Source: a virus. Taken from it: a DNA stretch of 29,332 nucleotides. The translations under genes and the position numbers were made by a program. The stretch is from the IMG/VR virus record IMGVR_UViG_3300049445_000358; one strand, written 5' to 3'. Positions 1 to 29,332 of the stretch are shown here, in pieces. The notes under the pieces were generated by a model, which saw only the letters and a program-made list of their open reading frames with translations, was not told the origin of the DNA and made no database searches. Positions within the stretch are counted from its first letter, which is position 1. Each line of letters begins with the position of its first letter.

Positions 1-615
1 ATCTACAGGGAGGACGCGATACTGTCCGACTGCCGTCGGAGGATCTGTCACCCTGACGAAGGGTGTATTGTCTGAGGCGTATACTACTCCTCCGTCTTGT
101 GCCCAGATCCCATAGAGCTGGTTCAGCGTAATCTTCGTCGTCGAGTTAGACCCGGAGGCTGCTGGGATATCGTAGGCCTCGTTCGTGACTTGGTAGCCTG
201 CCCGATATGAGACTAGGATGTTCTGGCTTCCCGCTTGGAAGGGAGCTCCTACGATCTTCTGGTGGGACCCCGGAGGCTGTCCATTCCAGGCTGACAGTGT
301 ATACCCGTTGGAAGGTATCAGTGTTGAAGAGGGCGAGATGACTACCCCACAGGCCGAAACAGATGAGACGGACAGAACAGGGTAATTGCGGAGGATAACT
401 GTGCAACCCCCCGAGCCACTGTACTGCTCGTTGACATAATCCTTCGGCAAGAGCCAGGGGCGCTCGAGGTAGGCTAGGATGTCGGCGCTGACCCTTGAAA
501 TCATTCGTGCATACAGGCGATCAATTGAGACGCCAGAGCTCGTCCCTTGGACGTAGTTGGAGGTTGCCAACCAGTCCTTGAGATTCCCTAGCGTGGTGAG
601 ATCGCCTAACTTCAT
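1..615 (-). CDS. Head-tail connector/adaptor protein (gp6-like), truncated by window edge
   Basis: Not in the ORF track. My translation from the ATG at 615 is open to base 1: MKLGDLTTLGNLKDWLATSNY...LYARMISRVSADILAYLERP...VILRNYPVLSVSSV...NILVSYRAGY. The DLTTL..LK.WL, PV.SV.SV and V.Y.AGY motifs are typical of connectors, and the gene lies directly downstream of the capsid gene. Confidence 0.8.
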   Translation of the reverse strand, partial: MKLGDLTTLGNLKDWLATSNYVQGTSSGVSIDRLYARMISRVSADILAYLERPWLLPKDYVNEQYSGSGGCTVILRNYPVLSVSSVSACGVVISPSSTLIPSNGYTLSAWNGQPPGSHQKIVGAPFQAGSQNILVSYRAGYQVTNEAYDIPAASGSNSTTKITLNQLYGIWAQDGGVVYASDNTPFVRVTDPPTAVGQYRVLPVD

Positions 616-646
616 GTTGAACTAAATTCGTGGGGTAGAAGGTGGG

Positions 647-680
647 GGATTGGGAGCACCGTCCCCGGAGCTCCCAATCC
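647..680 (-). promoter_or_regulatory. Stem-loop downstream of capsid gene (mRNA stabiliser or weak terminator)
   Basis: GGATTGGGAGC (647-657) is the reverse complement of GCTCCCAATCC (670-680), with a further CCG/CGG inner pair. There is no clear U-tract. Confidence 0.6.
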
Positions 681-688
681 GTCGATCC

Positions 689-2242
689 TTAGGCGTCCGG
701 GATGTTCGTCAGGATGAACATCGCGAACGGGGCGTACACGGCCAACACCTCCTCGGCGTAGACCCCGTATTCCCGTTGGCGGGTGCGCAGCGGCCAGTCG
801 ACCCGATAGTAGTCGCGGCGGATCTTCATCTCCGCGACATTCGGCACCTCGTTCGACTGGTACCACGGCGGTAGACGCTCACACCAACCCATCATCGTCC
901 CGGGAGGCAGATCCGGATGGATCTTGATCGGCAGCTTGTAGCCGGCCTCGTGCGAGAATGGGTTGAAGTAGTAGTCGATCACGCCGCCGGCGGTGATGGC
1001 ATACGGCCCGCCCGGTGACGAATTCGCGTCGTACCGCAGCAGCGGTCCGGCGGTGTTCGACAGCACCTTGTCCGCGATGTTGCGCTGCTCGCGGGCATTG
1101 ACGTAGATCACCGAGGGCCCGAGCTGGTACAGATCCCACATGCTCTCGAGCATCGTGTCGATCTCTTCGATCGAACCGCGACCCGAAGATGTCAGAGCCG
1201 CCGGCACACCCAAGGCACCAGGGGTCATGAAGGTGACCATGGCGTTGTTGACCGGATTGAAGCCGATCGACAGCAGACCGTCGTAGGCGAGCGTCTGATT
1301 CCGGCTGTTGTCGGCAGTGATCGCCGTCGCAGCTTGCCGACCACCGACGATCGGGACCGCCAGCGAGCCGTTCGCCTGGGTCGTGATGACCTGCAGCGTC
1401 TCCGCAGCGGCCGTCCCGATGTACCAAGCGTACGCAACTGCACCCGCGACCGGAGTCGTCCAGAACGCGAGATGATTGGTGCCGGACACGATTGCCTGGG
1501 TTGCCGAAGTCGCCGACTTCTGAGACGATCCACCCGAGAGGGTGAAGGTCTTTCCGTCGGCGCCGGTAACCACCCGGCTTGTCGCAACGCCACCCGCCAG
1601 CGAGCTGTTCTTGTAGCCCTCCAGCGTCAGCGCGACGACGATCACGTCGTAGGTTGCCGAGCCCAGCGTCGAGCCGGTATCCGCAACCGCCGCGACCGAA
1701 GGCGTGGCAGGCGTCCCGAGGGCGAGCGTCGCATTGCCGCCGAGAATGCCGGTTTCCTCCTTCCGCATCATCTTCTGCAGCAGACGGAACGTCACCATGG
1801 CGTTCTCGTCCTCGAAGCCTTCCGCAGCAGCTTCCGCTTCGAAGGTGAGGTAGTCTTCCTCGCCCAGCGTTACGTAGGTTGCGGCTCGCGGCACCGAGGT
1901 GTACGACATCGTCCCCGAGCGCTGACCTTCCGGAACCCAGCCCATGGAATCGTATCCGGAACCGACCAGGCTGCGGATTTCCTTCCAGTGTGCTGCATCG
2001 CCGGGATGCTGCGTACCTGCTCCCCGCGGACCCACGCGCGGAATGGAATTCCGGAGCGGGGTGATCGTCGGGTAGATGTTCTTGGCCGGGATCTCGAGGT
2101 TGTACCAAGTGAGTCCCGTCGAGATGGTAACCCCCTTCTGGAGGCCCCCTCCCATCAGCATGTCTCCTGCGAGTGGCTGACCCAGTGAACCTTTGAATAG
2201 GTCGAGCGTTTCGCGGGAGAGATCGCCTGCACTTCCTTGCAT
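689..2242 (-). CDS. Major capsid protein (HK97-fold presumed) with an inserted beta-rich domain
   Basis: 517 aa, downstream of the protease/scaffold and upstream of the connector, with strongly biased GC-rich codons and SD GGAGAAGG. Motifs include 'TPLRNSIPRV' and the C-terminal 'YGVYAEEVLAVYAPFAMFILTNI' typical of phage MCPs. Confidence 0.85.
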   Translation of the reverse strand: MQGSAGDLSRETLDLFKGSLGQPLAGDMLMGGGLQKGVTISTGLTWYNLEIPAKNIYPTITPLRNSIPRVGPRGAGTQHPGDAAHWKEIRSLVGSGYDSMGWVPEGQRSGTMSYTSVPRAATYVTLGEEDYLTFEAEAAAEGFEDENAMVTFRLLQKMMRKEETGILGGNATLALGTPATPSVAAVADTGSTLGSATYDVIVVALTLEGYKNSSLAGGVATSRVVTGADGKTFTLSGGSSQKSATSATQAIVSGTNHLAFWTTPVAGAVAYAWYIGTAAAETLQVITTQANGSLAVPIVGGRQAATAITADNSRNQTLAYDGLLSIGFNPVNNAMVTFMTPGALGVPAALTSSGRGSIEEIDTMLESMWDLYQLGPSVIYVNAREQRNIADKVLSNTAGPLLRYDANSSPGGPYAITAGGVIDYYFNPFSHEAGYKLPIKIHPDLPPGTMMGWCERLPPWYQSNEVPNVAEMKIRRDYYRVDWPLRTRQREYGVYAEEVLAVYAPFAMFILTNIPDA

Positions 2243-2298
2243 GGCCTTCTCCGTTGAGTGACAGTTGTGGTTCGGCCGGTATGGCCAGGGTCAGCAGC

Positions 2299-2673
2299 TC
2301 AGTTTCCCGTCCCCGGTTCTGCTTCGCTGCCGTGTTCGCCGGCTGCTCCACTTCCGTCCCCGGAAGCAGCGACAGCCGACATGGAATCGGATGATTGGTA
2401 TCCCGTAGCACCCTGAGGCGCCTGCAGAGGTTGGGAGCCTACGATGACTGGGGGCTCGTAGCCTTCCGCAGCCATCTTGAGATATTCCTGCGGCCCTTCG
2501 GGCAGAGGCCGGCCATCGTTGCCGACCGTCGTCGAATGGTCATCGCCTTTGCAGATGTCGCATAGGTGCGACTGATCAGCGAAGTGGCGGCTGATGAATC
2601 CGGACCTCGTCGCCGGGATCTGGTAGTGCTCGATGACCTCGCGATCGGGCCGTCTGAATTCTTCCGCTGCCAT
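2299..2673 (-). CDS. Hypothetical protein (head module)
   Basis: 124 aa, SD GAGGAG upstream, co-oriented, fills the gap before the capsid gene. Confidence 0.6.
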   Translation of the reverse strand: MAAEEFRRPDREVIEHYQIPATRSGFISRHFADQSHLCDICKGDDHSTTVGNDGRPLPEGPQEYLKMAAEGYEPPVIVGSQPLQAPQGATGYQSSDSMSAVAASGDGSGAAGEHGSEAEPGTGN

Positions 2674-2726
2674 GTTTCGCTCCTCGAGGGATGCCGTAGG
2701 TGTTGGGGCGTAGGTCGGGGGTGGAG

Positions 2727-3374
2727 TTACGGATTCGGGTTGTGTGGGTGGAACCGCGTCATTGTCGGACCCACACGCGTGGGATGTCCAACACCCGGAG
2801 AGCCGCCTGCCAGCTCGCGCGTGCGAATCTGGTGACCCGGTCGATTATCCGGGAGAAGCTCGCCGGCGTTGGCTCGGCGCATGGCTGCAAGCTGCTGGGG
2901 GGTAGTTCCAGGTGCTGTGAGAGCCGGACCCAGAAAGCCTCGTTCGAGAGCGTCCGCCAACCAGCGGAGCTTCTCGACCTCCTGTGCGCTCAGCGCATTG
3001 ACGGGCTCCAACACCTGCTGGACTGGCGGAGCCGTGGCGCCCTGAGCGACCATCTGAGGCCACTGGTACTGATGCTGGCTATCGCCTGCTGCAACGGAGG
3101 TCACCCAGAACAGATCGTTGCCGTCGAGCAGCACCTGCCCGTTGACGAGCGTCGCCTCATTCAGGTCGGCGCCGGAGCCCCAGACCTTCGTGATGATCAT
3201 GGGGTAGGCTTCGCCTGCACTGACATCGTTGCCGACATGGACGATCGAGCCGTCGGAGTTCTCCTGATGAGTCGCCATATTGGCTAGGGCGTCCGCACGA
3301 CGCTTGTTGATCTTGGCCGCGTCGTCTTCGCCAAGAGTGTATTGGACCACTCGACAGATGCTGGGTACTGGCAT
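2727..3374 (-). CDS. Conserved phage hypothetical protein
   Basis: 215 aa, SD AAGGA. The N-terminal 'PSICRVVQY...PMIITKVW...VNGQVLLDGNDLFWVTSV...YQWP' resembles a widespread small phage family (PSIGRIVHY...W.WP). The C-terminal tail is low-complexity. Confidence 0.7.
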   Translation of the reverse strand: MPVPSICRVVQYTLGEDDAAKINKRRADALANMATHQENSDGSIVHVGNDVSAGEAYPMIITKVWGSGADLNEATLVNGQVLLDGNDLFWVTSVAAGDSQHQYQWPQMVAQGATAPPVQQVLEPVNALSAQEVEKLRWLADALERGFLGPALTAPGTTPQQLAAMRRANAGELLPDNRPGHQIRTRELAGGSPGVGHPTRVGPTMTRFHPHNPNP

Positions 3375-3432
3375 GGTTTGATCCTTGGGTTAAGGGAACG
3401 CAGAGTGCTCGTATCTGCGGTTGGTGGCGTAG

Positions 3433-6400
3433 TTAGTTCCGGGTGACCAGAACGGGGTTGCGCTGGGCTGCCTTGATCAGCTCGAGGGCTCGTGTCTGCG
3501 GATCGAGGCCATCAAGATAGCGCTTCACCATCTCGGGCGTATCGACGTTGCCGGCACTCGGGACCGAACCCCTCCCCGAATACGAGATGGTTGTATCGCC
3601 TCCCTTCTCGACCGCAACGACGCCGGGCATGATCCGCTTGACTCCGCGAGCAGGCTCGGGCATCTTCTCGAGGTCCTTCACCCGATTGACGAGCTCCTGA
3701 ACCTGGCCGGTCAGGTTGCCCATGACGCGTTTCAGGACGATGTTTTCCTCCGCCATCTTCGACAGAGCGCCTTCGCCGAAACCCATCGACTTCTCGAACG
3801 ACCCGATCTCCTCGTCGGTCGACCGCAGGAGGACTCCCTTCGACATTGCGCAGTCGGCTCCGAGATCTGCCATCCCGTCGTGGATCTTCTTCAGTGAGCT
3901 GCGCGTCGAGGTTGATAGGGCTGCACCAGCCTTCGACACCCACTTGTCGACATCGGCATCCATGCAGACATCGCCGTCGGTCATCGCAGAGACATGGTCG
4001 TGGGCTGCCTGCAGATGCATCCGGTTGACCTGGCCGAGACGCCGGCCGACCTTCTCGAGGGCATCGATGAGCCGTACTGCAGGGCTCTTCTTATACTGGA
4101 AGCCCTTCTTCTTGGCTTCCTCCTCGGCCTCCTCCTCGGCCTTGCCGACTGCCTTGTCGAGCAGACCATGCAGATAGGAGGCATTCGGCCCGACGGCGGC
4201 TCGAGTCAAGACGACAAGTGCTGTTCCCTGGTCGCCGTAGTCGCCCATGTCCTCGGTGCCCATGACGAGCTCGGAGGTCTCTTCCTCGACGAGCCGACGT
4301 AGGAACATGCAGAGGTTCGAGATGTTGCGCTCGAGCTCGGCGGCCATCGGCGAATTGTCACCTTCGCGAATCGCCTCTAGTGCGAGGCATTCCTTGATGT
4401 CGTAGAGGCGGAGGATCGAGCAGGCAACCTCGCCGACATCATAGAGGTGCTTGGAGATGCAGCTGCCCATCGTCTCGAGCAGTTCGATGCCCTTCATCGT
4501 CGAGGCATCGGGAGGTCCTTCCTTGCTGACCTTCTCGAGCCAGGCTTCGCTGATCGCCTTGCGAACCTGCATCAGCTGTAACTGGGTGTACTTGCCGATA
4601 TTGCGAGGCATCTGCATGAACGTCCAAGATGCCTGAACATGAGCCGACGTGTCCAGCGGATAGAGGCTTTTTCCGCCCTTCAGGAGGCCTGGATCGGCAT
4701 ACGGGACGTTGCCATGTGGCTTCAACTGCTTCTCGAGCTGCTCGTCATTGAGAGCCTTCTCGGCGGCCGACCACGCTTGGGCAAAAGCCTTCTGCTCGTC
4801 GCCGCTCTCCTTGTAGACGCTGTTCCAGACATGCATCCACTGGCGCTGCTTATTGGCACTCGTGAAGTGCTCCTTGACGGCCGCCGGAAGTTCGTCGACT
4901 GAATTGTAGACCTTGCCGAGCGGAATCATCCCGGAACGGGTCTGTTGGCCGGCCACAGCTGCCTGCCAGGCCTTGTCGAATGCCTGGGCGTCGGAGATTT
5001 TGACGGTACCTCCATCGACGGAGTCGAGAGCCTCGCGGAGGCTCGCCATCGCTGCGTCTGCAGGAGCTGTCAGCTCCTTCATCATCTGCTGACGATCTAG
5101 CTCCTGATTCCAGGCTACGGCGTCCGCTTTCTTCGCAAAGGGTTTATTGTCCTTCGCAAGCCAGTATTGCCGAAGGCCTGGATTGAGATCCGCCGGAGGA
5201 GTTTCCGTACCACCGGTCCCGTCGGCACTTTTGGATACACCGGGTTGTCCTCCACCCGGGCTTCCGGAGCCTTGATCGCTGTTGACGCCACCGGCGCTAT
5301 TGTCAGGATTGCCCTCGCGGGTCTTCGGCTCGTGCTCGTGGGCGCCGGATTCGTGTTCCTTGTTCGTTGCGCCCGGATCGACTGCTGTCGCATCACGGCG
5401 CCAATTCGGCTCGCCGTTGCCGGTTCCCGACGAGCCGGTCATGCTGGGCAGATCGGGAACGTGACCGGATGTTCTGGCGATCGCTGCCGCTTCAGCCGTA
5501 GCTGACTCTTCGCGACCCGGCTGATGCATTGCCTTCTTGATTTCCTCGAGGACGGACGCCTGGACGTTGGTCGGCAAGGTCCAGAAGGCTTCGATCTGCT
5601 CCTTGCTGAGGCCACTCTCAGCGAGGGTCTTCTCGGCCTTCTCCTTATCTTCGTCAGCGCCCTTATCCTTGGCGTCCTCTTCCTTGTCCTTCTCCTGCAT
5701 GAATGGCGGGAGCTTCTTATCCTTGTCGTCTTCTCCGCCGGCCTTATTCAGGTCGTCGGCAGCGGCTTCCTTTGACAGTTCGGCGTCGAGCTGACCGGAA
5801 TGAAGCTTTTGGAAGGCTTCCTGCACTCCCTGCTCGTTATCGACAGTCACGAACGAACGGATCTCGACCTCGGGAACCGGACCGACCGACTTGATCAGCT
5901 GGAAGGTTGCCGTCGGGAGGCAGGGGATATCGACGAGGCTCAGTTCGATCGGATCGGCGATGTAACGCGTCAGGCGGGGGTTGGCAGAGTCGGTCCAGCG
6001 CTTGACATAGCCGCCGCCTTGGCTGAAACCGGTGTAGACGCCTTCCTGGACCTTCAACCAGTCCTGGTCGTCGACGATCTTGGCGCACACCTCGATCTGC
6101 TTGAGGCTATCGTTGAAGTGTAGCTCCTTCAGGACGCCCGCAGCCGACTTGCCGTGCATGGCCCGGACGTTGCCGAGGGACTTGCCATCCGAGGCCTTGG
6201 CGATGTCAGCCGACCACTTCTCGTAGTACGGCTTGGTGCCATCATAGTCGCAGATCTCGCCTGCTCGATCCGGCACCTCCGCGGTAGCCAAGCCGTACAC
6301 CAGACGGTTGACCGCATCCACCTTGGTGATGGGCAGAAACATCCGAAGATCGTTGCCTTGCATTGTCCCGTCCCTCTTTTCCAAGGCTGCCAGCGGCAGG

Positions 6401-6606
6401 CCAGCTTTCTCGACATCGAAACGCAGGTCCAACTGGAAATAGTCGGACACCCCATCAGGGGAAATTGGACCTTCAACTAGGTCACAGCCTCCAGGAGCAC
6501 GATACATGGTGCAAATGTAGCACCTCATGGCAGTCCAATTCGGGGACTGCGGCATATACCGCGCCTGGGCCTGTGAAATCTTCTCTTTCGTTGGAGCCGT
6601 TTGCAT
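3433..6606 (-). CDS. Multidomain prohead protease/scaffold protein (HiPIP-like N-terminus, protease, ChaB-like, DUF6582-like, coiled-coil scaffold)
   Basis: 1057 aa between portal and capsid. The protease-type segment is 'FLPITKVDAVNRLVYGLATAEVPDRAGE...NVRAMH...VYTGFSQGG...ELSLVDIPCLPTATF'. A possible second start at 6363 has a GAGG SD. Confidence 0.8.
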   Translation of the reverse strand: MQTAPTKEKISQAQARYMPQSPNWTAMRCYICTMYRAPGGCDLVEGPISPDGVSDYFQLDLRFDVEKAGLPLAALEKRDGTMQGNDLRMFLPITKVDAVNRLVYGLATAEVPDRAGEICDYDGTKPYYEKWSADIAKASDGKSLGNVRAMHGKSAAGVLKELHFNDSLKQIEVCAKIVDDQDWLKVQEGVYTGFSQGGGYVKRWTDSANPRLTRYIADPIELSLVDIPCLPTATFQLIKSVGPVPEVEIRSFVTVDNEQGVQEAFQKLHSGQLDAELSKEAAADDLNKAGGEDDKDKKLPPFMQEKDKEEDAKDKGADEDKEKAEKTLAESGLSKEQIEAFWTLPTNVQASVLEEIKKAMHQPGREESATAEAAAIARTSGHVPDLPSMTGSSGTGNGEPNWRRDATAVDPGATNKEHESGAHEHEPKTREGNPDNSAGGVNSDQGSGSPGGGQPGVSKSADGTGGTETPPADLNPGLRQYWLAKDNKPFAKKADAVAWNQELDRQQMMKELTAPADAAMASLREALDSVDGGTVKISDAQAFDKAWQAAVAGQQTRSGMIPLGKVYNSVDELPAAVKEHFTSANKQRQWMHVWNSVYKESGDEQKAFAQAWSAAEKALNDEQLEKQLKPHGNVPYADPGLLKGGKSLYPLDTSAHVQASWTFMQMPRNIGKYTQLQLMQVRKAISEAWLEKVSKEGPPDASTMKGIELLETMGSCISKHLYDVGEVACSILRLYDIKECLALEAIREGDNSPMAAELERNISNLCMFLRRLVEEETSELVMGTEDMGDYGDQGTALVVLTRAAVGPNASYLHGLLDKAVGKAEEEAEEEAKKKGFQYKKSPAVRLIDALEKVGRRLGQVNRMHLQAAHDHVSAMTDGDVCMDADVDKWVSKAGAALSTSTRSSLKKIHDGMADLGADCAMSKGVLLRSTDEEIGSFEKSMGFGEGALSKMAEENIVLKRVMGNLTGQVQELVNRVKDLEKMPEPARGVKRIMPGVVAVEKGGDTTISYSGRGSVPSAGNVDTPEMVKRYLDGLDPQTRALELIKAAQRNPVLVTRN

Positions 6607-6645
6607 GTTGAACTATATTGACGTCACTGTAGTGAGTAGGGGCAA

Positions 6646-6691
6646 GTACGGTCTGGTGTGGCTTTGGCGAGCGGAGAGGACCAGACCGTAC
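6646..6691 (-). promoter_or_regulatory. Intergenic stem-loop (12-bp stem)
   Basis: GTACGGTCTGGT (6646-6657) and ACCAGACCGTAC (6680-6691) form a perfect inverted repeat with a 22-nt loop. Confidence 0.55.
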
Positions 6692-6717
6692 CTGCTAGTC
6701 GAGCTACCGGCTGGCTG

Positions 6718-7506
6718 CTAGCCGGTCACCTCGACAGCGTTCGACGGCGGAGCTTTGGTCCTGCCGGCGCTGTTGGCCGCTTCAACGGTGCAGGTGATGC
6801 TCTTGCCTACGTCCTTGCTCTGGACAACATAGTCCGGACCTTCGGCAATGGTCTCCTCGAGACCCCCGCCCTTGCTCTTCCAGTCGTAAGCGTAACTGGT
6901 TGGCTCACCTTCCCAGTTGCCCATCGTGCAGCTGAGAGTCTCGCCGACCGTGCCGGTCCCGGAGACGTACGGGACGTCGATATTCACAGGGGCGCCGAGC
7001 ACCGGTTCGACCGGGGGTTCGGTCCCGCCCGGGCCCTGATCGGCCGGTACCTCGTAGATCGGAACGCCAGTATCCGACTGAGATGCAGCTCGTTCCCAAT
7101 TCTCAGTGGCCATCCGATTGCCGATCGTAGCGTCGATTACGGCGCCTTGGACGACTGGAGACTCACCCGGGGCGAGTATACGGTCGGCATGCTGACCCGT
7201 ACGTAGACGCATCTCCATGTCCAACGCGTCCGCGGCCGCCGATTCCGAACGGATGCTCTGGATACCCGGGCCTGCGCCGGAGACCGCGGTCGTCGCGATT
7301 TCCTCAGCAAAGTCGAGTCCATAGGTGGCCTTCATCTCGAGGATGTCGGTGCTGCGCACGTCATGGACGATGCCGTCGCCGTCGGCCTTGTAGAGGCGTG
7401 CTGTCGAGGTCCAGAATTCCTGACCGGGATGATGGGCCTTCATATCGATCGTCGGAATCAGTGCAGGCCGAAGGGCTCGCTGGTCATCGGGTTGAATTTC
7501 GGGCAT
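6718..7506 (-). CDS. Ig-like domain protein, possible head decoration
   Basis: 262 aa, SD GGAGG. The C-terminal 'APVNIDVPYVSGTGTVGETLSCTMGNWEGEPTSYAYDW...YVVQSKDVGKSITCTVEAANSAG' is a recognisable phage Ig-like domain pattern. Confidence 0.7.
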   Translation of the reverse strand: MPEIQPDDQRALRPALIPTIDMKAHHPGQEFWTSTARLYKADGDGIVHDVRSTDILEMKATYGLDFAEEIATTAVSGAGPGIQSIRSESAAADALDMEMRLRTGQHADRILAPGESPVVQGAVIDATIGNRMATENWERAASQSDTGVPIYEVPADQGPGGTEPPVEPVLGAPVNIDVPYVSGTGTVGETLSCTMGNWEGEPTSYAYDWKSKGGGLEETIAEGPDYVVQSKDVGKSITCTVEAANSAGRTKAPPSNAVEVTG

Positions 7507-7546
7507 GTTACTTCCTCCAAGTGGTTGTTGTAGGTCCTGGGACGCT

Positions 7547-9286
7547 TCACCTGAACCGCATCAGAGAGCCCACTGCCGCAGCTGTTGTCTGCGGGGTCTC
7601 ATCCGACACGTATTCCAACCGACCCTTCTGCTTCCGGCGACGAATGCCGTCGTGCAGACCGTCAGCATTGAGGTCTTCGAACTCGATAGGCCAGGGAGCA
7701 TAGCCCGACTGAGAGGCCTCCTCGTTGACGGCCTTGTCGAACATCGTCTGAGATATGAGCACCTTCTCAGCCGGCTTTGCATCCTGAGATTGCTTGTCTT
7801 CTTCCTTCGGAACAATAGTACTGTCGCTCTGTTGACCAACGACGTTCTGAGCTCCTGGATCGCCTGAGGCTGCTAGCCTCGCAGCCGCGTCCGGGCTCGT
7901 AAACGTCGTAATCGGGATGTAGCCCTGCTTCGTCAGGACCATCGGCGTTGAAAATGGGCCTCCTAAAGGCTCCTTGCCCAGATGCAGACGGACATCGTCG
8001 ATCGCGAGGACTCCGGCCTTCGCATAGCCAGTGTCGATCTCCATCGCAGTCTTCGGATCCTGCTCTCGGATCTCAACGAACTTGAACTCCAGATCGGGCG
8101 ACTTGAAGTCTTCTACGATAATACGGTCCATGACCGTCTTCACGTAGGACTGATTCGGCTCTAAACCGGCCTCGAGAGCTCGAGTGTTCGACTTCTCGAC
8201 AACGCCTCGACTGACGTGCTCGATGAACGGATCCGGAGCAATGGCGAAGGTAAAGCAGATGACTCGCGCCAGGTACTCGTCGAAGATGTCTTTTAGCGGA
8301 GGAGACTTGGTCTCCTGGTACTTGAACTCCCCGGGGACCATACGAAGGCGGCGTCTGGTTGCCAGATTCCCTGAGAGGAGGGCATCCATCCAGTCTTGGA
8401 AGTCCTTGATCTGCTGGAGGTTCCACTCCTTTGGGAGCCCCATGAAAGCGTCGGGCTGCGATCCCTCGGTGTAGTAGGAGAGTTGGAATAGTGTACGACG
8501 GATGGCCGTGTTGATCGTGACGATGATCTGCTCGACCTTCGAATAGCCGTACATGTCGTGTGTACGGTAGTTCCAGGGGAGGTAGAGCAGCTCTTCCGTC
8601 GTGAAGTCTGCTGCTGGAATACCGTGCAGAATCTGCTGGTATGCAGGATCGGGAGGCATCGGCCTGCGACCGTCTGCAGCCAACAGGGGCTTGATCGTCG
8701 CTCCATCGATCAGCTCGAGGGCGTACAGCGTGCCGTCACGAGCACGTCTGCGCCATATCGAGGCTGCGTCGATGACGAAGACATCCTCCATCCACGCTTT
8801 GAGCCACTGATCCCAAGGCAGCTCGCGGTCGGGATATTGAAGGAAGTCCGTGATCGTCTTGATCCGATCTTTTGTCTCCTGAGGGAGCTTTGGATTGGCA
8901 TCTGCTCCTTGCTTGGCCCAGAGCTTAGGGTCGCCTCTACCTGCTTCCCTCGGTCGGATGGTCCAGTCCAGAGACGACATCTGGTCCTTACGGGACTCTA
9001 ACGCAATCCGAACCAGGTCGCAATTATCTGCCAGAGCTCGCAAGACACCGAAGGAAACCGGCTCGTTTGAGCGAGGATTATAGTTGAGGTTGACGCCCGT
9101 CGGGTAATCGTACCGACGGCCTTTGACTCCCTCCTGGTCCTGAGGAGCCATTGGGGCTAATGGTTGCATCGGGCCGAACCATGTCGTAGGTTCGACTCCG
9201 GTAATCACATACCGAGCAACTTGCGTGGCTCTCCTAGCCATACCGGCTAAAGACGTCACTCTTGCTCCAGGAGGGATTGCTGCCAC
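7547..9286 (-). CDS. Portal protein
   Basis: 579 aa with 'LRALADNCDLVRIALESRKDQ', 'LELIDGATIKP', 'YQQILHG', 'YGYSKVEQ' and 'YYTEGSQP' motifs characteristic of phage portals. It lies between TerL and the protease. Confidence 0.9.
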   Translation of the reverse strand: MAAIPPGARVTSLAGMARRATQVARYVITGVEPTTWFGPMQPLAPMAPQDQEGVKGRRYDYPTGVNLNYNPRSNEPVSFGVLRALADNCDLVRIALESRKDQMSSLDWTIRPREAGRGDPKLWAKQGADANPKLPQETKDRIKTITDFLQYPDRELPWDQWLKAWMEDVFVIDAASIWRRRARDGTLYALELIDGATIKPLLAADGRRPMPPDPAYQQILHGIPAADFTTEELLYLPWNYRTHDMYGYSKVEQIIVTINTAIRRTLFQLSYYTEGSQPDAFMGLPKEWNLQQIKDFQDWMDALLSGNLATRRRLRMVPGEFKYQETKSPPLKDIFDEYLARVICFTFAIAPDPFIEHVSRGVVEKSNTRALEAGLEPNQSYVKTVMDRIIVEDFKSPDLEFKFVEIREQDPKTAMEIDTGYAKAGVLAIDDVRLHLGKEPLGGPFSTPMVLTKQGYIPITTFTSPDAAARLAASGDPGAQNVVGQQSDSTIVPKEEDKQSQDAKPAEKVLISQTMFDKAVNEEASQSGYAPWPIEFEDLNADGLHDGIRRRKQKGRLEYVSDETPQTTAAAVGSLMRFR

Positions 9287-9336
9287 TACCTAAGCCTTAC
9301 CCTTCAGCTCAGTGTTGTTAGGACCTATTCTGGTAT

Positions 9337-9366
9337 ATTATGAAACACGTTCCTCTTGGACCTCAA
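9337..9366 (-). promoter_or_regulatory. Putative sigma70-like promoter for portal/head genes
   Basis: Minus strand reads TTGAGG-N18-CATAAT in the AT-rich intergenic gap upstream of the portal. Confidence 0.4.
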
Positions 9367-9408
9367 GAGAAATCTTTAGAGCGACCATAATTTAACCATC
9401 CGAGGCAT

Positions 9409-10065
9409 TTAGAACCGATATATGCCCCAGAATGTGTTCCGGCTGACCTCCTCTCCGACGACAAAGGGGTCCATCATACCCTCCCGGACAACCTGGTAAG
9501 AGATCTCGTGGAGGAGGTTGCGGATGTCGATACCGTCATCCTCCCACATCATCATTGGCTCGGCTTCTACCGGGACGACTCTTCGTCGTTCGTTCACGAC
9601 GAATAGGCAGCCGTCACGCTTCTGCAAAGCCAAAGCTATCTGCTTTATGTCATCTTCGGGATTCAGGCAGTGCTGGAGAACCCACACAGCCAATGCGATA
9701 TCGAAGGCTCCTCCGTCCAAGTTGACTAGGTTGAGGTACTCAGGAGAGCACGTAGCAAACCTGTTATCCTTGACATAGTCGACCGCCAGAGCCCGCATCG
9801 TATAGCTGATGTCTACGCCAAGAACATAGGCGTCATAGGCCTCGATCATGGCCTTAGACATCCTACCAATGCCACAGCCGTAATCGAGTACGCGGGTATC
9901 CAGTCCTTGAGGAGAGCACTGTTGAAATATCAGCCTGCTGAGGTACGGAGTCTCCCTCTCCCAGCGCTCGTCTGTTGTCTGACCTGACTGGGGAGTCAGG
10001 ATGACAGCTTTCGCCTGCTGCTGGTTTCGGACGTTGTAGACCCCCGGGAAGTAAGTACGGATCAT
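9409..10065 (-). CDS. Class I SAM-dependent methyltransferase (not DNA-MTase type)
   Basis: Motif I 'VLDYGCGIGR', post-I 'VLGVDIS', and 'FDIALAVWVLQH'. No DPPY/NPPY/PC catalytic motif. Its start overlaps the GT stop (ATGA). Confidence 0.85.
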   Translation of the reverse strand: MIRTYFPGVYNVRNQQQAKAVILTPQSGQTTDERWERETPYLSRLIFQQCSPQGLDTRVLDYGCGIGRMSKAMIEAYDAYVLGVDISYTMRALAVDYVKDNRFATCSPEYLNLVNLDGGAFDIALAVWVLQHCLNPEDDIKQIALALQKRDGCLFVVNERRRVVPVEAEPMMMWEDDGIDIRNLLHEISYQVVREGMMDPFVVGEEVSRNTFWGIYRF

Positions 10066-11417
10066 GGCTGCACCTTCTTCCCGAGTTCCCGCATCAGGCG
10101 GGTACGTACATTATCGACGACTGGACCCCAGTCATTCCACCTCTTTTGCCGGACTAAGGTGACCGAGGGATACCACGGAGTCTTCTCGCCTGATGCACCC
10201 CAGGGCCAGTAGGGCTCCTTACAGAGCATCACGTACGTGGGTACACCGAGAGTTCCTGCCAGATGAGCGATGGAGGTGCAGGAGGTCACAACTACGTCCA
10301 TCTTCATGATGGCAAGTGCCGTATGCGTCCACACATCCAGCTGGGGAGACAGGTCGTGGATGAATCGATCCATCCCGATCTCGGCTATCTCCGCCGATTG
10401 TGGCCCAACTTGCAGACTATAGAGCCAGAAGAACGGGCTGTCCGCCAGCGAGCATAATGTCTTGAGAGGAACCGAGCGATCCTTGTTGCGCGGGAAGTCA
10501 GGTCGACCGGACCAGCAGAGACCGATCTTGAGAGCTGGCTTGACCTGAGGTTCGGGAATGTCAACCTTGATCGTATGATCAACCACGTCGGCTAGGACCC
10601 TGTTCCTAATTGTCTTTGACGGTCTGGGCACCTCGTTCAGGCTGAGGTTGAGAACTGCAGGTATCGTCCCGAGATGGACATGGTAGTCGGTTTTGACAAT
10701 AGGGGCTCCGGCATGCAGGAGCTGAATCCCTCTATCCTGGAAGTCCCATAGGAGAGGAACCAGTTGGGGCACTGTTGAGAAATAGACAGACTCAGCGTTA
10801 TCAAAGCATCCATGCTCGAGGAATCGGGAATACATGATCGTATCGCCAATACCTTGGTCGTGCAGGATCCTGATCGACCTGCCAGCCAAGGACTGCCCCA
10901 CCCAGGGCTTACTCGGCAAGTCCCGCTCGATTTCGAAGAAGTCCTTCTCGATCCGCAAGTGGTAGTTCTTCCACCCCTTCTCGTAGTTTCCTACCAAAAG
11001 GTTCAGCAGGCTCAGATTCCATTTGGCGTCGCGTCTGTCCGGATCGATTTTCAGAGCCTCGGAGAAGGCCTTATCAGCCTCCCGGTATTTCCCCAGAGAC
11101 ATCTGGACGTTGCCCATCGACAACAGGCCTGACACCCTACTCATGGGTTCAGGATGATGGTTGTAGTCCAGAGAGCGTTGAGCGCAGAGCAGAGCCTCAT
11201 CGTAGGCTCCCATACCCCACATCACGGACGATAGGTTTGCCCACAGCTGGAAGTTCTCCGGGCTCGAGGATAGTGCTCGACACAAAGCTGCTTTGGCTCC
11301 GAAGAACTTCTTCTCTTCGACCAGCTGAGATGCTAGTTTATTCGAGTTGGTTAGGGCCTGTTTGATCTTCTCGTCGGCATCGTCGGACAATTCGATGGTT
11401 TGCTGGTTGTTGCTCAC
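10062..11417 (-). CDS. TPR-repeat + GT-B (GT9-like) glycosyltransferase
   Basis: N-terminal TPR-like repeats ('ALSSSPENFQLWANLS', 'ALKIDPDRRDAKWNLSLLNLLVGNYEKGW'), followed by 'HDQGIGDTIMYSRF', 'KIGLCWSG', 'DVVVTSCTSIAHLAGTLGVP' and 'TPWYPSVTLVRQ...W'. Confidence 0.85.
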   Translation of the reverse strand: MSNNQQTIELSDDADEKIKQALTNSNKLASQLVEEKKFFGAKAALCRALSSSPENFQLWANLSSVMWGMGAYDEALLCAQRSLDYNHHPEPMSRVSGLLSMGNVQMSLGKYREADKAFSEALKIDPDRRDAKWNLSLLNLLVGNYEKGWKNYHLRIEKDFFEIERDLPSKPWVGQSLAGRSIRILHDQGIGDTIMYSRFLEHGCFDNAESVYFSTVPQLVPLLWDFQDRGIQLLHAGAPIVKTDYHVHLGTIPAVLNLSLNEVPRPSKTIRNRVLADVVDHTIKVDIPEPQVKPALKIGLCWSGRPDFPRNKDRSVPLKTLCSLADSPFFWLYSLQVGPQSAEIAEIGMDRFIHDLSPQLDVWTHTALAIMKMDVVVTSCTSIAHLAGTLGVPTYVMLCKEPYWPWGASGEKTPWYPSVTLVRQKRWNDWGPVVDNVRTRLMRELGKKVQP

Positions 11418-11647
11418 AGATAGATCCTTTCTTTACTCAGGTCGACACGGAGACCAGGGCCTTCCATGTCATCTTTTGCCCGATCAAACAACTCTTCGAG
11501 TCGATCGAGCTCCTCACCATCAGGACTCGTCTCGCTCAAAAGACTACGCCGGATGATTTTCCACGCCTCAGCGGCGAACTCGCTCCCCTTGAGCGACATT
11601 TCAACCACGTCGACAACTAGTCTGGGATTTTCAGTGATAATACTCAT
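11414..11647 (-). CDS. Hypothetical protein
   Basis: 77 aa, overlaps both neighbours by 4 nt (translational coupling). Confidence 0.65.
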   Translation of the reverse strand: MSIITENPRLVVDVVEMSLKGSEFAAEAWKIIRRSLLSETSPDGEELDRLEELFDRAKDDMEGPGLRVDLSKERIYL

Positions 11648-12279
11648 TGAGTCGCCAACTTTGCAGCTATCTCACGTGCAGTGCCCACTGCGGCTTGTTC
11701 AGCAATCTCTTCTGGTGGCTGCGCCCACGCTAAATAGATCACCCCAACAAACGCAGTGTGGTGTGGTGGAATCGGAACAGCACATCCACGCCTCATGTTG
11801 CGCTCAAATAGGCGTCTGCTTAGAGGCCCCTTCTCTTCCGACAAATCAACACAGACCGGGCTACCTTCGAGTACTTGTACAAGTTTTCGCATATCTGAAG
11901 TGGTCACGATAACAGGTAGACGGCGAGGATTTGGAATGACAGGACGTTCTCCATCGCGTCGCCTAGCTGCAATGAACTTTTGAGAATTGCTGCCTAGGTC
12001 AATCGACCAAATCTGCACTAAATCGGCTCCAGTCTGCTCAACTAAATGGCTAAGTGCTTGCGGTATCTCGTGAGTCTTGAGCACAACCTGGTCAGGAGTC
12101 AACCACGACTCGATAATCGCTTCACGATTCTCGTAGAGTACCCATCCAGTCCCTCCTATAATGAACAGCAGGATTACTACTGCCGCTTTCCAGGGAGAGT
12201 CAATATACCCCAGGATCTGGCTGATTATGCCAGCAATACCTCCAGGGGAGGGCTGTAGCGGAGCAGGAGGTTCGGTCAT
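11644..12279 (-). CDS. Single-TM protein with C-terminal GAF-like domain (T4 T-holin-like architecture)
   Basis: 211 aa with a TM segment 'AAVVILLFIIGGTGWVLY'. The C-terminal 'GCAVPIPP...FVGVIYLAW...AAVGTAREIAAKL' is GAF-like. Two Cys. Overlaps the TerL stop by 4 nt. Confidence 0.55.
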   Translation of the reverse strand: MTEPPAPLQPSPGGIAGIISQILGYIDSPWKAAVVILLFIIGGTGWVLYENREAIIESWLTPDQVVLKTHEIPQALSHLVEQTGADLVQIWSIDLGSNSQKFIAARRRDGERPVIPNPRRLPVIVTTSDMRKLVQVLEGSPVCVDLSEEKGPLSRRLFERNMRRGCAVPIPPHHTAFVGVIYLAWAQPPEEIAEQAAVGTAREIAAKLATQ

Positions 12280-14213
12280 CGCTGGCCTGGGCGTTGTTCG
12301 GCTATTTCGGCCTCCATCTTGCGTACGCGAGACACTTCCTCCTGCATGTACGCAATGAAACCCGCTCCAACGACATGAGGACGTGCATGAGCAATGACAA
12401 CCGCATCGCCCTTATCAGGTGATCGTCCCAGTCGGGCTTTGACATGCTCCTTGGGCTCCACCAAAATCCCTCGGGGGGTTAGGGACCACAGAGGCGCAGT
12501 TAGATCAGCCAAGAGTCCCGGATCGGGTGGCAGAGCTAAGTCCTCTCCCAGGTCTGGATCAAGGGCTTCTCTGAATTTCCACCACCATTCCGCTCGAGAA
12601 TTCGCGAAACCTAGCTTGCCAGAGCGATCTTTTGCGATGGACTTCTCTGACATGATCATCGGAATGATGTCCATCTGCATCATTTTGCCGATATCGACAG
12701 GAGCTGTGCCGACACCAGTTACGTCAATCTGAATGCGTCGCTTCGCAAACCCGTGATCGATCAGGAGCTGGATGATCTGGTTACCATCCTTGGTTTGTCT
12801 TCCAGGAACCGCTAAGAGATTGGCAAACCAGTTCTCTAATCTGTCGACGATGATGGTCTCATCCTTGCCACCACGTGACACGTCTACGCCAACAGCGCTC
12901 TCGCGTTCAGCAGTTGCTAGCCTGATCTGCAGTTCTTGATTGGTTTTTGGCGCAGGAGGTAGCTTCTTCGCGATGTTATGCTGTGTGATCGCGTAGGTGT
13001 CTGTCCCAGAGAATCCTAGGAGTGATTCTGGTATCGGGATGTCTTCTCCACCCTTGCGGCGGGGCAGATCCTCAGACGCGGGCCGACTGAATAGTGGCGG
13101 CGGGAGCCGTTGGTTGGACGCAGACGCCAGGTCTTCCGCTATTTCTGAGGCCTCCTCAGGTTTTTCCTCCTTGTCTATCTCCTCGTGGATCTTCTCCAGA
13201 CGTGCTTTCTCTTGCTTCTCCAGGAATGCCTCAAAGGTGGAGGCCCATCTGGCTTGCGCCGCCAACACCCAGTCCGTCGGGATAACTTGCCATTCGTGAT
13301 CTTCTTGACCGACACCGAAATCTCCTCTCAACATCCGTGAACGCAGGGGTTCTGGCAACCCCTGTAAGGTGCGCCGATACCCAGTCTCCATGAGTCTGGG
13401 GTTGTCTTCGACCCTTGCTCGGATGAAAGTGCGGGATTTTGGGTAAACTAAGTCGGTTTCTCCTCCCTCGTACGTGATTTCTACAGGATCGGGTCCGTCT
13501 ACCTCCATGTCTTCGCCATCAGGTCCGACGATGTACCAGCGTAACTCGCCCTGTTTTGCTGGGTTTGGATGCCTTGGGTCGAGCCATGGACCCCAGTACT
13601 TGATGACCCACTGTCCTTGAGCATCAACAGGAGGATTCCCAGTCGCTATGATCCTCACCCGCTGTCTTTGGCGAGTCGTGCGATTCCAGGTGCCTAAGAA
13701 CCGGTACTGTTTCTCGGAGAACTGTGTAATTTCGTCAAAACCCTTGAGATCGTGAGGTCGACCTTGGAACTTCTGTTCGTCGCCCTCGTATTGGCAGGCA
13801 CCGAACTCGATACGAGCACCTTTGAACTCCCCCTCTAAGATGCGCCAGAGTTCAAGCTGGCCATTGAACTTGCCGATTTCAGCAAACAGCTCTTCAGAAC
13901 GCTCCCGAATGCCTTTGAGCTCGGCATACTCACGACGGAAGATGATCGTACGCCAGTGTCTCGTTAACCCAGCTCCAAGTAGGAGGTCGGTCTTGCCCCC
14001 TCCAGCAGCTCCACCATAGAAGAGCTCATCCGCTATGCAGTCCAGCGCAATCGATTGGGGTCCTTCAAACGGCACCCAGATCGGTGTGTGGATACTTGAG
14101 AGCAGTCGGTCGATCTCCTCCCTCTCCTGATAGGTCAGGTAAGGCAGAAGGTCATTATACTCCTCCACGCGAGCCGCGATGGCAGTAACCGACGCTCTTC
14201 GGAGATCCGACAT
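12276..14213 (-). CDS. terL: Terminase large subunit
   Basis: Walker A 'YGGAAGGGKT', Walker B 'GFDEITQF', 'ATGNP', 'FIRARVEDNPRL', nuclease 'GVDVSRGGKDET' and 'RLGRSPDKGDA'. The start is placed at ATG 14213 just after the upstream stop, not at 14330. Confidence 0.95.
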   Translation of the reverse strand: MSDLRRASVTAIAARVEEYNDLLPYLTYQEREEIDRLLSSIHTPIWVPFEGPQSIALDCIADELFYGGAAGGGKTDLLLGAGLTRHWRTIIFRREYAELKGIRERSEELFAEIGKFNGQLELWRILEGEFKGARIEFGACQYEGDEQKFQGRPHDLKGFDEITQFSEKQYRFLGTWNRTTRQRQRVRIIATGNPPVDAQGQWVIKYWGPWLDPRHPNPAKQGELRWYIVGPDGEDMEVDGPDPVEITYEGGETDLVYPKSRTFIRARVEDNPRLMETGYRRTLQGLPEPLRSRMLRGDFGVGQEDHEWQVIPTDWVLAAQARWASTFEAFLEKQEKARLEKIHEEIDKEEKPEEASEIAEDLASASNQRLPPPLFSRPASEDLPRRKGGEDIPIPESLLGFSGTDTYAITQHNIAKKLPPAPKTNQELQIRLATAERESAVGVDVSRGGKDETIIVDRLENWFANLLAVPGRQTKDGNQIIQLLIDHGFAKRRIQIDVTGVGTAPVDIGKMMQMDIIPMIMSEKSIAKDRSGKLGFANSRAEWWWKFREALDPDLGEDLALPPDPGLLADLTAPLWSLTPRGILVEPKEHVKARLGRSPDKGDAVVIAHARPHVVGAGFIAYMQEEVSRVRKMEAEIAEQRPGQR

Positions 14214-14215
14214 GG

Positions 14216-14542
14216 CTAAGGCCGGGGAACGCAGACGATGTAGGCGAACAGGTCGTCCTTGATGCCTGCTGTCGTCGTTATGAATGCCGTCAGCTTGTAC
14301 CGGCAGTTCTCTACCAAGCTGTCCAGCCATGCAGAGGCTAGAGCACCCGACGAGCCCTCATTAGAGATATGGCTAGAAGGGCTTGGATCATCTGCTGTAT
14401 ACACGTCGGTAGGAGCTACAACCAGCTCCCAAGTTACCGACGCAATTGTGTCGTCTGATGGCATCCTGAGCGAGAAATCATACGTGTAGGGACGTTTGAT
14501 TGTGGGGTCTACAGGATCCCAGTCTTTGCCGACATAAGCCAT
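14216..14542 (-). CDS. Putative fibre adaptor protein
   Basis: 108 aa, 'DPTIKRPYTYDFS...DDTIASVTW...AWLDSLVENCRYKLTAFITTTAGIKD'. It resembles the small beta-sandwich KDP...DY.FDW fibre-adaptor family that follows fibre genes. Confidence 0.6.
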   Translation of the reverse strand: MAYVGKDWDPVDPTIKRPYTYDFSLRMPSDDTIASVTWELVVAPTDVYTADDPSPSSHISNEGSSGALASAWLDSLVENCRYKLTAFITTTAGIKDDLFAYIVCVPRP

Positions 14543-14545
14543 GTC

Positions 14546-17500
14546 TTACTCCCGTTTGCCTCCTTTGAGGGTGAAGAACCCTGGCGACCCTCGGAGGCCG
14601 AAGTTCACTGCTGATCGATACTCACGCCCTGTCGCCGGACCCTCTACGGCATCGTCAGCTGGTGAAGCCGTTGGTTGGACTCCAGGAGTCCCTACCAACA
14701 TCGTCTGTGTTGCAAACCCGGTCTCAGTTGTTTCTTCAGGTGTGCCAACTGAGCTGCCGTCGAAAGGAGGTCCAACAAGTATGTCGTAGGCGGGACCGAA
14801 AATCTGTATCGTGTAGAAGTCGGTGAGGGAGATAGTCTCTTCGACTGAAACGGAGTATGTTGCGCCCCCGGTAACCGTATCTTGGAGGTCAATCGTTTCA
14901 GTAACTGTATCGTTATAAGTGATTCCGCCAGTCGGGGTATCCTGAAGGTCTATACTCTCTGATACGGACTCCTGAACGTCAACTTGGGAGTCTTGTACAT
15001 CGAGCAGGCTGATAGTCTCCTGGATATCAACTGCATAGTCAGTGGTAGCGTCTGTACTGTCCGCCAGACTAGATGACTCGTCTACAGAATCGACCAGATC
15101 TACCAGGGCATCAGTACTGTCTTCTAGGTCGAACGACTCGTCGACAGAGTCAACGATGTCTACAAGGGCATCCGAGGTATCCTCTAAAGACATAGACTCG
15201 TCGACTTCTACAACCAAGACCTGTCCGTCGGTTGAGCTGAAGTCCTCTAACTCTAAGGCTTCATCAGTGGACACATCATAGGAGGCCGTTGTACTCGATG
15301 AGTCTAAGAAACTCATGGACTCCGAGACATCACTGACTAAAACTGCAATCGTCGAAGGAGCATCGACGAGGCTTATTGCCTCTGAGACGCTGTCGCTTAG
15401 GACTACAGTAGTATCTGGGGAGTCCAGGAAACTCATTGCCTCCGAGACACTGTCGACTAATACTACAGTCGAATCAGTAGAGTCTGCAAGAGAAATAGCC
15501 TCCGAAACGCTATCTGCCGTGGAGAGGCTTGCGTCAGTTGCGTCTGTTAGGCCGATCGCCTCCGAAGTTGCTGCTGGATAGGCTGCAGTACCGTCATTGG
15601 TATCCGCCAAACCGAGCGACTCGGAGACACTGTCATTCAAGATTGCTGTCGAGTCTTGAGCCTCTAACAGAGACAGCGACTCATCGACGCTATCGACTAG
15701 AATAACGTTTGCATCCTCCGTGTCTGCTAAAGCTAATGCCTCTGGAACTGTTACGTTGTAGACTGCAATTGAGTCATTAGTATCCACTAACGACATGGAC
15801 TCAGAAACGCTATCAACTAAGATAACTGTTGAACTAGTTGTGTCAACTAGAGATACTGACTCAGCGACACTATCAGCTACAACAAATGAAGCATCTGTAG
15901 CATCGGATAAAGACAGGGCCTCTACCACACTGTCTACTACCGCGACCAGAGCGTCAGTTGTATCGGACAAAGATACCGACTCTGACACACTATCGACGAG
16001 GATGGCAGTCGTGTCTTCAGTATCTGCCAACACTAATGCTTCCGAGACTAACACATTATTGACTGCAATGGAATCTATAGTATCTGCCAGAGATACCGAC
16101 TCGGAGACACTATCTGCAACAGTAACGGAAGAGTCAGAAGCATCTGCCAGCAACATCGTCTCTGAGACACTATCAGACAGGCTTACTTGTGCGTCTGTAA
16201 TATCAGCAAAAGAGATTGTCTCTGAGACACTGTCTACAATAGATGCACTAGTACTTGAACTGTCTACTAAGGCGATAGCCTCCGAAGTAGTTGCAGGATA
16301 AGTTGCCGGACCGTCGCTGGTATCAACTAGACCGACACTCTCGCTAACACTATCGACTATGGTAATAGAAGCGTCGGAAGTATCGGCTAGAGTTAACGAT
16401 TCGTTAACTGAGTCGACTAGACTCACTTGTGTGCTGGAAACATCCGCTAGAGAAACGGCTTCTGAGACACTGTCTACTACGGTGACTAGAGCATCTTCAG
16501 CGTCAACTAACGAAATTGCCTCTGAAGTAGTTGCAGGGTAGGTCGCTGGTCCATCAGTGATATCTGATAGTACCAACGCTTCAGAGACGCTATCTACTAC
16601 TGTTACAAGAGCATCGGAGGCATCTAACAGTGCAATATTCTCCGAGACACTGTCTACTACCGTTACAAGAGCATCGGTAGCGTCAGCAAATGACATTGTC
16701 TCTGAGACGCTATCGGATATCAGTGATCCTGTAGTACTGGTGTCTACTAGATTAATCGCCTCATCCGTTTCAACGTTATAAGTAGTTGTTGTATCTTCAG
16801 TATCTGCTAGGCTGATACTCTCCGAGACGCTATCTACAACGGTGACTAGAGCATCCTCCGTATCTGCCAGAGACATCGTTTCTAAGACGCTATCGACGAC
16901 CGCCACAAGAGCATCGGAGGTATCTGCCAGTACCATAGCTTCTGTAACGCTGTCTGCCACAGTGACTAGAGCATCGGTAGTGTCTAAGAGGCTGGCCGAC
17001 TCTGCTAGAGTGGCAGGGTAGGTTGCTGGTCCGCTTGTTGTGTCTGCTAAACTGATAGTCTCTGATATACTGTCAACTATGACTACTAAAGCATCTGTAG
17101 TATCAACTGACGAAATAGCCTCATTAACACTATCCGCGACGTCTACGTTAGCATCGGTAGTGTCTTGTAAAGAAAGCGCTTCTGAGGCACTGACATTATT
17201 GATGGCGATGCTATCATTGGAGTCTACCAATGACATCGATTCTGAGACGCTATCAACAACAGTCACAAGAGCGTCAGTGGTGTCCGCAGTAGCCAAAGTC
17301 TCTGAGACACTGTCAACTACGGTCACGAGAGCATCAGTAGAGTCTAGCAGACTTATCGCTTCTGCCGAGACAGCAGGATAGATTGCAGGGCCGTCAGTAG
17401 TGTCTACAAGGGAGATGCTCTCCAAGACGCTGGCGAGGAAATCAATATCGGCATCAGAAGTATCCGACAGAGAAATAGTCTCTGAGACGCTAACTAAGAA

Positions 17501-18691
17501 GTCAATGTCTGAGTCCGAGGTATCCGACAGAGAGATAGCCTCATTGACGCTATCAGCAACATCAACATCAGCGTCTGAGCTGTCGAGGAGGCTTACTGCC
17601 TCAGCTACAGTTCCTGGGTAGGCCGCCGTCCCTGTATTGGTGTCTACTAAACTAATCGTTTCAGCAACACTATCTGCTACATCAACATCTGCGTCGGACG
17701 TGTCGGCGGCAGAAATAGCCTCACTGACGCTAGCTAGGAAGTCTATATCTGCGTCTGAACTATCCAGTAAGGAGAGGGCTTCTGAAACACTGACGTTATT
17801 TACGGCGATACTATCGACGGTATCGACTAAGGAGAGATTCTCAGCTTGACTTACCAAAAAGTCGATGTCTGCGTCTGAACTGTCTGCCAGAGAAATGCTC
17901 TCAGATACGCTATCTGCAACGTCGACGTCTGCGTCTGACGTATCTGCCAGAGCGACAGCTTCTGCAACAACAGCAGGATAAGTAGCTGTGCCTGTATTGG
18001 TGTCCACCAAACTAATAGACTCTGAAACGCTGTCAGCTACGTCTACATCGGCATCAGAGTTGTCTGCCAATGTAATAGTTTCACTAACGCTAACTACAAA
18101 ATCAATGTCGGCATCGGAGGTATCCGCTAAGGAGATCGCCTCTGCAACGCTGACATTATTGACGGCTATCGTGTTGATAGTGTCGACTAATACCAAACTT
18201 TCAGATGCTGTCACTACAAAGTCGATGTCAGCGTCTGAACTATCTAACAGAGAAATACTTTCACCGACACTGTCGGCAACACCTACATTGGCATCAGAGC
18301 TGTCGACCAGAGAAACGCTCTCCGAGATACTGTTTACAAAGTCGATGTCCGCGTCGGAAGTATCAGCCAGAGAGATGGCCTCTGTAATACTGCCTAGAAA
18401 GTCAATGTCAGCGTCAGAGGTATCAACGAGGGAGATTATTTCTGCAACGCTAACGTTATTGATAGCAATTGTGTCAACAGTGTCCACCAAAGAGGTAGCC
18501 TCAGATGTGCTGTCTACTATAGAAACCTGCGATGAGACAGTGTCTGCCAAGGATACAGCCTCACTAACTGTACTCGGAAGGACCACCAAGCTGCTAGGAG
18601 TATCAGCCAGGCTAACAGCCTCAGCAACAGAGACAGACCAGATTATGCGGTCTGGCTCTCCTAGTGCTAAGGTTCCAAGACTATCAAACAT
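14546..18691 (-). CDS. Giant acidic Ser/Thr/Asp-rich tandem-repeat protein (putative long virion fibre)
   Basis: 1381 aa with about 64 copies of a 20-aa unit (consensus near DSVSEAISLADTSDAxVxx). It sits in the fibre module. Confidence 0.8.
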   Translation of the reverse strand: MFDSLGTLALGEPDRIIWSVSVAEAVSLADTPSSLVVLPSTVSEAVSLADTVSSQVSIVDSTSEATSLVDTVDTIAINNVSVAEIISLVDTSDADIDFLGSITEAISLADTSDADIDFVNSISESVSLVDSSDANVGVADSVGESISLLDSSDADIDFVVTASESLVLVDTINTIAVNNVSVAEAISLADTSDADIDFVVSVSETITLADNSDADVDVADSVSESISLVDTNTGTATYPAVVAEAVALADTSDADVDVADSVSESISLADSSDADIDFLVSQAENLSLVDTVDSIAVNNVSVSEALSLLDSSDADIDFLASVSEAISAADTSDADVDVADSVAETISLVDTNTGTAAYPGTVAEAVSLLDSSDADVDVADSVNEAISLSDTSDSDIDFLVSVSETISLSDTSDADIDFLASVLESISLVDTTDGPAIYPAVSAEAISLLDSTDALVTVVDSVSETLATADTTDALVTVVDSVSESMSLVDSNDSIAINNVSASEALSLQDTTDANVDVADSVNEAISSVDTTDALVVIVDSISETISLADTTSGPATYPATLAESASLLDTTDALVTVADSVTEAMVLADTSDALVAVVDSVLETMSLADTEDALVTVVDSVSESISLADTEDTTTTYNVETDEAINLVDTSTTGSLISDSVSETMSFADATDALVTVVDSVSENIALLDASDALVTVVDSVSEALVLSDITDGPATYPATTSEAISLVDAEDALVTVVDSVSEAVSLADVSSTQVSLVDSVNESLTLADTSDASITIVDSVSESVGLVDTSDGPATYPATTSEAIALVDSSSTSASIVDSVSETISFADITDAQVSLSDSVSETMLLADASDSSVTVADSVSESVSLADTIDSIAVNNVLVSEALVLADTEDTTAILVDSVSESVSLSDTTDALVAVVDSVVEALSLSDATDASFVVADSVAESVSLVDTTSSTVILVDSVSESMSLVDTNDSIAVYNVTVPEALALADTEDANVILVDSVDESLSLLEAQDSTAILNDSVSESLGLADTNDGTAAYPAATSEAIGLTDATDASLSTADSVSEAISLADSTDSTVVLVDSVSEAMSFLDSPDTTVVLSDSVSEAISLVDAPSTIAVLVSDVSESMSFLDSSSTTASYDVSTDEALELEDFSSTDGQVLVVEVDESMSLEDTSDALVDIVDSVDESFDLEDSTDALVDLVDSVDESSSLADSTDATTDYAVDIQETISLLDVQDSQVDVQESVSESIDLQDTPTGGITYNDTVTETIDLQDTVTGGATYSVSVEETISLTDFYTIQIFGPAYDILVGPPFDGSSVGTPEETTETGFATQTMLVGTPGVQPTASPADDAVEGPATGREYRSAVNFGLRGSPGFFTLKGGKRE
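14800..18640 (-). repeat. Degenerate 60-bp coding tandem repeat (about 64 units)
   Basis: The 60-nt period is visible as vertical alignment in the 60-nt lines, e.g. 'tctgagacac tgtc' recurring in the same column. Confidence 0.9.
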
Positions 18692-18695
18692 CTCG

Positions 18696-18875
18696 CTACT
18701 TTAATCGTTCAAGCTCCGCTATGTGATCTAGAGCCTCTTTGAGTTGGCCCTTCAGCATCAAGTTCTCAACTTCCAGATTAAGAGCTCGTTGCACCCATGA
18801 GTTCCTTTGCTCAACAATGATCTCCGTAGCTGTTGGTAGCCTTACCGGCTCGATAGTTTTCGGGTTATCGGACAT
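18696..18875 (-). CDS. Small coiled-coil protein (possible fibre chaperone)
   Basis: Not in the ORF track (59 aa): MSDNPKTIEPVRLPTATEIIVEQRNSWVQRALNLEVENLMLKGQLKEALDHIAELERLK. It fills the gap between the flanking genes. Confidence 0.65.
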   Translation of the reverse strand: MSDNPKTIEPVRLPTATEIIVEQRNSWVQRALNLEVENLMLKGQLKEALDHIAELERLK

Positions 18876-18876
18876 T

Positions 18877-19128
18877 CTACGGGATGGGCTGGACTACAAT
18901 AGCAGCCACACCCACAGCCTTTTCCTGGTTCATTGTGTTGCTTTTCAGTTCATCAAAGATCTGAGCCTCTATACGAGACCAAACCGCCTGTGTGGAGGCT
19001 CCTGCAGGCGCTCTAAGAATGGCCCGATATGCTTCAATAATACGGGTAGCATTAGCATCGGTGAGAGAGGAGGTCTCCGTCAGAGTCCCTCCAGTATCCA
19101 GAGCCATCGTCATCGTGAAAATAGCCAT
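18877..19128 (-). CDS. Hypothetical protein (fibre module)
   Basis: 83 aa, SD AAGGA, co-oriented. Confidence 0.65.
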   Translation of the reverse strand: MAIFTMTMALDTGGTLTETSSLTDANATRIIEAYRAILRAPAGASTQAVWSRIEAQIFDELKSNTMNQEKAVGVAAIVVQPIP

Positions 19129-19140
19129 TGACTCATTCCT

Positions 19141-20826
19141 TTATGAGGAGGGAGCGGCAATCTGTATGAAGTGGATGGTTAGTCGTACCCGACCAACATT
19201 GGTGGCTGGAGTGCCTCCAGCAGGAGTAATTACTATTGGTGTAGCTGCGCCGTAGAACCCGGCGGTAACTGCACCGTTAACGGCGGTGGTGTTAATAGCC
19301 ACTGAGATACCTGTACCGTAACGAGTAGTTGCCCCACCTACACCAACACTGAAAGAAGTCGCAGGAGCAGGAATTGCCGTAGTAACCCGGACAGAGACTC
19401 CGATCACAAACGAGTTGGTCGGTATTTGTATGGTCGACGTTGTAGAAGCGGCTGCTGCGATAGTAACATTCTCGGTGATCTGCTGTATCGCAGTGTATTG
19501 ATTGTTGTTGGCGTCAATCGTGTAAATACTTGCAAGGTTCAAGAAGCTGGAGTAGACTCCGAGACCGCCATTATCTATAGTAGCTCTATTGTTGTTATTA
19601 GTCCCGAATAAAATAGACAGGTTTTCATAGCACCAGATGTACGAGAAGTTGCCGTCAGCTATACCAATTTCAAATCCATCAAGGTCTGTTATGCCTGAGG
19701 CCGACGTATGAAAGATAACAGACGCCTGAGAGCCGGAGGTAGTGATATCCAGCGTCTTAGTCGAGACTGGAGCGAGAACACCGATACCTACCGAACCGGC
19801 GTCGGTCAGACTCAGGAGAGGTATAGTGGATCCAGAATTGTAGAACACAACACCGCCAGTATCAGTATTCCTAATGTAGAAGTGAGGATTCGCTCCAGAG
19901 TCGAAGTTCTTGCCTAGAATACCACCCCCTGCTTCTACACCATATACTCCGCTAACAGACGTATAGTTAAAAGTACCCTTGCCAGTAACAGAGAGGTTTG
20001 TCGCACCTGGATCTGTCGTATTACCTAAAGAGAGGCCGCCGGAAGCGTGTAGACGAAGGCGCTCTGCAAAAGTACCTCCCGAGTTCATGGTACTGACATT
20101 AAAGTTCGCAGGGACTATGCCAGTAGAGACTGTCCCTTCAACTTGTCCTCGGAGAATGACCGAGTTGACGGGAATATTACCGTTGGCAGAGGCGTCATCA
20201 CCCCAGCCCTCAATCTGGAACAGTCTATCTCCTGCTACTACAGCAGCTGCCGCAGCAAACGTACCCCGACTCTTACCGAATCTATGAACAGGTCCGTTAG
20301 TATTAGCTGCAAATCTGGCGTTACTAGCTCCGTTCTGACTGCTTAGAGTACTGGCTCCTTGTAGCCCTCCCACCAAGAGGCCGGACTGCCCTACTTCTAA
20401 GGCACCAGCCGTGGCGGCGGAGATATTTAGTCCTACTCCTGTTGCGTCTCCTATATTTGGAGTTATTAACGTGGGGGAAGTCTGTAAGACCAGGTTTCCC
20501 GTGCCGGTTGCCGCAAAGTCAGAAGCTCTCTGGCAGAAGAAAACCTGTGCAGTACTAGACATAGTTATGCGGGTGCTCCCGGCAACACCCGCTATTATAG
20601 AGAAAGGCGTAGCGTCTCTCGTAAGAGTTGGCCCCGTCGTAGAGTAGGACCCAGTTCCTAGTTCACTATTGACTCCGTCAGCTATACCGTAGACGACAGT
20701 CGTTCCATTGGGAACACCAACATCCGAAGGCAGAGCACGCCCGTCTACACGAGCGCCTACTGTGAGAGTGGCTCCACTCCCTGTTGTTGGTGTAAAGAAC
20801 CGAACCAGGTCCCACGGCTGCTGCAT
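19141..20826 (-). CDS. Fibre / receptor-binding protein
   Basis: 561 aa, Gly/Thr/Ser-rich. The N-terminus 'DLVRFFTPTTGSGATLTVG...TVVYGIADGVNSELGTGSYSTTGPTLTRD' matches a common fibre N-terminal domain. 'ERLRLHASG' and 'GSVGIG' are beta-helix motifs. The C-terminal 'IQIPTNSFVIGVSVRVTTAI...GRVRLTIHF' resembles the C-domain of DUF2793-type alphaproteobacterial phage/GTA fibres. Confidence 0.75.
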   Translation of the reverse strand: MQQPWDLVRFFTPTTGSGATLTVGARVDGRALPSDVGVPNGTTVVYGIADGVNSELGTGSYSTTGPTLTRDATPFSIIAGVAGSTRITMSSTAQVFFCQRASDFAATGTGNLVLQTSPTLITPNIGDATGVGLNISAATAGALEVGQSGLLVGGLQGASTLSSQNGASNARFAANTNGPVHRFGKSRGTFAAAAAVVAGDRLFQIEGWGDDASANGNIPVNSVILRGQVEGTVSTGIVPANFNVSTMNSGGTFAERLRLHASGGLSLGNTTDPGATNLSVTGKGTFNYTSVSGVYGVEAGGGILGKNFDSGANPHFYIRNTDTGGVVFYNSGSTIPLLSLTDAGSVGIGVLAPVSTKTLDITTSGSQASVIFHTSASGITDLDGFEIGIADGNFSYIWCYENLSILFGTNNNNRATIDNGGLGVYSSFLNLASIYTIDANNNQYTAIQQITENVTIAAAASTTSTIQIPTNSFVIGVSVRVTTAIPAPATSFSVGVGGATTRYGTGISVAINTTAVNGAVTAGFYGAATPIVITPAGGTPATNVGRVRLTIHFIQIAAPSS

Positions 20827-20829
20827 AGA

Positions 20830-21417
20830 TTACGCCGCGAGAGAGTAGCTCACATTGATCGTGTCGCCGTTCAGCACTGGGCGATCGCCGCCGGTGAACA
20901 GGCCTGCTGACAGCAGCGTCCCAGCGGTGTTGGCGATAGTCGAGAGAGCACCAGTACCCGTCCAGATCGCGCAGCCCTTGACCGTCCCGGTCCCTGTGAT
21001 CGCAAAGACCAGAGCTGCCGAAGTCGCTTTCACGCCTGCGGATGCAGCAGAGAATACGACGGTTTTACGAGGGATCGTGTAAGTCGGAGCGTTCGCCACA
21101 CCTGCTTCGAGCCAGCCCGCATGTGAGGCTGACGTGTCTGCCGCGGATATCGCCGAGAACGAAGCACTGCTGATCAGACCCATGAAGGGGCCGACGGTTG
21201 TGTAGGCAGACCCGGCAAGAACCGTATCGAGCACCAGGTTCTTCCCGATGGTCATGACGGTGTTCTTGAAGTCTTCCTTCCAGATCAGCACTCCCTCGCG
21301 GTAGTGCTCGAGATGGAACTCACCCTCGAGCAAGAACTTCTCGAAGTGGGCGATCGACCGGATCACCTGGGCGTCCTGGACGGAACGGGACCTCATTCCT
21401 TCACGAATTGTTTGCAT
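20830..21417 (-). CDS. Virion structural protein (fibre-module associated)
   Basis: 195 aa with 'WKEDFKNTVMTIGKNLVLDTVLAGSAYT...FMGLIS...GTLLSAGLFTGGDRPVLNGDTINVSYSL', a widespread phage structural family found next to fibre genes. Confidence 0.7.
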   Translation of the reverse strand: MQTIREGMRSRSVQDAQVIRSIAHFEKFLLEGEFHLEHYREGVLIWKEDFKNTVMTIGKNLVLDTVLAGSAYTTVGPFMGLISSASFSAISAADTSASHAGWLEAGVANAPTYTIPRKTVVFSAASAGVKATSAALVFAITGTGTVKGCAIWTGTGALSTIANTAGTLLSAGLFTGGDRPVLNGDTINVSYSLAA

Positions 21418-21419
21418 AG

Positions 21420-21806
21420 CTATTCACCCCGCGCGTCAACGACCAACTGGGCCAGCTGGTCGATCTCAGGTCCCTTGTGGTTCCCGTCTTCCAGCTTCTT
21501 GAGAGCGTCCTCGGCGATCTTGTGCCTCTCTTCGTCGCTGCTTGTCGCCTCGTGCTTCTCGAGGGCTTCCCGGTGGATCTTCTCGACCTCTTCCTTAGGC
21601 ATCGGAGGCTTCTCTCGAGCGGCCTTCTCAGCAGCGAGGAGCTTCTGGGTCAGGGCTTCATGTTGGTCCCGCAGCTCCTGAAGGGTCGGCTCCCTCCCTG
21701 CGGAAGCGGGAGCGGGAGCGGGAGCGGGAGCGCTTGTTGGAGCGGCAGCCTGCTCGTGTGAGGTTGCAGGCGCAGGCGTAGAAGTAGGCGGACGTGCGTC
21801 GCTCAT
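21420..21806 (-). CDS. Hypothetical protein (Pro/Ala-rich N-terminus, charged helical C-terminus)
   Basis: 128 aa, SD AGGAG, contains a (GCTCCC)n Ala-Pro repeat. Confidence 0.7.
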   Translation of the reverse strand: MSDARPPTSTPAPATSHEQAAAPTSAPAPAPAPASAGREPTLQELRDQHEALTQKLLAAEKAAREKPPMPKEEVEKIHREALEKHEATSSDEERHKIAEDALKKLEDGNHKGPEIDQLAQLVVDARGE

Positions 21807-21821
21807 GATATGATCTCCTAG

Positions 21822-22190
21822 TTATTGTTGCTGCCTGCCCTGCATGGGGTCCGGCTCGGGCCTGTTTAACTTGTCCTGGATCTCCCGGAGCTTCTGCTGG
21901 GCAGCATCGAGCTTCTCCGCAGGAATCCCGGGCTGCGGGGCTGCTGGCGGAACCTGTATCGCTACTGGAGCTGGAGCTGGAGCACCCGCAGCTTGCGGAG
22001 CCTGGAGGAGCTGTGGAGATTGAGTTGGAGGGTAGGACCTACGCGGTCCCTCCTTCGGACCGAAGAAGGAGGTGTAGTACCACGGGTAGATGCCCGCTTG
22101 GATGGAAGGAGGCCCCAAGTAATGAGGCGGCTGGTCATAGCTGACGCATCCCTGGCACATCAAAGCGGCAAGAAGAAAGACCCTGGTCAT
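21822..22190 (-). CDS. Proline-rich lipoprotein (o-spanin-like candidate)
   Basis: Signal 'MTRVFLLAALMCQG-C' with a lipobox-like Cys and a Pro/Gln-rich mature part. Its start overlaps the upstream stop. Confidence 0.5.
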   Translation of the reverse strand: MTRVFLLAALMCQGCVSYDQPPHYLGPPSIQAGIYPWYYTSFFGPKEGPRRSYPPTQSPQLLQAPQAAGAPAPAPVAIQVPPAAPQPGIPAEKLDAAQQKLREIQDKLNRPEPDPMQGRQQQ

Positions 22191-22600
22191 TTCTTTGAGC
22201 TCCCGTTCGGCATTGCGTCTATCCTGGCCTGCTGGATGCGAATGTCCGTCAAGATCTTCTGGAACTCGGTTGCGCTCTGCCTCATCTCGCTACGGAAGGC
22301 GGCCTCTTCTGCCCTGCTTGCCGTATTGTCTGATCGGAGCTGGAGGATCTGGGCATCCTGGAGCTTGTTCTCCGTACGCAGCTCAACGACCATCTGTCTA
22401 AGTTCGGAACCCGTATTCTTGATTCCTTCTCTGAGGTCCATAACAAACCAGGCAACGCTCCCGATCGTACCCAGGATGAGCACGATGTGCGAAATGTTGA
22501 TAGTGAAGTCAAAAATCTTCGACCTGGCATATGGCGTCGGAGTCGGAGTCGGAGTTTCATGTGCTTCAGGCAAGTTTTCAACCTCCGATTCCGCAACCAT
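22187..22600 (-). CDS. Single-TM coiled-coil protein (i-spanin-like candidate)
   Basis: The likely start is ATG 22600 (MVAESEV...). A TM segment 'ISHIVLILGTIGSVAWFVM' is followed by a coiled coil. The longer start at 22810 overlaps the upstream gene. Confidence 0.5.
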   Translation of the reverse strand: MVAESEVENLPEAHETPTPTPTPYARSKIFDFTINISHIVLILGTIGSVAWFVMDLREGIKNTGSELRQMVVELRTENKLQDAQILQLRSDNTASRAEEAAFRSEMRQSATEFQKILTDIRIQQARIDAMPNGSSKK

Positions 22601-22658
22601 GACGGGGTCCCTAAGCACAGGGCGGATACTCGGGTAAGGTCCGAGGTTAGGCTCAGGT

Positions 22659-22889
22659 TTATGGCTGATCCTCCTCGACATCAGCAGTGGCCGCCTGGAA
22701 AGCCTCATGAGCGGCACGAAGCGCGTCGTCGACCTGCTGTTGCTGCTCGGGGGTGGCTGGATCTTCCGATGTGACGGTCTCCCATAGGTCCTTCGCCTGA
22801 TGGACGACATCGGCCCCGACCTTCACCAGAGTAGGTGCGGCCTTGATAGCTTCGATGATGAAAGGGAGAATGGCTGCAGCTGCGCCCAT
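22659..22889 (-). CDS. Small amphipathic protein (lysis cluster)
   Basis: 76 aa, SD AGGAG, follows the lipoprotein gene. Confidence 0.7.
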   Translation of the reverse strand: MGAAAAILPFIIEAIKAAPTLVKVGADVVHQAKDLWETVTSEDPATPEQQQQVDDALRAAHEAFQAATADVEEDQP

Positions 22890-22930
22890 AATGGACTCCT
22901 GAGCTATATGTGAGATTGGGAGGGGCTACG

Positions 22931-23302
22931 TCAGGTGCGTGGGATCGCGGACTGGAAGGTCTGTATTGCCGACATCGCAAAGTCGATCAGTTGCTCGTTT
23001 TGGCGCGCCTGGATGACAGCATTGTATGCAGCCGACTCAAGCGATCGCAGCTTCCTGACGATGATGGTATCGGAGCAGAGCTTGGTCGAGCTCACCCCAC
23101 AACGGGGAAGCGTTACGTAGGCCATCGCAGCGGTCTCGGCGAGGGTCAGAGCTTGCTCGGCACCAACGATCGACCGGGAGATGACCGGGTTCGAGCTCGG
23201 CGGAGCATAGACGACCGGTGCTCCTCCTGGACCGAGAGCAGGCGGGACTTGCCCACAGGCACCGAGGATTAAAGTAGCCGACAGAGCTATCGCACGGTAC
23301 AT
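22931..23302 (-). CDS. Lipoprotein (lysis cluster)
   Basis: 'MYRAIALSATLILGA-C' is a canonical lipobox. SD AAGGAGG. Confidence 0.75.
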   Translation of the reverse strand: MYRAIALSATLILGACGQVPPALGPGGAPVVYAPPSSNPVISRSIVGAEQALTLAETAAMAYVTLPRCGVSSTKLCSDTIIVRKLRSLESAAYNAVIQARQNEQLIDFAMSAIQTFQSAIPRT

Positions 23303-23362
23303 GGAGACCTCCTTCTTATTGGTGGCTAGTGGCTGGTTGTTGGTTGGTTGCTGGTTGTAGTG

Positions 23363-23758
23363 TCAGCCGGCCATCACTTTGGTGCCGACAGGAGTAACGG
23401 CGATTGCGACAGGCTGTACATCTGCCGGGGTGTTGTTGGCAGTCGCAACAGCTGACTGGGCAGCTGAGGCAGCAGCTGCGCGATACTTGGCGATCTCCGC
23501 CTTAACCTTGTTCCAGCCTGATGAGAACAGGATGACGATCAGGATCGCGCCGGAGATATACTGCTGGGATTGCTCCCCTTCGACCCAGCGAGCCCAGGCG
23601 AACCCCATTCCGTCCAGGACCGCGATGACACCGCGGAGCTGCCCCCACAGGATCGGAAACCAGGCGCTGTTGGGCACCCCCGGGATGAACTGGGGGATGA
23701 CATCCAGCAGCTTCCTAGCGGACTCCTCAGTCGGAGGGATCTGGATGGGATCCGACAT
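23363..23758 (-). CDS. Putative holin
   Basis: About 131 aa with two hydrophobic segments ('LRGVIAVLDGMGFAW', 'YISGAILIVILFSSGW') followed by a basic stretch. It lies near the endolysin and has a TGATG overlap with the upstream gene. Confidence 0.5.
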   Translation of the reverse strand: MSDPIQIPPTEESARKLLDVIPQFIPGVPNSAWFPILWGQLRGVIAVLDGMGFAWARWVEGEQSQQYISGAILIVILFSSGWNKVKAEIAKYRAAAASAAQSAVATANNTPADVQPVAIAVTPVGTKVMAG

Positions 23759-23928
23759 CACAGCTTCCCAAACACGAGCAGGATGATCAGGATCACCAGG
23801 AGGATGCCAGGGAGCCCGATGCCATAGCCGCCATAGCCATAGCCATAGCCTCTCGGCGCCCAGGGACCTATGCCCCCGAAGATGACCGCCAGTATGACTA
23901 TAAGGAGGATGATGCCTAATACGCTCAT
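23758..23928 (-). CDS. Small two-TM membrane protein (DUF3309-like)
   Basis: Not in the ORF track (56 aa): MSVLGIILLIVILAVIFGGIGPWAPRGYGYGYGGYGIGLPGILLVILIILLVFGKL. SD GAGG. Confidence 0.75.
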   Translation of the reverse strand: MSVLGIILLIVILAVIFGGIGPWAPRGYGYGYGGYGIGLPGILLVILIILLVFGKL

Positions 23929-23978
23929 GCTAGCCTCACTCTTTCTGCAACACGCTGAGGGTCCGACGAGACGTCGAG

Positions 23979-24644
23979 TCAGCTCGTGCGGTAGTCCAGG
24001 TGCTTCAGGAAGTCCTCATAGGTGTCTGCAATCAGAGAGGCATGATCGGTGCCGTTGATGATCCGACGAGCACCAATCGGGTCATCCGTTGTGTCGCTGA
24101 AGTAGTCCTCGAGTGATTTCCCTGTGAATGTGAAATTCTCGGTGTCGGAGAAATCCTCGAAGATGATCTTGGCGTCAGTCATGCCGGCGAACATGACCTT
24201 AGCAGCAATATCCGGACGGAGAGCGAGATCGGGGTTCCCCACAAGGTCGACTCCGGTAATGTCGGAGGCGTGCTTGTAGTTGACCTCCCAGGTCATCTGG
24301 ACGTAGCCACGACCGCAGTATTTGGCGCCGTCACCAGGGAGGACGTTGCCCATCTTACGAGCGGTATCCGGACGCTTGCCGTTGGGGCCGTACATCCGCT
24401 CGAAGTAATTGAAGTCTCCGTATTCCTTGATCGGCTGCATCGTGGCTGCAGTCTCGTGGTAGGTTGTCGCCAACATGTAGGCGAGCCACCGGAGGTCGTC
24501 GAAGACTGACTCGTCCCAGGCATCAACGATCGCGTCGATCCCCTCGACCTGCTTCTGCGTGAAGTGGCCGTGGAAGATATCCGCTCGGATGCCGTCGAAG
24601 AGCTTCTTCCTGTCGACCAAATCGGTAACTGGGCGATCAACCAT
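23979..24644 (-). CDS. Endolysin, glycoside hydrolase family 19 (chitinase-like)
   Basis: 'LAYMLATTYHETAATMQPIKE', 'GDGAKYCGRGYVQMTWEVNY', 'DLVGNPDLAL' and 'ARRIINGTD' are GH19 endolysin motifs. Confidence 0.9.
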   Translation of the reverse strand: MVDRPVTDLVDRKKLFDGIRADIFHGHFTQKQVEGIDAIVDAWDESVFDDLRWLAYMLATTYHETAATMQPIKEYGDFNYFERMYGPNGKRPDTARKMGNVLPGDGAKYCGRGYVQMTWEVNYKHASDITGVDLVGNPDLALRPDIAAKVMFAGMTDAKIIFEDFSDTENFTFTGKSLEDYFSDTTDDPIGARRIINGTDHASLIADTYEDFLKHLDYRTS

Positions 24645-24647
24645 TGT

Positions 24648-25955
24648 TCAATCCTCATCTTCTGCTGGTTCAGCAGGATGTTGGAGGTCAGTTCTCGCCT
24701 GCTCGCGGGCTTCCAACTCTGCTGTTGCGTCCTTGCGGTGCTTTGCTCGATTGAAGATCACCGCTAACCTACGCATCCGATCTTCATCGGATATCGAGCC
24801 CTCCTGTTGCACTTTGTTAAGGTCCGACGAGCTCTGCGAGCTCTGCGATGCACCGCCCCCGGAGGATGGGGGTTGGATGATGAGGTTGTTGTTTTCGTCG
24901 TAGACCTGACGAGGCCTCCCGCGAGCGGATCCCTCGGAAGACGAACCAGCACGCCCTCCGACGAGCACGGGATCGACGCCCGCGAGAGACCGTAGCATCG
25001 ACACAACCGAGGCTGCCGATTCTGTCGATGGAGGAGCATTGCCTGGCAATCCCAAGCTTAAGCGTTGTGCCGTGCTGAGTGTCTTGAGGAAGTCAACCAG
25101 GACTCTTGGGGTCATGTCGCGCCAGAAGATAATCCGGCCGTCTTCGTCCTTGGACTCTTCAGTGGTGCCGTTGATGTAGCCCAGCACCCTGTTGTACAGG
25201 GTAGTAGCATCCTGGTAGTGAGTGTTTTGTAGTTGAAGGGACATCATCGCCTGTGACCGGCGGATCCCGTCCAGGTAGAACAGGTCGTGAGCCCTCGCGC
25301 GTGGCCCCCAATAGTAGAGGGTGAACCACTCTTGGAGCTTCCGGTTCGTCTCGATGCTGAGCTCCCGGTTGATCTCGAACTCTTCCTGCTCTCTGTTATG
25401 CTCCGTCTGGAACTCTTCCTCCGCCGTGGTCGCTTGGCGCAGAGCTGGAGGCCCTAACCGCTTGAGTTGTAGGGGGTGTGAGCTGCCTAGGGCGATCGCT
25501 TGGATCTCCGGGGTGCATGCCAACGCGAACAGACGGCGCGTCCCCTCGTTCTTGCCCTGGTTCAGGTAGCGCTCGAAGGCGTAGAACGCATCGATCGGTT
25601 CGAACTCGAGGTGATGCCAGAATGGGATGCCCGACTTGCTGTCTGTTGGGAACCCTTCGCGGAAGTCCAGCGGGACGTAGGCCGCACGGACTGCACGCTC
25701 ATTTAGGACCAGTAGAGGGCCATCGTCCGTAAGCACACCCTCTGAGAGATTTGCTTCGCCGACTTGGAGCAGGGCTTCCTGTGGGACCACTCGGACTACG
25801 ACATGTTCATGTAGGAGGTCAGAGCGGTGGTACCCCTCAGGCAGACCTAAGGTGTTCAAGGGGACTCGCTTGGAGGCCTCTTTGACGATGTCCGCTCGGC
25901 TCACCCGATAGTTTTCGGGCGGGGAGGGAGTGGGTACTGGAGCTAGGCCGTCCAT
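24648..25955 (-). CDS. Terminase small subunit-like protein
   Basis: 435 aa, first gene of the leftward region. 'FWHHLEFEPIDAFYAFERYLNQG...RRL...EWFTLYYWGPRARAHD' resembles the W...E...A..AF..Y...G...W..RA.A.D pattern of one TerS family. It is longer than usual for TerS. Confidence 0.5.
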   Translation of the reverse strand: MDGLAPVPTPSPPENYRVSRADIVKEASKRVPLNTLGLPEGYHRSDLLHEHVVVRVVPQEALLQVGEANLSEGVLTDDGPLLVLNERAVRAAYVPLDFREGFPTDSKSGIPFWHHLEFEPIDAFYAFERYLNQGKNEGTRRLFALACTPEIQAIALGSSHPLQLKRLGPPALRQATTAEEEFQTEHNREQEEFEINRELSIETNRKLQEWFTLYYWGPRARAHDLFYLDGIRRSQAMMSLQLQNTHYQDATTLYNRVLGYINGTTEESKDEDGRIIFWRDMTPRVLVDFLKTLSTAQRLSLGLPGNAPPSTESAASVVSMLRSLAGVDPVLVGGRAGSSSEGSARGRPRQVYDENNNLIIQPPSSGGGASQSSQSSSDLNKVQQEGSISDEDRMRRLAVIFNRAKHRKDATAELEAREQARTDLQHPAEPAEDED

Positions 25956-26073
25956 GTGTCTTCGACTTTTAACTCCTTTAATCCTCGTGTATTATCAAAC
26001 ATGGTCGTTGGGAACATCAACAACCAAATTATAGGCGACCATAATTTCAGCCCTAGTGGGTGACCAGTCTTGC

Positions 26074-26177
26074 AGGCACATTGCCCTTCTTGGGTGGGTT
26101 TTTCATTTTTGGGGTTAGGATCTCCGGAAGGCACATTGCCTACTTTCCTCAGGTTTTTGCTTTTTGGGGTTAGGATC
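26074..26177. repeat. Imperfect 55-bp-period tandem duplication
   Basis: AGGCACATTGCC at 26074 and 26129; TTTTTGGGGTTAGGATC at 26106 and 26161. Confidence 0.85.
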
Positions 26178-26190
26178 CAGGTGCTATATA

Positions 26191-26239
26191 TTGTACGAAC
26201 GTTGATTGTAAACAATGTGTTTACAAAACGATCGTACAA
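26191..26239. repeat. 49-bp imperfect inverted repeat upstream of first early gene
   Basis: TTGTACGA-a-CGTT-ga-TTGTAAACA-atg-TGTTTACAA-AACG-a-TCGTACAA. Confidence 0.85.
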
Positions 26240-26252
26240 AAAGGAGAGTAAA

Positions 26253-26486
26253 ATGTTGAAGATCGTAAGAAAAGGTTCGAACAATAAGTACAATGGTACA
26301 GTTGTTGTTACCGATAACGATGTAAACAAGATCGAACGTACTTTCAGTTCGAAGTTCGAAGCGTTTACGTTCGGTATCGAACAAAATTGGACAAAAAAGT
26401 GTGTTATGAAGTACTGTTTACAAACCGAAAACAATCAGTACTTTCACAACTACCTAATTAAGTACCGTTCGAACGAAAACAAATAG
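26253..26486 (+). CDS. Small early protein, paralog A (77 aa, GpC-depleted DNA)
   Basis: SD AAGGAG at 26241, ATG at 26253. 44/76 aa identical to 26917..27147. Followed by a terminator. Confidence 0.85.
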   Translation: MLKIVRKGSNNKYNGTVVVTDNDVNKIERTFSSKFEAFTFGIEQNWTKKCVMKYCLQTENNQYFHNYLIKYRSNENK

Positions 26487-26511
26487 TTCGAACGAACGAA
26501 CGAACGAAAGG

Positions 26512-26544
26512 AAGGTACGATCGAAAGATCGTACCTTTCTTTTT
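26512..26544 (+). terminator. Rho-independent terminator
   Basis: AAGGTACGATC-GAAA-GATCGTACCTT followed by TCTTTTT. Confidence 0.85.
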
Positions 26545-26556
26545 GTTCGTAAAGGG

Positions 26557-26600
26557 TCATCTTCATGAAGATGAACGGGGCGTCATGTTCATGAACATGA
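26557..26600. promoter_or_regulatory. Pair of perfect 18-bp palindromes (operator-like)
   Basis: TCATCTTCATGAAGATGA (26557-26574) and TCATGTTCATGAACATGA (26583-26600). Confidence 0.65.
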
Positions 26601-26603
26601 ACT

Positions 26604-26676
26604 GGCCCGGCGGCCCGGCGGGAGGGCCTCCCTTTGGCCCGGCGGCCCGGTCGCCCTCCCTTCCCTGGGGCCCGGC
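26604..26676. repeat. GGCCCGG(C) repeat cluster
   Basis: Copies at 26604, 26612, 26636, 26644 and 26669, with a further copy at 27201. Confidence 0.8.
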
Positions 26677-26826
26677 GTACCATTGACCATCAGCTGGTCG
26701 CCGATGCCAGTGGGTTCACCCTGTACTCCATTTTTGCCCTCCAGCCAAAAAACCATTTCCCGCCCAGTACAGCGATTTGCGCTTGGCTGCCAGGCAAAAA
26801 ACTCTTAAATGCCCTAAAAATAACGC

Positions 26827-26855
26827 TTGATTCCAAATTAGAACCCCTATATAAT
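26827..26855 (+). promoter_or_regulatory. Sigma70-type early promoter
   Basis: TTGATT-N17-TATAAT with A-tracts upstream. Confidence 0.85.
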
Positions 26856-26916
26856 TATCACAATAACAATAAGAAACCAATTAACCCAAACCCTCTTTAA
26901 CCTAGGGAACTGTAAC

Positions 26917-27147
26917 ATGTTGAAGATCGTAAAGTCCAACGGTTCGAAGAAGTACGAAGGTAACGTCGTCGTTACGGATGCGATGGCAGCCGCCGTCGAC
27001 CAGACCTTCAAGTCGAAGTTCGACGCGTTCTGCTACGGGATCGAGAACAACTGGTCGAAGAAGTCGATCATGAAGTACTGTCTCGACACGGAGAACAACC
27101 AGTACTTCCACAACTACTACACCAAGTACCAGGCCGCCCAAAAGTAA
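26917..27147 (+). CDS. Small early protein, paralog B (76 aa)
   Basis: Has its own promoter and terminator, uses C/G-ending codons, and is a paralog of 26253..26486. Confidence 0.9.
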   Translation: MLKIVKSNGSKKYEGNVVVTDAMAAAVDQTFKSKFDAFCYGIENNWSKKSIMKYCLDTENNQYFHNYYTKYQAAQK

Positions 27148-27163
27148 TTGGGCACAAAGGGGG

Positions 27164-27190
27164 AGGGGAGCTTCGGCTCCCCTTTCTTTT
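27164..27190 (+). terminator. Rho-independent terminator
   Basis: AGGGGAGC-TTCG-GCTCCCCT followed by TTCTTTT. Confidence 0.9.
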
Positions 27191-27376
27191 GTCTCCCTAA
27201 GGCCCGGCGGCTGGGTGTCCCCATACCCAACGCCACAGCTCACATCAGACCCTCGATAGGGCGCCGATGCCATAGGTCCAAAATAACCAACCGTTCACCT
27301 CAGCAATCTGAAAAACCATTTCTTGCCCAGTACATGAGTTTTGCCCGGTGTACTTTACGCCTCATAAAATACCCTA

Positions 27377-27406
27377 TTGATTTCCACTAGGAACATATGG
27401 TATAAT
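27377..27406 (+). promoter_or_regulatory. Sigma70-type early promoter with extended -10
   Basis: TTGATT-N18-TATAAT, with TGG immediately before the -10. Confidence 0.8.
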
Positions 27407-27454
27407 AAAAGAAAATAGCCTTTAACGTCTCATAACCAAAAGGCCAACGGTATC

Positions 27455-27616
27455 ATGGAATCAACTCACTACGGCGAACTCACAGCCCGGCAAACAGGTA
27501 TGGTCCGGGCACTCATCCAAGACCAGATTGACAGGGAGACCAATGAGACTATCATCAAGGAGCTCAAGGAGATCCTAGACATCTTCGGCGGACCTAGCGG
27601 CTCTGAGCAACATTAA
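27455..27616 (+). CDS. Small acidic early protein (53 aa)
   Basis: Not in the ORF track: MESTHYGELTARQTGMVRALIQDQIDRETNETIIKELKEILDIFGGPSGSEQH. It lies directly behind the promoter at 27377. Confidence 0.6.
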   Translation: MESTHYGELTARQTGMVRALIQDQIDRETNETIIKELKEILDIFGGPSGSEQH

Positions 27617-27655
27617 CAAAAGGCAAAAAACTCTGATTGCCCAAAAAATTCCCTA

Positions 27656-27684
27656 TTGAATCCAAATTAGAACTCCTATATAAT
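27656..27684 (+). promoter_or_regulatory. Sigma70-type early promoter (near copy of the 26827 promoter)
   Basis: TTGAAT-N17-TATAAT; the spacer CCAAATTAGAACTCCTA differs by one base from CCAAATTAGAACCCCTA. Confidence 0.85.
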
Positions 27685-27740
27685 TATCATAATAACAAAA
27701 AGAAACCAATAACCCAAAACCCCAACTTCGAGGAACCACG

Positions 27741-28142
27741 ATGTCCAACGAAACCGGAACCACAATGCTCACCATCATGCCGACGATCCGCGGGCGCAGC
27801 GGATCAGCCGTCGGGATCGTCCCCAGCAACGAGCAGGTCAAAGCAGCCCACGAGGGCCTGGTCAAACTCAACGAGAAGGGCGCGAACGTCACCCAGCTCG
27901 TCGAGTTCCTGCTGGATCTGGGCTGGAGCGTCTCGCCGATCTGCAAGATGGTTCGGTACCCGAGCGACAGCACCCGCGAGAACGGCCATAAGGCCGGCGA
28001 CCCGCTGCTCGCGCAGCACGTCAACCACATCAAGACTCGGTGGTTGGCCAACAAGCAGACCAAGGCGCCCGCAGTCGAGCCGGTGAAGGAGCCGGAAGCG
28101 CCGAAGGCACCGGCGGTGAGCGAGTTGCGCAAGACCAACTAG
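27741..28142 (+). CDS. Early protein, possible HTH-like DNA-binding protein
   Basis: 133 aa, SD GAGG, biased codons, own promoter and terminator-like hairpin. Contains 'VTQLVEFLLDLGWSVSPICKMV...QHVNHI'. Confidence 0.75.
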   Translation: MSNETGTTMLTIMPTIRGRSGSAVGIVPSNEQVKAAHEGLVKLNEKGANVTQLVEFLLDLGWSVSPICKMVRYPSDSTRENGHKAGDPLLAQHVNHIKTRWLANKQTKAPAVEPVKEPEAPKAPAVSELRKTN

Positions 28143-28150
28143 TTCACCAC

Positions 28151-28188
28151 GTACAGGGGAAGGAGGGTTCGCCCTCCTTCCTTTGTAC
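28151..28188 (+). terminator. Terminator-like hairpin
   Basis: GGAAGGAGGG-TTCG-CCCTCCTTCC followed by TTTGT. The U-tract is short, so read-through is possible. Confidence 0.7.
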
Positions 28189-28222
28189 CCAATACCCAAC
28201 CACCCCAAACCGAGTAAACCAG

Positions 28223-28426
28223 ATGTCAGTAGACGAGTTGAACAGAGAGTCAGAGCGTTACCTCCAACGTAACGCCAACACGATGCTGCCGGAAGAGCAT
28301 TTCCGTGCACGCATCAAACAGTTCGCCAGGGAACTCGAGCGGGTCCAAGCGCCACTTCCCTGCGAATCCCGGCAGTTTCTTCCAACGCAAGATCAAGGAG
28401 TAGGCGATGGAACTCAAGGTAGGTGA
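28223..28426 (+). CDS. Hypothetical protein (67 aa)
   Basis: ATG at 28223 (MSVDELNRESERYLQ...). It fills the gap before 28407 but has a weak SD. Confidence 0.45.
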   Translation: MSVDELNRESERYLQRNANTMLPEEHFRARIKQFARELERVQAPLPCESRQFLPTQDQGVGDGTQGR

Positions 28427-28946
28427 ACAGCAAATCCTGGAGAAGGCACTCCAGATGCTCCACGATCACAGCCGCGACGAGTTGCTCGAGAAGCGCCCGA
28501 TTCCCGGCGAGCATGCAGCCGTGATCGACTGCATGGACACAATCCGCAAGATCTTCGAGATCTGCCAGCGGAACGAGTTCGAGGTCGACGTGGACCTGGA
28601 ATTGAGCGACCAGCGGCCGGCTAAGCCGAATCGGCTGACCGACTTCACGATCTTCGGTTTCAACACCGGTCGTGCATACACCGAGAAAGGTCAGCGGATC
28701 TCTGTCGGCTACAAGCTCGATCCGACCGAGGAATCCGGAATCCTGGTGTTGTTCTGCGATCACGATCGCATGATCGACGGCCGGCTCAAAACCGAGAAGC
28801 TCAACGGCGCGATGAAGCTGTTCATCGAGAAGAACAATTGCCAGCGCGCCAAATACGTCATGGGCCTCTACGACAACGGAGCCTACCAGTACCACGTGCA
28901 GGCCAACTGGCTCGACGCGGAGGATTTCCCCGTAATCGCGCTGTAA
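28407..28946 (+). CDS. Hypothetical early protein
   Basis: 179 aa, SD AAGGAG, biased codons, followed by a terminator. Confidence 0.8.
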   Translation: MELKVGEQQILEKALQMLHDHSRDELLEKRPIPGEHAAVIDCMDTIRKIFEICQRNEFEVDVDLELSDQRPAKPNRLTDFTIFGFNTGRAYTEKGQRISVGYKLDPTEESGILVLFCDHDRMIDGRLKTEKLNGAMKLFIEKNNCQRAKYVMGLYDNGAYQYHVQANWLDAEDFPVIAL

Positions 28947-28963
28947 CGGCAGCAAAAGGAGGG

Positions 28964-28990
28964 AAGGCGGCTTCGGCCGCCTTTCTTTTT
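28964..28990 (+). terminator. Rho-independent terminator
   Basis: AAGGCGGC-TTCG-GCCGCCTT followed by TCTTTTT. Confidence 0.9.
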
Positions 28991-29332
28991 GCCTGCATGG
29001 GGGGCGTGCCTTCAGCTTTGCCTCCACGTTGACGGGCAGGGCCGCCCGGCCGCCTGTCAAACAGGGTTTTTCTGTATTGCCCACGGCCCTTTTCAAATGG
29101 CCTTCCCACGCTATGGCGGGACCTTAGGCACAGGGCGGTTGGTTGAACGCAGCAGAGAGCACGGAGGCAACTAAATGCACTTCCTCATCCCCCACGGGGC
29201 AACTCGTAACCAAACTAGGTTAACTTATTGAAATACAACAAGATAACGGATTCGGGGGGACGGTGTGGTTTGTATTTACCCTGTCAAAAAATGAACGTGG
29301 CTAATGTATTCCTGTTTATAAAGTTTTAACTG

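What the first reader, a model, noticed from the sequence alone, without database searches (positions are those of the whole stretch)
9409..18691. Candidate virion glycosylation system: TPR-glycosyltransferase + methyltransferase beside a mucin-like Ser/Thr fibre
Seen: a TPR+GT-B gene and a coupled non-DNA SAM methyltransferase are embedded by 4-nt overlaps between terL and the portal. A 1381-aa Ser/Thr-rich repeat protein lies just upstream of terL. Established: the TPR+GT-B architecture is that of Caulobacter FlmG-type flagellin O-glycosyltransferases, where the TPR binds the protein acceptor. Some actinobacteriophages glycosylate virion proteins using GTs encoded among structural genes. Inference: this phage may O-glycosylate a fibre or capsid protein and methylate the sugar, using host nucleotide-sugars, since no sugar biosynthesis genes are in the window. 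I am not aware of this being described for a TPR-GT in a proteobacterial phage.
Basis: partly seen in the sequence, partly recalled or inferred. Interest (0 to 1): 0.8.

Follow-up and report, generated by a model that had tools for sequence, protein, structure and literature searches.

The report
Phage fibre-linked protein glycosylation gene pair
An uncultured phage, probably of a Gram-negative host, carries a sugar-adding enzyme with a protein-binding arm and a partner methyltransferase, both coupled to its DNA-packaging gene; related phages keep the same pair around fibre genes, so it probably decorates a particle fibre, though no sugar has been shown.

Summary
Window 10062-11417(-) encodes about 3.5 TPR repeats plus a GT-B domain. 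AlphaFold2 gave pLDDT 93.5, and the best structural matches are GT9 heptosyltransferases, including the protein O-heptosyltransferase TibC (Z 16-18). Window 9409-10065(-) is a class I, non-DNA SAM methyltransferase. terL, p211, p77, TPR-GT and MTase are chained by four 4-nt overlaps. The closest cultured relatives, two Brevundimonas phages, have terL abutting portal, so this block is an insertion.

The 1381-aa protein is not mucin-like. It has 64 in-register 20-residue acidic repeats, modelled at low confidence as a beta-solenoid. It lies next to a Gp77-type fibre-tail adaptor gene.

The GT belongs to a 12-member, phage-only clade (support 0.974). In this clade the MTase is retained or fused. 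In relatives, GT and MTase bracket fibre genes or a conserved ~226-aa S/T-rich phage protein. The clade has Cys where the wider family has Asp (DTS motif).

The closest GT+MTase relatives lack the 1381-aa protein, so that specific pairing is not supported. The most likely function is cytoplasmic glycosylation and methylation of a virion fibre protein (about 0.5). No glycan, donor or acceptor is shown.

Earlier notes of this scan report similar TPR-GT9 + MTase cassettes on other DNA in at least 16 genomes. My literature searches found no published description.

The parts
10062..11417 (-). TPR-GT (P0001, 451 aa): about 3.5 TPR repeats (res 13-141), linker, GT9-like GT-B domain (res ~174-450). 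GTG start with an AAGGA ribosome-binding site 8 nt upstream.
   Evidence: D192 in the G-x-G-D motif is invariant; T381 and H385 are invariant; Cys380 sits where the wider family has Asp.
9409..10065 (-). Class I SAM-dependent methyltransferase (P0002, 218 aa). ATGA overlap with the TPR-GT stop codon.
   Evidence: Its family is found only beside GTs of the window's 12-member Cys-type clade, and is fused to the GT in L013 and P0017.
11414..11647 (-). p77, a small acidic protein with 4-nt overlaps on both sides. A 36%-identical homologue sits directly upstream of the TPR-GT in L003/L004.
11644..12279 (-). p211, a protein of unknown function with one predicted N-terminal membrane helix (phrog_31287). 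ATGA overlap with terL.
12276..14330 (-). Large terminase subunit.
   Evidence: phrog_979, E 5e-37.
14216..14542 (-). orf108, a homologue of the podophage GP4 fibre-tail adaptor/collar protein gp77.
   Evidence: PF23148, 32.3 bits against a cut-off of 27. Homologue in L003. PMC13730344 describes GP4 gp77.
14546..18691 (-). rep1381 (P0003): 64 in-register 20-residue repeats, consensus VSEAISLADTSDALVTVVDS, with a ~90-aa non-repeat C-terminus. Predicted beta-solenoid rod. Candidate acceptor, unproven.
   Evidence: GC is 0.48 against 0.55-0.63 in neighbouring genes.
19141..20826 (-). p561, an unknown protein in the same low-GC block upstream of rep1381. Possible fibre partner.
   Evidence: (C-terminus matches phrog_15388).
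7547..9286 (-). Portal protein, at the downstream border of the inserted block.
9350..9372 (-). 9-bp hairpin in the 122-nt MTase-portal spacer. No better than chance as a terminator.

Best explanation
The block terL-p211-p77-TPR-GT-MTase is an accessory insertion in the head/neck gene cluster of a siphovirus-like phage, probably of a Gram-negative host.

Proposed mechanism (all steps inferred):
1. Late in infection, in the cytoplasm, the short TPR arm of the 451-aa enzyme binds a phage structural protein, most likely a fibre attached at the collar.
2. Its GT9-like GT-B domain transfers a sugar from a host-made nucleotide sugar onto Ser/Thr of that protein.
3. The coupled SAM methyltransferase then methylates the sugar or, less likely, the protein.

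In this phage the best acceptor candidate is the 1381-aa acidic beta-solenoid encoded four genes upstream of the TPR-GT, beside a Gp77-type fibre adaptor. This would parallel Aah/TibC heptosylation of beta-helical autotransporters.

Shown here: the folds, the conserved motifs, the gene coupling and the synteny in relatives. Inferred: enzymatic activity, donor, acceptor and order of steps.
For: 1. Fold and motifs: the GT-B domain is closest to GT9, including the protein O-heptosyltransferase TibC. The whole-protein architecture matches TPR-GT enzymes OGT/SPY. G-x-G-D Asp192 is invariant across 48 homologues.
2. Late, coupled expression: four 4-nt overlaps run from terL to MTase.
3. It is an insertion: Brevundimonas phages Polewnik and Strzyga (portal 43% identical) have terL directly abutting portal.
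4. Synteny in the 12-member phage-only clade (FastTree support 0.974):
   - L003/L004 (terL about 60%, portal 63-71% identical) run terL, p77 homologue, TPR-GT, collagen-like protein, 1193-aa fibre (Gp34_trimer + Peptidase_S74), MTase, portal.
   - Nine loci have TPR-GT followed by a conserved ~226-aa S/T-rich phage-only protein. In five of them (plus L013, where the MTase is fused to the GT's N-terminus) the MTase follows, and tail protein phrog_5939 or collagen-like fibres come next.
   - The MTase is fused to TPR-GT in L013 and P0017.
   - Homing endonucleases have inserted between the genes, yet the pair is kept.
5. An independent GenBank podovirus, MW202512.1, has MCP, TPR-GT, FkbM methyltransferase, galT-like GT and a tail gene in a row.
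6. The 200-residue rep1381 fragment that was modelled comes out as a beta-solenoid: Z 15-19 to autotransporter and adhesin beta-helices and Z 13-15 to phage tailspikes. S/T are enriched at fixed repeat positions. It sits next to a Gp77 adaptor homologue.
7. Aah and TibC use LPS-pathway heptose to O-glycosylate autotransporters (PMC3835316).
8. Phage virion glycosylation exists in mycobacteriophages (cited in PMC12619734).
Against: - There is no biochemical evidence of any glycan.
- rep1381 is absent from L003, a closest relative that keeps GT+MTase (L004's fetched DNA does not reach upstream of terL), and has no relatives in IMG/VR. The acceptor in this phage is therefore a guess.
- The conserved ~226-aa protein of the sister loci is absent here.
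- Pfam's GT9 model is matched only below threshold (10.4 bits against 22). The profile against PDB reaches WaaC only at E 0.94.
- The clade has Cys where the wider family has Asp, so an ADP-heptose donor is doubtful.
- Neighbours of more distant phage homologues are heterogeneous. Bacterial homologues are hugely paralogous, with uninformative neighbours.
- All MTase-linked cases belong to one clade, which amounts to one evolutionary event.
- The rep1381 model has only pLDDT 68.6 and was built from a self-alignment of repeats.
Confidence: 0.5

Rival explanations
1. Host-directed modification. The enzyme pair alters a host surface structure or host protein: LPS core (the canonical GT9 substrate), or flagellin or pilin as FlmG does. 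The purpose would be to block superinfection or release-trapping, or to remodel the host. The location in the structural operon would then be incidental, a moron hot spot.
For: - GT9 enzymes classically heptosylate LPS (one search matches to WaaC and WaaF).
- FlmG-type TPR-GTs act on flagellin in Caulobacter and Brevundimonas, and Brevundimonas hosts the closest cultured relatives.
- The block is accessory and absent from several relatives.
- Neighbours of distant phage homologues are heterogeneous.
Against: - LPS heptosyltransferases have no TPR arm.
- The genes are translationally chained to terL rather than having their own early or lysogenic promoter.
- In relatives the pair brackets fibre or structural genes, and the pair is retained or fused.
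- No flagellin or Pse/Leg genes were seen among the larger ORFs scanned in the record.
Confidence: 0.2
2. Virion protein modification, but of a different acceptor: capsid, portal/neck, tail tube, or distal tail proteins lying beyond the contig end. rep1381 would be unrelated.
For: - L071 (portal 45% identical) has an Asp-type TPR-GT between the portal and the protease/scaffold-MCP genes.
- MW202512.1 has it just after the major capsid gene.
- Pfam tallies of neighbours include three MCP hits and one portal hit.
- Mycobacteriophages glycosylate the capsid and tail tube (PMC12619734).
- The record is cut inside the tape measure gene, so distal tail genes are unseen.
Against: Within the window's own clade the genes bracketed or adjoined are fibre-like or S/T-rich proteins, not MCP or portal.
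Confidence: 0.15
3. Non-transferase role. The TPR-GT is a catalytically altered GT-B protein serving as a fibre-assembly chaperone or scaffold, and the MTase acts independently, for example on RNA or a small molecule.
For: - There is a Cys in place of the family's Asp.
- The GT9 sequence signal is sub-threshold.
- The PHROG label for the MTase family is 'tRNA methyltransferase'.
- TPR proteins are often chaperones.
Against: - Strong conservation of the G-x-G-D Asp and the T/H motif, plus 10 invariant columns across 48 homologues.
- The Cys variant is itself conserved in a clade.
- Fusion of the MTase to the TPR-GT argues for a shared substrate.
Confidence: 0.1
4. DNA hypermodification. A GT-B enzyme and a methyltransferase beside the packaging genes modify phage DNA.
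For: - T4-type DNA glucosyltransferases are GT-B enzymes (my own knowledge).
- Position next to terL.
- Phage GTs that glycosylate DNA are reviewed in the works cited in PMC12619734.
Against: - The TPR arm points to a protein partner.
- The closest folds are GT9, not DNA GTs.
- The MTase lacks DNA-MTase motifs.
- No hydroxymethyl-pyrimidine pathway genes were seen among the scanned ORFs.
Confidence: 0.03

Closest known systems
FlmG, the flagellin O-glycosyltransferase of Caulobacter crescentus and Brevundimonas subvibrioides (PMC7591256; bioRxiv 10.1101/2022.03.25.485807)
   Same: Soluble two-domain enzyme: an N-terminal TPR arm that binds the protein acceptor and a C-terminal GT-B domain of about 290 residues that sets donor specificity. 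Acts in the cytoplasm on a protein that later assembles into an extracellular filament. The host family of the closest cultured phage relatives is the same.
   Different: FlmG is 596 aa with a ~310-aa TPR region; here the TPR arm is only about 150 aa. FlmG uses CMP-Pse or CMP-Leg and is said to be confined to Caulobacterales (10.1101/2023.12.03.569772). No flagellin or nonulosonic acid genes were seen among the ORFs scanned here. A methyltransferase partner is not part of the FlmG system. Sequence homology to FlmG could not be tested.
Aah/TibC autotransporter heptosyltransferases with AIDA-I/TibA (PMC3835316; PDB 4rap)
   Same: A GT9-like GT-B enzyme (Z 16.4, 250 residues aligned) that O-glycosylates Ser residues of a long beta-helical repeat protein, using a host LPS-pathway sugar and needing no sugar-biosynthesis genes of its own. 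The enzyme gene lies in the same operon as the acceptor.
   Different: TibC has no TPR arm and forms an iron-containing dodecamer. Here a TPR arm is present, the family's Asp is replaced by Cys, and a methyltransferase is coupled. The acceptor would be a phage protein and is not adjacent (3.1 kb away).
LPS heptosyltransferases WaaC/WaaF and other GT9 enzymes (PDB 2h1f, 1psw, 3tov; Pfam PF01075)
   Same: Best structural matches (Z 16.5-18.1). A G-x-G-D motif near the N-terminus of the GT domain and a T-x-x-x-H motif in the C-terminal lobe.
   Different: Pfam GT9 is matched only at 10.4 bits (cut-off 22). There is a TPR fusion. The substrate is presumably a protein rather than lipid A-Kdo. Cys replaces Asp in the DTS/DTG motif.
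Mycobacteriophage virion glycosylation (Freeman et al. 2023, known here only through PMC12619734 and PMC11256854)
   Same: Phage-encoded glycosyltransferases whose products decorate virion structural proteins.
   Different: Those are actinobacteriophages, and their acceptors are the C-termini of the capsid and tail tube subunits. I could not read the paper, so the enzyme families were not compared. No TPR-guided GT is mentioned in the papers I could read.
GT41 O-GlcNAc transferase / SPINDLY
   Same: TPR superhelix followed by a GT-B catalytic domain. These are the top whole-chain Foldseek hits (E 4.5e-10).
   Different: Low TM (0.26-0.38). Taken alone, the catalytic domain matches GT9 better with a rigid fit (rmsd 3.3 A against 11-17 A).

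Membership tests
GT9 (CAZy family 9 / Pfam PF01075 Glyco_transf_9) | GT-B fold with two Rossmann-like lobes, superposable on solved GT9 enzymes | tested here: met
   3tov Z 18.1 (253 aa, 3.3 A), 1psw Z 18.0, 2h1f Z 16.5; nearest ESM Atlas clusters carry PF01075.
GT9 (CAZy family 9 / Pfam PF01075 Glyco_transf_9) | Score above Pfam's gathering threshold for PF01075 | tested here: not met
   10.4 bits against a cut-off of 22 (E 0.008); no hit. Distant homologues P0044, P0047, P0050, P0055 and P0058 do carry PF01075.
GT9 (CAZy family 9 / Pfam PF01075 Glyco_transf_9) | Conserved Asp in the N-terminal G-D motif (WaaC Asp13 from my memory) and Asp of the C-terminal D-T-G-x-x-H motif (WaaC Asp261 from my memory) | tested here: inconclusive
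   Asp192 in G-I-G-D is invariant. The second position is Cys380 in all 12 members of the window's clade and Asp in 108 of the 128 GT domains extracted for the tree. The mapping to WaaC rests on a weak HMMER alignment (E 0.94) and on memory.
GT9 (CAZy family 9 / Pfam PF01075 Glyco_transf_9) | ADP-heptose as donor | not testable with these tools
   Needs an enzyme assay.
FlmG class of flagellin O-glycosyltransferases | N-terminal TPR domain plus C-terminal GT-B domain in one soluble polypeptide | tested here: met
   definition from PMC7591256.
FlmG class of flagellin O-glycosyltransferases | Sequence homology to FlmG (CCNA_01524) | not tested
   The FlmG sequence could not be obtained.
FlmG class of flagellin O-glycosyltransferases | Flagellin acceptor and Pse/Leg donor pathway | tested here: not met
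   No flagellin or nonulosonic-acid genes among the ORFs scanned in the 54.9-kb phage record. A host-supplied donor cannot be excluded.
Aah/TibC (BAHT) protein O-heptosyltransferases | GT9-like fold similar to TibC | tested here: met
   4rap_A Z 16.4, 250 aa, 3.3 A.
Aah/TibC (BAHT) protein O-heptosyltransferases | Iron-binding finger and dodecameric assembly; no TPR | not tested
   Oligomer and metal site were not modelled. The presence of a TPR arm is a clear architectural difference.
Aah/TibC (BAHT) protein O-heptosyltransferases | Enzyme gene adjacent to the gene of a beta-helical repeat acceptor | tested here: inconclusive
   rep1381, a predicted beta-solenoid, lies 3.1 kb upstream in the same transcriptional direction. 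It is absent from relatives that keep the enzyme.
GT41 (OGT/SPY) | GT41 catalytic lobes as the best match of the catalytic domain | tested here: not met
   GT41 entries align only with rmsd 11-17 A (5djs, 2jlb, 8dtf), while GT9 entries fit at 3.3 A. One search hits reflect the shared TPR+GT-B layout (TM 0.26-0.38).
Phage virion glycosylation systems (mycobacteriophage type) | Glycans demonstrated on virion proteins, dependent on phage GT genes | not testable with these tools
   Uncultured phage; needs glycoproteomics.

The most novel reading that the evidence does not exclude
A phage-only clade of TPR-guided, GT9-like enzymes with an Asp-to-Cys change in the sugar-binding motif works with an obligate SAM methyltransferase partner (sometimes fused). 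Together they lay a ladder of methylated sugars onto collar or neck fibre proteins. Here the target would be a ~30-nm acidic beta-solenoid of 64 identical-length coils. If so, this would be a virion protein glycosylation system in phages of Gram-negative bacteria, mechanistically parallel to AIDA-I/TibA heptosylation and distinct from the mycobacteriophage systems.
Probability: 0.25. Interest if true: 0.8.

Novelty: new variant of a known kind. Interest (0 to 1): 0.55.

Why it matters
Glycosylation of tailed-phage virion proteins by the phage's own enzymes has, in the papers I could find, been shown only for mycobacteriophages, where it shields virions from antibodies.

If TPR-guided GT9-like enzymes decorate the fibres of phages of Gram-negative hosts, that has several consequences:
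- It adds a widespread layer of virion surface chemistry (hundreds of metagenomic phages), relevant to receptor binding, stability, immune recognition of therapeutic phages, and structural models that ignore glycans.
- It provides compact acceptor-specific O-glycosyltransferases for glyco-engineering.
- The Cys-type clade with a fused or coupled methyltransferase offers a directly testable enzyme/acceptor set: the GT, the MTase, and the sandwiched 226-aa protein or fibres.

Tried and rejected
- **FlmG homology.** I tried to reach the C. crescentus sequence through genome searches. Handles from other tools' loci carry no taxonomy, and control genomes give no loci. This stays untested.
- **Single-sequence scan of viral contigs with P0001** found nothing. 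The alignment-based scan worked.
- **Relatives of rep1381.** None in IMG/VR. In the protein collection there are only weak repeat-level hits, best E 3e-25.
- **The ~226-aa S/T-rich protein.** Searched in the window's genome by tblastn and HMM: absent. The E 0.06-0.4 tblastn hits inside rep1381 are low-complexity noise.
- **Pfam tallies of neighbours.** Those of distant phage homologues and of bacterial homologues gave no common partner. No P0002-type MTase lies beside the 80 bacterial homologues.
- **Profile of the GT domain against PDB sequences.** It gave spurious KaiC P-loop hits (E 0.012) and WaaC only at E 0.94.
- **Foldseek of the repeat model.** No significant hit. VIA-align did give beta-solenoid matches.
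- **First self-alignment of repeat segments (A4).** It collapsed onto overlapping identities and was discarded in favour of non-overlapping segments.
- **Promoter and terminator scans.** No better than shuffled sequence.
- **Readings rejected.** 'Mucin-like' for rep1381; a DNA methyltransferase reading of the MTase; GT41 membership.

Full report
**Source and gene map.** The window is bases 5091-34422 of a 54,873-bp IMG/VR virus record, estimated 85% complete. All genes of interest are on the minus strand. In the direction of transcription the order is:
- p435
- GH19 endolysin (23979-24644)
- an Rz-like protein, then small ORFs, then p195
- p561 (19141-20826)
- the 1381-aa repeat protein (14546-18691)
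- orf108 (14216-14542)
- terL (12276-14330)
- p211 (11644-12279)
- p77 (11414-11647)
- TPR-GT (10062-11417)
- MTase (9409-10065)
- portal (7547-9286)
- a 262-aa protein
- a 1057-aa protease/scaffold-like protein
- a 517-aa capsid-region protein (phrog_13692)
- a head-tail adaptor

The record's left end is cut inside a tape measure gene, so this is a siphovirus-like phage whose distal tail genes are unseen. A spanin-like gene and the nearest cultured relatives point to a Gram-negative, possibly alphaproteobacterial, host. Those relatives are Brevundimonas phages vB_BpoS-Polewnik and Strzyga, with portal 43% identical.

**Checking the observation.** The junctions terL|p211, p211|p77, p77|TPR-GT and TPR-GT|MTase are ATGA, ATGA, GTGA and ATGA. 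This is a chain of four 4-nt overlaps, which argues for coupled late expression. The MTase is followed by a 122-nt spacer before the portal gene. In Polewnik, terL directly abuts portal, so p211, p77, TPR-GT and MTase form an inserted accessory block.

**TPR-GT.**
- Sequence methods see only TPR repeats at residues 30-150.
- An AlphaFold2 model built on 48 homologues has pLDDT 93.5 and pTM 0.91. It shows seven TPR helices (13-141), a linker and a two-lobed Rossmann-type domain.
- An exhaustive structural comparison places residues ~174-450 closest to GT9 enzymes: 3tov Z 18.1, WaaF 1psw Z 18.0, WaaC 2h1f Z 16.5, and the autotransporter O-heptosyltransferase TibC 4rap Z 16.4. About 250 residues align at about 3.3 A.
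- Foldseek on the whole chain returns OGT and SPINDLY, which reflects the shared TPR+GT-B layout (TM 0.26-0.38).
- The ESM Atlas and BFVD agree on GT9. BFVD also lists phage proteins named 'Glycosyl transferase, family 9' and 'Aah/TibC'.
- At sequence level the link is faint: PF01075 scores 10.4 bits against a cut-off of 22, and WaaC is reached only at E 0.94.
- Ten columns are invariant across 48 homologues, including Asp192 of G-I-G-D and Thr381/His385.

**MTase.** It is a generic class I SAM enzyme (Methyltransf_11/23/25, E about 1e-10). It has no DNA-MTase motif, and its PDB relatives are small-molecule or protein methyltransferases. Its substrate cannot be read from sequence.

**How common the family is.** The GT domain family is very large. 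There are more than 587 confirmed hits in IMG/VR and more than 596 in bacterial genomes of many phyla. In a sample of 301 alphaproteobacterial genomes, 118 have a match. That tally includes one unpublished genome, G242, and no claim here rests on it specifically. One Azospirillum brasilense genome has 21 copies. Bacterial neighbours are mostly further TPR paralogues.

**The window's clade.** A FastTree of 128 GT domains puts the window's protein in a 12-member, phage-only clade with support 0.974. Three features mark this clade:
- *Cys for Asp.* All members have Cys in the motif C-T-S-x-A-H. Asp occupies that position in 108 of the 128 domains in the tree and in all 40 Asp-type viral loci examined.
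- *The MTase partner.* The window's MTase family occurs next to the GT in 9 of the 13 records of this clade (the 12 tree tips plus L004, which duplicates L003): G000, L003, L004, L005, L006, L009, L010, L011 (two copies) and L013. It occurs next to none of the 40 Asp-type viral loci or the 80 bacterial loci. In L013 and in P0017 the MTase is fused to the N-terminus of the TPR-GT.
- *What lies between or beside the two genes.* In L003/L004 (terL about 60%, portal 63-71% identical) the order is terL, 117 aa, p77 homologue, TPR-GT, a collagen-repeat protein, a 1193-aa fibre (Gp34_trimer + Peptidase_S74), 150 aa, 95 aa, MTase, portal. In nine other loci the GT is followed directly by a conserved ~226-aa S/T/A/G-rich protein (S+T 23-29%). 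That protein has no Pfam or PHROG match and its Atlas neighbours are phage-only clusters. In five of these nine loci the MTase comes next, sometimes after inserted HNH or GIY-YIG homing endonucleases; in L013 the MTase is instead fused to the GT. Tail protein phrog_5939 and large collagen-like proteins come next.

In L012 the GT carries an N-terminal DUF5672 domain instead. Outside the clade, GenBank podovirus MW202512.1 has major capsid protein, two hypothetical proteins, TPR-GT, endonuclease, FkbM methyltransferase, galT-like protein and a tail gene in a row. L071 has an Asp-type TPR-GT between portal and protease/scaffold.

Repeated pairing with methyltransferases of two different families, repeated placement among virion genes, and retention of the pair through rearrangement and fusion together form the main argument for one shared, protein-linked substrate.

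**The 1381-aa protein.**
- *Composition:* S 17.4%, D 14.0%, V 13.9%, A 11.6%, T 10.6%, K+R 0.5%, P 2%.
- *Repeats:* it consists of 64 repeats of exactly 20 residues with only one single-residue register slip. The consensus is VSEAISLADTSDALVTVVDS. Conservation by position is Glu3 100%, Asp9 98%, Leu7 89%, Ser20 73% and Ser6 68%.
- *Why it is not mucin-like:* a mucin-like region would be Pro-rich and disordered, and this protein is neither.
- *Model:* a 200-residue segment was modelled with five other non-overlapping segments as its alignment. The result is an all-beta structure with two strands per repeat, but confidence is low (pLDDT 68.6).
- *Structural matches:* Foldseek finds nothing significant. 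VIA-align superposes the model on beta-solenoids: a Dot T4SS component Z 18.9, Parabacteroides adhesins Z 17.3, the Vag8 autotransporter Z 15.8, a Ca-dependent antifreeze beta-helix Z 15.3, and phage tailspikes and Agrobacterium phage 7-7-1 tail fibres at Z 13-15.
- *Size:* at one coil per repeat this would be a rod of roughly 30 nm (my inference).
- *Neighbour:* the gene immediately downstream, orf108, passes Pfam's threshold for Gp77, the fibre-tail adaptor/collar protein of podophage GP4 (32.3 bits against 27; PMC13730344). L003 has a homologue in the same place.
- *GC content:* the repeat gene (GC 0.48) and p561 (GC 0.51) are lower in GC than most flanking genes (0.55-0.63), as expected for an exchangeable host-range module.
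- *Co-occurrence:* the repeat protein has no relatives in IMG/VR. In the protein collection there are only weak matches that share the 20-residue repeat. It is absent from L003 (L004's fetched DNA starts inside terL and cannot show this).

A fibre role is therefore plausible. Its pairing with the GT rests on proximity and on an analogy, not on co-occurrence.

**Mechanism.** The best-supported reading is protein O-glycosylation in the cytoplasm late in infection. The TPR arm would select a virion (fibre) protein, as the TPR arm of FlmG selects flagellin (PMC7591256). The GT9-like domain would transfer a host-made sugar, as Aah and TibC take heptose from the LPS pathway to modify beta-helical autotransporters (PMC3835316). 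The MTase would methylate the product. I put this at about 0.5 for 'a virion protein, most likely a fibre' and about 0.25 for rep1381 as the acceptor.

The Asp-to-Cys change suggests that the donor differs from that of canonical GT9 enzymes. rep1381 has almost no lysine, so lysine methylation of it is excluded. A sugar O-methyl group is the simplest reading; carboxyl methylation of its many Asp/Glu residues is a more remote possibility.

The rivals are host-surface or host-protein modification (0.2), another virion acceptor (0.15), a non-catalytic chaperone role (0.1) and DNA modification (0.03).

**Comparison with what is known.** The architecture is that of FlmG, but homology to FlmG could not be tested here. 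The fold is GT9, yet Pfam's threshold is not met and a family-wide Asp is replaced. The resemblance to Aah/TibC-AIDA-I/TibA is functional and at fold level only. Virion glycosylation by phage GTs is known for mycobacteriophages (Freeman et al. 2023, read only through PMC12619734 and PMC11256854). My literature searches found no paper describing a TPR-GT in a phage structural module. Earlier notes of this scan, which are unchecked AI notes, report similar TPR-GT9 + methyltransferase cassettes in at least 16 other genomes. This instance is therefore one more member of a recurring but unpublished pattern.

**Verdict.** This is a new variant of a known kind, with interest 0.55.

Noticed in passing
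window 14546-20826: The repeat gene (GC 0.48) and p561 (GC 0.51) are lower in GC than most flanking genes (0.55-0.63). This suggests a horizontally exchanged fibre or host-range module.
   Followed up: partly
window 3433-6606 (-): A 1057-aa protein has head-maturation-protease-like PHROG matches near its N-terminus (res ~77-340) and a weak DUF6582 hit. This may be a large protease-scaffold fusion. Relatives have a 922-aa version (L071).
   Followed up: no
window 20830-21417 (-); L030, L032, L040, L044, L050: p195 (no Pfam or PHROG match) has 36-43% identical homologues in an unrelated group of phage contigs. Those contigs also carry a TPR-GT, of the Asp type, about 8 kb away on the other strand.
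   Followed up: no
L010:12010-12693, L008:12105-12779, L011:12171-13259: HNH and GIY-YIG homing endonuclease genes are inserted between the 226-aa S/T-rich gene and the MTase. L011 also has two tandem MTase copies (13287-13958 and 13931-14614).
   Followed up: partly
L012:8333-10408: The TPR-GT carries an N-terminal DUF5672 domain (E 1.3e-11) in place of a neighbouring MTase. From memory, DUF5672 may be GT-A-like; this was not verified.
   Followed up: no
L170 (GenBank MW202512.1, 16561-31637): A complete 44.4-kb podovirus genome has major capsid protein, two hypothetical proteins, TPR-GT, endonuclease, FkbM methyltransferase, galT-like protein and 'phage stabilization protein' in one run. This is an independent GT+MTase cassette in a structural module.
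   Followed up: partly
G001 (Azospirillum brasilense genome behind L105): There are 21 separate matches to the GT domain in one genome, several of them in tandem. This is a very large paralogous TPR-GT9-like family of unknown acceptors.
   Followed up: no
window 25943-26434 (-): A 163-aa ORF has GC 0.40 in a genome of ~0.55-0.60 GC. A 39% identical homologue lies upstream of the p435 homologue in L003.
   Followed up: no
P0069, P0068, P0071: Other large uncharacterised proteins contain runs of the same 20-residue '..SES.tLsD.tDAl...' repeat behind unrelated N-terminal domains. This is an unnamed repeat family.
   Followed up: partly

Follow-up and report, generated by a model that had tools for sequence, protein, structure and literature searches.

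The 29,332-nucleotide stretch of DNA analyzed here (the window) comes from the 54.9-kb record of an uncultured soil phage (IMG/VR record IMGVR_UViG_3300049445_000358) and carries the same small gene twice. This record is a linear fragment, and its 99,327-bp sister contigs end at arbitrary cut points. Copy A (26253-26486) encodes 77 amino acids and copy B (26917-27147) encodes 76. On recount, we recovered every element of the original prediction for this pair: two paralogs that align without gaps at 44 of 76 identical amino acids (58%), each followed by its own hairpin and T-run (26507-26545 with a GAAA loop for copy A; ~27157-27192 with a UUCG loop for copy B). The nucleotide sequences are 65% identical, with 16 nt as the longest identical run in register, and both copies share a derived NNQYFH motif with the allele of a sister phage, L008. 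The first copy lies in a cassette with the following features.

26070 to 26184, plus strand: two tandem 55-bp units (GGCACATTGCC...TTTTTGGGGTTAGGATC), direct repeats of which the second continues into the slot-A promoter motif
26164 to 26184, plus strand: slot-A promoter motif TTGGGGTTAGGATCCAGGTGC, conserved ahead of the first copy in an alignment of 10 lineages, with GGTGC invariant
26182 to 26192, plus strand: extended -10-like element TGC-TATATA / TATATT, a putative promoter element read from the sequence
26193 to 26237, plus strand: 45-nt 5' leader hairpin with outer stem GTACGAACG/CGATCGTAC and inner stem TTGTAAACA-ATG-TGTTTACAA, in both the MFE and the centroid fold
26240 to 26248, plus strand: Shine-Dalgarno sequence AAAGGAGAG, ending 4 nt upstream of the ATG and conserved as a purine-rich element in the alignment
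26253 to 26486, plus strand: copy A coding sequence, with a GC content of 35.5%, GC3 of 0.49, 1 GpC (in an Ala GCG codon) and 16 CpG
26489 to 26508, plus strand: microsatellite-like (CGAA)5 spacer that separates the stop codon from the terminator
26507 to 26550, plus strand: cassette A terminator, an inverted repeat that folds into a 16-bp stem with a GAAA loop and a T-run

The slot-A motif occurs a single time in the window and not at all in the following 20 kb, and no further copies were found in this genome. The putative promoter that it forms, present once per genome, reads ...TCCAGGTGC followed by TATAT. A promoter scan called no consensus sigma-70 promoter at 26182-26192, and the GGTGCTATAT part of the -10-like element is kept in L008 and L006; we consider that this element probably acts as a promoter. 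The GC within its TGC is the final GpC ahead of a long GpC-free stretch.

Downstream of this element, the leader hairpin has a consensus of 18 base pairs over 7 lineages, and 11 of the 18 show compensatory double changes. Its inner palindrome, TTGTAAA-N7-9-TTTACAA, is conserved as sequence in six lineages and so could be a protein-binding site instead of an RNA stabilizer. We set aside an N4-type hairpin promoter, as leader loops range from 2 to 10 nt across lineages and a giant virion RNA polymerase gene was not seen in the record. At the other end of the cassette, repeats equivalent to (CGAA)5 sit after the stop codon in L008, L017, L144, L010, and L142, and the terminator stem can reach ~23 bp if the CGAA/purine tract pairs with the T-run. 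Twin palindromes of 18 bp follow at 26557-26600. Transcript folding gave z scores of -8.0 for cassette A, -6.1 for the L008 allele, and -4.1 for cassette B. Folding of the copy A coding sequence by itself, compared with synonymous permutations, was weak (z of -1 to -2, and +1.5 in L142), so RNA structure does not explain how this coding sequence is worded. Against Rfam 15 families, the region 25900-27300 scored at best 20 to 25 bits, compared with gathering scores of 50 to 440.

The composition of cassette A is as distinctive as its layout. In 26191-26550, where base composition predicts 11.6 of each, we counted 1 GpC and 29 CpG. The two largest GpC-free gaps of the entire 54.9-kb record adjoin each other here (26183 to 26361 to 26580). 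The cassette (26185-26556) contains GTAC ten times and TCGAA eight times, in addition to (CGAA)5 and GTTCGAAC words. Copy A encodes one Ala compared with seven in copy B and uses none of the TGC, GGC, AGC, and CGC codons, while in the long genes of this phage most Cys codons (88%) are TGC and 38% of Gly codons are GGC. Each count given in the original prediction was confirmed by recount. The proximate sources of the low GpC content are T-ending Gly, Cys, and Arg codons, TCG Ser codons, and the loss of Ala, together with stems in which CG steps occur and GC steps never do.

Among all 360-nt windows of the genome, cassette A is the extreme both for observed/expected GpC (0.09) and for the number of distinct 4-mers (123, compared with a mean of 175 and a standard deviation of 11). 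Other windows of the same GC content (0.35-0.39, near 29200-29400) carry 6 to 10 GpC. Synonymous resampling of copy A yielded 6.0 to 7.4 GpC, whether codons were drawn uniformly (P = 0.002) or according to genome usage (P < 0.0002), and resampling with matched third-position composition (GC3) yielded 6.1 ± 1.8 (P = 0.002). The noncoding parts of the cassette contain 0 GpC compared with 4.4 expected from shuffling (P = 0.005) and 13 CpG compared with 4.4 expected (P < 0.0001). Word poverty was likewise pronounced relative to mononucleotide shuffles (z = -8.6 for 4-mers and -11.5 for 6-mers) and relative to a first-order Markov model (z = -3.8 for 6-mers). The GpC depletion and k-mer poverty are thus not mere AT-richness, as they hold in both the GC3-matched synonymous resampling and the noncoding shuffles.

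The original prediction had ascribed this texture to selection by host restriction, BREX, or similar defenses. According to this explanation, cassette A lies in DNA that is putatively injected first and presents few recognition sequences, transcription of the cassette can precede the action of these systems, its product counters a defense, and copy B serves as a backup. The cassette does have the smallest k-mer repertoire of the genome, with 453 distinct 6-mers on both strands compared with 617 ± 27, and copy A is the first gene past the late/early strand switch. The cassette is also hypervariable between near-identical phages, and hypervariability is typical of leading regions, which often contain anti-defense genes. 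In Autographiviridae, absence of a motif from the leading region alone rescued phages from a Type I RM system (PMC12455610). The sites themselves point the other way. Palindromes are enriched in cassette A (4-bp palindromes, 33 compared with 25.3 expected; 6-bp palindromes, 13 compared with 6.6), and Type II-style sites are abundant, with GTAC at 10, TCGA at 8, and GATC at 5, each compared with 1.1 expected, in addition to five TTCGAA, two CGATCG, and two AGTACT. The GC-core sites absent from the cassette are common elsewhere in the genome (AGCT, 290; TGCA, 208; GGCC, 232), and what the cassette lacks is the whole GpC dinucleotide rather than one particular motif. Furthermore, the DNA directly upstream, which would enter earlier, has an ordinary GpC content, and the probability of carrying a given 6-mer drops modestly, from ~15% to 11% of all 6-mers. 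GpC loss is weak in two lineages (L010 and L017) and missing in two others (L012 and L142), whereas AT-richness is universal in the family. Restriction evasion as the cause of the texture is therefore poorly supported, and we regard selection by host defense, with an anti-defense product and a backup copy, as quite unlikely.

The boundaries of the GpC-free, AT-rich tract coincide with those of the predicted transcript. GC content is 0.34-0.41 over 26160-26560 and then rises to 0.63-0.81, and the GpC gaps begin at the -10 element and run past the terminator. An immediate-early message could lack GC dinucleotides because it thereby evades cleavage by an endoribonuclease; an MqsR-type toxin and a phage host-shutoff RNase would be examples. 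The sites of MqsR-type toxins are GCU/GCA, and the sole remaining GpC in the window, L008, and L006 alleles is within GCG, never within GCU or GCA. However, this position is GCG in most copies of both the A and B types and is thus probably ancestral, L010 retains four GCU inside AAGCTT, and the copy B message and other early messages have ordinary GpC numbers. We find escape from such a hypothetical endoribonuclease very unlikely.

Sharing of words between the coding and noncoding parts is a further property of cassette A. The copy A coding sequence has 67 6-mers in common with its own flanks, compared with 43 ± 7 expected (P = 0.001), and 64 6-mers are repeated inside it, compared with 33 ± 8 (P < 0.001). 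The same was observed in L008, L010, L142, and L017, while the copy B coding sequence has no excess of flank words (3 compared with 3.1). Word reuse between the copy A coding sequence and its untranslated regions thus exceeds what the protein and codon usage explain.

We found the gene pair in at least five phage lineages, in which the first copy is always 12 to 18 GC points below the second. The GC contents of the first and second copies are 35.5 and 50.6% in the window, 34.2 and 46.8% in L010/L143, ~38 and 50.4% in L006, 33.3 and 51.2% in L012, and 26.8 and 42.9% in L142. In L142, copies A and B are sister proteins (71% amino acid identity; support, 97/91), yet the first copy is still AT-rich. 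Lineages with a single copy are also AT-rich in this gene. The GpC-free, CpG-rich texture is limited to one subclade, and the first copy of L012 contains 7 GpC compared with 6.9 expected. The family evolves under a dN/dS of ~0.2-0.3, and alleles with saturated synonymous sites (dS of 1.0 to 1.9) retain the texture. An exhaustive profile search added five small relatives; four long repeat proteins from this search, such as a CheA with six P2 repeats, were rejected as sums of weak repeat matches.

Comparison of the window with L008 revealed how the cassette moves. The flanks are 95 to 100% identical between the two phages, but 26181-26510 is just 48 to 78% identical and holds an allele of saturated divergence in L008, with the breakpoints of the allele swap at the -10 element and the (CGAA)n tract. 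The cassette is thus exchanged as a unit between otherwise near-identical phages. Such clean replacement would fit a mobile module drawn from a circulating pool that includes AT-rich phages, with composition reflecting origin and not function. Family members occur both in a contig of 35% GC (L016, in which the gene has a GC content of 31%) and in phages of 44 to 56% GC, and in the allele tree (77 columns) A and B types are intermixed with poorly resolved branching. Arguing against this explanation, neither the phage collection nor IMG/VR nor metagenome scans yielded an AT-rich donor of near-identical sequence. Specifically, blastn of 26100-27200 against 50,697 phage records gave no match; a scan of IMG/VR with a promoter 14-mer gave chance matches alone, none of which encoded the family; and the one relevant contig from an 18-base promoter scan of metagenomes was the L006 allele again. 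The simple transfer that the original prediction had named as a refutation thus found no donor. Moreover, in five lineages it is the first slot that has the low GC, the lineage with sister A and B copies among them, and retention of the texture at dS values of 1.0 to 1.9 indicates no amelioration over long times, which points to a constraint. Together with the AT-matched controls, these observations indicate that the texture is maintained and did not arise by chance or by a one-off transfer, and we consider composition as a mere mark of origin unlikely.

The second copy lies in a cassette of a different kind.

26748 to 26771, plus strand, with its partner at 27311 to 27334: 24-nt direct repeat flanking the 563-bp B cassette, a unit absent from sister phage L008
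26827 to 26916, plus strand: standard early promoter TTGATT-N17-TATAAT (26827-26855) and the A/C-rich, G-poor leader of copy B, from the promoter scan and repeats
26917 to 27147, plus strand: copy B coding sequence, with a GC content of 50.6%, GC3 of 0.88, and 8 GpC, 7 of which are in Ala codons
27157 to 27192, plus strand: cassette B terminator, folding into a G/C-rich stem with a UUCG loop and a T-run

Approximately 100 nt of the B promoter/leader module is duplicated at 27621-27722, upstream of a later early gene, and a terminator resembling that of cassette B occurs at 28952-28994. The BLAST alignment of L008 with the window skips from 26771 to 27311. L008 has thus deleted copy B between the 24-nt direct repeats, so B is dispensable, and several further lineages also lack this copy. 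The original prediction had viewed copy B as a differently spelled, expression-optimized backup. This view was borne out in part, in that B is a dispensable duplicate spelled like its neighbors, with a GC3 of 0.88 close to those of the adjacent early genes g4 (0.89) and g5 (0.82).

Deletion between short direct repeats does happen at this locus, and the low nucleotide identity and short longest run of the two copies would suit selection for divergence that blocks recombinational deletion of tandem paralogs. However, identical codons at conserved residues are not fewer than predicted (27 compared with 23.9 ± 2.1 in the window, 26 compared with 21.6 in L010, and 17 compared with 20.1 in L142). 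Such selection would also leave unexplained the AT-ward direction in slot A, the texture of the untranslated regions, and the AT-rich single-copy lineages. Since anti-recombination recoding fails this codon-identity test, we rejected it as extremely unlikely. RIP-like context deamination was also rejected: the GCN codons of copy B face AAC, GTA, AAC, and AAG in copy A, of which one fits a transition, and the same texture in single-copy lineages contradicts it as well. For 7-deazaguanine DNA modification, neither this record nor that of L010 had a match to TGT/DpdA or QueC.

The protein itself offered few leads. Copy A has 13 Lys and Arg compared with 7 Asp and Glu in its translation and, being basic, is not an acidic DNA mimic of the Ocr or ArdA type. 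Searches of Pfam (E ≤ 0.1), PHROG, NCBIfam, and PADLOC gave no match, a profile search of the PDB gave nothing below E = 0.8, Foldseek searches of the PDB and BFVD gave no match at E ≤ 0.001, and a feature-based search of the ESM atlas yielded nothing usable. None of these searches marked the product as an anti-defense protein. In an AF2 model of copy A (pLDDT of 85.5), which contains no further domain, residues 31-77 weakly resemble tri-helical helix-turn-helix (HTH) domains (LuxR/GerE, sigma region 4, and the TerS N terminus; VIA Z of 3.3-4.3). These superpose at an rmsd of ~2 Å over 44 to 46 residues, with atlas TM scores of 0.45-0.48 that are below the informative level for small helical proteins. 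The third helix of the model contains many Tyr, Phe, and Asn residues instead of those typical of DNA reading. Small terminases (TerS) have an N-terminal HTH and an oligomerization core (~100-180 amino acids) and lie beside terL in the late operon. We rejected a TerS identity, as the 77-amino-acid copy A protein is without an oligomerization core and is encoded in an early cassette that lies on the opposite strand and at a distance of 12 kb from terL (12276-14330); evidence for TerS was limited to a weak match to the HTH of 4xvn.

The recurring words of cassette A could be cis-acting sites for an operator, packaging, or replication, possibly recognized by the HTH-like product itself. Half of the GTTCGAA copies of the 54.9-kb record (5 of 10) sit inside the 370-nt cassette, the swapped segment coincides with the word-rich segment, and both the word reuse above codon-level expectation and the conserved leader palindrome are consistent with binding sites. 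However, the words are merely 5 to 8 nt long and their spacing is irregular (GTTCGAA at 26275, 26347, 26354, 26467, and 26486), which is not iteron-like, and the cassette has no longer direct-repeat family. The putative recognition helices (MKYCL, QYFxNY) hardly vary, yet the vocabularies differ from lineage to lineage, and the window and L008 have a common vocabulary at just 57% protein identity. The fold matches are far under the level that separates true relatives among small helical proteins, and the size and location of the gene that argue against TerS also weigh against this idea. We therefore view a cis-acting role for the words as quite improbable. In one version of this idea, cassette A would be a portable specificity module in which an HTH-like protein and the words it recognizes occupy the same 370 nt and are swapped jointly. 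The GpC-free, word-poor texture would then be an array of binding sites over the coding sequence, and copy B would add protein without sites. We find this version similarly doubtful.

The explanation that we tentatively favor, at somewhat less than an even chance, is that copies A and B are paralogous genes for a single early phage protein, which is very small, basic, and mostly helical and is expressed from two regulatory slots, each with its own sequence constraints. Slot A would be an old, self-contained monocistronic cassette in which a unique promoter motif, a long leader hairpin, and a strong Shine-Dalgarno sequence precede an AT-rich coding sequence that is followed by a microsatellite-like spacer and a GNRA-loop terminator. 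Its message would be stabilized and made independently of other early genes, probably as soon as infection begins. Slot B is the standard early cassette of this phage, with a TTGAyT-N17-TATAAT promoter, an A/C-rich leader, a UUCG-loop terminator, and the ordinary codon style of early genes, and copy B would be an accessory duplicate, since lost from some relatives. The transcription start sites, the timing, and the relative abundance of the A and B messages are predictions of this model from sequence features; the anatomy, conservation, statistics, and module exchange of cassette A are direct observations.

With expression from two slots, the dialect of copy A would be tied to the slot and not to the ancestry of the gene. 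In this subclade, the cassette is also composed of few palindromic words with CG steps (GTAC, TCGAA/CGAAC, and GATCG) that are reused in hairpin arms, coding sequence, and spacer. The constraint would act on the cassette itself or on its RNA and not via host restriction. Two regulatory slots give no reason why GpC is excluded beside a 2- to 3-fold enrichment of CpG, even in noncoding parts.

Composition is normally treated as a property of the whole genome. Here, one 370-nt expression slot retains a composition and vocabulary of its own across saturated lineages, through allele replacement, and beside a paralog in genome-normal style, a pattern that points to a strong, still unnamed constraint on the coding sequence together with its untranslated regions. 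Naming this constraint would be informative whether RNA stability, embedded binding sites, a nuclease, or a defense system lies behind it. Phage early regions are full of tiny genes without a known role, and naming the constraint would also offer a handle on a conserved, uncharacterized immediate-early protein family. The locus also cautions that low k-mer diversity should not be taken for restriction avoidance unless sites are counted.

Several known systems resemble parts of this locus. Cis-acting sites inside the gene whose protein uses them include the lambda ori in gene O, the P1 pac hexamers in pacA, and the P22/SPP1 pac sites in or near terS. Cassette A is similar in having short words in and around a small gene with a possibly HTH-like product, with words and gene exchanged jointly, but it is without long regular iterons and its gene is far from terL and replication genes. 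To tri-helical HTH domains the likeness is the ~2-Å superposition of residues 31-77, set against Z scores of 3.3-4.3, TM scores below 0.5, and the absence of a profile match. Unlike Ocr and ArdA, the cassette A protein is basic, and the searches above gave no link to an anti-restriction family. 5' stem-loop mRNA stabilizers are represented by the E. coli ompA leader and the early-RNA stabilizer of Bacillus phage SP82. With these, cassette A shares a long hairpin at or near the predicted 5' end, compensatory changes, and a very stable 3' hairpin, although its inner stem, here predicted from sequence, is sequence conserved and equally compatible with a protein-binding site.

Arrays of promoter-small gene-terminator cassettes are known in lytic phages from the SPO1 host-takeover module. 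The early region analyzed here likewise has a run of tiny early genes, each with its own strong promoter, ribosome site, and terminator, and duplicated noncoding scaffolds; it differs in that one cassette has a unique promoter, leader, and composition and carries a paralog of the gene of the next cassette. Finally, leading regions such as the first-step-transfer DNA of T5, the gene 0.3 region of T7, and that of Murciavirus (PMC12455610) differ from cassette A in that the cassette is rich in palindromic sites, the DNA upstream is ordinary, and first injection is only putative here. They are alike in that copy A, with strong signals of its own, comes first behind the strand switch, and that the cassette combines high variability between close relatives with a small word repertoire.

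The window covers positions 5091-34422 within an IMG/VR virus record 54.9 kb long, and the identical protein A is also present on 99-kb contigs. Copy A (CDS, 26253-26486) and its paralog copy B (CDS, 26917-27147) are genes 1 and 2 of a plus-strand array of small genes.

Features of the region (window coordinates)
up to 25955, minus strand: late genes (portal, large terminase, protease-containing polyprotein, endolysin, and a spanin-like gene)
26070-26180: 55-bp unit in tandem, made up of GGCACATTGCC and TTTTTGGGGTTAGGATC with a T-rich tract between them
from ~26190 onward, plus strand: array of very small genes, with one promoter and one terminator apiece
26557-26600: palindromes TCATCTTCATGAAGATGA and TCATGTTCATGAACATGA, each perfect and 18 bp long, with starts 26 bp apart, just 3' of the copy A terminator

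The 55-bp unit is single in relatives and tandem in the window, where the second unit alone runs on into CAGGTGCTATAT. The twin palindromes, which resemble operator sites of a dimeric protein, are retained in the sister phage (L008). Directly 3' of early-cassette terminators lies a GC-rich GGCCCGGCGG-type motif (26604-26689 and 27193-27221; local GC up to 0.81), also found in distant relatives (L006, ~2470-2490; L012, ~1820-1900). Across the whole record, TCGA (observed/expected, 2.09), GATC (1.86), and CTCGAG, GTCGAC, and CGATCG (2.4-2.6) were strongly over-represented, TTTAAA was missing (0 versus 7.3 expected), and GTGCAC (2 versus 15.8 expected) and GGGCCC (4 versus 23.2 expected) were scarce. 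A search of the record for TGT/DpdA and QueC gave no match to either.

The original prediction described one small gene present twice, first in a nearly GpC-free, word-poor form and then in ordinary coding, and every count it gave for the pair was correct on recount. Cassette A (26185-26556) contains 1 GpC and 29 CpG dinucleotides, versus 11.6 expected for each. The two longest GpC-free gaps of the record adjoin each other here (26183 to 26361 to 26580), and no other 360-nt window in the record had so low a GpC observed/expected ratio or so few distinct 4-mers as that of cassette A. The texture withstands the AT-content control that the original prediction had named as a refuting check, as windows equally AT-rich (near 29200-29400) hold 6 to 10 GpC each, and synonymous resampling with matched third-position composition predicted 6.1 ± 1.8 GpC (1 observed; P = 0.002) and 137 ± 5.5 distinct 4-mers (108 observed) for copy A. 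The untranslated regions and terminator alone contained 0 GpC (4.4 expected; P = 0.005) and 13 CpG (4.4 expected), and 6-mer poverty of the cassette was significant against a first-order Markov model (z = -3.8). When synonymous codons were permuted with both the protein and each copy's own codon usage kept, the copy A CDS had 64 repeated 6-mers versus 33 ± 8 and shared 67 6-mers with its own flanks versus 43 ± 7; cassette B gave 3 versus 3.1. The AT-rich tract sharply matches the predicted A transcript, with GC of 0.34-0.41 over 26160-26560 and 0.63-0.81 thereafter. The dialect is real, statistically robust, and wider than was visible from the window.

The two cassettes are also built differently. 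Upstream of every first-type copy is a conserved motif of ~30 nt, ending 3' in (T)CCAGGTGC and usually followed by TATAT, which occurs once in this genome. It resembles an extended -10 element (TGC-TATATA), but since its -35 is poor and a sigma-70 promoter scan made no call there, we only infer promoter function and consider it a candidate promoter. A long leader hairpin follows directly, with 18 predicted pairs, 11 of which persist although both partners have changed (RNAalifold, seven lineages), and an inner stem (TTGTAAA...TTTACAA) whose sequence is conserved in six lineages. Downstream of the stop codon, all lineages carry a short microsatellite-like tract, (CGAA)5 in the window and (AAAAGTA)3 or (GAACGGAA)2 in others, and next a long GNRA-loop hairpin. 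A second AT-rich island, which is non-coding (29150-29332, continuing into L018 ~290-740; ~600 nt; GC, 0.35-0.39), has an ordinary GpC ratio (0.5-0.85) and does not contain the slot-A motif. Copy B instead has a TTGATT-N17-TATAAT promoter and an A/C-rich, G-poor leader, both of which recur ahead of later early genes, and a terminator with a UUCG loop. The whole A transcript folded at z = -8.0 versus -4.1 for B. GC3 of copy B (0.88) is like that of its neighbors g4 (0.89) and g5 (0.82), versus 0.49 for copy A; GC1 and GC2 are low in both owing to the abundance of K, N, Y, F, and I in the protein. Across the 21-nt start-codon region (26248-26268 versus 26912-26932; GTAA[A/C]ATGTTGAAGATCGTAA), the copies are 95% identical, versus 65% in the remainder of the genes, and ATG TTG AAG ATC GTA is conserved in most relatives for both copy types.

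Searches by sequence turned up 26 small homologs, none of them annotated and each from a metagenome or viral contig, and we compared 13 loci at the DNA level. The recoded pair recurs in related phages, with the first copy 12 to 18 GC points below the second in every paired locus (first/second GC: window, 36/51%; L010/L143, 34/47%; L006, ~38/50%; L012, 33/51%; L142, 27/43%). The single-copy relatives (L008, L017, L144, L145, and L146) have a first-type copy, with 34-42% GC in loci of 44-56% GC. The GpC-free, CpG-rich texture is narrower in distribution than AT-richness, being clear in the window, L008 (1 GpC in 313 + 108 nt), and L006, partial in L010, L017, and L144, and absent from L012 and L142. 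Synonymous sites among first-type alleles are saturated (dS, 1.0-1.9), and thus their common texture is maintained rather than just inherited. The protein tree was unresolved, but L142 A and B were sisters (71% identity; support, 97/91), and window A, window B, and the L008 allele share a derived NNQYFH motif, so that copies within one genome co-evolve or convert each other. As the composition difference is re-established despite this, we regard the dialect as a property of the slot, not a product of ancestry. A purely historical explanation, with composition inherited from an AT-rich donor, conflicts with low GC being specific to the slot and with the lack of amelioration across saturated divergence. 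The conserved first-slot cassette keeps its own composition and vocabulary.

Comparison with the sister phage showed exchange of this cassette as a module. Identity between L008 and the window is 95-100% over 24900-26180 and again from 26511 on, versus only 48-78% over 26181-26510, a segment that starts exactly at the -10 element and ends at the (CGAA)n tract; leader and coding sequence were therefore replaced as one unit, and the replacement allele is just as free of GpC. The B cassette (563 bp) is missing from L008 as well, indicating that B is dispensable when A is present. Direct repeats of 24 nt flank this cassette in the window (26748-26771 and 27311-27334), and exactly one copy lies at the L008 junction (3498-3521), which makes the B cassette a clean example of loss or gain in the early array through short-repeat recombination. 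An array of sites embedded in cassette A would account for word reuse and for gene and words being exchanged together. The words, however, are short and irregularly spaced, and they vary between lineages while the putative recognition helices do not. Immunity of the message to a GC-specific RNase would account for the GpC-free tract coinciding with the predicted transcript, but is contradicted by L010, and no candidate nuclease was identified. Recoding that keeps the copies from recombining fails as an explanation, as codons shared at conserved residues equal the number predicted from each copy's own usage. RIP-like deamination was also rejected, as the aligned codons do not fit. In the best-supported reading, a single protein is expressed from two cassettes of different construction, of which the first is under constraints at the cassette level and moves between phages as a module; this reading does not account for GpC exclusion in the window's subclade.

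The protein is basic, and its AlphaFold model is confident (pLDDT, 85.5), with an extended N-terminal third and helices at residues 34-43, 48-56, and 61-75. Foldseek found no match to this model in PDB or BFVD. An exhaustive aligner (Z, 3.3-4.3) and a structure atlas (TM, <0.5) gave only weak, if consistent, similarity of residues 31-77 to tri-helical HTH domains. A role in binding nucleic acid or RNA polymerase is a guess.

Selection by sequence-specific host defence, proposed originally as the cause of the texture, is the weakest part of that prediction. Palindromes, including GTAC, TCGA, GATC, TTCGAA, CGATCG, and AGTACT, are plentiful in cassette A (4 bp, 33 versus 25 expected; 6 bp, 13 versus 6.6), and the DNA immediately upstream has ordinary GpC content. 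The 6-mer target space shrinks by only about one-quarter (11% of all 6-mers, down from 15%), so little is gained against any one unknown motif, and what the family as a whole conserves is AT-richness rather than the loss of GpC. We therefore consider defence evasion, which rests entirely on a putative leading-end position in the genome, improbable. It nevertheless has a real precedent in Murciavirus, where a Type I motif missing from the leading region alone suffices for escape, and where leading regions vary and hold many anti-defence genes (PMC12455610); cassette A matches such a region in its hypervariability.
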